A stretch of DNA of 64,000 nt from Albugo candida (GCA_040437565.1 JBDOQK010000005.1:310001-374000), one strand, 5' to 3'. Positions 1 through 64,000 are shown, counted from the stretch's first letter. Made by a program: numbers and translations. The notes: generated by a model not told the origin, from the sequence alone.

Positions 1-538
1 AACGCGAGTGGCCAAAATGGGACTCATACAAATTCTAAGTGGGTTATATTCCTGCAAAAGACATGTTTTTCTATTTGCAGATGCATGCATGCAACCGGTT
101 GATTGCGTGTAGTATATAGAGAGAAAGAGCTATGAATGTACTTTTCTAAACGATCAAAAGAATACTGCAACGGATATAAAGCTGTCGTGTCCGTTATGTA
201 TCAAGCTCGCATTACTATAGTATAGCGTTGGATGAAATGTCATGTCATTGTTTACTACTTGCTCTATAAATTTCCTGTTCATTCTGATATATGGTATGTT
301 TGGGTTCACCGCGAACTCACATAGGAGACGATCTCCCAGTCAGAACAGCACACATCGTGGCTTGATAGTAAGCATCAAATCCGCAACCTGTTGATCGAAC
401 TGGAATAAAATAGAAGCTGTAAGCAAAACGGTAATTATAAGCAATTGCATATTTACCAATAGCATACAATCACTTCCTCGAAATAAACCCTCTTTAATTA
501 CATACTGTCTATGCGTATTTTATAATCTTCCAATCGAA

Positions 539-571
539 ATCTAGAAAAGTTGAGAAACATGTCGAAGTTTC
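539..571 (+). promoter_or_regulatory. Heat-shock element-like array upstream of Hsp101
   Basis: GAA at 544, 554 and 564 (10-bp period), followed by TTC at 569 (GAAnnTTC). The array lies 60-90 bp upstream of the Hsp101 ATG and is followed by an Inr/FPR-like tcacagttttcactttcc at 573-590. Confidence 0.6.
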
Positions 572-630
572 CTCACAGTTTTCACTTTCCGCTTCAGTAA
601 TAAAAATTCTATAATCACATCAAACCACTT

Positions 631-3600
631 ATGAATCCACAAGAATTCACCGACAAAACACAAGAGTACCTTCAAGCAGCAAAAAGCCTCGCCGAAGACG
701 CAGGCCACGCGCAACTGACTCCAATCCATCTCGTGCAAGCCTTATTCGATGACAGTGACGGTCTTGCAAAGCGTCTTGCAGATCGTGTCGGCGCCAACAC
801 CCCAGGAATACTCCAGGAAACAAGGAGACAACTAAAGCTGATTCCAATACAATCTCCTGCACCCGATCAAGTCTCTGTTGATTCTGGCATGACCAAAATG
901 CTCAAATACGCCGACAAACGAAGAAAAGAGATGAAGGACACCCATCTAGCTGTTGATCACTTGATCCTCGCTCTTTTCACACACACACAATGCGGTACAA
1001 TCTTCAAATCGAATGGTTTTGATGAGAAAAAAGTCAAAGAAGCCATTAATAAAGTACGCGGAGGTCGTTCAGTCACAAGTGCCAGCGCCGAGGAAATGTA
1101 CGACGCACTCTGTAAGTACGGTCAGAACCTAGTCTCATTGGCGGAAACTGGTAAAATCGATCCAGTCATTGGCCGCGATGAAGAAATTCGGCGTGTGATT
1201 CGCATATTATGTCGTCGCACAAAAAACAATCCAGTTTTGATTGGAGAGCCTGGAGTCGGCAAGACGGCCGTTGTGGAAGGATTAGCGCAGCGTATCGTCA
1301 TTGGTGATGTTCCTGAGTCGCTCAACTGCCAGTTATTCAGCCTGGATATGGGTGCATTGATCGCTGGGGCTAAATATCGCGGGGAATTTGAAGAGAGGCT
1401 CAAAGCTGTGCTGAAGGAAGTGAAAGACAGTGAAGGGAAAATCATCCTTTTTATCGATGAGATGCATTTGATATTGGGAGCTGGACAAACATCTGGCGCT
1501 ATGGATGCTGCAAATTTGCTGAAACCAATGCTGGCGCGTGGGGAACTGCGATGTATTGGTGCCACTACACTCGATGAATATCGTCAGCATGTTGAGAAGG
1601 ATAAAGCGTTTGAAAGACGATTCCAGCAAGTCATGGTGAAAGAGCCATCGGTGACGGATACGGTCAGCATTTTGCGTGGGCTAAAGGAACGATATGAGTC
1701 GCATCATGGTGTGCAGATAACAGACAGCGCTCTGGTCACAGCTGCGAAACTTGCAGATCGATACATTACGGAACGATTCATGCCGGATAAAGCCATTGAT
1801 ATCATTGACGAAGCTTGTGCTAGTGTCCGAGTCCAATTGGACAGTCAACCAGAGGCCATTGATGAGCTTGAACGACGACAGCTGCAGTTGCAAGTGGAAG
1901 CGACTGCACTCACTAAAGAAAAAGATGAAGTGAGTAAACAACGTCTGAAAAAAGTACAGACAGAGCTCAACACAATCAATGATCAACTACATCCGCTGAT
2001 GTTGCAGCATCAGGCGGAGAAGGAACGCGTGAATGAGGTTCGACGACTGAAAGACAAGCTTCAGCAGCTTCAGCTAAAGGTCCAGAAAGCTGAACGGAAC
2101 CAAGATCTCGCAACTGTGGCTGATCTCAAGTACTATGCAATTCCAGATATTCAGAAACGGATTGCTCAAGCCGAAATCAATAAGAGAAATGAAGATGAAA
2201 GCCAGACAAAACTGGTCTCTGAAGTTGTACGAGACGAACAGATATGCCAGATAGTTTCCCGTTGGACAGGAATCCCAGTGTCGAGACTTACTTCCAGCAC
2301 GAGTGATAGACTATTGCATCTTGANNNNNNNNNNNNNNNNNNNNNNNNNNNNNNNNNNNNNNNNNNNNNNNNNNNNNNNNNNNNNNNNNNNNNNNNNNNN
2401 NNNNNNNNNNNNNNNNNNNNNNNNTGGTGATGTTCCTGAGTCGCTCAACTGCCAGTTATTCAGCCTGGATATGGGTGCATTGATCGCTGGGGCTAAATAT
2501 CGCGGGGAATTTGAAGAGAGGCTCAAAGCTGTGCTGAAGGAAGTGAAAGACAGTGAAGGGAAAATCATCCTTTTTATCGATGAGATGCATTTGATATTGG
2601 GAGCTGGACAAACATCTGGCGCTATGGATGCTGCAAATTTGCTGAAACCAATGCTGGCGCGTGGGGAACTGCGATGTATTGGTGCCACTACACTCGATGA
2701 ATATCGTCAGCATGTTGAGAAGGATAAAGCGTTTGAAAGACGATTCCAGCAAGTCATGGTGAAAGAGCCATCGGTGACGGATACGGTCAGCATTTTGCGT
2801 GGGCTAAAGGAACGATATGAGTCGCATCATGGTGTGCAGATAACAGACAGCGCTCTGGTCACAGCTGCGAAACTTGCAGATCGATACATTACGGAACGAT
2901 TCATGCCGGATAAAGCCATTGATATCATTGACGAAGCTTGTGCTAGTGTCCGAGTCCAATTGGACAGTCAACCAGAGGCCATTGATGAGCTTGAACGACG
3001 ACAGCTGCAGTTGCAAGTGGAAGCGACTGCACTCACTAAAGAAAAAGATGAAGTGAGTAAACAACGTCTGAAAAAAGTACAGACAGAGCTCAACACAATC
3101 AATGATCAACTACATCCGCTGATGTTGCAGCATCAGGCGGAGAAGGAACGCGTGAATGAGGTTCGACGACTGAAAGACAAGCTTCAGCAGCTTCAGCTAA
3201 AGGTCCAGAAAGCTGAACGGAACCAAGATCTCGCAACTGTGGCTGATCTCAAGTACTATGCAATTCCAGATATTCAGAAACGGATTGCTCAAGCCGAAAT
3301 CAATAAGAGAAATGAAGATGAAAGCCAGACAAAACTGGTCTCTGAAGTTGTACGAGACGAACAGATATGCCAGATAGTTTCCCGTTGGACAGGAATCCCA
3401 GTGTCGAGACTTACTTCCAGCACGAGTGATAGACTATTGCATCTTGAGGAGCGGATCCATAACCGTGTCGTCGGTCAGGAAGAAGCTGTTAACGCTGTAT
3501 GCGAAGCTGTGGTCCGTTCTCGAGCAGGGTTATCGCGACGAGAACAACCAACCGGGAGCTTTTTATTTCTCGGTCCCACGGGAGTTGGAAAAACAGAATT

Positions 3601-4417
3601 AGCCAAAGCACTAGCGTTTGAATTGTTTGACAACGACAAACATATGGTCCGTATCGATATGTCCGAGTACATGGAAGAGCATTCCGTCGCTAGGTTGATC
3701 GGCGCTCCACCCGGCTACGTTGGTCATGAGGAAGGCGGTCAATTGACGGAAAGTGTTCGCAGGAAGCCATACAACGTCGTGTTACTCGATGAAATCGAAA
3801 AAGCGCATCCCAAAGTGCTCAATATCTTACTTCAGCTTTTGGACGATGGACGTCTCACAGACTCTCATGGACGTACCGTCGACTTTACCAATGTGGTGGT
3901 GATCATGACGTCCAATATTGGAGCTGAGCATTTGATGGCATTGGGATCCATTGATCTGTCACCTCGACACAGTAAAAAGGCTCGTCTAGATTCTGCAGAT
4001 GACGTATCACCCGTGTTCGCACGACAACGAGAGCTTGTACTCCAACAACTTCGAGCAACTATCCGTCCGGAATTACTGAATCGTTTGGATGATATTGTGG
4101 TCTTCTCGCCGCTTGGACGCGCTCAATTACGGCGTATTGTATCCCTTCAATTCGAATCGGTGGCCAAACGACTGAAAGAGAACCATATTTCCATGCGAGT
4201 GGGTGTCGGAGCTCTCGATGTCATATTAAAAGAAGCGTATGATCCTCAATATGGAGCTCGTCCGTTGAAACGATATATTGAGAAGCACGTGGTCACTGGA
4301 TTGAGCAAATTGATACTTGCGGGTAAATTGCCGGCAAAGAGTCATGTAGAAGTGATTGAAAAGGACGGAAAGTTAGATTTTGATGTGTCAGCCGCGATGG
4401 AATTGGATGCTCCATGA
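631..4417 (+). CDS. HSP101: Hsp101/ClpB (Hsp104-type) disaggregase; single gene of about 887 aa once the gap-flank duplication is removed
   Basis: Clp N-domain; NBD1 GEPGVGKT and FIDEMH; coiled-coil M domain; NBD2 [15 protein letters not shown] and GARPLKR. Bases 1302-2324 recur at 2425-3447 across the N gap, and removing 1123 bp gives one uninterrupted ORF. Confidence 0.97.
1302..3447. repeat. Gap-flank direct duplication (assembly overlap), 1302-2324 = 2425-3447
   Basis: Matching 1023-bp copies on either side of a 100-N gap. Confidence 0.95.
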
Positions 4418-4545
4418 TGAGCATGGAGCAGCATTTGCATTCAGTGTGTGTGTTTATTATTTATAGCAATTAATATAATTGTAAAGGTTTGACCTTCGTG
4501 CAACATACATTCCGATGAGATTGGTTGTGTTCTCGAATTTCTCGA

Positions 4546-7209
4546 ATGGCGAAGGATGAGCTGTCTTTCGAATCGAAAGCGGAGGCACCAGCGGCACTGT
4601 ACACTGTCGATCTTGACCGCTTAGCGGGGCTTCTCGATATCTCTTCTAGTGAGCTTGTTGCTGGCTTCCATGCGACTTCAAAGGCTCATGGGATGCAAAG
4701 TATTCTACTCGATTCTGGTCAAACGTCTGCGCTTGAAACCATACAAATCGACCACACGCATCCAAATCAACCGCTTTCTGCTCTGTCTGAAGCGATCGAT
4801 CCTTCCAAATCCAATTCCACAGCGTCTGAAGTCGTCCGAACTGCGGAGCACAATTTGATCCGACAAGTTTTACTGACGACAGTTGCTCGGTCCATGCACT
4901 TTGAATCGAAAGAAAAACCAAAATGTCTGATGGTATTGGGGAAACAAACGATTATCGGTCATATTCTGACTCAATTGCATGCTGCTGGTATCGAGAAAGT
5001 TGTAATTCTGATTGCAGCTGAGGGCGAGCGAATCATCAAAGCTGTCACTAAATTGAAAGTGTTTGCGAAAATGAATGTGACATTCCTCGATCTTGGACCG
5101 GAAGCAAACATATCACACGCTGAGTCCATTTTGGCTGCTCGTGAGCACTTTGGACAATTGCCTTTTATGGTTCATACAGCCGATCGAATATATGATAAAG
5201 CCATTCTGAATCGAGTGCTCGATTTCAAGTTGGATCAATCAGCGGCATGCGCGCTGATTGAGATGGATACGAGTCTTTTGATTGATTTGCCGGCTACAGC
5301 CGTCAGAATCCAAACTGACGGGAAGAGTATTGTTGCCATTTCGAGGTCGCTGGAAGAGTATAACGCTATTGAGGCTGGACTCTTCCTTATGTCGGATGCG
5401 ATCTTCGCCACTTTGGAGAGTTTGGTGACCACTAAAAATTACTTTTCGCTTGCTGATGCGCTCGGTTGTTTTGTTCCATCCAATCAATTGGCATACCTTC
5501 CAACATTGGGACAGACTTGGTTTAGTATCGAGACACGAAGACAATTTGACTTTATCGTCGATAATGATTCCATTTCGCGACTTAAACCATGGAATGTGGT
5601 TCTCTCATCTCCAGCAACACGAGGATACACTCTAGAGGATAAGCGAAAGCCGAACCTCATGTTTGTGATCACTGGTCAAGAAGAATCACAGCTTGGTCTG
5701 GAAGGCGGTCCTCTGAACAAAATCGAGGGTTTTGTTGTTCCGGTTAAAAAATCGATGCGAGGTTCCACGTCCCACCACAGCTCAGAAGACAACACTTTCG
5801 AGATTGTGAATGACCAAACTCCGCTGCTTGGGTCAATTGAAGATGATAACGAGCAATCGACACCCTCAAGCCCCAGAGCAAATAGTGGGAATCACAGTCC
5901 AATTTTTTCCGACTCGGTCGTGGTGACAGTTCCGCTCGATAAAGATACCAAAAACGACACAGAAGTTGTCAATAACACCCATCAAGGGTACTTGATTGAA
6001 TTGAAACGCGAGCCTGAAACTCCTGTCACATGCACAGACTCAAAATATATGCTCGCTCTTCCAACAGCAAATATAGAGACTGGGACAGATATGGATTTAA
6101 TGGATCGATCGATCCTTCCGTCTCATATCACTGGAATCACTTTGGAAACGAGTGGCCAGGACGACAATTTGCAAATGACAATGATTGTCAAGAGAAAAGT
6201 ACCAACGATTGGCTATGTCGTCTTACTATTTGCTCTGATTGCGATTTCATCGGTTGGCGTTGCTTTGGACATGGAAACTGGTGTCACTCCGTATCTCAAA
6301 CTCCTGTGGAGAAACAGTTTTGTCTTTTTGATCACATTGCCATTGACGATCTTTTATGTGCCCAAAGACTCCAAGCCAATTTGGACGCGACATTTGGTAT
6401 TGGAAATGATTATTGCAGGAATATCATACGCCTTTTTCATCGGATCGTACGTCGTATCGTTGTCTCTGACATCTGTGGGTCACGCAACTCTTTTCAACAA
6501 CGCTCATTCCCTCTTGATCGTACTCATTAAACTATTAACAGGACGCACAGTTTTGCTTTTTGAAGGCATTGGGGCTGTTATCGGAGTGTTGGGTGGTGCT
6601 TGTACCACAATGGACACAGTTTCAGGCGGAGAGATCACAGGGAAAACGTCACCGACGGCAATTGGAGACTTTGTCGCGCTTATTGGAGCTCTTGGAGGAG
6701 CTGTTTACCTCATTTACGCAAAGAAAATGCGTTCGAAAATGCACATTCTGGTGTTTCTGAATGCGCTGACGTGTATTTCAACATGTGTACTTTTCTTCAC
6801 GATATTATTGCGCAAGGAACGCTTGGAATTGTCGATGGATTCGCATTATGGCATTTTTGGATGGATCAATCCTCGATTTGATCGAATTGGTGTGGCACTG
6901 TACCTTATTTTTGTATGTGATCTGATCGGTACTACAGGATACGTCACTGCGATGAAGTACTTTGAGCCTATTGTGATTTCGATTGTATGTCTATTGGAGC
7001 CAATTGTCGCAACGCTTATGGGAATCCTGACTGGCGTTGACTCGATTCCCGGTACTCTTACCGTTATTGGTGCGTCGCTGGTACTCTTAGGAACATTTTT
7101 TGTCATTTCCGCGCAAAACAAACATCACGCAAGAGAGAAGATTGATGCCTCGGCCGCTGCAACTCCAAAAATCATGCGCAATCCGCGCGCGCCCGCGCCT
7201 TCGTATTGA
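4546..7209 (+). CDS. Fusion of a nucleotidyltransferase-like domain (IPCT/LicC, COG1213-like) and an EamA/DMT transporter
   Basis: Intronless ORF with ATG at 4546. About 4858-5560 carries KPKCLMVLGKQTIIGHILTQLHAAGIEKVV, SILAAREHF, HTADRIY, NAIEAGLF and GQTWFSIET. A S/T/E-rich linker follows, then about 10 hydrophobic helices in two EamA-like repeats at about 6205-7120. Confidence 0.85.
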   Translation: MAKDELSFESKAEAPAALYTVDLDRLAGLLDISSSELVAGFHATSKAHGMQSILLDSGQTSALETIQIDHTHPNQPLSALSEAIDPSKSNSTASEVVRTAEHNLIRQVLLTTVARSMHFESKEKPKCLMVLGKQTIIGHILTQLHAAGIEKVVILIAAEGERIIKAVTKLKVFAKMNVTFLDLGPEANISHAESILAAREHFGQLPFMVHTADRIYDKAILNRVLDFKLDQSAACALIEMDTSLLIDLPATAVRIQTDGKSIVAISRSLEEYNAIEAGLFLMSDAIFATLESLVTTKNYFSLADALGCFVPSNQLAYLPTLGQTWFSIETRRQFDFIVDNDSISRLKPWNVVLSSPATRGYTLEDKRKPNLMFVITGQEESQLGLEGGPLNKIEGFVVPVKKSMRGSTSHHSSEDNTFEIVNDQTPLLGSIEDDNEQSTPSSPRANSGNHSPIFSDSVVVTVPLDKDTKNDTEVVNNTHQGYLIELKREPETPVTCTDSKYMLALPTANIETGTDMDLMDRSILPSHITGITLETSGQDDNLQMTMIVKRKVPTIGYVVLLFALIAISSVGVALDMETGVTPYLKLLWRNSFVFLITLPLTIFYVPKDSKPIWTRHLVLEMIIAGISYAFFIGSYVVSLSLTSVGHATLFNNAHSLLIVLIKLLTGRTVLLFEGIGAVIGVLGGACTTMDTVSGGEITGKTSPTAIGDFVALIGALGGAVYLIYAKKMRSKMHILVFLNALTCISTCVLFFTILLRKERLELSMDSHYGIFGWINPRFDRIGVALYLIFVCDLIGTTGYVTAMKYFEPIVISIVCLLEPIVATLMGILTGVDSIPGTLTVIGASLVLLGTFFVISAQNKHHAREKIDASAAATPKIMRNPRAPAPSY

Positions 7210-7438
7210 TCGTGTCTATATTGGTGTGTCAACACATAAAAATAGGTGAGCTCAGACTAGCATCATGCTAATTTTCAATTATAATCATACTTTGTGCTGA
7301 CAATTTGCGCTGTCTTTCGACGTCTTTTTGTGCTCCAGCAAAGCGATTTCGGTAAAAGAGATCGCTCTTTGCGCTATCTATTGTCAGTACTCTGCATGCG
7401 GCAAATTTCCCACGCTATCGTTGTACTTTGCTGACACC

Positions 7439-9768
7439 ATGCGATCGCCAAGAAGCGCCTTTGCGTCGCCACGAAGTCGTCAAGTCCATTCCTCATCGTC
7501 GGCTTTGTCACCGTATAAAGGCTCTCCGTCAATGTACTCAGAAGGCAGAATCTCATTGCGCGTTGATCAGCCGATCGAATTGTGCCAAGTCGCAGCTCAT
7601 GTGTTTTATCGACCGATTGACGGGGATTCAGACGAAAATAAAGTCGATTTTGAGTTTTCGTGGTATCGATCCGAAGTGACGTGTGCATGTACGAATGAAA
7701 TGTGTCCCAAAAAAGGCGATGGAAACATTTTACTGCTCACTGCAAACGTCGAATGTTTATTGTGTTATCAGCTTGGAATTTCGAGAGAGTTTTCAGCATT
7801 TTGCGGTGTGGCATGCTTCAAAATGGCATGGAATAGCCACAAACATTTGCATGAGTCACATCAATTGACAGATTTGGTTCGAGGATCTTTGAATCTCGGA
7901 GAACTTGGTTTGCTTGACAAAACGCGTCCATGGAAAGCCATGTTGGAGCATAGTAGTCGATTGTTTAGGGCGACAGAGGATAAATGGATTGATCTTAAGC
8001 ATCATACGTGAGCGTTCGAAAGCGACGACCGAAAGAATCGCTCATATCTTTTTTTGTAGAAAGACGTATGTGCCAACTGCGAACGACATTGGCCACATTT
8101 TGCGCGTGGAATGTCGAGTGATGCGACAAAGTGCTGGTCTCATACAGTCCAAAGTCGTCGATACTGGGATTGTTTTGCCATGTGAGTTGATGATCAGGGG
8201 GGTAAAATGCGATTGTTGATGTTGTTTTTGCATTTCACAGTTCCTTCTCCGCCACCCAAACGCCAAATGCTTGCAAATGTTCACGAAGAAAGGCATACAC
8301 CACGTATTCGTCAGATTGGAGTATTTCGGGTACTTTCGTATAATGTTCTTGCGGAGCTATATGCCACGAGGCAACTGTATCCATACTGTCCGATGTGGGT
8401 ACTAAGCTGGAATTTCCGAAAGGAACTTCTCAAGAATGAATTGCATTCGTATAACGCAGACATTTTGTGCCTCCAGGTATGCTGGTACCAGATCCTCGCT
8501 TTCACACGATGACGAGTTTATTTTAACCGTAGGAGGTGCAAGGCGACCATTACAAAACATTTTTTTATCCGATGATGGCTGAGTGGGGATATGACGGATG
8601 GTATTTGAAAAAAACACGTGAATCCATGGGTTTAGAGGGAAAAGTTGACGGCTGCGCGCTTTTCTACAAGCGGAATCGGTGATGTGCCAATTGTTCACAC
8701 CCATCAATCCATTATGAATGTACTTGCATCATGCAGATTCATTCTCAAAGAGCAGCATCCTTTGGAGTTCAATACGGCCGCATGTAATTTTGCTTCTTCA
8801 GTAATTGACCTGACGTATCCAAGTTCGACTTCATTCAGTCGAGACGTAATTTGTATTCCGAGGCGTCCCATTCATCACTTACTTGTATCTACAGGCATCT
8901 CTATTACGATTAAAAACCCGACTTATGCGGGATAATGTCGGACAAATTGCGATATTGGAAGCTGTTCCTTCCACCAATGAACTTTGTACGTCCAAATAAT
9001 CCGTTTGTCTCACTTTTTGAATTCACATTTTTTTTGTCAAAAAGCGAAAAAAGCTCATTCCGGCCCTTTGCTTTGTGTTGCAAATGTTCACATATTTTCC
9101 AATCCGAAATTTCCCGACGTCAAAATGTGGCAAACTTTCACACTTGTAAAGAAGGTACTCATCTATTTTGTGCTTCTGTTTCATATGATTGCTTTTCGGG
9201 TATCTGTATATGGTAGATTGAGCAAGTTCTCTCGGCCCGCGATCTGCCTGTCGTCCTGTGCGGTGACTTTAACAGCGAGCCAACCAGCGCTGTTTATGAA
9301 TTTTTGAGCAGAAATCACGTCTCTGCGAGTCATGAGGACTTGCAGCCACTAGCAAGCATCTTCGATTCCATAGAAATCACCCATTGTCTCGCCCTGGCCA
9401 GCTCTTATGCGTCGGTCTTCCGCTCGGAACCAGAGTANNNNNNNNNNNNNNNNNNNNNNNNNNNNNNNNNNNNNNNNNNNNNNNNNNNNNNNNNNNNNNN
9501 NNNNNNNNNNNNNNNNNNNNNNNNNNNNNNNNNNNNNGTGGTACACAATCTTGATTTATTAGGACACTGGACGGGTGTGGTTGATTATGTGTGGTACACA
9601 CCATCTAATTTGGCACTCTTTGCAGCGCTTAAAATGCACCCTCCAGAAACGTTGGAAGCGTATGCAAAGACGCCTCTACCTAATTGCCAGCATACATCGG
9701 ACCACGTGCCTTTGTGTCTGGATTTTAGCTTCAAAGCTCCGGTGGTAAATGGACGTTATGTAACCTGA
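7439..9768 (+). CDS. CCR4: CCR4-family EEP deadenylase with an N-terminal zf-C6H2/MYND-like finger (plant CCR4a/b-like); multi-exon
   Basis: FRVLSYNVLAELYAT, ADILCLQEVQ, DGCALFY, VVLCGDFNSEP, GVVDYVWY and SDHVPL across about 9 short GT-AG exons. The finger reads CLLC...FCGVACFKMAWNSHKHLH. A small true gap lies at 9438-9537. Confidence 0.92.
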
Positions 9769-9822
9769 TATGTTAGGCACTGTAGTATGTACACACCTCA
9801 TTTTAGAAATATAAATAGGATC

Positions 9823-12165
9823 ATGCAGACATCACAAGTTTATGTGCTTGATCGTGTTTATGAAGACTTGAAGACTCCTTTTGTTGCCAAAGATATCATA
9901 CGGCAGCTCACACAGTTAGATGCTGTAGTACATGACATATTCAATCGTCTTTCTCATAAAGTCATGCACGAAAAGGATCGAATTCGAGCAATCGATTCGC
10001 GTATCAGTGTTTGTCAAGCCAAAGTCAACGCAATCATCGGTTGCATTCGGAATTTCCTCAAATGATGTATACACACTAATCGCAATCATACTTGATAAGA
10101 TCGAAGAATCTCCAATAAACCAACCACGATATTTTCAACCTCCAAGTATCCTGCTCCGAAAGGTTCTCACAGAATCAATGGTTCTCATAAAAATCCTGAT
10201 AACTGTGTTTCAGTGCTTCCCAATACGAAGACCCTCTTTCATGATAAACCTTACGTGGACAGCTCTCCGCTACTCAATGATGACGAAGATGCACACTATC
10301 TCCCAGCGGTACATGACAAATTTACCCTATATCAGCGTAGCGGCTTCATCGTTTCCGTAGAATTCAATTCCTATAGCAAAACGAGCGCATATAATGAACG
10401 AAGTTGTGGAAATGTCTGAAAAAGTAAATGTGTATCGGGAACCCAAAAGCGCCGAAGTTGACATGTCTAAAGTATACTATACGATCAAACTTCAATAACA
10501 GTTATAATACTAAACCTGGTTCAGGAAGGACTAGGACCTCTGCCTGATTATATCGAATCTGTTGGTAACTTGCTCTTATTCAACTCTGGTGAGAATCCGT
10601 ATCAAAAGGTAATACTTTATGCTCTCGATTGCTAGATGAGATCTAACACTTGTGGTAGTATACGTCGTGGGATAATTTGCTCGGTACGGATTACGAAGAA
10701 GAAGATGACAAGCCCAAAGAATTAGCGAAAGCACCACCAACGCTTGTGCATGGAGACCAATTGGTACGAACGTACAACGTCATAGCGGATGAACTCATCT
10801 CCTCCTCATCTCTTGCATTGGCGCTTTTCAGCCTGGCGTCTCTCATCTTGATTACAACTTCCACCCGCAAATGCGGGAGGTCCCAGAATTTTCACCGTTA
10901 TTGCCCGCCAATTTACCGCTTCCAAATCTTGCCAATTACAATTATGCTCAAACGGATATGGTTTTGTCAATTGCGCCATCAATGTTCCAAAATAAGGCTT
11001 TGTTGGATTTACCTGAAATTGCAACATTCATGGATGGTCCGACTGCTTTTGAACCGATACGAGACCATGGGCTGGACGTAATAAATGCAGATGCTCCTCC
11101 ATTACCACCACCTCCACCTGCATTTATCGAACCAGAAGAAGATGAGGAAAATGGTGCACCACCACCGCCTCCACCCGATTTGACTTGGAATACTCCCGTG
11201 GAAGACACTCCTCCACCACCTCCCGCCAGTTTGGATGAAGCTGATGCTGCCGACGACGAAGCCGTACCGCCTCCACCCCTCGAAGACGATGTAATCCTCA
11301 AGCGCTTTGCATAGTTCTTCTCACAGCTTTAACTCGTTGTGCCACATTTAGAGTTTGGCTCCACCTCCTCCACCAGCTCAAGCTCGACTGGAGGCGCAGA
11401 ATCCCGTCCAATTGCTCCTGGAGCAAATCCGGAATCCTGAATTAAAGCTTCGAAAGGTATGTGGCACTTTCAAAGACTGCACTACTCGACAGGCTGACCT
11501 TCTCGTGGTATAGGCAACTGTGACTGATGATCAGAGCAGAAGCAAACAACCTGTTGAGGTTTGAATTGCATTATCGACACAGAGTGACTGCTCATATCTA
11601 TGTGGTTGATAGGACGATAAAAAGCCTCTGACTATGCAAGATGAAATGAGGAAACGACTACTACGTCGACAAGGTGTGATTAGTGGTAAAGCAGATAAAC
11701 AGGAACAGCGTGAGGAGCGTGAGCGCTACGCAAAACCTGTGACCGTCTTGAAGGCGAAAGAAGTGACACCTCCGGTCGGCAACATTTTGCCAAAACCGAT
11801 GATGGATCAGATTGAAGCTCGAAGTCGACTTCCCAGCGTTGAAATGTCTGATGATGGTCGCAGTATTGCCCGCAGCAGTAGACCCGATGCATCCGTCGCT
11901 GACGGTGATGATAATGACCTTCTCGCACAAATCCAAAACATTCGTCGAAAACAGGAAGAAAAGCCGACGGCTCCGACCAATGCAAGGCCAACAGAAACCA
12001 ACAATGTGAATTCCGTTGGAAGATTCGAAAGTGTTCGTAATTCTATACGAAAAGTTGTATCGAACCAAAGCTGAATGAACTGATGTGTTGTAGCAAATGA
12101 TCGGACTGCACGATGACAACGATTCTCTGAGTATGGATTCCGCTTCCGACTGGTCTGATGAATAA
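9823..12165 (+). CDS. WASH1: WASH complex subunit 1 (Arp2/3 nucleation-promoting factor); multi-exon
   Basis: WAHD-like N-terminus (LTQLDAVVHDIFNRLS; EGLGPLPDYIESVGNLLLFNSGENPY), polyproline tracts, WH2 (LLEQIRNPELKLRK), central region MQDEMRKRLLRRQGVISGK, and acidic C-terminus DSASDWSDE*. Confidence 0.9.
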
Positions 12166-12198
12166 CAACTTCAGAATAGCTGCGTTTGTGTTGTATCC

Positions 12199-15100
12199 TT
12201 ATGGAATATAATCTCGAATGTGTCCGTCTTTGATTGCCTCCATCCGACGTATCAAAGCTTCGATCTCAAAAGTGATGACCGTAGCCGATGGTTTTGCAAT
12301 GTGTTTCGGAGTGATTTCGCATGCTTGTGGAGCACCGAGGTGTGATCTTCGGACATGTCGTGGCTTCCAGCGTACTCTCTCCGTACGAACAGCTTCAACC
12401 CATTCTTTTCTACGCATGACACGTTCCTGAATCGATCGCATCTTGCGATGTCTTTCGATCTCGGCTGTTTCATTCAAGGTGCATTGTTTCCACTCAAGCT
12501 CTATACTCTGCAACTCACGCCACACCAATTCTATCTTTCTCTCACACGCTCTTATCTCGATCGAATGACTCGCGATATCTTCCAAACTTTGCTGGATGCT
12601 GGCTTCAATTCGTCTCTGCTCTTTACTCAGTACTTGGTCCCATTTTGTGATTCCACCTTCACTCCCACCATTCACGAAAGTCGACAATCGACGCTCGCAT
12701 TTCTTTTGAGACTCCTCGAGCTCTTTGCGTCGTTGCTTAAGTCTCCCGCCACGCTCGCGCATACGAATCCAATCGACTTGTCGATTCCTTATATCGATTC
12801 GGATCTGTTGTCGACGGTTTTTCAGCCCTTCAAGCAGCTGTGTGGTCCGCAATTCTAATGCACTCACACACAGTTGTTGCATGCGTTGGCGAGTGCGATA
12901 CATTCGCCACATATTCTGTAGCATGAGTATCGCTTTTCCTCTAACGCCATATCGTTTGATCTGCATCGAAAAATACTGTTTCCGCGCGCAATATCGACGA
13001 AATTCTGTTTGGATGATGTAGACCGCGTCATTTTGGCACTTTATGACTGTATTTTGTGCTGCTTGAGCATCCTTTCGCCGCATCTGCACTGCTTTCCAAG
13101 CGTGTTGCAAAATCACAGCCGCATAATTTCTCTCTTTAAGCGATTCGAATTTTTTTCGTTGAAGAAATCCGCGAAAAATACGTTGAAGTTCAATTGCACT
13201 TGGAACTTCAACTTCTTGCACATACTTTTGCCGCTTCTTAACCACACAATATCGACGTGCAAGTGCTCCTCGTACTGCCGCTCCGATGGTGCTTGCGTGT
13301 TTGTGTAAATCACGCGATTTTCTCTGGCGTGCGACACAGCGTCGACGCTNNNNNNNNNNNNNNNNNNNNNNNNNNNNNNNNNNNNNNNNNNNNNNNNNNN
13401 NNNNNNNNNNNNNNNNNNNNNNNNNNNNNNNNNNNNNNNNNNNNNNNNNGAACTTCAACTTCTTGCACATACTTTTGCCGCTTCTTAACCACACAATATC
13501 GACGTGCAAGTGCTCCTCGTACTGCCGCTCCGATGGTGCTTGCGTGTTTGTGTAAATCACGCGATTTTCTCTGGCGTGCGACACAGCGTCGACGCTTAAA
13601 AGCTCGCCATACCGTTTGAATTTTTCCTGCCGAAAAGTAATGGTTTCGTCCTTTTTGAACGATTTGACGCGTTAAGAAGCTACGAATATGTTTTTGTAAT
13701 AGGATAGCAGCGTCAAATTGTACTGTTCCCTGATACCGCCACAGTTTGATCTTTTCAGCTTCTCTACGATCGATGTAGCCTCTGCGAATGCTTTGAAAAA
13801 GTATCACTGCTGGGAATAGTACGTTCCGATTGTATGCAGCGATTCGAAGACGATGAGCGTGTTGACGTGCGAGAAAGCATCGTATAGCTCTCTGTAAAAC
13901 GAGTGTGTCGTGAACAAGTCTGTGAATTTTGTTCCAATGCCACCTAACGCGATAGCGTCTATAAACGCTTTCAATATGTCGCGCTGCGTTTAGAGAGAGC
14001 GTCCGAACGCGATCATTGTGTCTTCGTAATTGGAATGAGCGGTACACTGACTGTATGAGAACGGAAGCGCATTCAACGACTTTTGTGTGAATTTTGAGCT
14101 TTTTGCGGCAATAGAAACCTCGATAGAGTCGTTGTATCGAAATGGCTGCCCACAGCTGTTTGATCAAAGCTCGAAGCATTCGGGACTGTGTGTTTTTTCG
14201 ATACACACGCTGAAGTTGGCGTGCAGCGACGACCAAAGGGTGTTGTACCACTCGCATTTTGTCGCCGGCATTCTTAACCGAGGTTTGATCTGATATTGCC
14301 AGCAAATCACGCGTGCAGCTGGTTTCTCGTGATCTCCTCATCCGCCTTTGATTGAACGTGCAAAGTCTGGACACTTTTTCCGACGATACACATGCATCTA
14401 CATCGCTGGAACGCTCACTACGCGTAGTCTTTTTTCTCCCTTTAACTTTCTTTCCGCAATCATTCTGTCTGACAGTCTTTGCGTGAATGAGAAAATGAAA
14501 TTGCAAGAATCGCCAAATGGGAAGAGAAGCTACACACGATCCACTGTACGATATATGTCGACATGCAATTGGAAGGCTTTTACCGCTTGGAAATGAAGCT
14601 GCACAATCTGTATCTGCAGTCAAAAGAACACTGAGAATCACTTGTACTCGTTCTTGCTGAGAAAATTGTTCGAACGCGTCTGAAATCACAGTCACTTTAT
14701 AGTAGCTGCATAATTGTTCCGGTAACTCCCTAATAAAAGCTGCATCGCGTAGATCGTAGGTGGGCCATTGTACGAACGGATTTGCCTCATCACGTGCACT
14801 GAACGCTTCATCGCACGCTTCAATACTTTTCTCTAAACAATCAAAGCGGCCAATGTGACGTAACTCAACGTCGTCGTCATTTAATCGTGGTAACGTCATC
14901 CAAGCTGCGTTACAAAGTAGATATTTCAATGTTGATGGACGACAGCGTACGCTATAGATATACGCATTACAATCATTTTGATCGGATTTGACTCGTCTGA
15001 TTTTCCGGTACCAATAGCGTTTAGGACCCAGCAGCCTCAACTGCACGTATTGACAGCTCACATGGTCCACTCGGAGTAAAGCAGCATCACGAAAATGTGC

Positions 15101-15352
15101 TGTTAGAAGCCGATGTACTGTCTGGCAAACAAGCGCTGGTGTCGACCGCTGTTTGTTCGACCAGTTGTTGGACGTGAAATCGACCAAGCGCTTCTCAATG
15201 AGCGACTTTTCCACTAAGCTGGGAAGCTTGAAACGATCGCGGTACGATAGTGCTTTTCGCAGAGGCTGATGAGGCTCCACATCGCGTTTCTCGAAGCACT
15301 CATCATCCTTCCTATAGCGATATTTCTCGGATTCATTTACGTGTTTTTTCAT
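12199..15352 (-). CDS. Multi-IQ-motif (calmodulin-binding) coiled-coil protein with an N-terminal split BolA-like region; about 968 aa
   Basis: More than 10 IQxxxRG-type motifs (IQRLYRGF, IQSVYRSF, FQSIRRGY, LQRIFRGF, IQTEFRRY) and a C-terminal coiled coil. Removing the 247-bp gap duplication (13203-13349 = 13450-13596) yields one in-frame ORF from ATG 15352. Confidence 0.8.
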
Positions 15353-15422
15353 CAAAGTAAGGAATTCGTAGGTATATGTCAATATGTCAAACTTGCTACT
15401 TTCTATCGGCCTCTGTCTGCTA

Positions 15423-18400
15423 TTAGAAATCTGTGTTCAGACACAAAGCAACACCTTGGAGGATCCAATGGCTCTCGTGCTCGGTCGAGTGTAAATCAGC
15501 TTCAAAAACAGACCCGACACCCATCGCATTTCTTCGGGCTTGTGTGATGTATACCGGAGCTCGAAAGGTATTTTGCAACTTCAGACGATTTATCTCGATG
15601 GGAATGATGTGAAGGAGAGGTAATTCTTCAATCAATTGCTTTGGTCGTTGCGGTGCAAGACAGCCTCTTTTTCGGTCCCATGAAGCACCCTCCAAAAACA
15701 TTCCGTGTACGTAGCATCCGATCTCCAAATCGCTGGATTCCACTTCAGATTTATTCATATAAGACGTCACTTTTGTGTACATAGTGGTCTTATCGAGAGC
15801 CCATTTTTGCTCTCTGCAAGTGGCTTGCATCAGCGCTGTGAGATACGACTCGGGAACACTGAGACCGGATAGCCATACGACCTTGAGTTCTCCATCCTTG
15901 ATCCATTCTGTGTATTGAAGGTGCCGATTCAGCAGATGGCTGAAGTAGCTTGCCAGAGGCTTTTCCGTATCCGGAGAAAGCATACGCCACATTTTCGGGA
16001 TGGAGGCATCATAAAGCTCATTACCCAAGGCGTCTAGCTCGTCACTCATGCCAATATCGCCAACCAGGGCTTTGCGTAGATCTTGTAACGAGGCATACAT
16101 ACGAGTATGCAAAGCATTCCATCGATCCAGCTCTTGCATCAGGACAATCTGAGTCGGATTTGGTGTGGGAAACTGTTTTCGAACAGCGACGACATCAAAT
16201 GACTCGGGTAATTGGCTTTGTATTTCCAGTGCCACTTGAGCAATGCGATCTTCTCGAGACTGACCACTGGTATTCTCAGCCGATCTGGGCTGCAAGCTTA
16301 TCAGATCCTTCCATACCGTCTTTGACATGCTCGTATAATATCCGATCTCAGCGTTTGGATTCAGCCCAAAAACAGCCGGGCTGTTTGTCAGTGGGAGACG
16401 ATCGACGGTCTCGATATAAGCGTTGATGTTCGATCCCGAAGAAGGAAGACAGTAGTCATGCCCGTAGCGACTGAAATAGAAGGGTTGACAATCATCAAAC
16501 AAGAAATCGCCCATGTACTCGGACAAATATGTGGTGAGGATTCTTCGGTCATATTCATCACTCACTCGACCTCCGTACATGGCGTCTCCGATAATGTAAC
16601 GAAGAGAGCCCCAAGGCAGCTGTTCGTCTCCATCTTCTTGGGCTTTATACAAGTATAATCCTAGCAGTTTTCGCGAAATATTAAAGTCAGAATCGTTGAA
16701 ATCATAATTCACATTCCAGCCGATTTTTCCATACTTGCGACGTTCTAAAACTACAGCATGAAGGAAGCATAGCACGTACACTAGCGAAGGGAAGGCTGGA
16801 TGTGGACATTCATCAAGCATCGATTGATCGAGTTTGGCGTACACACTCCGCATATTTTGCTTGAGACCATCGGGGGGCTCTGTCACAACTTTGAGAGATC
16901 GTTGTAAAATACCGAGAGGAAAATAATCTGTTGGCTCGGTTGTAAGCCATAAACGAAAGTCTTTATGGGGTCGATGCATACAGGCCAGTATCTTTTCCAA
17001 CGTTTTCAGCCAGCTTGCGAGTAGATGACAGTTTTGTAAAAGTACCCAGTGACCACGAACGTATCCTATTTCTACCATTTGCTCGGCCAAATGGCCTTGA
17101 CCTTGGCCCAGAGCAAGATAGCGAAATCGATGACCTGAGAAGCCATGTGTCTCACTCAAAGCCTGTATGTCTCCCTGAGGGTCCGCACCCGGGCTCAAAA
17201 TGCATACAATTGGAGATATCGGAGAGCTTTGACTGTATATGCGTTCGTAATCGAGTACCGGTGGTTGCACATACTTTTCACCCATCACACTGCTTACGAA
17301 TAACTCCATTGCATTGTAAGCACGATCTTGCCGAAAACAGCGAAGCAGTAATAGTTTTTGTAGCTCTGTGAGACGATCTGAGTAGCCATTCGGAAACGGA
17401 ATCGCTTCTGGGGCTTCCGAGTCAGCCCATCGCTTCCAGTAGTCTGCGTTCTTTGCGATTTCAATCTCAATATCTGCAAAGATCTTTTTCGATTTGCTTA
17501 GAAATATCAAATCCTTCCATCCTATGCTCGATATCCACGCAAGGGAATCTGGTTGAGGCGGAAGCGTTTTGTCGATCAAAATACTTCCTTTTAGGAAGAA
17601 ATCTAGCTCCGAACGCTCCAGGCTTCCTGCTTCCTGCAGAATCATACACGTCATTTGGAACGCAAATATCAGTTTGTGCCTTTCGAAAATTCCAGTGCAC
17701 GTGTACTCGTACGTCAGCTCCGTCACAGATTGTATCATATGACGCAGCCGTTTGCTCATGACCGTGTCCCGTTTGGCGTGATTAAGAGACGTATTGAACA
17801 CCACCAAGAAGGATGACAGAGAGATCTCATACATTTTCATCAGACTGCAGAGCGCTGCCATGGAAAAGTACATCGCAGACCCTCGAGACGCGACTGGGGT
17901 ATACACAGCTCGTGCCGTAGTAATCTCATCCTTTGTGGAGCTGGATAGATTTAGTTTGGAACCGATTTCTGTCGCCTTGTTTTTTGTTTCATCGAGCAAG
18001 TCAATGAGCTCTTGATTATCCAGTACGTTACCCGTGCTGCTTGACAGTTCCCGAAGTAATGTATCTTCTAATTCGACAATCAGCTGTGTGTTTTCAGACA
18101 TTTCCATCACAAGATGATGATATTGTTCCTCGAGATCGGGTCGTTCATGACCTACAACTACGTCCAGAAGCTGATTTGTCAATCCTTTCTGCGTCACTGA
18201 ATAATTGATTATCATGGTTTTACTCATGATCTCAGGAGAATAGTGCGGATTCGCTAGTTTGGATGTGAAATAAAGGCGAAAGTTCTCGTCCCATTCAATG
18301 TTTTTACCACCGAGTTTGATCAAAAGTTGGGACCCTCCTACAAACGTATTCTTGTCCAAGATGGGATCGAGAATCGGGTCAAGCTCTTCGCCAACACTTT

Positions 18401-21400
18401 CAAACAAAAAAGGGTTTCCAAACTGAATTGCTAATTCTAAATGCTTCATGAAATCGCTGTCACTCAGTGTTTTGACTGTCAAGTTATTTGCTTCTTCTTT
18501 TTTCTTGATCCAGGAGACAGCTTGTTGTTGAGGGTCAACGCATAGAGGGAAGCGACTTGCTTTTGTGGTGAGAATACCATTTTCAATCGAGTTTTCGTCT
18601 GCTGGAAGTCCCTCTGAGATCCACTTTTGCATTGTAGAATCGTCCGTCAACGAACGCTCAAGCTTGAAGGGATCGGTTGTTGGAATGCCTCGTTGAAGTA
18701 AATCGGAGTGCAAGTCTTTGTATATCAATTGTGTTCGATAATCGAAATTGAAAGCGCCTGCATAGCTCAGAAAACTAGCATTCAGTAAGCAATCTCCAAT
18801 CAAACGACCGCTTTGTTCTTGCAACGATCCGACATCTTTTGTCCACCGAACACGTTCGGATGCCAGACCTGCCAATAACTTGTTTGCTGCTTGCAACCGC
18901 TTCGCCATCTTCTCTGCTTGGGATTTAAGTCCTTGCAATTCTGTGTTAGCTTCTTGGTATTGCGTGGAGAGATTCTCCAGCTCTTGACGTAGACTTTTGA
19001 TCGTGTCGTTTAGATCTTCTAGCTCTTGTTCTTTGACAGCTTGCTCCTTTTCCATACTCTTCACTTTATTACGCAGTGGTTCTACATTCTTTGCAACGTC
19101 GTAGTATTTGATCATTGCAAGTAGCCAAACCAATAATCCGGAGCCCGCTTTGGAAATGGACTTCATGTTCTCGATATTCAGGTCTGGATTTTTGAGAAAC
19201 GTCTTGATTTTTGAGATCATTTTCGAAGAAATCCTCGATTTCTCGTATTCCTTCAAAAGCATGAGCAGATTTGGGTTGCTAAGCATCACTTTAGCTCCTT
19301 TCCAGTCCAAATCCAGCTCTTGTCCGGTTGGTTTTAAGATCAGTACACACATGCACACGGACATGACTAAGGCTGGTGGAGATGCAAAAGACTTGATTTC
19401 AGTCAAATCTGCCTTGGATAAATCCTGTAAGGCTGCAGCTGCTGCCTCAACTGCGGGTAATGCTTCCAGTAATGCCGCATCTGCATCGTCTTTTTCCTTA
19501 GTAATTACTAAGGAAGCCTTCTCACATTCTGCCTGAGCAACTTTAGCGACATTTTGTTGCTTCGTTGCCACTAGTGACTTCTCCTCGATTGTCTGGATCA
19601 ATGCCTCGCAAGCTAGCGTTTTCTCATCAACGACTACCTTTTTCTCCGATAATTCTATCTGCATTGTATCAACTGATTTGGATGCTTCCACCAACTTGGC
19701 AAGACCTCCATTAAGCCTCAGAATGCTTGCATTAACAGTCTGATGATGATCCTTCAGTTGAGCGCGATATGTTGCGATATAGTCAAGATAATTTTTCGGT
19801 GTCACATAGTAATGTCGTCTCAGTTCCTCCGTGAACTTGGAAGATAATGATACTACCCTCATGTGCGCATGTACCAAATGATTTGTCACTGCTTCACGAA
19901 ATTGATCTGGAAGCTTTTCGTGCTGAATACAGTGCTCAGCCACATTGAAAAGAGCGGTCTGAGGCCAAGGGAAGAACCAATCGATGATTGTTCCAGATAT
20001 GAGTCCAGGAAAATTGCGACAACGAGTGCGTAATACATTGCCTGAAGGTGACATGGCTAGAATAATATGAAGATTCTTCCGACATCGATCAATGTAGTAT
20101 TTCCATAGCATCTCGGAAGAATCAAGCACTCCAGCTTCTCTAACCTCTTCTCGAAGTGTACAAGTTATTGCGTCTCGTTCTTCTTGATCAAAAAGAGCCT
20201 GAACAGTACCGGTCGTTAGCATATTGTTTAAATACTCGATGAAAGCTTCATTTACGGCGTGTGCATCTGTGAACAAGAAGACCACCTTCTTTGTCCCTAG
20301 TTTACGATACAGTGTTTTCAGATCTTCACGAAATTCAGTTTCTCCATAACTTCGAGTCAAAAAAATCTCAAATATCTCATACTGCGCTGTGAATGCTGCT
20401 AAACGCGATAGACTCTGTTTTCCATACCCTCCTGTTCCAATCAGCAAAGCATGACCGAAATCTGTCTTCAGAATCCGAAAAAGACGACACAGATGCTCCA
20501 AAACCATTTCGAATAGAACAAGTGTCATTGGTTTGTGATCCATATTATGTATCTCTATGACTTCCTCCATGATGCGACGGACCCGTTGGTAGGATCCCAA
20601 GTCTTCGTATAATCGTGGATCTTCACTATCAGAATTCTTCAGACAGTTTGTGCGCGCAGCAAAATCTCCAAACACCAGAGGGTCTACAAGCGCGTGCTCC
20701 ACGACTTCGTGTGAGAAATGATCTTTTAGAGTGGTGCACAATGTCGTTTGGATAAAGTGGAGATCAGTTTCATTCGTAAGTCTATCACAAAACACACGCG
20801 TGATTTCATTCCGGAAGAGCCGAACTATTTCCTTGGGACCTTGGATCACGTCGGGAGTTGCGAGACAAAGGCCTTCACAAACTCTACCAAGATCGCGAAG
20901 ATTGAATATATAGTGGAATTTTGCTGGCGTTGGAAGACATTTTTCCCGGATTATGCTGAACAGCTTGAGTAAAACATCCGTGAGCTTGGATCCCGTTTCT
21001 TGAACAGAGAGATTAAAGTCCTTCAGGAAAGTCGATACAATCGAGCCGAATATCCCTTTGAGCACGTTTGTTGTTGGTGGATTTATTTTATAGACGTTGA
21101 ACAGTGCTACAAATCTTGGATCGACGGGGTTTCGACCGCCACTGGGAGGGCCCATGGCGCCGAGAAAGATAACATCTCTTAGAAACCTCAAATCGAGATC
21201 TTTGGCACGGTCATAAAATGCACCTTGATTCATCATAAAGTGAAGCAGCGCGATAGGTTGTTGTGTCCCATACATATCCATTTTGGGCATATTGAGGTCA
21301 TCCACGAAAACAAACAATTTTTTCCCTGCAGCTGGACCATAGATTTGCCCTGTTCTTTTGTCAACGTTTCTTTGTATGTTTTTCTGTACATCCATACTGC

Positions 21401-24400
21401 TTGTTTGCGATGAAAAGTTAAGCGATAATACAGCAGCTTTATGCGTATCCATTCCACTGAGAAAGCGATCGATGATGACAGTTTTCGCAGTCCCGCTGTC
21501 ACCTACAAATAATACTGGACGCTCGCAAGTTTTGCAAATACTGGTGAGAAGAAAATCATACAGAACAGAGTCTGTTGTCGGCACAAAAATTTGACCAAAG
21601 CTGAACGGCGAGGGCTGTACATACGACATCACTTGTGATTCCCAAGGTTGCCACTTGTGTGATTTGATGCAATAGTAATACTGATAGATGCTCGATGTAG
21701 GAGGTGGCATGGAGCCTTCCGCAATCTTGCGCAAAAAGCGATCAAAGTGATGACGACTTGAGTCAACAAGAGCTGATCCAATGGACCACATGATACTGAA
21801 TAAGAAGATTCCCTCCATGTCGTTGGTATAAAATGGGGATGCAGCGATTGAAATTGTTTTTTCTTCCGTTTCAGTAGGAGCCACGCTTGTGCGAAGAAAC
21901 GTATCGATTGACGTACAAAGCTGTTTGCACATTTCCATTGCACCAACTGGAATAACTTGACGGCATTTTGAGCTCAAGTCGACCGCTTGATCCCCTTGAT
22001 CAAGGACGTATTCGATACATTTTGGTACGTAAGAATCGAATAGATCCAGGAGGAGCATGGATTCGGAAGGAGATGAGGATGATGTGATTGCGCTGTCTTT
22101 TTGATCGCTGATTTGCGTAGGTCCTTCTTGGGACTGCAAATTGCATCGCTGTCGAAGCCAGCGTTCAAAGTAAGGCCTATACCCAAGGTTTTTTGGATCC
22201 ACCCAAACCATTCCACATCGCGATATGGTTGCTGGTGATGCATATTGAAGATCAAATGCTTCACAAACCATAGAGCAATGCTCTTGAAGCCGTATTCGCT
22301 CTCCGTTTGGGAGTGTCAATATCTTATTATCATCCATTGCACTATTCATGTTTTCAACCCAAAAAGCATCAACATCTCCATCGAATACCAGCCATCTTTT
22401 CTCATTTTCTTTACCAGCCGGAAGAGGCTGATTCAGCTCACGGAATAGCTTTGATAATATCCCATCGGTCCAGTCACGAGTGACAGTGTCCATAAAGCCA
22501 TACAGCTCCGAAATTGGAAGAGCTTTCGGATTCAACACGCATACTCGTATATTTGTATTGAATGCCGTCTTTGATGCTGCTACTAGAGTTTTCAGTATGT
22601 GCGATTTTCCTCCGCCGGTGGGTCCGACTATCATTGTCGTGTGCCGTACAAGCAGCGTTTCGTACATCTGTATAATTTTATCGATTTGGTCGCGAAATAC
22701 GCGTTCATTTTGCATTCTGTACCCACCGTCTTCCATTTCCTTGATAATCGCTTCCTCAAAGTCTTCATAACCAACACGAACGTAATCCGACCCGGAAAGT
22801 AGATCGTTTATGAGTCCTTTGAATAATGGTACATCTTCATAGACGAATTTCGGCATATTGCTATCACGAAGAGCTCTCATAAGAACAAGATCTTCACTCA
22901 TGTCTGGGTACTTTCGTTTCAGTATTCCTGCTGTTACAAGCACACTTTTAAGAGCACGAAGTCCAAAATCATAATGGTACTGCTTGGACAACTGTTCTTG
23001 AGATAATTTGTACAAAAGAGTCATTTTTTTGGCCAACACAACAGCATTTTCAAATCCTTCGGAAAAAAGCATAATTTGAGCAATCATGAGGGAATCTGGA
23101 ACAACCATAGTAACGGGTCGAAAAAGAGCTTTCAGATTGTCAGGTAACTCTGTTCGTCCAGCATACCCAGGATTCATAGTAATGAAGAAGCCACACGTTG
23201 CAAAGCCAGCAGTGCGATGTATCCGAACTTCAGTCCCGAAACCAATATCAACCGTCGGCTTTTCATAGTGCAGCGCATTCTGTATCGCCCGCATTTGGGC
23301 GGAGACAACAGACAATACCTCAATATTAATGCGATTAAATTCGTCAAAGCATCCCCATGCACCGACCTGCAACAACCCCGAAAAACTATACCCCATAGCT
23401 TTGTAGTCGAGGCCTTCCCCGCAATTGATCACATAGCATGGAAGGGCGAGAGACTTTGCTAGATCTTTAACTGTCTCTGTTTTGCCTGTGCCAGCCGGTC
23501 CACAAGGTGATCCACCAAGTTTGAATGTAAGTGCTTGTGTAAGAGTCATGTAACATCGATCTGTCAGCGGCGTTATGACAAGTCTTCCGCTAAGACTAAT
23601 GTATTCGTATCCAAAGCGAAAACTCCCAGTGCATTGTGATATAAGAACGTCATTAATATCCTTTTTCCAGTAAAAACGGAGCTGTGACTCCCACGCAAAT
23701 TCTTTCTCATGCAAAATTGAATTCCGAACAAAAGAGTCGACAATATCGTGAGCATGTACGTCCGTAATGAGCAATGTGTTCACTTTTTTACGAAGATTAA
23801 TACTGAGAGGCTCACGAAGCAGTTGCACCAGTTCTCTGAGTTGATCCGCCAATTTTGCTTCTAAATTTTTCATTGCATATTTGTTTCCATCGCGAACTCG
23901 ATGAAATACATCCTCAACCTCCCACGTCCACCATATCTGAGACCCAACGAGACTCACCATTCCGAGAACGTTGTCGAGCCATTGTGTTCGTTTTTCAAAG
24001 CGAGCATAGTTGAAAACACCTTCTTTGACAATCGTGTGAAGCGTGTCTTTCATTTGTGCTTCAACATTGCTCATCCACGACTCGACTGGTCCTTCCACAT
24101 TAGCAGATGCTCTGAAATAAAAGCTTTCTCCTTCACTTGATTCCATCGCAACAACCTTTTTCATTGACGGGTGAAAAACTACCTGTTTCACGTTATCAAA
24201 GAGCTTGAGCATATGTGTTTGTATAGAAATTGGATCACTGGATCCCAAGACGCTGAGAAGTTCATCATCGGATATGAAGTAGAACCGCGAGAAAGTATTC
24301 CGTTTTGTATCGAGAAAATCACTAAGAGACTTTTGACAATTATCAAGACGATCCGATAAAGATCGCAAATCATCGAGTCGATTGTCTGACGTACAAGCAT

Positions 24401-27400
24401 CTAAAGCATTCGCATTTTTGAATGTCGTAGCCATTATCGACTTCCAAGCTTTATCAATCGCATCAAATATTTTCGCTTCTTCGGGTAATTGCTGTCGGAT
24501 GTCTTCTGCCGCTACAAAGATCGATTCCAGGTACATCCACTTTTGCTGCACCAGGAACCATACTTTGAGACATTCACCGACGAGATTGAATCGTTTTTCC
24601 CACTTTCTTACTCGCTCACTAAAATTTGAAACGAATCGAGATCCTGAGATTGTTTGCAAGTTGAGCATGTGATCTTCCAACTNNNNNNNNNNNNNNNNNN
24701 NNNNNNNNNNNNNNNNNNNNNNNNNNNNNNNNNNNNNNNNNNNNNNNNNNNNNNNNNNNNNNNNNNNNNNNNNNNNNNNNNNCTTTCATTTGTGCTTCAA
24801 CATTGCTCATCCACGACTCGACTGGTCCTTCCACATTAGCAGATGCTCGGAAATAAAAGCTTTCTCCTTCACTTGATTCCATCGCAACAACCTTTTTCAT
24901 TGACGGGTGAAAAACTACCTGTTTCACGTTATCAAAGAGCTTGAGCATATGTGTTTGTATAGAAATTGGATCACTGGATCCCAAGACGCTGAGAAGTTCA
25001 TCATCGGATATGAAGTAGAACCGCGAGAAAGTATTCCGTTTTGTATCGAGAAAATCACTAAGAGACTTTTGACAATTATCAAGACGATCCGATAAAGATC
25101 GCAAATCATCGAGTCGATTGTCTGACGTACAAGCATCTAAAGCATTCGCATTTTTGAATGTCGTAGCCATTATCGACTTCCAAGCTTTATCAATCGCATC
25201 AAATATTTTCGCTTCTTCGGGTAATTGCTGTCGGATGTCTTCTGCCGCTACAAAGATCGATTCCAGGTACATCCACTTTTGCTGCACCAGGAACCATACT
25301 TTGAGACATTCACCGACGAGATTGAATCGTTTTTCCCACTTTCTTACTCGCTCACTAAAATTTGAAACGAATCGAGATCCTGAGATTGTTTGCAAGTTGA
25401 GCATGTGATCTTCCAACTGCAACCGTAGTTCGTCGGCACTACGAAGGACATAACATCCTCGATCTTGGCCATTCTTCTTGTACTTTGTCAATTCCAATAT
25501 TGCTCGAGACCAGTATTCCTCGATTTTGTTGATTTCTTGCTCAATCTTTTGTTCTTGCATGGAAGCATTCACAATTCCAGCGAGCTTGGACCCGAATTGA
25601 TGCAATTGCATGGAGAAAAGATTGGTCAGAGTAAACGTGGAAACATTCATGTCAAATTTCACTCCGGTCAGTGCCATCAGCTGTTCCCAATGTCGTGGTT
25701 TCATTGCATCGTTCTTTAACGATTGAATAAGCGGAATACCATCTTTAAATGCCAGTATTTGTCGCTCCATTTCAGCAAATGTTGCAGCTTTTTTGCATTC
25801 AGATGAGAATAATCGAATCTTTGTCTCCAATTCCTCGACTCCTCGGGTCATAGCGGGGACATCCAACTCCACCCACAAAACGCTACCCATGATCGAAATG
25901 AACTCTTTTGCCTCGCTGTAGAGGGAAAATATCTCACTTTGCTTTTCCATTTCTTCCACTACTTCTTGAAGTTCAGGATAGCAGGTCATTGGTAATGCAA
26001 ATAAATTCTCAGCACTAGAGAGCTCCTGACGCCTTAGCTGGAAAGCCTTCATGCGTGTTTTGAATGTCTGCAAAACATCAAGGCCAACGTCTAGATTGTT
26101 CGCATGGATTCCTGGGCCGCATGAGAGTATCTCGTCTTTCAGTTTTTGACAGTCCAATTTGAATTGAATAGCTTCATTTTCGGTAACAGCTCGAAACTTC
26201 ATTTTGACTTGCACTAGACTATGATCTTTACTTTTGGCTGAGAAAAGTAAACCACTCCATCGCCGTTCCAAATTCATAGCCTGTTCTCTTTCGCCTTCAT
26301 CCACTGGAATTTCGTACGTTTTTAATGTACGAAAACATTCGATAATGTCGCAGTATTCAAGCTCCATTTCCATACTCCGATCCAGTATTCTCGTTATTGT
26401 GTGCAAAAGCTTTTTGAGCGTATCCAGGTCTACGGGATTTTCCGTCAGTTCTTCTTCAAAAGAATCCATCAGTTGTGTGCAACTCTTTGATTTCTTGCTT
26501 GAAAGTTGATATAGTATCCTTCCATAGTCGTCTTTCCACAATTCTGCCTCCTTCGCGATTGAGATCGCTACCGGAAGACAATCAATCTGTAAGAACTCGC
26601 TGTCTTTTTCTGTAGGTTGCTGACGAACAGCTTCGGCCAGGCGTGAGTATTGAGCCATCCTCGTGTCAAAATACACAAAAGGGGGATTTTTGTCAGCCAA
26701 TTTATCTAACGCAGATCGTCGCTTTGTATTCCACAGATTGTAAACCATATCGTATCGACGCCATGAGTCTAGATACTTATTAACAATATTGAACCCTTTA
26801 TGTATCTCTTGATTCAATGAAAGCGTCAATTTCAGCACATACGGATTTTGCGAAATGTCGGAATAAAATGTAAACAAAATGGGTTCATCGTCCTCGTTCC
26901 CGACCAAAGGCTCTGTTTCCCGACACGTTCCATGCATCCATCTGATAAAAGCTTTGGCGCTTTCAACAATATGTTTGACCGATTTACTCAGATACTTGTA
27001 CATGTCTGAAAGAGAAGGCGTGACGATAATATCTTTCCCATTCATGGTCGCTTTAATTTTGCATACTGGTGCGCGTCTCACAATACGCGTGAAAAGTACT
27101 CCTTGAGATTGGCTGTCGCTACTGTCAATAGTTACTTCCGATGCAACTACGTCGGAGGAGTCTGCCTCGCTGCTTTGAATGCTGGCAGCATTGCTTCCTA
27201 GACGCTTAGCTTTCTGCTGTCGTAGTAGCTGTGACTGGTAAAACTTGGATGACTCGATGTCCTTCATATGCACGTTCAATAATGCTTGCAAGGTGATCAT
27301 GGAAGCAATAATCATTTGTGTGATTGCATTGAAAATACGACGCTCCCAGTACAGATAATAGGCTGACATTTTGGGTGATGCCCCAGTATTGACCCCAGCA

Positions 27401-30400
27401 ACAAGCTCTTCCACTTTGATCAAAAGTGGGCCAATGGATCGATACTTTTGCACCAGCTGTTCGATTCGCTTAACCCGATTGCGTTCAACAATTTCATAAA
27501 AATCACTCACTTCAGTAGTGACACCTTCTTCAAAATCTTCGATTCGAATCAGTAGCGTTTCTTTTATTGTGAGCACAATATCGTCGACCATCTTGCTAGT
27601 TTTGTGAATCTGGGACACCAAATTACCGAATTGATTTAGAGCACGATTGCAATTCTCAGTGAAGCTCGTAATTCGTTGGGAGTTCCAGTTCAAAGGCGAG
27701 AATCCGACTCGAAGTACCTCTCGTAGATCCTCTAGCTGAATTCGGAGAAGATGTTTTTCCACGGGTGTGAGTGCGAAGAGAAGAGAGTCATAATGCTTTA
27801 GCATAAGCGTCAATTCCTGAATATGCTGATGGTATTTCTCCTCCTGTAACGTCACATTAAGAGCACTTTCAGGAATATCAAAGCCGAGTCGATCCAAATA
27901 CTTTGATTCTCGGATTACAATGATCAAACCCGAAGCAAAATTTGGATAATACGGAGGGTCTGGAAGTCGGTACAAGGATCCACCTGTGTCAGATTTGCCA
28001 ACTTCTATCAATTTCGGTCCCAAAATGGATTGTCGAAGATACTCACTGATCGCTTGGGGGGTCTTATCCTTCCATTCTGCATGCAGAGCCTTTATGTACG
28101 CATCAATTGCTCGGGCAAATACCAAGTATCGTTCTTTTACCTCTTCTCCAAGTGGAGAACGTAAGAGATCATTCATCTCACGAAAACGTAAGATAGTTTT
28201 TTTTGCGCGCAGATACAAACTTCTCGCCCATGCGATCGCACCAGCCACGGGCGGATGATGCTTATATAATGGGGGATTATCCTTCCGCTGTTGAAATTGA
28301 CTTTCAAGAGTTTCCAATTCTTTAGTATATTGCATCAGGATGTCTTGGTATTTCTCCATCATTTGTCTGTTTATGCTCTCGCGTGACTGAATATTCTGAA
28401 AGTTTTGCAGTAGGTTGAACGCACCTTCAGCTGATCTCAGTTTTTGGAAAGACGAATCAATGAACTTTCGCGTCAGATTCTCAATTTCTTCGACCTGTTG
28501 TTGAAATTGAGCCATGACCGCCTCCCAATTTGCTCTGCGAGAGCGATCAAAAATTCGGAATGATACCGAATCAAAAGGAGAAATCAACTTATTGACCCGA
28601 CTTTGTATCTCTTCAATTCCTTTAGAATCTCCTGTAACAGATTTGAGCTCAGGCCCAAGAAACTCATTGAATTGGATCAATACTGTCACGACTCCTAACA
28701 AGTGATCGCATACTTTTGCCATGTAATTTGTTTGTTCAAAAAGACGTTTGCGATCGAATTCCCAACGATGATCGGTTCCGCTCGTTTCGATCCTTTCACG
28801 TACACTCATATATGTTGAGAACCACATCTCCAGAACCAATTTTGCTTGCTCGATCGTTTGTAAAGTTCTCACTGGGTTCTCAGAAAGAATTCTGTGTATG
28901 TCGACGGATACCGACACTTTTCGTGCAATCTCCAAAGCAATGCGTTCCATCAGCGGCACGACCCTTTCGTCAGTGTTGTAGTGTCGTGATATGATCCATA
29001 CCATTCTAATCGCGTTCATCATGGACGGAAGTGTGTCTGCAATGACAGAGAATGATCCCGTTGCGAGGTTTTTGAAATGCCGCTCCAGAGTTGTGAGAAA
29101 CTTGACATTATCTTTCGCTTCGATATGCAGTTTTGTAAGCTCGGAGAAATGATACTTGAACGTAAGCAACACATTAGCCTCAACGAGGTCGAGCACTTTA
29201 AGCATCTTTTGTACTCTTGGCACATTGGATTGCTCACATACCATACTAAGATTCGCGTATCGTTCACGCCAAAACTCAATTTCACCTAGTGGCCCATTCC
29301 GTTTTGGGGCTCTTCGACTCTCTTCTTCAACGATTTTGGCGATACTTTTGCACCATTCTTCCACGGATTGCTCCAAAATAATAATGAGAGCGTTATCATT
29401 CACATGAGATTCGGGAGTGGAGATTTCCACGTCTGGAATTACCAAGTAGCTTTCTCCTCGTAATTGTTGCATAGTAGTAGTAATTTGGGAGGAGAGTTTT
29501 ACAAGGCTACTTTTATATTCGTGTCGCATTGCATCCATAACGCGGAATGCGTTGAGACGATCTGTCGTGGTATTTCTTTCGGTCTCATCACCATATTTCA
29601 TCATTGACTTCGCATTATTTGAGTCTACTGGAGAATTCTGAGGTAGTGATGCTGGAGGTTCTTTGTCTTGCGCTGAGTTACTGTCTTCTGACTGCTCGGG
29701 TTCTAGTAAGGGTAAGAAGACGTGACATACAACTCCTTCCAAGCTGGAAAGTAGATCTCCATTGGAGCATGCAAGCTCGATATTTGAAAACTGAAATCTG
29801 TCCAGTTGACCTCTTCTTGTAGCGCTGGCTACTCCATCAGAGACCACATTGACACGAACTTTTTCGGAATTTATTTTGATCAAGAATATGACGGGTGAAT
29901 GTTCAATCTCCGGGGGGATGATGTTCAAAGATACCTGGCAACTTCGTCTTACTTCCTACAGTCTTGTGTGAGAGATTGCATTCAGTTGTATTTTACAAAG
30001 AAAGATGGTGATTGTACTTGGACAGATGGCGTAATACACGAAGGATTTTTATCGATTTCCTTGATCGTGATGTTTTCATCCGTGAGATATTGTCCATCAC
30101 CTGCTCCTTTGTCCTGGTTGTCCTCTGCGCTGACTACATTTGGAGTGTCTTCATCGGGGCTGGCGATTGCTTGAGTTGGCTGAGTTTCGTCATCTGTAGT
30201 AGCTCTATGAGCAAATAGGCATGGTAGAGTACTCTTTAGTGCTACGTACCAATTCTCTGAGACACCCTTTCCGTTGTGTAGAAAAATAAAACACTTCCGG
30301 CATCACTTTCACTGAAGAATGAGTCAATAAGCGAAACTGCTGGTTTCGTTGACTTGTTACACTAGGAAATCATGCAATTAAAAGTCATTCAAAAGAGCGT

Positions 30401-30550
30401 TGCGATAACTTGACTTGCATCGACGTTTTGCGGATAGTCTTCTGGAGGAACTGCGATAGAAGTGGACATCATTTCATCGAATGCTTTGATATTCACATCC
30501 AACGCGAGGGTCACGAGGCGACTAAGCCATCGGCTAGATACGCTATCCAT
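15423..30550 (-). CDS. DNAH10: Axonemal inner-arm dynein heavy chain, I1-alpha/DNAH10 type; about 4,745 aa
   Basis: DHC_N1/N2 tail (GPLGEIEFW); AAA1 GPAGTGKT and CFDEFNRI; AAA2 GPTGGGKS; AAA3 GDSGTAKT; stalk/MTBD; DNAH10-type C-terminus QARRNAMGVG.VFEADL...HESHWILQGVAL. Three short 5' exons (30550-30419, 30361-30250, 30193-29997) precede a giant exon from 29955. Bases 24047-24682 = 24783-25418 are a gap duplication. Confidence 0.93.
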
Positions 30551-30877
30551 GTTTGCTTAGAAAGCGGTCTTTTGTGACCTTTGAAGCTCCCTACTTTGAT
30601 GCTAATTAAAGCATGGTGCTAAGTAAATATCATCCAGAGTCTAGATGATAGGAGTCTTTGCATCATTCAAAACTTTACATTTGCCGCATAGAAGGCCGAA
30701 GTTCGCTATTTAAGCAGCATGACACATCCACATAGGGTTTAGCATACGCTAAGCTCATAATGATTCTTAATATAAAACGATAATAATGTAAATCATATTA
30801 GACTTAGACTGCTCAATGAAAATTCTGCGTCGACCTTGGATAGAGTTTTATCGGTCAATCCCATGCGGAGAAGTTTT

Positions 30878-31216
30878 TTATTCGTGCGCATACGTCGGGA
30901 CTACCAGTAGGTGCCATTGATGAAGCCAGCAGCACGCCCTATGGTAAAAATACGTATGTCAGACGAATTTGTACATGAAAGCTGCGAGACTTGCCAGAAA
31001 ATCCATAAGCACAATCCAGTGAGAAATGATAGGACGGTAAAAATTCTATATTCAGTCAATCAGCTCAATCAAAAGAATCAATCTTTGCGAGACGTACTGC
31101 GCATTTTCTCGATTCAATTTTCCTGTTATTCCCATGACTATTCCTGAAGCCATGGCTAATACGGTAAGCATCAGATAAACTACTGTTCCAGAAACAAAAG
31201 GCGGTGGAATCTCCAT
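30878..31216 (-). CDS. ATP6V0E: V-type proton ATPase subunit e (3 exons)
   Basis: Spliced product MEIPPPFVSGTVVYLMLTVLAMASGIVMGITGKLNRENAQ-IFTVLSFLTGLCLWIFW-ACCWLHQWHLLVVPTYAHE*, with two TM helices and the W..W.CCWLHQ signature. Confidence 0.85.
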
Positions 31217-32182
31217 GGCACTCGATGGTACACTGCACACTAAGTAACAGCTTGATGGCGTAATTTTCACTCGTAGTGGAAAGCTCAATTCCACCACATC
31301 GGCTACGGAAGGACAAGGTGACGAGATTTGATTGGATGTAAAACAAACAGCTTGTCATTTTGCCCAATTACATGATATGACGTAAATTGAAATCTTTCGA
31401 AATTGTAAACCTGAAAAATTCGATTTTGAAATAGCTTTTATAAGCTTTTACGGTTAGTATCGTTAGTTCATCACAACGGAATCTCATCATGGATGGTTTC
31501 TGTCGCTACCTATCCCATTCTGGATTCTCGTAATGGTCTGTAATTCAATGCTGCGGATGCTGCTACATGGGTCACATTCATGCATACAATAGTGTGTCGT
31601 CGATAGGTATGAATGACACGCATTTTATTTAGCTCAGTTAAGAGATGTTGGCTTTAATTAATGCTGGAATGTGATACTCTTATAGGCACTGAGAAAACAA
31701 GGGGCACATTTCATCAATCACCAAATTGGAAAAGTTGTGAGGAATGCTAAAGCTGCATGGATCTGACGTGACCACTTTCGTCAAAAGCGGTGAATCGTAG
31801 CCGAAGCGCACATTTTGGTCAGTGAGCAAGACCTTCCTTTACCTGGCAAATGAGGCTCCCTAATCAGATTCGCATGGTCCAAAACTATACGACATCATTT
31901 TGATACGCTGGACTTGCCTGACGAAATTGCGGTACTAGGAAAGCTTTTATCTGAATAATCGTACCGACATAGATACAGCAAGTTCCATAACTCAGATGGC
32001 AGAAAAAGCATTCGCCATGAACTAATGCTCATTAGCCAAGCTCTCGCTGTACTCTGCTGCTTATTCAAGTGCATTACGCCACCTTGCGCACGATTGCAAA
32101 CTCGTTTGACCGCGCCAGCGCTACCTTCAGGTCCTATTAGGACGATCGACCTAACCGATCTGATACAAGAAGTGTTCTTACC

Positions 32183-33346
32183 TCTTCGTCACTTTCCACT
32201 TGTACCGCTGATCCCTGTCAATTCAGTTTACCTTCATGCACAAGTCGTGCAGTTGTACATTATTGCAATCATCTTACAAATGAAAAGCTAATGCTGCAAG
32301 TACGATAATCCGGCCATGAAGACACACGAGCGTCGTTTTGTCTTTCATCAGAAGTGCATTCCAGAACCGTTCGGCGCTATTTGCATATTGTAAGTTTGAA
32401 TTCGGTCGATCTATAATTGAATCTCATACAAGATTCCCCTACCTGGACACCCGTTGTCCGTAAACGAATCAGACGGTGCGTAAGCGTGAGGAATGTTGCA
32501 GTGCATCCAGCTCTGATGTATGTTTAATAACAAATATGCATTGGCCACAAAACAACACAAGATAAAGCATTCAGCCTCAAGTCCAAGTACTGATAGTCAT
32601 CCCATCACGCGTTCGTTAAAAAATCCGTCTTTGATGGCAGATAATCATTTCAAGAGCGACCGAAGGTTTCATGCTGGAACTGTAATCACCACACGCTAAA
32701 CACTGACATAATTTNNNNNNNNNNNNNNNNNNNNNNNNNNNNNNNNNNNNNNNNNNNNNNNNNNNNNNNNNNNNNNNNNNNNNNNNNNNNNNNNNNNNNN
32801 NNNNNNNNNNNNNNTCTTCGTCACTTTCCACTTGTACCGCTGATCCCTGTCAATTCAGTTTACCTTCATGCACAAGTCGTGCAGTTGTACATTATTGCAA
32901 TCATCTTACAAATGAAAAGCTAATGCTGCAAGTACGATAATCCGGCCATGAAGACACACGAGCGTCGTTTTGTCTTTCATCAGAAGTGCATTCCAGAACC
33001 GTTCGGCGCTATTTGCATATTGTAAGTTTGAATTCGGTCGATCTATAATTGAATCTCATACAAGATTCCCCTACCTGGACACCCGTTGTCCGTAAACGAA
33101 TCAGACGGTGCGTAAGCGTGAGGAATGTTGCAGTGCATCCAGCTCTGATGTATGTTTAATAACAAATATGCATTGGCCACAAAACAACACAAGATAAAGC
33201 ATTCAGCCTCAAGTCCAAGTACTGATAGTCATCCCATCACGCGTTCGTTAAAAAATCCGTCTTTGATGGCAGATAATCATTTCAAGAGCGACCGAAGGTT
33301 TCATGCTGGAACTGTAATCACCACACGCTAAACACTGACATAATTT
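32183..33346. repeat. Gap-flank direct duplication, 32183-32714 = 32815-33346
   Basis: Matching 532-bp copies around a 100-N gap. Confidence 0.95.
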
Positions 33347-33799
33347 ACCTGTCCTTGACGATTCCGACATTCCAGCATTCTGATAAATTCCCCATTCTTA
33401 TCGCGAACGTGGATACCAACCCGCAGGAAGTATACTTCTGGTTGGCCGCACTTTATGTATAAAGTAAAAGGGGATTACAAATACGGGGCTTGAGATTGCA
33501 TGGATACTCGTCATGTCGCAGTTGTTATCTGCATTCACAACATCCATAGCATTTAGCTTTTCACGGTCGTCGGTGGGTCCTGGAATCAAAACAGACTTCA
33601 TTCACGCAATCGCTTGCTATGCTTTACAATTGCTAATTTCATTCGACTCTCAAGTATCTGCTGCCCGATAATCTTCACACACAATATTAAAGTTCCTACA
33701 CCGACGAGCTGTCTACCATCTGACAAATTGTCTGATGCATGGAGCTGAAGGTATACAATAAGTGCCTAGGCTAGTTTGTAGGGTACTAATACACGTAAA

Positions 33800-35101
33800 G
33801 TTCCAGGATGATGCATCGAACAATCCTTACTTTGCGACTCAGGCTGAAACTTTCGGCAGGTAAATACGTATTTCTTGATCGTAATACAACCTTTTTCTGA
33901 CTCCTTTCACCGGTAGTCCTTTCAATCCAACTCGATCAACGTACAAAGTCATAAAAAGATGCCAATCTGATTCGACTGTCGAGATAGAAATGGTAGCATC
34001 AGAAAAGCTGAACGGAACCGTAAATCTACAAAAGTCAATAGTACACGTTTGCAAAGATTACTTGATGTAGTCATCGAACCATTCTCTGATCGCTCCTACA
34101 ATTACCAATGTATCAACACCTGATGACTACATATTATTATTGCTCTGAGATGTTTGAAACGATTCTTGAGAGTTCATAACGCGGAGTAGCTGTTGAGAAT
34201 ACTTCTTCTCTTCGTTTGTACTCAAGTCGGAAATAGGCTTGCCCTTATACCCGGTTGAGCCCAACTGATTAGACATACTGTCGAATGAGCAAATAAGCGG
34301 TGCAGCAACTTCTATTCACCAATAACCGATGGATGAGCTGCTCGTCATCGAGACAGCTCTCTACGAACGCTTTCATCGTAAGGCTTGTTGTACTACCTCA
34401 GGATTTTTCTAAAATATACGAATGCCGCATGGGAAAGTGCGCGAGAGTGGTCTTCTACCATTGCAATATCGTACTCAGCCATTTTGCGTGATAGGTCTTG
34501 CAAAGGAAGCCCGTTTGTGGACGAACGGTATACTTTAGACCACTGCATCCAAGACTTTGCGCCATTAACGAGCGTAAAATAGCGATAGGAGCACAATAGT
34601 GTGCAATAAACAACAACGCTGAACTAAAATTTAAGCAATATAAAGTGATCGCTTGTGTGAAGCACGGAGGCAGTACACATATCTCGAATGAAGCAAGAGA
34701 TTCGGTTGCTGGAGTCAAATTGTGCTTTAGCTCCGGCATCGACGATCACCAGGACGAGCTTTCTCTAAACTATTTACATCACACCAATGCCGCCATTCCA
34801 TTTTGTATCACACAATTAACATCCTGATGGCACGGTACCCATCCCGTTAGGTCACCTGAGCTCACGCGTATATTTCCATCAAGCAGGCGAGCCGCTCCAT
34901 TGAAACAGGTACCGAGAGAATCTTGAATGATACATTTTTGCATTTTCATTCATAAGATTCGAACAACCTTGAATTGCAGCGGTTGTAGTAGATGAGACTT
35001 GTTAGAACTGAACGAGATAATACATCCTTCCTAAGACTAAATTTTGCAGCGAATTCTCTACTGGTCAGAAGTATAAGTGCTACCATACAATGCAAGGTCA
35101 T
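33800..35101 (-). pseudogene. Possible decayed secreted-protein (CCG-like effector) gene
   Basis: Signal-peptide-like MTLHCMVALILLTSREFAAK from ATG 35101. At 34942-34911, tgc aaa aa tgt atc att caa gat tct ctc ggt reads CK-CIIQDSLG with a 1-nt loss. Long coding-like stretches downstream are broken by stops and frameshifts. Confidence 0.3.
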
Positions 35102-35229
35102 TTGATTGCATGCATGCAAGAGGAAGCCCCTGCATGACAACGGGACGCTCAAGAGCTACTTGCTAACTTTGCCCTCGTTTAAACAGCATTATGCACTTTT
35201 GAAATTTTTTCATTAGATTGCAGCAGCTT

Positions 35230-35620
35230 CCCTGGCTGGAGCTGGAGTTGCTAAAGTGATATTCTATATTCAAGTCATGATCTCTCCCACCTGTCCATTG
35301 CGAATGGTCGATGTTCTTTCTCGATTGCTGCATATCCTTGGCGGTAAAAAATGCGCAGCCTCTTTTGATGCCAGCAGAAATGGTGGTATCCTTGCTTTGC
35401 GTATGAAAAATTGTATTCTTCTGCAGTTTCCCCCGCTGGCAGCTGCTTCAATTCTTCCAGCTCCGTTCTGATTCATGCTAGAATCGAACAATACTTGTTA
35501 TTCATCTCTCATGGATCATCTATCATGCCTCGAAACCATGTTTTGCAATTGCTCCGTTGTCGCTATCACCCTGACTAAATGCATGCTCAAGTCACCATCC
35601 TGTATTTTCAAGGTAATTTC
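35230..35620 (-). mobile_element. Possible Ty3/gypsy gag remnant
   Basis: Frameshift-joined fragments A.TWFRG...IRTELEELKQLPAGETAEEYNF...HHFC.GIK resemble retrotransposon gag motifs. No LTR or pol is visible. Confidence 0.3.
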
Positions 35621-38219
35621 AATGGCATACAGCTAGATCTGAAGGGAGTGGTGAATGCAAATTTGGTGAATCTGGTCAGATTATGTTGCTTGGATAGTTG
35701 AGATACGAGAACGGATCATCCGAAGAAAATCGGTCAGCTTTTACCGCCCATTTTTATTCGCGTTTGGACTGGCCGGTCCACTTGTTTGGTAGCAACCATT
35801 TGGTGGTTTCGATTGTTTTCCAATCGTTGGTTGCTGTCATGTTTCCCTAGCACTAGGGACCACGCTGAACAAATGTGGTCACTCCGAAGGGGCTCAAAGC
35901 AATTATCCTTTGTAGGGTGGAGTTGGGTCCCGTACGCAATTTGATCACGTGCGTTCTCAACTTTGACCAAAGCAGACTTCACAGACGAACACCACGAACA
36001 CCTCGCTCAGATGGCTTATATGAAGGCATGAAATACAGCTGACACCCCACAATGTGCAAGGAACGAAAGATGATGATCTGTTCTTCCATCACTCTCACGC
36101 CGAATGCATCAAGATACTATTTGTTTCCGAATAGATCGTGGTATAGCTGGTAGAATCAAACCTTATTTACAACCGTCAGTCCAGCTCTCAGAAAATTTTG
36201 ACATCTTGGCAAATGTATGACCTACCAGTACTGTGTTTCCCGTTGGCTCAAACACGCCTTGGCACTTACATCTTTGACTTTACCCGACCAGTGTATATTT
36301 CATCTTTAGCATCGAGATGCCTGATAACCTCAAAAGGAATGCATGCAGTGTTGCGCTCTTACCCAAATCTAATGCGCAAGAACTCTTGCGATTTGATTAG
36401 TCTGGCCACAATCGGCGTATTCTTTTCTTCACGCTTCACTCCGTTTTTCACGTGCGTGTGACGAATGACAAAAGCGGTCGAGCATCGTCACTTCCAATCA
36501 CCCGGGACCGTTCAATAAAGAAAGGTGACTTATGCACAATCCCGCAATTATGTAATCATCCAATGTCGGATGATCCATTGGGTTTGTCACATTGTCGCAA
36601 TAAATGCTCGGATAGGGTTTGTTCGGCTGCTCTGGCTGGTTATGTAAAGGTCATGAAATTAGAATCACCAGTTTGCAACGCACGTAGAAGCCGAGGCCTT
36701 CTTCACGATCTCTATGTCATTCTCGGACGAGACTTGTTCGGAGTAGGTTTAGTAAAGTGATCGCGTATTGAGTAGATACGTTGCACGTAAAGTAAAAAGG
36801 AAATAATGCGAAGTTGCTACTTAATTGCATGTACGGCGCGTGTCAATTTGCATGGACAAGACGGACGAGCTTCGCGTGTATGGTATGCTTCTTCTGATGC
36901 ATCCAAGAATCAATTAGTATGGCAACTTTCTCAAGCCTAGACTGAATCGTCTTCGATGCAACGAATGGGATGGATGATGTGATTATGTACGCTGATGGTA
37001 ACTATGTATCCGATAAAAGCACCGAATTCTGCGTTGTATCTCGTTTGCGATCGAGGTCTCAGTGTACAGAGTAACTTTGAACGGTTTTGTAGTAGATTTC
37101 TCACACATGAAAGCGCATGCTTTCTTCTGCTAGCCTAAATATGACACTATGGGCGAAAAGTCATCCAAAACTCAGTCAAACTTAAACCAACTCATCTTTC
37201 GACAAGTCAATAACGGGTCTTTCAACAATCATAAATCGTTGGACACCATCGTCGAAATATGCTTGAGATGCATTATCAGCAATCCTCTTTCCTACTTTGA
37301 TCCCCAATGGTACAGGGAGATCTGCTGAGGCCTCAATCTGTACACGGGCATGGACATTGTCTAAACCACAACATTTGATTATCCCCTCGACGTTGTCACA
37401 AATAAAAAGAATGCTTGTTTGGAGCCTATAAAACTTGTTTATTCTGGTCAGATAACGGCTTTGTACATATCTTGCGTGATGAAGTCATGAAAAATGGCGT
37501 GTGTATCGAAGCGAACTCAGTAATAGTTTTCACAACAGTCTGAATCCACTCCTAATTGCAATGTATCGTAAAGAAATGAAAGAATACGAATGCCACTAGG
37601 GATTTGAATACAGACAGAAATAAAACAAGCTCAGATTTGTATTAGTGCTCGTACTCATCTTTTTGTAAAGCAAGAATGAGATATTCGGCACAAATATGAC
37701 ATGTTTGCGTAATCTCCAACGAGGGGCATCGCTCATCCATGCGTGATATATAAACAGCAATGTAGGAACTATCTCTAATTGAACTAGGGTTCCTACACTT
37801 CTCATGATGAGAATACGCTAAGAGAAGCTCTACACTCTATGATTTTTTTCAGATTTCGTCTCAAATATGCTCGCTGATGACAAACATATTGTGATACGCG
37901 ATCAAAGCAATTGGTGCGCTTTGTTGACAGGACTGCTTCGATTAAAGCCATCATGCAATAATGAGATTTCTTAGCAAGGAAAATAATGCTACCACTAAAG
38001 GTAGGTCTCTAGGGCGAGAGATTGGAGTACAGATGTCAACTTTGTGTACTAGCACATACACTAAGCCGGACGTTGTCTTGGGCAAGTTGGGCCGCTTCTC
38101 TATGGGATCACGTTGTTGCTATAAAGTCATACGCGGATGCGAGCAAACGCAATCTAACATTAATTCTAACAGTGTATCAGCAATCGGGATCTTTTCAGAT
38201 CCCCCCATAGCGTAAAATC

Positions 38220-39770
38220 ATGACGACAGCATCGTTCCTACAAAAAGGATTCACTGTTGAGAGTCCGAATGTGCAATATACGGAACAAGAGATCATTTCT
38301 CAATATGCGTATAATGTAAGCCGAGTGGAGGGAACAAAAGTGATTCCTACAAGTGAAAAGTTCACATTTAAGACGCAACGAAAGGTTCCAAAAGTCGGAG
38401 CCATGATTGTTGGCCTTGGTGGTAATAACGGCTCCACTTTGGTTGCGAGTATACTTGCCAACAAGCTTGGTATTCAGTGGAATACCAAGGATGGCGTGCA
38501 AAATCCGAATTATTTTGGCTCTGTTACGCAAGCCTCAACGGTTCGACTTGGAACTAATTCCTCTGGGGAAGGAGTCTTCATTCCTTTTTCGAACATACTT
38601 CCGATGGTTCATCCCAATGATCTGGTGATCGGTGGATGGGATATCTCGTGTTTGAATCTAGCGGAAGCTATGAAACGGGCTCAGGTTCTCGAGTATGACC
38701 TACAGCGACAGCTGATACCTCATATGGAGAAAATCAAGCCTCTTCCATCGATTTACTATCCTGACTTTATTGCGGCGAATCAATCGGATCGAGCAAATAA
38801 CGTACTTACTGGAAGTAAGCAGGAGAATTTGGAAGCGATAAGAAATCATATTCGTAAGTTCAAGAAAGAGCATGAGCTTGACAAAGTCATCGTGCTTTGG
38901 TCCGCAAATACAGAGCGTTACTCTGATATCATTGAAGGTGTCAATGACACTGGGAAGAATCTTCTGGAATCGATAAAAGCAAGTGAAGACGAGGTCTCTC
39001 CGTCCACGGTTTTTGCTGTTGCATCCATACTTGAAGGTTGCTCCTACATTAATGGAAGCCCTCAAAATACTTTCGTTCCTGGGGTGTTGGATCTCGCTGA
39101 ACAAAAGAGTGTATTTGTCGGAGGTGATGATTTCAAATCTGGTCAGACAAAAATGAAATCAGTGCTTGTGGATTTCTTGGTTTCGGCTGGCATAAAGCCT
39201 GTCTCAATTGTCAGCTACAATCATTTGGGAAATAACGACGGGAAGAATCTGTCCGCACCGCAGCAATTCCGCTCAAAGGAAATATCAAAGTCCAATGTTG
39301 TTGATGACATGGTGGCATCGAATCCGCTTTTATACAAAGATGGTGAGCATCCCGACCACGTCGTCGTAATCAAATACGTGCCATTTGTGCGTGACAGCAA
39401 GCGTGCAATGGATGAGTATACGTCCAAAATTTTCATGAATGGAACTAATACCATTGCCATGCACAACACCTGTGAGGATTCATTACTGGCAACACCTCTA
39501 ATTTTAGATCTGGTGATTATTTGCGAGCTTGCTGAACGAATTTCAATTCAGAAAGAAAATAGAGCCGCTGAGAAACTGCATTCGGTGCTCTCACTTTTGA
39601 GCTACATGCTAAAAGCCCCACTTGTACCTCGTGGTACTCCTGTTATGAATGCTCTCTTCGCGCAACGAGAATGCATGATCAACATATTTCGCGCATGTGT
39701 CGGACTCCCTCCAGAGAATCACATGCTTCTTGAGAACAAGCTGGCGAGTGAAATTGAAAGCCACCATTGA
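38220..39770 (+). CDS. INO1: Inositol-3-phosphate synthase (L-myo-inositol-1-phosphate synthase)
   Basis: Signatures [49 protein letters not shown] and [10 protein letters not shown]; intronless, 516 aa. Confidence 0.98.
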
Positions 39771-39881
39771 CTTTCTCTCAGAACAGAAGCTTCTGAAAGT
39801 TCAGAAAAATGAAGAATTAGGGAAAATGGAGATTGATCATTGAGGATTGTCCTAGCTGTAATAGCACGTAATTTGCCCTAC

Positions 39882-40558
39882 TCAAAGTTCCATGTGCTGC
39901 GTTTCTTTGATTTTCTTGATAAAATCATCCTTCTCGACACACCCGACACAATCCACTCCACGGCCGCTCAATATTCCTTTAAGTTGTCTCACGCGAAGCT
40001 TACTCAGATCTGTATCTTCGCTGACTTTAACATCTATAAAACATGGTTTAGTTACTAGCAAGCTTCACCACATGTATATTCTACCGTAGCGAGTGGCGCA
40101 GACATCGTTGTTCGTTTTACTCAGTGTCTTACAGATCTTTCCAGTTTCCTTTCTGTAACTAAGCTGACGGCCAACATCCTTTTGCACCGGTGTCAAGTTG
40201 TAACACTGCACGAATAAACAAAATCAACTGAGATCACAGAGTGGCCACGGAGAATGACGATTCATTCATTCCATACCACTTTATCCTCTTTGGATCCGGT
40301 TTTGACAACTTTGTTACAGTGATGCAACAATGCTTCTTCGTGCGTCTTGAATTTATTCGTGGCGTGGAGATCTTTGACAGCATTGATGACGTTGACGCAG
40401 ACTATATTCAATCGAGTGAGAACTATGAACATTAAGGATGGCGATGATGATTTACCTTCACATGGCGCACCATTCGTGACCGCACCCTGATCCTCGGTCC
40501 GACCGTCTATCGCCGTAAATGCTAGCACTAGAATTGAGCTTAAGAAAATAATTTGCAT
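39882..40558 (-). CDS. MANF: MANF/ARMET/CDNF-like ER protein (saposin-like plus SAP domain); 4 exons
   Basis: Signal peptide; PCE-VCVNVI ... C ... EDKV-CYNL ... KICKTLSKTNNDVCATRY; SAP domain LSKLRVRQLKGILSGRGVDCVGCVEKDDFIKKI; KDEL-like C-terminus HMEL*. Confidence 0.88.
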
Positions 40559-40778
40559 CCTGCGCCTTCGGTTCAAAAGTGTAAATGACACAGCACAACG
40601 TGGCTTTTTGATGAAACTCTGTAAATTGTTGCGGCATCAAATGACAAAGGCTATAAATAGAAAAAGCTCTTTCTGAGTACATTTGAAGTGCATGAGATAT
40701 AACATTCAGTAATTTATTCCATGTCCCGAATTATTTATTGTATGCTACGTATAGGCCCGTAAATGACACGTGGTGAGC

Positions 40779-42430
40779 TTACGAATAACGAGTTTGTAGA
40801 TCAGTGAAAAATCCGGATGTCATTTGCTTGAGCTAGTGATAAATGCGTTTTTTCAGCAATAAGTCTCAGACCCGATGTGACCCGTACCTTTGTTGCTTTG
40901 TCTGTGACTTTTGACTTGAGCATTTCCAGCTGATACGCAGCTTCATCCGCCACTTGAGCACAGAGGACGCGATTATATACCCACTCATGCATCAAAAGAT
41001 GACCAATACCTTCATGGGATGAAGATCGTGAGCGTCCGGTGCCTTTGTTATGATACATATCACTTGAAATAGCTTGTGCTCCTTGGAATCGATTGATTTG
41101 ATCTCGATCTGCTTCAACTCGCTCAGATGCAAAATAATTATCCGATGATATGGATTTTGAGTTTTTGTACTTCTGTAAAGAGTCTTTCGCCGTGGGTGCA
41201 TCAGATCGCACATTGGTGAGATGAGTACTTGGTGCGCTGAGTCGATCATATTGTATCTCCCTAGAAAGCAAGACCCCTTGAGCTTTAGAATATGCCTCAA
41301 ACATTGTATGTACTCTTCGGCTATCTGTAGTGCGCGAGCGAGTGCTTCGTCATCCTCAATTTGTTTGTGCGTGGACGAGACGGTCGATAATGGCTGCGTT
41401 TGTGAACGTTGCTGAGCTGGAACCGAGGCAGGTGGATTCTAATTGTATCAGAATTTGTCATTGCTATGACTTTGGGTGGAGTCTTATTTTTAAGTTACCT
41501 CGAATGGAATATCGTCAAAGTCGAAATCAGAACCTTGAGATAGCTTGACCGCCCCAAGATTGGTATTCTTTCTTGCTCCTATAGTTGATTTCTACAATGG
41601 TCACCTTAGCTTTCGCTCCGAAAGATTTTAGCATGACAAACTTTATGCTTCTGTTCCCTGCCGGATCCCACTGCACCATCATTATTCTTTAGCATCACCG
41701 CTGAGCGATCAGCTTGGAGATAACTTGGCTTATTCGTGTCAAGTTTTTCGGCCGCATCTTTTGTTGGTGGGATCGTCTTATGAATGTTTGTTCGGTGCAA
41801 ATGGCCACTAGGTGCGATTCTGTTGAAGTCTCCATTACTCTGCAATGCAACATTTTTCACTAAAGCGTCGAGTCCATCTTCAGCGCCATTCTCCCTATCC
41901 TATCATACATTTCCGAGCATAAATAGGCTACTCCTTCAACATAACTGGGTACCTTACCTCTCCATCCATAGGCTCTGCCGAAATCTGCAAAGTGGATGTC
42001 GATACTTTCTTTGCTAAAACCGATTTATAAAGCTGCGCACCCTTTGTATTATATTTCGCGTCGATCTATTGATGAGTGTCAGCATGGCTGTCAGAAGCAG
42101 CCCAAAATAAAGTCGTACGCTTGTGACTTCATGGACTCCATACTGCTTGAAATATTTACGAGCTTCAGCGTTCCCTCCAAGTTGCATCACTTTGAGCTGA
42201 TCTTCTGTCCACTCGTCCATATCAATTGATCGGACGAAGGAGAGATGAACGCCTAAACGGCGATGATACCCGGAGCAATCCAGACAGATAAAGACACCAT
42301 ACGAAACCGTAGCCCAAGTAGGATTTCGCTTGTTGCAGTCAAAGCACATCTTATTTGCCGTTAGAGATCGAATGCGCTGGAAAAATGCATCTCGGGTTTC
42401 GTTGGCGACAAAAGCTGGTCTTGATGTCAT
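40779..42430 (-). CDS. ADP-ribosylation factor GAP, Glo3/ArfGAP2-3 class; multi-exon
   Basis: [40 protein letters not shown] zinc finger; two Glo3 motifs ([18 protein letters not shown]); amphipathic C-terminus [14 protein letters not shown]. Confidence 0.92.
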
Positions 42431-43470
42431 GTTCGTTGCGGAATATATTTTATAATATTGTACACATAAAACTGATTGATAACGGATGTGTAATAGACAC
42501 GTCAACTGAGATTATGACATAACAGACGTAGTTGGGTATGTCAACAATGTCTATAAAAGCGCGTCTCCTTTCTTCCATTACGGGGCAATACGAGCAAATG
42601 AGCGTAATACATACGGGCATTCAGAAAAAGAGTTCGACATGTAATGTGATTATAGATCGGCGTGAAGCTTTCGTTAGAAGCTTTCATGTAGGCGAAGCAA
42701 GTAAATCTGTCAATAAAAGCGTCTGGATGTACGTATACTCATCAAAGGAGATTTTCTATCGAGAGCGTGACTGCGTAAACACTCCAATTTGCAAACTAAT
42801 TAGCTTATTCCACGTCGAGGAACAGAGAGCATGATGCATTTCCTACTCGCTGCTCATGCTGAGGTGACAATGAAGATCTACTCAAAAATAATGTTTATCA
42901 TGACTGATAGCGCGTTGCACTTCTACGATCATTTGTTTCTACTCAACACTAAGGAGATATATCGCGATGGTCGTACGCTTCTAGACTTGTGTTTTACATT
43001 GCTAATAAAACGTATTTTGAAATGGTACATGCTTCAGTGCGATTCTTCATGTGCTCACTTGCCTCAAGGATGCAGAGGTTGAAAGTGTTGATTTTGCTAA
43101 TTCCGAATGGAGCTATGCGTATCAAAATGTATATGCAATTTAAAGGATCGTATGCTTTCCCTTTAACGATAACCTTTACTTTGTAGTCGTTCATACTCAT
43201 CTCGATATTGCAGTTGTACATCTATTGGCACCCGGCTTCTCCTCGGAGTTTGACCGTTCAATTCTATAAAATAGAGAAGGAATCCAACAAATCCAGCTGA
43301 ACTAATTATAGAATTACGACATAGGAGGTACGGATCCTTTATGCCAACAAGAGAATAGACTGAGCATTTGAGTGAGTATGTTTCCAAACATCACAGTTGC
43401 TGCTTGAATGTGATTTTAGATTGTGTTGGTTACATTAATTCAGTGGACAAGATTTCGTAGCCGCACGAAA

Positions 43471-44666
43471 ATGAAAAGCATGATGACCAAGATTCTCTTT
43501 GGTTTTCTGCTTAGTTTATTGTCATCTGATGGAGAAGCAACCAATATCATAACATTGGATAGCGATAACTTTGAAAAATTGACACAAGCATCGACAGGTG
43601 CAACTACTGGTGACTGGCTGATTGAGTTTTATGCTCCTTGGTGTGATCATTGTAAGCGCTTGCTGCCGATCTTCGAAGAAGTAGCCACTGGTACGTTCGA
43701 CGCGTTATACTTTATGATTCATATTACAGTTGCGATCTATAGAGCTGAAAGGTACAATAAATGTGGCCAAAGTCGATGCGATTGCGAATCGTGAACTTGT
43801 AAGAAGTGAATTCAATGCAAAGATGTGTATTCTGCTCATCGCTAGGTAATCTTAGGGANNNNNNNNNNNNNNNNNNNNNNNNNNNNNNNNNNNNNNNNNN
43901 NNNNNNNNNNNNNNNNNNNNNNNNNNNNNNNNNNNNNNNNNNNNNNNNNNNNNNNNNNTTGGTTTTCTGCTTAGTTTATTGTCATCTGATGGAGAAGCAA
44001 CCAATATCATAACATTGGATAGCGATAACTTTGAAAAATTGACACAAGCATCGACAGGTGCAACTACTGGTGACTGGCTGATTGAGTTTTATGCTCCTTG
44101 GTGTGATCATTGTAAGCGCTTGCTGCCGATCTTCGAAGAAGTAGCCACTGGTACGTTCGACGCGTTATACTTTATGATTCATATTACAGTTGCGATCTAT
44201 AGAGCTGAAAGGTACAATAAATGTGGCCAAAGTCGATGCGATTGCGAATCGCGAACTTGTAAGAAGTGAATTCAATGCAAAGATGTGTATTCTGCTCATC
44301 GCTAGGTAATCTTAGGGAGAACGATTCAATATCGGCGGGTATCCAACAATAATATTTTTTCGTCAAGGAGAGATGTACAAATACAAACAAGAGCGAACGA
44401 AGGATGCGTTATCCCACTTCACAAAAGAAGGATATAAGCAGGTGGAAGGCGTTAAAGTACCAAGTATCTCGACAGCGCTGAAAGAAATGCTACAGTACTT
44501 TCAAAATGTATACGCAGATGCTGAAAAGCTCTTTGTGACAAAGAAGCGTGCGGTGTTGACGATATTTTCCAGTGGCCTATTATTAGGACTTCTTCTCGGA
44601 GTTTGCAGCACAAAATGCATCACCAGCCGTGATGCTATCCAACCGCGCAAAAAAAAGATGACATGA
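43471..44666 (+). CDS. ER transmembrane thioredoxin (TMX/PDI-like) with a WCDHC active site
   Basis: Signal peptide; [24 protein letters not shown] and GYPTIIFF; C-terminal TM helix and KKMT* retrieval signal. Bases 43499-43858 are duplicated at 43959-44318, and 44468-44778 at 44879-45189 (gap overlaps). Confidence 0.88.
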
Positions 44667-45265
44667 TGGAGCCTCTTTTTTTGCAGACATTCATGTTTCG
44701 AGTAGTCAGATGGAAGCGGATAGTTACCGCGCTGTAGCTTGTTCAAAATCTCATTCCTGTTTTTTTGAGCTCAGTCAANNNNNNNNNNNNNNNNNNNNNN
44801 NNNNNNNNNNNNNNNNNNNNNNNNNNNNNNNNNNNNNNNNNNNNNNNNNNNNNNNNNNNNNNNNNNNNNNNNNNNNNNCTCGACAGCGCTGAAAGAAATG
44901 CTACAGTACTTTCAAAATGTATACGCAGATGCTGAAAAGCTCTTTGTGACAAAGAAGCGTGCGGTGTTGACGATATTTTCCAGTGGCCTATTATTAGGAC
45001 TTCTTCTCGGAGTTTGCAGCACAAAATGCATCACCAGCCGTGATGCTATCCAACCGCGCAAAAAAAAGATGACATGATGGAGCCTCTTTTTTTGCAGACA
45101 TTCATGTTTCGAGTAGTCAGATGGAAGCGGATAGTTACCGCGCTGTAGCTTGTTCAAAATCTCATTCCTGTTTTTTTGAGCTCAGTCAATCTTTTTGACT
45201 CACGTTCTTCAATATTGTCCACCACATTAAAAGGCTTCTTAATTTAAACACTGCGCATCATTCAA

Positions 45266-46324
45266 ATGACTTCCGATTCATACCGATGGAGTCTTGGTAT
45301 CTTCTTCATCGTGATAGTTGCCTTCATCTGGACATTTGCTAGCGTCCTAGTGCAGTACATATTCCATAATTTGGCATTTCAGAAACCATTCTTCCTCACT
45401 TTTGTTGGTATTTCATTATTCTCAGTAAATCTACCAATTTGGTATATTTCACAGCATTGGTGCTCGTTACGTGCATGGAAAAGATCCAATACGAATGAGT
45501 CACCTCTTATCTCGCATACACAGATGCATCAGTCAAACACAACGACGAAAACCTCTTGGAATAGCATCATTAGAGCTAGCGCGCTTATAGCCCCTTTATG
45601 GTTTCTCGCGAATTTAACTTACAATGCAAGTCTAGATATGACAAGCGTCACGAGCAGTACGATTATCAGTTCTACATCGACGGTCTTCACGCTTCTTCTC
45701 AGCGTTTTGGTGCTCCAAGAGCAATTCACTTGGCTGAAATTGACTGGTGTAGTGCTCTGTATGTTGGGCAACATTGGCACGATATTTAAGGATTCATTGG
45801 AGGCTGAGACCAAGTTGTTTCATAGTTCAGAATCAGCATTAGGTGATCTTACAGCTCTGTTTGCTGCATTTATGTACGCAGTGTACACGACAGCGATACG
45901 TAAAGTAGTCCCGGATGAAGCAGACTTCAGCCTTTCATTGTTTTTTGGATTCCTTGGAGCTCTCACTTGTCTAGTGCTGTCTCCTGTCGTCGTATTACTG
46001 CATTTCTATGAAATAGAGTCGCTATATGGACTCAGTTGGGAAATCTTCCAGCTGATGTGCGTCAAGGGTTTGTTTGACAATGTGTTGTCTGATTATCTAT
46101 GGGCACAATCGGTTATAATGACTTCACCAACTGTGGCAACCGTTGGGTTGTCTTTGACAGTTCCACTTGCTATTATTTCAGATCTTCTGTTCCAGAGCAT
46201 TTTACCGGGCTGGAAAACAATATTGGCGTCTGTACTGATGGTCACAGGCTTTGTATTGATCAATATCAGTTCGAAAAGAGATAGGAAGAGTCGAGAGTAT
46301 CAGAAGATAAATGACTCCTCATAA
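45266..46324 (+). CDS. SLC35F5/Thi74-like DMT transporter
   Basis: KPFFLTF, PLWFLANLTYNASL, TSVTSSTIISSTS, VLSDYLWA and TVGLSLTVPLA; about 10 TM helices, intronless. Confidence 0.9.
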   Translation: MTSDSYRWSLGIFFIVIVAFIWTFASVLVQYIFHNLAFQKPFFLTFVGISLFSVNLPIWYISQHWCSLRAWKRSNTNESPLISHTQMHQSNTTTKTSWNSIIRASALIAPLWFLANLTYNASLDMTSVTSSTIISSTSTVFTLLLSVLVLQEQFTWLKLTGVVLCMLGNIGTIFKDSLEAETKLFHSSESALGDLTALFAAFMYAVYTTAIRKVVPDEADFSLSLFFGFLGALTCLVLSPVVVLLHFYEIESLYGLSWEIFQLMCVKGLFDNVLSDYLWAQSVIMTSPTVATVGLSLTVPLAIISDLLFQSILPGWKTILASVLMVTGFVLINISSKRDRKSREYQKINDSS

Positions 46325-46562
46325 AGTGATTGCTTGAACGAGGGATCAGCGGGCCCATTGCAGAAATCTCCATTCGATCTATTTGGTGTTTGGTCTCATC
46401 TAGTGGCTGACAATGACGATCAATGGCCGAATCCGGAATGCGATAGAAATCAAGGGAAAAGCACAGCACTCATGTATAGACCCAGTTGACACATTATGAT
46501 GAAACTTAAAAGTATGCGTAGAATTAGTTCAAACCGAGCACTCTGCGTATTGCCCAATAATG

Positions 46563-47845
46563 CTACGTAATTACCACTTGACGACTTGACCGAACATATT
46601 GGCTTGCACTTTGACATAAATATGAGATACTCATCCAGCCCAACTGCCCGCATGTCGATACCAGATCGTAGCCCGTTGCAACAAAACCATTGTCTGATAT
46701 GTGGTCATGCAATGAAGTATAGCACTCTTTGACCACCACACCAAATTGACGAGCTGATATTCGAAGAAATAATACGTATAATTTCATCATCTGGTCCATG
46801 CATTTTGCATCAATGAACGGTACTAGTGCACTATATAGGAATTACCTGGACAAAATTGCTGCTTAGTTCCATGAGGAGAGCTGCGTACTCTGGATAATAC
46901 GCTTCTAATGCAACGGCTAAGCCAGCAAAAGTGGCGATGGGAATCTACAAAGTATTTGGAGGTCTGGGAGATAAATCCTTCAAAAGGATAAATGACGCAC
47001 CGTGAAGCCCAAAAGAGGGATACACGCTGTCATCAACGAGCCAGCGAAAAATGGGTGCTTATCAATCAAGAGTCGAGCGTCTTGATATCGCTCAGCGATA
47101 TAAGATTTTATTGGCTTCATTTTCTTCACATGTTCGGCGGAGGTCTGTATTGTGGCACCAGAATGTTCAGTGATCTCTTCAAATCTGCTATATTTTCCAG
47201 TAGCTGATGGGTGCTCTTGATCGCGTAATGACTCAAATAAAGATTGTCCAGCCTGCTTCATTATATAAGCCTATTCATGAGACGATATCGTTTGATTCGA
47301 CTCACCTCCAGTAAACGTTGTGCGATGTTCAGAGATAGCTGACCCGCCAGGAATATCTCATCTTTCGTGATCGTACTGAGGGCATCCTCCATGACTCTGC
47401 ACATGCTCCCTGTAAATAACATCGCGTTTCGTAAATTTGTTGTCATATGAACCAAATCTTGCTCTTTATCTCCATGAATTGTATCGACAGTCGTATCTCT
47501 TTCTATATTGGAAGCAGTCAATGATGGCAGCGACTTCACAGAAGCTTCATCACGTTCTGAGGATTGAATTTGATTGCAAATAGATTTCATTTTCGATTCA
47601 TCCGAAGTTATTTCGCTCACATTCTCCTGAACACTTCGTAATCCATTTTGCATCAATGCGATTGCTTGCGCAAGTTTCTCAGATATATCTTCTACAGTCA
47701 GATCTTGTATATTTTGATTCGCTTCTTCACAGCACTGAGCAAAGAAATCCATCAGATGAGCCTTGTCTGCTGAAGTAGGTCTCCAATCAGTTCCATCGTC
47801 ATCGCAATCCGTGCTATCGAAAAGCAATTCTGTAGAGAATTTCAT
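46563..47845 (-). CDS. Hypothetical protein (helical N-terminus, C-terminal hydrophobic segments); about 4 exons
   Basis: ORFs 47261-47857, 46980-47261 and 46563-46799, plus a small exon (IPIATFAGLAVALEAYYPEY), join in frame through short GT-AG introns. Confidence 0.65.
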
Positions 47846-47989
47846 GTTTACACACACTGCAGCTGATAAGTATCAACCGGAACAACGAGCCAATTGGCTC
47901 ATAATCTATCAGCTCACTGCCTTGTGAGTCAAAAAGGAGCAGCACTCATAAAGGTGATACAGCGATGCGATCAGCACTCAGCACAGGCC

Positions 47990-49600
47990 AATAAAAGTTA
48001 TGCACGTTCATGAGCTTAGTGATGGAATTCTTTTTTAATTGCCATTTTGCAGGAATTCGACCAGGACGGCGATAGTTAACCTCTATCCGGCTGTGTTGCC
48101 GTGTTCTTCCACCGTTGCGTGTGGAGTAGTAGCGGACCAAGATATAAAACTAACGCAAGAAAAGGAGAAACTCGAAGCCATTTAAAGATGCGGAAAGGTT
48201 GGCGTAGAGAAGCAGCGCGTACAATTTTTGGCACCTCCTCATCGAAGGACGCCGAGTTGGATTTCGTCATGTGGGTCAGCAACCAGCGTAGTGAAGGTAT
48301 CATGATATCGAGAATGATTTTGAACTCAAAGGATTACGAAATAGCCAATGAATACGATTAGCATGCCGGTGTCGCCTCCTCCAGGATAAGCTGATTCGTC
48401 AGTGTCTTGAGTTAGATCTACGTGCACAGATGCAACAGTGCAGGGAAGTTACTTTAGATCTATCAGCTATGGTCGACGAGATGAAAGTGTATGTGGTGTG
48501 TACTGTATTGAAGTCGCAATACAAACGAATTGAGATTATCAGAATGTGTGAATATACAATGCGAACCAGACTGCAGCTTTTTNNNNNNNNNNNNNNNNNN
48601 NNNNNNNNNNNNNNNNNNNNNNNNNNNNNNNNNNNNNNNNNNNNNNNNNNNNNNNNNNNNNNNNNNNNNNNNNNNNNNNNNNAGCATGCCGGTGTCGCCT
48701 CCTCCAGGATAAGCTGATTCGTCAGTGTCTTGAGTTAGATCTACGTGCACAGATGCAACAGTGCAGGGAAGTTACTTTAGATCTATCAGCTATGGTCGAC
48801 GAGATGAAAGTGTATGTGGTGTGTACTGTATTGAAGTCGCAATACAAACGAATTGAGATTATCAGAATGTGTGAATATACAATGCGAACCAGACTGCAGC
48901 TTTTTCGTATCTGCCGAAAAAAGCGGTCGGTTTCATGGGTACGCAAATCGTGTGATCTGATGGGATTGAAAAAGAGCTGATGGCTGTCATGCTTATTTTG
49001 ATGCAGATGGATGTACCATTAGTCATGTTAGAGCACCCTATTCGGAAGAGGAGGAGTCTATAGTGGGAAACAAGGTGTTGCGATACTCATAATACTCTTC
49101 GTATAACTGGAAAAAGACTGAAGCCTTTCAGCAAAAATACGAGCCTACACATCTGCGGCAACCCACAAAGTGATGTATTCAGTGTAAAAAATGACGACCA
49201 TAATACTGATATATCGCTATATCGTAGGGTCGTGGAATGGTGAGCTATCGCTCGGTCCCCGGGTGAACAAAAGCCTACCAGTTCTGCTTCTGTGGGACGA
49301 ATTCTCGGCTCAATGGTACGAGGACGAACTCGACATGCCGATACCGTAAATCTTGTTTTAGACGAGAAGAAAGGTCCCAGCAATTTTCAAGTAGCGTCTA
49401 CCGTCCGGTGAATGTGACTTGAATCAAGCCATTTTAAGACGAATTCCGCAATGATCTGGTAGTGGGCCTGAATGACCAGCTTCATGAACGCAGCAATGCA
49501 ATAACATCTCTTGTGCCTCACCATATTAGTCAGTGGTCGCTAGGTGGGTTCGAGACGTCTCGGATGGAGATAAACAGTTTCTATTATATTTCGGTCTTTG
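47990..49600 (+). mobile_element. Decayed pogo/Tigger-type (CENP-B HTH plus DDE_1) DNA transposase
   Basis: In order: HTH SKDAELDFVMWVSNQRSEGIMISRMILNSKDYEIANEY (48241-48355), IYNANQTAAFSYLPKK (48875), EKELMAVML, LHICGNP, SWNGELSL (49230), PVLLLWDEFSAQW (49278), and RPVNVT*IKPF*DEFR. Many stops and frameshifts. Bases 48360-48582 are duplicated across the gap. Confidence 0.85.
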
Positions 49601-49798
49601 AGATGGTATGAGGGTTTTTCGGAATTGGACCCATCGTCGACTCGCATCTCTACTTCACTTTCAATGCTAGGGAGCTGCGGATTTGATAGCGTATCATCTG
49701 CACAGCTTTTCGAGAGTTGCAGCTGGACGGGTGTTTGCTTACAGCAATCGTACTGCCTTGCTCACCATCTACTTGAAAAGCTCGTACTTCTATCTAAT

Positions 49799-52587
49799 TC
49801 ATTCTTTCGAATCCATTCTTGCGGCCAAATTGTGCAGTTGATCCACCGGTAGACATTTACCTCGTGCTTCGCAATATAATGCAAACGCCTTCAATCTAGC
49901 TTTACAATCATCGGAACCACTTGCGATAGCGCTTTGAACTTTTGGGTGAACAATTATCGAAGAAAGAGCTGATAAGAAGCGTCTGGAATAAGGTGGGGCG
50001 ATGCTTGCCAATAGTACTGTCACAAAATGCCGAAGTAATGCTTGGTCTAGTTCCGGGACGTTCTTCATTATAAAATCCAAAACAGGAAAGACGTAGCCAG
50101 CTGTGATCATGAATACCATACATCGTAGTGACTCCCGTCTTAATTCCAAGATCTACAAGCAGCTATGAGAAATCAACGATAAGGAACATTGGGCAGTGTT
50201 TTACCTTGACAGGGTCATTCTCTGTTTCCAGGGTCAGAAAGGTGACCAATATACGTAATGCGATAGCCCAATGTAGTTTATGAAAACGGATTGATGCCTT
50301 CAGAATCTGCAACAAATTGGGAAAACAAACATGAAGCAGCGTGCTACCGACGAAGGATGGAGATTTCAAAATGATTTCAAGCCAATATAGGACGCCTATA
50401 GAGACGACCGGAGTTTCCATCATAGAAATGAGGCGCTTGACAACTCCCGATTGATTCATCTGGAAACGCACAACAGATTAAAAGAAGTACCAAAGATGTG
50501 AGTATGCCTGGCCTTACATTATATCCTAGAGTTTTATCCGATTTACAAATCGTCGAAGCATCGGCAAGTACACAAGCAATGATCTTCATCTCATCTTCAC
50601 CAGTCTGCTCTACGAGATTCTGTTTCTGGTCACAACATGGAACGTCTTGGCAGTGTGAAAGAACACTACGGTTGTCCCGAATCGAAGCAACGTAAGCCAA
50701 TAGTGTGATACAATTTTCCCTGTAATGCATCGTGATCGCTGTGGACGGGTTGAACAATGGATCAATCATTGCATACAGAACCTGATGTTGTCATAAATCA
50801 GAAAACATAGCACGAAAGTAATCAGAAACTTGCCGCTGGGGTGCGAAGGTGGATTGCGGGCGGGGGACTCGATCCTTTATATTGTTCGACTAGAGATTGC
50901 GCGGCCTGTTCGGAGCATTTTCGTGTTTTGACGATACTCAATATTGCGTCACAAAACCGAGTATGTCGCTCGTAGAAGCATCGTCGACGTAATGGATGGA
51001 ACGGTTCACTTTTTGCCCCTAATTTGTTCCTTGCTGCATTTTGGATCTCAAAACTCACACGGTATAGCTTTATCCGCACAAGGTCAATAAATACTGGGTT
51101 CTTGCACTCAGGTTTCGTTCGCTGTTGAAAAAGCTTGTTGTCAAGGTGACTGAGAAGTTCTTCTGCATAAAAGTACGAAAACTCGGACTGACAGCATATT
51201 CTCAGCAAATTTGCAATGATTTTTGAAATTTCATCTTCCGAGTCGGTCGATATCTAGAGTATACAATATCAATATTGAGAATGAATCCAACAAGAAAAAT
51301 GTGACTTACTCGCCGAAGTGCATCGATCAAAACACCATTAAAAACGGGAAAAAAGGCATTAGCAGTTGGAAGGGAAGCAACTTCCTGATGATGCCCAGCA
51401 TCTGATATCCTTCGTATGGCATATTGGAGCAAATTACAAGTCTACAAGACTGTTTAGATCACCAATTAGTCAATGCATTAACAGGTAAGTACATTGTGCG
51501 ATTTTGCAAGTTTGATCAAGATTCTTCGCCACTTCTTGTTTCCAAGCATTGCCGTAAGCCACTCCGGCTCATTAGTTGATCCATTCAGCACATCGGAAAC
51601 CTAAGATGTATGCACAGAGTTCAGTTTAGTTGCTTGAGAATGATTTGTGATCTTGCGAACCATTTTCGGATTATAATTCTGCATGATCAAATCCTCTAAC
51701 CGCATGTAGAGCACATCCTCAGTATACATCCAAGTAGGCTCTTCAGCTTCTCTCTGACTGGTTTGATTGCTATTAGTGGTTGACAAACTATCCTGCGCAT
51801 TTGTTTCCATCATTAACCAGTCTAACCAAGTAGCGACCAGACCAATCATCTGTGCATGCCCCCGATACGATGAAGATAACTTCTCTACAAGTACCTCGGG
51901 ACCATTCGAATCTTTATATGTTCTTAGGAATGCATTGATCGTCAGCATCAATGAGCTATCCATGATGGCATCAGGCTTGCTGAGTCGTTGCAATAAGTGA
52001 GTTGCTTCTAAACCAGCTTCAGAATCTTTTTGTTCGAGAGGAGAAGCTATCAGATTTCCTATTTTCTCCTTCTCGTCGCATATGATCAGGAGTTTTTCAT
52101 CATTCTTTCGAGTCTTCTTTTTCGATTCTATACCCTTGATGCTCTTCTTCCTTTTAATCTGCTCTTTACTCTTCAGTCGTTCTAAATCATTTGACTGATA
52201 CTTGTTCATCGTTCCTTCTTCTATCAAATCTGCTCCCCTTTTCTTCACCGCCGCTAGAGAAGCATTCTTTTGCGTTTCCGACATCTTTTTGATGCTCTTC
52301 GTGTAGTTTGTACAGGCTTTGAAATCGACACCCTTCGGTTTCTCCCATTGAGACTTTTTTTTCTTTCGATTATGGTAGTATAAGCGCTCCGTTTTAGGGT
52401 CCCAAAGCTCTTCCCATTCATACTCAAAATTCAATGACTTTGGATCGGAATCCATATTTATGTCGTCTACGGGAGACGTGTTCTCAGTTTCAAAATTCTT
52501 TGGTTTTTCCCATCGACTCTGTTTTGTAACGCGATTATGGTAATAAGGGCGTCCGTCTTTTGTAAAGTGCTCGCTCCATGATCCCAT
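49799..52587 (-). CDS. NELFCD: Negative elongation factor C/D (TH1) with two N-terminal WW domains; multi-exon
   Basis: WW1 WSEHFTKDGRPYYHNRVTKQSRWEKP; WW2 WEELWDPKTERLYYHNRKKKKSQWEKP. TH1 motifs: DAIMD...GPEVLVEKLSSSYRGHAQMIGLVATWL, PEWLTAML..KKWRRILIKLA, LLQYAIRRISDAGH, SSPPPAIHLR, PVVSIGVLYW, GYVFPVL, LLRHFVTVLLASIAPPYS. Confidence 0.88.
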
Positions 52588-55207
52588 CGTCTCGTTGGAT
52601 CGCTGAGGCCAGCAGTATACGTAGTATACTATACATCATGCTCTTGGACTCTATTGAGAGCAACGCCGTCTACTTCTTTCTCTCATGTCATAAAAAGCAC
52701 TATATAGACCAACAAGAGCGGACAATCAATAACTGCGGTATATAATTCTTGAAGACGTGCTCGCTGATTCTGTTTGCATGGGTTCCATGCTTGATGATTA
52801 GCGCTTGTTGGCACAGTGCATCCTTGAATTAGCTTGATTTCTTTTATCAAACTTCATTATAATAGGCGGGCACAATCAGATAACGACTCAAAACATACTA
52901 AAACGATATTTAAGAAACGTCTACATCACAAACTAGACAAACTTCTCCTTGTCACAGCCGTTGAGAGTAATATATATCAATATATTCATGTGAAGAAGAT
53001 CAAGTCAACAGCTACTTTGAGCAGTGCCGCCCGCATAACCTTGACAAAGACTTCTTTCAGCAAAGAGCTTCAAGTATTGGCTAAGAGAATGTAAGAGAAT
53101 GCTAGTAGCAAAAGGAACAATTACACAGCACGTCAAAGCAGCGAATTCCTCAGCTTCTCTCAATCATTCAGTAACACCGCGAAAGGAATCGATTCTCGGG
53201 TCGCTGAAGCCTGCAAAATGAGCTATTTGTGTGCCATAGATGCTTCGAGTTGGGTCACGTGAGCGAAATATTGTCTAAGAGGGGAACTGATTCAACAAAA
53301 CGCTCAAGTATAATGCGTGACACATCCACTTTGGTTAAAAGATTTTTTAACTCCCCATACGTGGATAAGAAAAAATCCAGAGCACTGAAATACGAAGTAT
53401 TTTTGGGTCGAATTATTCGCTAGATTTGCTGGCGTAAGCCATCTTTACGCGAGGCAGGACCACTACAAATAGCTCATGCAAACTTTCCTTTTGACTAATG
53501 GGATGACTAGTCTTGCTGCAGCTAACTCGAGCTTCTCATGGATTGAACACGACTCGCCTTTATCGAACAAGGTGCAAAAGTATCGCACCAATCTCTAGAT
53601 AGGATAATATAAAGCAGTTCAGCGGTCTAGCATTGCATGAGGACTCGACTAGCCAGTCGACTCAATATATGCATGTTTTGCAGCTTCGTACAAATATCAT
53701 ATATACCTTCTTGATGTTTAAATAAGCAGCTGCCGTCATAAACTTATCTGCAATGATAATGTCCACATGACCCCATCTTTGAATTTCTAGGCCGACATGA
53801 ATTACGAGACCTTTTCAGATTGCCAGCCGTATATTTATGAGCCATGATGCGTCCTGGCTTCGCTGAAAATTGATAACATGGATCTTGATTGATTTGACTG
53901 AAACTTCCATATTCAATGGAATTGACATGATCGAACGGAGGCATACGAGGGTGTAAGAGAGATCACATGGACATGTTGTATGCAACTTGTGTAAGCCGCG
54001 GACGAATGTAGAGCTTTACCCAATGCACGAGACTCTTGCACTATTGCACGGTGACTTGCTTACATCAGGACTGCATAAGGTGAAGAGCTCGCAGGTCGGA
54101 TTGATCAGATGCTATAGAGATCGGCTGATGACGTGACGTGAAGCCGAAGGTGATCGATTGAAGTAAGTATCCTTCAGGGATTTGAGATATGGTAAATGGA
54201 TGGAGCAGAACAACAACGCATTAATGGTCAGGACACATACTCTCTCAAAATACATGCCTGTATTTGTAGGAAAACAGTCCGTAGATAAATTATACTGTCA
54301 TAAAGAGTGTAGAAATACGATCTTCTCGGTCTTGATGAAATGCGAGTCCTGTCAGCATAGGAACGGTCTGATCAATGACTAGGCGGATGATAATGAGGAT
54401 TTCAGTCGCGCCTGAAAGTGGCAGACTCGGTTTAGTAGCATAACTGCAGTAGGAGCACTGATTCTATCCAACTGCACCTTTCAACATGATTGATACTGTC
54501 TAGACTAGCAATGTCTTCAAAGCACGGAACCAAGCTACGAGATACCTTTGTAGCTCAACTTATATGACATGAGTGAAGCTAGGTAATTATTGTAATGCAT
54601 CTGCTGGAGGGTCTTCTAATTTGAGCACAAACATGCGGAATTGGACGCACGATTTATGTGCCTGGTCTTTTTCTTGTAACGAGCACGTCGAATCACGCAC
54701 GACGAAGGCTGCTTTTTCGGAAAGTAGATGAGCTCGGCTACTGGTCCGGAAGTGTACGACTATACCACCTTCTCCTATCAACCTTACGGGGTTCCTTCTG
54801 CTAGTAAAAAATTTAACGCGCCACTATTGTTGCAATTACTCGTGCGTGCGGCCAGGCACGTGCGCGCCATTTATGCGAAAGTAATCACTGCTTTCAAGCT
54901 GAGTCTAGTCTGTCCAGTTATAAGCTTCCTCGCAGCGCAAGAGAAAATTGATCACCTAGTCTAAGTCTTCCAAGAGATAGATTGGGACCAGAAGTCTTCG
55001 GTCGGAGTTTTGTGATACATTCGACTTACTGAATCAGAGTTGTAAACTTCACAAACGTGATAATGTAAGAGAAGTGACCACTTGGAACAAGACCGGAGAT
55101 TTTGAATACAACTAGTAGACTCTCCAAGACTACATGGACCTACATGAACGTTCTGGCTTTTGCTGGATTTATTGGCATTCTACAAACCTGTATCGCGTTC
55201 AATTCGT

Positions 55208-55222
55208 CTCATTCTTCAATTT
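55208..55222 (+). promoter_or_regulatory. Oomycete Inr+FPR core promoter
   Basis: CTCATTCTTCAATTT matches the oomycete consensus (G)CTCATTYYNCAWTTT and ends 26 bp before ATG 55249. Confidence 0.7.
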
Positions 55223-55248
55223 TCTTGTCAACACAGCTCACCAGTACG

Positions 55249-55838
55249 ATGAAAACTCACAACTCGATCGCATGTATGCTGGTATTTGCAAACTCATCTC
55301 ATGGGATGGCACTGCGAGAAGGTATTGAAGGAAGAAAGGATACTAGCAACACCGATGGAGTAAAAATGGACTCCAGCGCAAATTTCGTGAAAAGCTTACC
55401 CGTCTCTCGTCGAAATTTAATGGAAGACAGCTTTGTTCTTTTTGATTATGAAGATCCTTCTGCAAATTCAGCAGCTGGTGTTTCTCAAGCAGCAAAACAA
55501 ATATCGGTGCCTTCAGTGTTTCCATTTGTACCGAGCACGGATACTCAAGTCCTCCTGAGGATACTCGTTCATGGGGCAGCCAAAATATAAATAGGAATTT
55601 TCCAGATGACTTTGGTATATATTTAGATCGACGTGCGCGGGGACAAATTAATCTAGCGAGAAAACAATTTCTTGACGGTGGCACGATGCAGCCTCCGGAT
55701 CATTCGTCTGAAGTATCTGCAAATTTACCTAAACCAGTTGCCTCCCCCAAACATGTTCCATCCAGCAAGAAAAAATCCAAGTCTGGAAAACTCGAAAATT
55801 TCAAGAGTGCGAAAATAAAGCAGAAAACGGATATATAA
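55249..55838 (+). pseudogene. Secreted RxL-like effector candidate, apparently frameshifted
   Basis: Signal-peptide-like MKTHNSIACMLVFANSSHG, then SRRNLMEDSFVLFDYED. The frame ends at 55590, but an overlapping frame is open from 55452 to 55838 and ends in the Lys-rich SKKKSKSGKLENFKSAKIKQK. Confidence 0.5.
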
Positions 55839-56053
55839 GTGACAAGTACAAGAAAAAAACGAAACAACGTTTAGTCGTTTATCCCTCGAATTCGAATGAG
55901 CAGCCTTTTCACCCATCTTCATTTACCAACTCTTCCTACATACTTTTTCTTTCACCCATGAGCATTTCTCAGCTATGACCCTATCAAGCCTTGACAAATT
56001 CAGTACATCAAAAGGACAATAGAGTAGTGGAACAGTTGGGCTGTCGGATCAGC

Positions 56054-57290
56054 TTACTGTTTGCATGTGTTGACAAAGTTTTTGGAAGTGACAAACTTTA
56101 CTGTATGCGCTATCGCTTTTCGTCAGTGCTCGGTTTTCTTGAACTCCATGCCCACTATTCACCACATTTGGGTTCAGCCTCTGTGCACATTCTCAGTCTT
56201 TCTTTGGCAGCATCTACTNNNNNNNNNNNNNNNNNNNNNNNNNNNNNNNNNNNNNNNNNNNNNNNNNNNNNNNNNNNNNNNNNNNNNNNNNNNNNNNNNN
56301 NNNNNNNNNNNNNNNNNNATGTGTTGACAAAGTTTTTGGAAGTGACAAACTTTACTGTATGCGCTATCGCTTTTCGTCAGTGCTCGGTTTTCTTGAACTC
56401 CATGCCCACTATTCACCACATTTGGGTTCAGCCTCTGTGCACATTCTCAGTCTTTCTTTGGCAGCATCTACTGCAACCTCGTGCAACAGATTGCTTCGTG
56501 ACCAATCATTGCCCTGGAAACGGTTCATGAACTGCCAAGTATATCTTCGAACTTTCTTCTCGTTCCAAAGGAGCAAATGAAGCTCGTTTATGATGTGGCC
56601 TTAACGCGCTTTGAATCTCGATTGTTTCTGCCCGCAAAATCTCAGAGTCTGAACATTCCTGAAGCGCTTAGGACAATACTATGTTTTTATCTTTGCTATT
56701 TCCAAAACGGGCTTTCACGCGTATGGACTTGAGCCACAAAAACACATCATTTCTCGCATAATTTAGACGAGTGAGTTTTCAAACGGATCTTGCCTTCGTC
56801 ACGGCGGTCACTTTTCCTCCAGTCGGTTCGATAAAATACACAGAGGCTTGCCCAGCCACACGCCCAGCCACACTATCCCGTCCGAGTAGAATAGAATACA
56901 TTAAACTGGCACGGGAGGTGCGTGTGCTCTGGCTTAAGCAAGATTTAGCAAGAAGTGATCTAGCCACCTCAATCTCGTCGTTCTCCCATTCAAGTTTTTG
57001 CAGCTGCAAGAAAGATCGTTCGCTGCTTGGAGGGGCCCTAAATGCTGGACGTAGGATCAATCAAGCGTTCTGAATAGAGCCATTTGTTCACGCTTCTTTT
57101 GCTGATATATGCCACAGAGTTTCTGTATTCTAAAAACGTACTGTTGGAACAAGTAGCTGAGTAATCAGTGCTATCGCCACTTCATCAGAACTGCGGTTCG
57201 CATAGGATTTTTGCCACTTCGGTATAATCTTTTCTTTTGTGCGATCGCATGCAACTAGATTAACTGCTTGCCGGGAATATGCTATGAGCA
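56054..57290 (-). pseudogene. PRPF6: Decayed copy of the C-terminal HAT/TPR region of splicing factor PRP6
   Basis: Collinear fragments: FPGKQLI*LHAIA, ETLWHISAKEA*TNGSIQNA*LILRPAFRA, IFLAAAKLEWENDEIEVARSLLAK-ARAHAP, PLCILSNRLEEK*, VTKARSV*, NDVFLWLKSIRV, *ALQECSDSEILRAE, CTEAEPKCGE*W. Many stops, frameshifts and deletions. Bases 56065-56218 are duplicated across the gap. Confidence 0.88.
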
Positions 57291-57387
57291 CACTCTTAGT
57301 TACTGGGCTTAGCACACATACTGAAAAACGCAAATGTCTTTTATTTCTCGTTATGATGGCATGATTCTCAGGTTAGTGATACTTCTT

Positions 57388-58978
57388 CTAGCTGACAGGG
57401 GCCCTGAAAGACGCCACAGTACCGATGTAGGCAAGAATGAGAGAAATTGTAGCTATGAAGACATTAAGCCACTTTTCTGCTTCACCAAGTGCTGACCAGA
57501 ACAATTTCAAGTAGCAGACACATGGGAAGAATACAGACACCAGCATTGCAAAGAAAGCGCCAATAAATGAAGTTATCCGTGCGAATTCTGGGACAAACAA
57601 AGCACACATAAGTGCTGCTGTTGCCAAAGCAGTTCGGATAATAACTCCAATTGTTTGTGTTTTGCAAGTGACTGGCGCTCTCTCGGATGTATCGAGAATC
57701 AGCTCCTCAATAGCCAATGCTACTGGGTTCAGTGTTATGGCAAGCTTGGACATCGGATTGAGCACAATGGTCCATAGCATCAATTTTACCAGGTGACCTT
57801 CGAAGCTGTCCATCAGATTCAATGTGATCTCCTTCTTCGTCTTATCTCCATACATCAAATACCCACAGAGTTCAACAGCTCCGTAAATGACCACTACTAT
57901 GCCGTATGCAACATTTAAGACTTGCGGAAATTCTTCTCGACGTTTCATGGTGCTACAAATTGACGGAAAAACTGAATGCCCGCCAAAAGCAACCATTGTC
58001 AAACCGATTGAGAGTGGAATACGATCATATGATGCTATCCACCGAACCGGTTGCGGCTCCAATAGACTTCCGATTTCTCCATTTTCTGCCATTGACCCAA
58101 CGTACAGAATCGTGTACAAACAAAAGATGGAAGAGAGTATGCCAATGATACTGAAATACGAAAGCAATGACAAATGGCGTGTCCAAGTCGTCGGCAGGAC
58201 GATCAGATAACATATAATCGTCATTTTTGATTCCGCAGTTGAAGGTACTAATGCTGCCAAAGTGTCTCCCACTATTTGCATCAATGGTTTGAGTATAGAT
58301 ATGGGGTAAGTCGTCAAAAATGCATACTCAGTATGTAAAACATCGACGCGGCGGTGAATAGTTCTGTGAAAAACACAACGCTGATGAAAACACGACCATA
58401 TATTCCGAACGCGGCTTGGCCGATATCAGGATATGTCTAAGAAGGCGAGTGAGACAGGTCAATACTCAAATTGTAAGCACTGGACACCTGCATGCCGGTC
58501 TGATAACCCAGACATTTTCCAAGTAGTTTTCCAGTGTAATTAGTCACACCTGCAAAAAAGATAAAGAAGACACCGCCTGCAAGTATACCGCTCGAACGCA
58601 ATGCAAAAGGACCGGATAGTATACCAACGCCTAACAAGACGTTCACGGAATTAAATACAGCTGACTGAAACGAGGTTTTCATCGCTAATGTGACTTCATA
58701 ATGCTGATGAGACTCTGAGGCTTTATGATCGATTTGTGGTGATAATATGCCAAAACCCTCAGGTGAAGGTGTATCTGGTGGAAATGTAAACGTCTGTTTT
58801 AATGCTGGTGAAGGTAATCTGCCCGGTAGTTCATTAGGTGTTGTTGGCACGATTTCTGTATCTAATTCTGAACCTACCTAGAGTCCACACCTTGTTCGAA
58901 TGTTTGCGGCCATTTGTTCGGCAAACGAGAACGTTTTCGGAAAGATCCGTTTTCAAGTGTTGCGTACGAATGAGTCAT
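57388..58978 (-). CDS. Amino acid/auxin permease (AAAP), vacuolar AVT1-like; 4 exons
   Basis: WPQTFEQ, TSFQSAVFNSVNVLLGVGILSGPFA, TYPDIGQAAFG, FGGHSVFPSI, GYLMYGD and NPMSKLAITLNP; about 11 TM helices. Confidence 0.92.
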
Positions 58979-59843
58979 CTATACTTTATCAAAGTGTACT
59001 TTCGGCCGACAGAAAGATGCCTTTTTGTCGATCTTTTATTTGTAATAATTAAGGAAATAGGCGCCTTCGACTTCAAGATGCTAACTTAGAATATTATATA
59101 ATCACGCATAGGACGTTTCTAGAGCACCATTGCACAGCTAGAAGCTTTGAGTAAATATCATAGAGGATGACTGCAGTGGATGTTGTTACTTTATGCCTAT
59201 ATCAGCTCGTCTTTTTGAAAGCACCCCCATTTTGGTACAAGCCAGGATCTTGTTGCTCTCAACAGCTCGATCAAATCCGACCTTGATCGGTATTGATGAT
59301 GGATATCCTGCATACCATGCAAGTAATAATTACGGTGTTCTAGCAGCGCAAGCAAGAATCTTTCATTTTTTTTAATCGCAATCCGATTTGATTGGAAGGA
59401 TCGGACAGGCTAAGCAAAGATTGTGCCTCAGCTCGAAAAGAATGATGCTATGAGCTCTTTGACCGACCAGCCTTTGAGCAGCTATGTTTCTCCTTTTTGC
59501 ATACAAAATGGCAGCCTAATCTTTCACTGTGGATTCACAACACGCAATGCATCTTTATTGAACATTATGGATTGTTGGAAATGGGTATCTTTTGGCTATC
59601 TTTGTGACGATTACCGCGCGGGTATAAAGTCCAACTGATACAAGTCCAAAACTGTCTGCATCCCGCTCTAGTAGATAAGACACGAACTTGATAGATCGAG
59701 CTTTTATCATTACAAAATCTCCGCATTGCGTAAAGTCTCTGCTGGGGAGCCACAATATACGTAAATACACTATGCGATTTATCGCGTTACTGCTGCGGAT
59801 CAATGCAGCTGAGAAAATGGTTTTGGCTGAAAAGAGTAATTGC

Positions 59844-61137
59844 CGGACTCATAAAGATCGTACTCAATGCATTTCGATGGTGTACAAATCGTCGACTCGG
59901 GGACACTGCTTCGGTTTGGCATTGCATTTAAAAAAAGGCGTGTCTAACTTAAGGTGAATCCGGACCGAATATTTACGCCTAAGCCGTGTGTAGCGAGCTT
60001 TATAGCGTCTCAAAGCCTTATTCAAACATGAGAGCTCCACCTCATCGTCAGAATATGTAATCTGGACTACTCACTTAATTACAAGACAAGGATGGGTTCT
60101 TCAGTTCGTTGTGTGAGAATCCCCGTTCGAGTCTTACCCTCCTCTTATGAGAAGTGATGAAGCCACAAAGAAAAATGGATCATACTTTTCTAATTTCACT
60201 CAAAGAATCGCATCTGAAAAGCTAATAGTGTAGCCCTACAGTGGCATTACGTCTGTGATTCCTGTGAAAGTGGATGCTTCGTGGCGTGATATTTATTCTA
60301 GTCTATCCGGCGATCTAAAGCCAAAAATGATCAAACTGATGGCCACGAGTCTACCAATCACCGGTGAACGCTGCGCTGCTCTCCCTTCCTTCTCGTTCCT
60401 TCGCTTTAGATGCCAAGAGTAGCGGCTTGAGGAACTTTCTNNNNNNNNNNNNNNNNNNNNNNNNNNNNNNNNNNNNNNNNNNNNNNNNNNNNNNNNNNNN
60501 NNNNNNNNNNNNNNNNNNNNNNNNNNNNNNNNNNNNNNNNCGGACTCATAAAGATCGTACTCAATGCATTTCGATGGTGTACAAATCGTCGACTCGGGGA
60601 CACTGCTTCGGTTTGGCATTGCATTTAAAAAAAGGCGTGTCTAACTTAAGGTGAATCCGGACCGAATATTTACGCCTAAGCCGTGTGTAGCGAGCTTTAT
60701 AGCGTCTCAAAGCCTTATTCAAACATGAGAGCTCCACCTCATCGTCAGAATATGTAATCTGGACTACTCACTTAATTACAAGACAAGGATGGGTTCTTCA
60801 GTTCGTTGTGTGAGAATCCCCGTTCGAGTCTTACCCTCCTCTTATGAGAAGTGATGAAGCCACAAAGAAAAATGGATCATACTTTTCTAATTTCACTCAA
60901 AGAATCGCATCTGAAAAGCTAATAGTGTAGCCCTACAGTGGCATTACGTCTGTGATTCCTGTGAAAGTGGATGCTTCGTGGCGTGATATTTATTCTAGTC
61001 TATCCGGCGATCTAAAGCCAAAAATGATCAAACTGATGGCCACGAGTCTACCAATCACCGGTGAACGCTGCGCTGCTCTCCCTTCCTTCTCGTTCCTTCG
61101 CTTTAGATGCCAAGAGTAGCGGCTTGAGGAACTTTCT
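59844..61137. repeat. Gap-flank direct duplication, 59844-60440 = 60541-61137
   Basis: Matching 597-bp copies around a 100-N gap; they include the PRIM1 3' end. Confidence 0.95.
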
Positions 61138-62472
61138 CTCGAAAAATTCGATATGGTACTGTAGACTTGTATGGTTGAGTATCGACTTTGAGTCAGAATC
61201 TGATGTCTTATTTCCATTGAGTTCTTCTTGCAGTAAAGCAAGCGTAGGTGCGTTGGCTGGGTTAAATTCTTCAATGGTCTCGGGATCGATCGGTACACAT
61301 ATGCGACCAGTCTTGGGATGCACTGCAAACGGACTCTTCAATAGATGGTTTCGCTGTTTGCTCACATTAACATCTAATCTGGGATACAGATACGAGCAAA
61401 CAATTTCTTGTAGACATCCTTTAAGCTGTTGAAGATTCTTTTTGCGTTCGGAGTCCTCTGAATACGCCGTGTACGTCCGCTTGTTGTTCTGGCCTTTGTT
61501 TACTAATGCAGTTTGCACTGCATTTTGTACATCATCCCATTTCGCTTTCGGACTTTGAGATTCTGCCAAAGGAGTCCTCCACTTTTCGGCCAGAGCATTT
61601 CGAATGTCTTCGTCAGGGATCATATCGAGTAGCTTATTATATTCTTTTTGATGATGCAGGATGTCCTGTCCGTTTTCGGATAGAACGATCTCATAAAATA
61701 GGGGCTCAAGTATCTCATTGGCCCGATGTAAGGAGGGATGAAGAGGATATCTCAAATGCACCTTACGTTTAGAATGCTCGTTTCCTTCCACGAGACTAAG
61801 ATAATGCACAATAGATGTCCGAGCCTCATTTGTTAGCACGCGGGCCTTGTCATCAGCAACCCAGCAATGTACACCTCTTCGTCCGCTATACACCCATAGG
61901 ATATGCTTGAATCCGAAATCTTCGCGCAAAGCGTAATTAAGTACTTTGACTGCTGCTATCATAAAACTCCAGCAGCGAGAACATGTAGATGCTTCTCGAC
62001 AACAGGTTCGAGTGTCATCATAATCAGTCAAATCAATATCGAAAACCAGTTCTCTCTGTTCTGCAATAAACTCATTCGGATTTACTTTTCCCTTATCCGC
62101 AGGGGAGATCGAGAATACGGCTCCGATGTCGACTTTAGAAGGCAATTGTTTGAGCATTGCATTACGAAATTCTTGGTCATTCTGAAAAGTTTTATATCGT
62201 ATATAGGTCCCGTTTTCCAATGTAAATGAGAATTCACGTCGCCTCAAGTATTCTTCACCTGGGAATCGATTTAGCATATTTACAAAGCAATAGGAGGCAG
62301 GTATTACCGCCATCATACGAGAGCCATTTCGTAAGCAATTCATATGGAAACAACCGTTCTGAAAGCACAGCAGCATGAAAAACGTCAGATTTGAAGTATG
62401 AGATGCCAATTTGCTATCCTTACCATAGTACACATGCAATAATTCCGGTGAAAACACTTCATCCTCATTCAT
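61048..62472 (-). CDS. PRIM1: DNA primase small (catalytic) subunit
   Basis: RREFSFTL, KVDIGAVF, ELVFDIDLTDYD, YSGRRGVHCW, YPRLDVNVS and HLLKSPFAVHPKTG. Introns at 62359-62423 and 62259-62307 restore exon 2 as ERLFPYELLTKWLSYDG. Confidence 0.97.
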   Translation of the reverse strand: MNEDEVFSPELLHVYYGKDSKLASHTSNLTFFMLLCFQNGCFHMNCLRNGSRMMAVIPASYCFVNMLNRFPGEEYLRRREFSFTLENGTYIRYKTFQNDQEFRNAMLKQLPSKVDIGAVFSISPADKGKVNPNEFIAEQRELVFDIDLTDYDDTRTCCREASTCSRCWSFMIAAVKVLNYALREDFGFKHILWVYSGRRGVHCWVADDKARVLTNEARTSIVHYLSLVEGNEHSKRKVHLRYPLHPSLHRANEILEPLFYEIVLSENGQDILHHQKEYNKLLDMIPDEDIRNALAEKWRTPLAESQSPKAKWDDVQNAVQTALVNKGQNNKRTYTAYSEDSERKKNLQQLKGCLQEIVCSYLYPRLDVNVSKQRNHLLKSPFAVHPKTGRICVPIDPETIEEFNPANAPTLALLQEELNGNKTSDSDSKSILNHTSLQYHIEFFERKFLKPLLLASKAKEREGRESSAAFTGDW

Positions 62473-62828
62473 TTCGAGTTGAATTGATGCTACNNNNNNN
62501 NNNNNNNNNNNNNNNNNNNNNNNNNNNNNNNNNNNNNNNNNNNNNNNNNNNNNNNNNNNNNNNNNNNNNNNNNNNNNNNNNNNNNNNNNNNNNTACCGCG
62601 GCTCTTGCTACCAATCACATCCACTTCTTGAAACATCTAACTGCAATTCAAATTTTCTGTAACTCAAAATCATCATATACTTGTTAGAAAGCAGCCAAAG
62701 AAACAGCGCGTGTTTTAGTCGCACGTTTGCATCCAACGAGAGCACTGCTTTACGATATCACTAAAACTATACCGATAACATCAACGTGAAAACTTCAAGC
62801 GTGTATTTGATCGATTAAATTGCCCTGC

Positions 62829-64000
62829 ATGAATAGTAATCAAAGCTCCGGTCGTAAAAATAATAATAAGCCCGCAGCTCGCTTGACTCAATCCTTTGCT
62901 CGTCCACCAAGTATCTCCTCTGCTCCGTTACTCCATCCACAGCGGTGGGTCAATAACGAAAGAAGTGATTTCACAGAAATGTCGGCGCATTCCATATCGT
63001 CGCCTGGCAGTCACTTTCCAGCAAAGCAAAAAGGTACAGCGCGACCGCTCTTCCCTCCACCACCGTTAAGATCATCTACTATATCATCTATTCAGCATTC
63101 AAGCCTTGCAAATAGCGTAACAAGAACGGATAATAGTTGTCAAAATCAAAATGGCTGGAAATGGAGCAATGGCTCAGCTTTTCTTCAAGAGAAAGCCACT
63201 CCTCCAGCTCCCATTCGATTTAACATCACCCGTCCAAATCTGCTGAATACATCTCGGTTGAATAAAGCGATCGCATCGTCTTCTCATGCATTCGCGACCA
63301 CACAACCACTTGCGAACTCCACTCAAGCACAAACCAAATGGCCAGAATCGCTCCAAGATTATGTGAAAAGAGCTTTTGCAAGATGCAAAGGAGCTACTGA
63401 TCAAGCTGTGACCCAGAATGCATTAAAAGAGCTGATTACAGAGGCTATCGCAAAAAATCACCTATGGACCAAGGATTGGATTTTCGAGCCGTTACCTCGT
63501 TTGGTATCTGATGGGAACAATGTTCAATCAAATGTANNNNNNNNNNNNNNNNNNNNNNNNNNNNNNNNNNNNNNNNNNNNNNNNNNNNNNNNNNNNNNNN
63601 NNNNNNNNNNNNNNNNNNNNNNNNNNNNNNNNNNNNAAAGCCACTCCTCCAGCTCCCATTCGATTTAACATCACCCGTCCAAATCTGCTGAATACATCTC
63701 GGTTGAATAAAGCGATCGCATCGTCTTCTCATGCATTCGCGACCACACAACCACTTGCGAACTCCACTCAAGCACAAACCAAATGGCCAGAATCGCTCCA
63801 AGATTATGTGAAAAGAGCTTTTGCAAGATGCAAAGGAGCTACTGATCAAGCTGTGACCCAGAATGCATTAAAAGAGCTGATTACAGAGGCTATCGCAAAA
63901 AATCACCTATGGACTAAGGATTGGATTTTCGAGCCGTTACCTCGTTTGGTATCTGATGGGAACAATGTTCAATCAAATGTAGATAAAAGCTCACCAGCTG
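62829..64000 (+). CDS. LENG8: LENG8/Thp3 (SAC3-GANP family) protein, 5' part
   Basis: Low-complexity N-terminus followed by KWPESLQDYVKRAFARC...LKELI...LWTKDWIFEPLP. The gene runs off the window. Bases 63192-63536 = 63637-63981 are a gap duplication. Confidence 0.78.

Follow-up and report, generated by a model that had tools for sequence, protein, structure and literature searches.

The window, a stretch of 64,000 nucleotides of Albugo candida DNA, carries at positions 4546-7209 of its plus strand a single intact reading frame of 887 amino acids that is intronless and contains neither an N nor an internal stop. The initial annotation had described one intronless ORF in which an NTP-transferase fold is joined, through a linker, to a 10-TM EamA domain; an RNA contig from run X1, Pfam matches and hydropathy all agree with that description, and the motifs quoted with it (LLTTVARSM, FMVHTADRIY, TAVRIQTDGK..., GQTWFSIET) are present in the translation. 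The X1 contig covers positions 4000-8007 without a gap or a splice across the ORF, and seven GT-AG introns are spliced out of it in the neighbouring gene. Spanning several genes, it shows no intron and no break in the ORF and does not by itself prove a single transcript. Runs X5, X6 and X7 gave short pieces only. The features discussed below are as follows, with positions counted along the window:

4546..7209, plus strand: whole ORF, 887 aa, comprising beta-module half 1, the pseudo-cytidylyltransferase, beta-module half 2 and a 10-TM EamA/DMT domain
4582..4743, plus strand: conserved N-terminal element, aa 13-66 (strand, two helices, strands; pLDDT about 78-91)
4858..5580, plus strand: domain of IPCT-like nucleotidyltransferase fold, aa 105-345, conserved more strongly than any other part of the protein (profile, PDB, Foldseek, conservation)
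4864..4923, plus strand: altered signature loop, aa 107-126; R115 and K126 survive, but not the G114, the G116 and the catalytic R118 seen in the bacterial sisters
5173..5187, plus strand: HTAD-R/H motif, aa 210-214; D213 kept, R214 here but His in most family members
5518..5535, plus strand: WFSIET, aa 325-330; Ser replaces the first acid of [DE]xD, and Glu the second Asp
5596..6201, plus strand: linker, aa 351-552; eight predicted beta strands and disordered loops, the last strand running into TM1
5812..5829, plus strand: DQTPLL, aa 423-428, an acidic motif of dileucine type within a disordered loop; predicted signal for endolysosomal/vacuolar sorting
6202..7131, plus strand: EamA/DMT transporter domain, 10 TM, aa 553-862 (Pfam, hydropathy, conservation, structure); W588-R589 invariant
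7132..7170, plus strand: two predicted C-terminal strands after TM10, aa 863-875 (structure model)

Architecture and conservation of the fusion

A search with aa 100-350 as the query retrieved 43 proteins among 2909 candidates, and since 38 of the 43 carry EamA, the fusion that had been claimed is real and also conserved. Each of the 24 homologues for which an organism is named comes from an oomycete, Albugo laibachii (84%) being the closest of them. The Albugo genome also holds a paralogue of the same design ~20 kb upstream of the ORF and a further one on contig C14, in which the N-terminal element, linker motifs and EamA are kept and in which a profile search did not detect the NTase domain. 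A tandem double fusion at the upstream locus was considered and rejected, its 1550-aa frame being an assembly duplication of one paralogue across a 100-N gap. Such false long ORFs, made where the assembly duplicates sequence across 100-N gaps, raise the suspicion that the ORF at 4546-7209 is itself two merged genes, or that its domain is dead and drifting. However, no N lies inside this ORF, EamA accompanies the domain in the 38 homologues and in 35 of the 41 degenerate-domain proteins of at least 700 aa described below, and P0194, a transcriptome-derived record, contains both domains. An artefact or a decaying relic has thus largely been refuted already, and we give it almost no credence.

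Conservation was compared across 64 fusions of 21-79% identity. A weighted value of 0.8 was reached by 42 of 241 columns in the domain vs. 26 of 310 in EamA, and the weighted top-residue frequency was 0.48 in the domain, 0.43 in EamA, and 0.29 in the linker; the same order was repeated in 30 closer homologues. By these frequencies, the N-domain is more strongly constrained than the transporter to which it is joined.

The transporter half matched Pfam EamA in two stretches (E 9e-12) and has ten hydrophobic segments within aa 550-858. When the first structure model was compared to solved structures with VIA-align, the bacterial transporter LicB (7b0k) ranked top (Z 25.9, rmsd 2.6, 248 residues aligned), with the triose-phosphate translocator at 25.5. 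With the better model, LicB (Z 23.8, 13% identity) fell behind YddG and PfCRT. A top DMT match that shifts from LicB/TPT to YddG/PfCRT with the model used, at identities of 11-15%, gives no basis for predicting the cargo, and no sequence-level relative of the EamA half was found among solved structures. The half shares the 10-TM DMT fold (Z 20-26) with EamA/DMT and SLC35 transporters such as YddG, PfCRT, TPT, and the nucleotide-sugar transporters, but we found none of these described with such an N-terminal domain. Stand-alone EamA relatives carry no annotation. SAR1 matches to the EamA profile were judged spurious, and PITG_17484/PscRXLR1, a stand-alone DMT protein in the available text of its report (PMC3320632), had no family motifs by eye and was set aside as not belonging to this family.

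The region between the two domains had been described as an S/T/E-rich linker. It is mildly rich in these residues (27.5% vs. 21.5% for the whole protein), but it is not a plain spacer, as conserved beta strands are predicted within it (aa 351-353, 370-375, 392-402, 458-463, 480-486, 500-506, 528-536, and 543-550). Further strands are predicted near the N-terminus (17-22, 48-55, and 62-64), and in sequence the NTase domain sits between the two halves of this beta module. The profile of the N-terminal element matched the paralogues and none of 11 non-EamA fusions tested, and the linker profile likewise had no match in the non-EamA fusions tested. Since neither profile matches these fusions, the beta module appears to be specific to transporter fusions, and the N-terminal element, as modelled, is probably part of this coupling module. 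Full-length modelling gave a pLDDT of 80.6 and a pTM of 0.67 with the 64-sequence alignment, as compared to 65.9 and 0.46 with 30 sequences, and the VIA-align lists for the model were filled by the two known domains. EamA together with ~130 beta-module residues makes up half of the chain and could alone give a pTM of ~0.5; the value of 0.67 therefore suggests that the NTase domain has a defined position in the model with respect to EamA and the beta module.

The DQTPLL sequence of the linker belongs to a recurrent pattern, [DE]xxPL[LI], that was found in 29 of 64 linkers against 1.5 expected by shuffling (27 among 34 oomycete-like rows, 2 among 30 divergent rows), and in all three Albugo paralogues. 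We take this motif to be an adaptor-binding signal for the vacuole or lysosome, and the transporter is probably vacuolar or endolysosomal in oomycetes.

The N-terminal domain and its altered active site

Sequence and structure comparisons both placed IPCTs closest to the N-domain. Pfam NTP_transf_3 matched aa 124-227 at E 4.5e-4, which is below the Pfam cut-off, and the top NCBIfam model was IPCT/DIPPS (NF041135; E 3e-13, far below the cut-off of the model). The closest solved structures by sequence were the IPCTs 4jd0, 2xme, and 4mnd (best profile match 2xme, E 1.2e-9), and Foldseek returned 4jd0 and 2xme first (E 1.5e-11), the E-values of GMPP and eIF2B being ~100-fold weaker. VIA-align did not separate IPCT, PntC, and RmlA (Z 24-25), while LicC scored lower than IPCT and PntC, at 20.6-21.0. 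The IPCT-like fold of the initial annotation is thus upheld by Foldseek and sequence profile alike. Features of IPCT (2xme, 4jd0, 4mnd; NF041135) that the Albugo domain retains, besides the fold, are the PK lysine, the Asp of (G/A/S)DH, the D/E-x-G-x-F strand, and the final W-x-x-x-acid-T. It differs in having neither GxGxR nor the first acid of [DE]xD, and in its setting, since the partner of IPCT is a CDP-alcohol phosphotransferase and that of the Albugo domain is EamA, in a eukaryotic host. Lacking these two defining motifs, the N-domain is probably not an active IPCT.

In the signature GXG(T/S)RX4-8PK, the first five residues form the PPi site and the Lys contacts the alpha-phosphate, and the R15A and K25A substitutions leave <10% of activity, according to the available text of PMC6697681. 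We counted these motifs in 162 domain rows, comprising 48 canonical and 114 degenerate ones, and left out rows that do not span a given motif; since membership of the degenerate set was decided in part by these same motifs, and its rows share ancestry, the counts should be read as one fixed change and not as independent events. GxGxR is present in 47 of 48 canonical rows and in 0 of 109 degenerate ones, and the same holds for the acid at 327, the first of [DE]xD (47/48 vs. 0/109). The losses of a nucleotide-binding signature and a metal-binding acid that had been noted in the Albugo protein are therefore genuine, and its degenerate relatives do not keep these motifs either. Other residues are retained in the degenerate rows: K126 in 93 of 109, D213 in 110 of 114, H214 in 103 of 114, W325 in 104 of 109, an acid at 329 in 102 of 109 (Glu in 98), and Arg at 115 in ~80%. 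The signature loop has the same length as that of the bacterial sisters, so that its alignment is unambiguous, with R115 retained and G114, G116, and R118 substituted. In the Albugo protein, the [DE]xD site reads S-I-E, and this copy has diverged further than its orthologues have, with H214 changed to R, P116 to S, and D120 to E. Across the 64 fusions, conservation reaches at least 90% at K126, D213, H214, E239, E329, T330, and Q333, and many of the near-invariant positions are occupied by Gly, Ala, or residues of the hydrophobic core; in the structure model, the former signature loop is of lower confidence. As these row counts indicate, degeneration is family-wide and not local decay.

Distribution, partners and origin of the domain

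When 1.84 billion cluster representatives were searched with a profile, 1913 matched at E 0.001, and the best 150 of these were examined and sorted by hand, on motifs and tree, into 48 canonical prokaryote-type enzymes and 102 others. Within these best 150 of 1913, EamA is present in 40 of the 102 non-canonical proteins, in 35 of the 41 of those that are at least 700 aa long, and in none of the 48 canonical enzymes. Thirty representatives were looked up; EamA fusions were found in Achlya, Aphanomyces, the pelagophyte Chrysophaeum, and the haptophyte Prymnesium, and methyltransferase fusions in the euglenid Dinema and the amoebozoan Vermistella. Representatives other than the named organisms are presumed to be eukaryotic. 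The degenerate domain forms one clade across the stramenopiles, haptophyte, euglenid, and amoebozoan.

Among 48 selected proteins scanned with Pfam, the degenerate domain is joined in seven to a SAM methyltransferase. These partners belong to one family (42-44% identity), and two of the fusions have an added SDMT-like (glycine-betaine-type) domain that scored below the family cut-off. A beta-lactamase-fold esterase is associated with the domain in three complete proteins and one fragment, and in the complete proteins the domain is inserted between stretches matching residues 22-266 and 287-427 of 7pp3. The domain occurs once with an iolG-like (inositol-dehydrogenase-like) dehydrogenase (E 3.5e-35, below cut-off), once with a kinase fragment, and once with LRRs; there may be bad gene models among these single cases. 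The protist methyltransferase partner was not detected in the Albugo genome, and a methyltransferase beside the IPCT-DIPPS gene of bacterial locus L033 proved unrelated to it. The SDMT-like methyltransferase, esterase, and kinase partners point to no single ligand. The same domain occurs with other partners in other protist lineages; it is a protist-wide module rather than an oomycete-only borrowing. Its presence in four supergroups implies either early acquisition or repeated transfer.

That the domain may have been horizontally acquired had been suggested. In a mixture-model tree of 42 rows, the bacterial ones among them selected for their resemblance to the query, the 18 degenerate rows cluster together (support 100/99), and this cluster joins five Myxococcota/Bradymonadales rows (100/99) inside the IPCT-like enzymes and away from Albugo GMPPA, GMPPB, and eIF2B gamma; further trees had the same shape. 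A profile built from the eukaryotic fusions only gave 139-187 bits to four Myxococcota/Bradymonadales domains and 95-125 to five other bacterial relatives, as compared to 40 for GMPPB, 27 for eIF2B epsilon, and 21 for eIF2B gamma, GMPPA not being reported. Profile scores and tree thus favour a bacterial origin, but a grouping in which the degenerate rows are held with GMPP/eIF2B, which the initial annotation had named as grounds for refutation, was not rejected by the AU test (p 0.114).

The operon survey covered 44 of 99 ORFs, from 13 of 31 loci. A DHQS-like sugar-phosphate cyclase is fused to the enzyme in all eight Myxococcota/Bradymonadales loci scanned, with an SDR following in six, a PfkB kinase in six, and a divergent inositol-1-phosphate synthase in two. 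No EamA genes were found beside the bacterial relatives in the 31 loci with an oomycete-derived profile, which is insensitive to distant EamA, and comparison of the operon neighbours with P0064 and P0001 gave no match. These sister fusions (e.g., L014, P0132) share with the degenerate group the loop length and R-x-x-x-L-D, whereas they have all catalytic motifs intact and lie in operons with SDR and PfkB, with no EamA detected nearby. Since the sister enzymes combine an NTase with a sugar-phosphate cyclase in cyclitol-type operons, the ancestral substrate was most likely a cyclitol phosphate.

Proposed function and significance

We consider the chances to be about even that the domain is a non-catalytic sensor that has lost the PPi subsite, binds CMP/CDP-alcohol or a cyclitol phosphate, and regulates a transporter that is probably vacuolar. 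The pseudo-cytidylyltransferase would then act as a cytosolic metabolite sensor: loss of the CTP pyrophosphate subsite would make the usual transfer impossible, while the residues kept around the alpha-phosphate, metal, and acceptor could still bind a product-like ligand, the candidates being a CMP/CDP-alcohol or an inositol/cyclitol phosphate. Sitting between the beta-module halves on the cytosolic face of EamA, the NTase domain would, on binding ligand, alter the activity or trafficking of the transporter through the beta module. A cyclitol as the ligand class is suggested by the sister clade, in which NTase is joined to sugar-phosphate cyclase. The PF00483/PF12804 matches of the Albugo genome include no canonical IPCT and so offer no obvious source for a CDP-inositol ligand. 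The pseudo-enzyme regulator envisaged in the initial annotation is plausible, given that a strongly conserved domain has lost both GxGxR and the leading acid of [DE]xD. The C14 paralogue, with beta module and EamA but no detectable NTase, was also counted in favour of a sensor, as were the mobility of the clade among several partners and the rise in pTM with the deeper alignment, whereas the more drifted state of the window copy was counted against it.

A model for the possible mode of action is GMPPA, which the available text of PMC11228364 describes as a non-catalytic paralogue that binds product; the likeness is that of a degenerate nucleotidyltransferase that binds product and regulates its partner. 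The Albugo family has the same combination of lost catalytic motifs and conserved pocket residues. However, GMPPA belongs to another lineage on the best tree, the Albugo genome has its own GMPPA and GMPPB, and GMPPA acts in trans on an enzyme, whereas the Albugo domain lies in cis with a transporter.

From the sequence, R115, K126, D213, and E329 could equally form a new active site. In such a re-tooled enzyme, R115 would replace the lost Arg, D213 and E329 would hold one metal, and catalysis (e.g., CDP-alcohol hydrolysis or transfer from a CDP-alcohol) would be coupled to transport by import-and-trap or convert-and-export. That the substitutions are fixed and specific (Arg115 in ~80% of rows, Glu329 in 98 of 109) and that constraint on the domain exceeds that on the transporter would fit this account, and the methyltransferase and dehydrogenase fusions could be pathway fusions. 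However, all 109 rows lack the entire PPi subsite together with one metal ligand, one chemistry fits poorly with a transporter, host esterase, kinase, and LRRs, and one paralogue has no detectable domain; we regard new catalysis as unlikely, if still a serious contender. The NT-like domains of eIF2B gamma and epsilon provide a precedent for a ligand-free scaffold, its fold kept for oligomerisation, folding, or partner binding, and both the presence of Gly, Ala, and hydrophobic core residues at many near-invariant positions and the lower confidence of the former signature loop are consistent with one. Yet a pure scaffold needs none of the polar pocket residues (K126 to Q333) listed above as at least 90% conserved, and we give this account, too, only a minor chance.

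A eukaryotic LicB-LicC fusion, i.e., a choline permease with a domain that binds phosphocholine or CDP-choline, had been suggested by analogy with bacteria. LicB did rank first for the EamA half in the first model, and an automatic 'choline kinase' label is attached to one JGI record and one other. However, the LicB rank was tied with the triose-phosphate translocator at 13% identity and dropped in the better model, LicC lies under IPCT and PntC, and the sister enzymes sit in cyclitol operons. LicC/LicB, of the phosphocholine pathway, and PntC share the same two folds with the Albugo protein but are separate active genes of 11-17% identity and are not its nearest relatives, which, on the comparisons above, point to cyclitol chemistry and not to choline. 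The choline analogy is thus not supported, and we hold such a fusion to be very improbable.

The sensor reading, which we prefer, can be extended to the other partners. It is possible, but on balance doubtful, that a myxobacterial-type cyclitol-phosphate cytidylyltransferase was disarmed once, early in eukaryotes, and reused as a mobile protist sensor, so that transporters, osmolyte-type methyltransferases, esterases, a dehydrogenase, and a kinase would all be under one inositol/cyclitol-derived signal. If this is true, the EamA fusions would be ligand-gated vacuolar transporters.

A literature search, outside whose scope most subscription papers fell, found no description of an EamA-nucleotidyltransferase fusion family. 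Database entries for members of the family carry the mistaken labels 'bifunctional IPC transferase and DIPP synthase' or 'choline kinase'. Sensors of the pseudo-nucleotidyltransferase kind are already known, and so are transporters that bear regulatory domains; we found no published account of the lineage of this domain, of its joining to a DMT transporter, or of its reuse as a mobile module, and the degenerate domain is probably a metabolite-sensing module not previously recognised. DMT/SLC35 transporters are generally bare membrane domains, and a DMT family with a built-in pseudo-enzyme would constitute a new mode of transporter regulation. The domain also offers a soluble, 240-residue handle for ligand discovery. 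Should the Myxococcota link hold, it would be a further case of myxobacterial input to eukaryotes, and the spread of the domain over four supergroups and several partner enzymes suggests an unnamed small-molecule signal or osmolyte circuit in protists.

Genes around the fusion gene and repeats at assembly gaps

The genes around the fusion gene and the gap-flanking repeats are as follows.

Window 631-4417 (+), ClpB/Hsp101, sequence duplicated either side of a 100-N gap
Window 15423-29604 (-), dynein heavy chain (by inspection), duplicated likewise at a 100-N gap
Locus L004 4416-9068, same-design paralogue, duplicated likewise at a 100-N gap
Window 7439-9437 (+), zf-C6H2 finger and CCR4-like exons (the latter by inspection)
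Window 45266-46324 (+), second EamA-type transporter, stand-alone and EamA/SLC35F-like, 352 aa

The repeats flanking 100-N gaps in the first three are a recurring assembly artefact, and false long or double ORFs arise because sequence is repeated across the gaps. The zf-C6H2/CCR4-like gene lies downstream of the fusion gene, and its seven introns were found spliced in RNA-seq run X1. The 352-aa transporter was unmatched when the genome was searched with the fusion family's EamA domain.

Decay and partners of the NTase domain

Contig C14, locus L006 2413-4935 (-), third paralogue, 840 aa

The third paralogue retains the beta module and EamA, but nothing recognisable is left of the NTase domain in the stretch where it is expected. 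Family members from Achlya and Aphanomyces show an intermediate degree of this decay. Among the C-termini of oomycete orthologues (alignment A6), 31 of 64 proteins carry YG[STA] within the final 15 residues, versus 0.7 expected, possibly a tyrosine sorting signal; the window protein lacks it.

In seven proteins (P0064, P0074, P0082, P0083, P0094, P0122, and P0140), the degenerate domain is followed every time by a SAM methyltransferase of one uncharacterised protist family. Two of these additionally contain an SDMT-like domain, which hints at an osmolyte pathway.

Inositol phosphate synthesis and the bacterial sister enzymes

Window 38220-39770 (+), myo-inositol-1-phosphate synthase (Pfam E 1e-140)
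L014 6001-9608 (also L016, L018-L023), Myxococcota/Bradymonadales operon

The synthase gene lies 31 kb from the fusion gene in this genome, and its product would supply inositol phosphate; the linkage, seen in one genome, may be due to chance. The intact bacterial sister enzymes lie in a conserved operon, where the cytidylyltransferase is fused to a DHQS-like sugar-phosphate cyclase and accompanied by an SDR and a PfkB kinase, with a divergent INO1 adjoining in some loci. This operon is a candidate for an undescribed CDP-cyclitol pathway.
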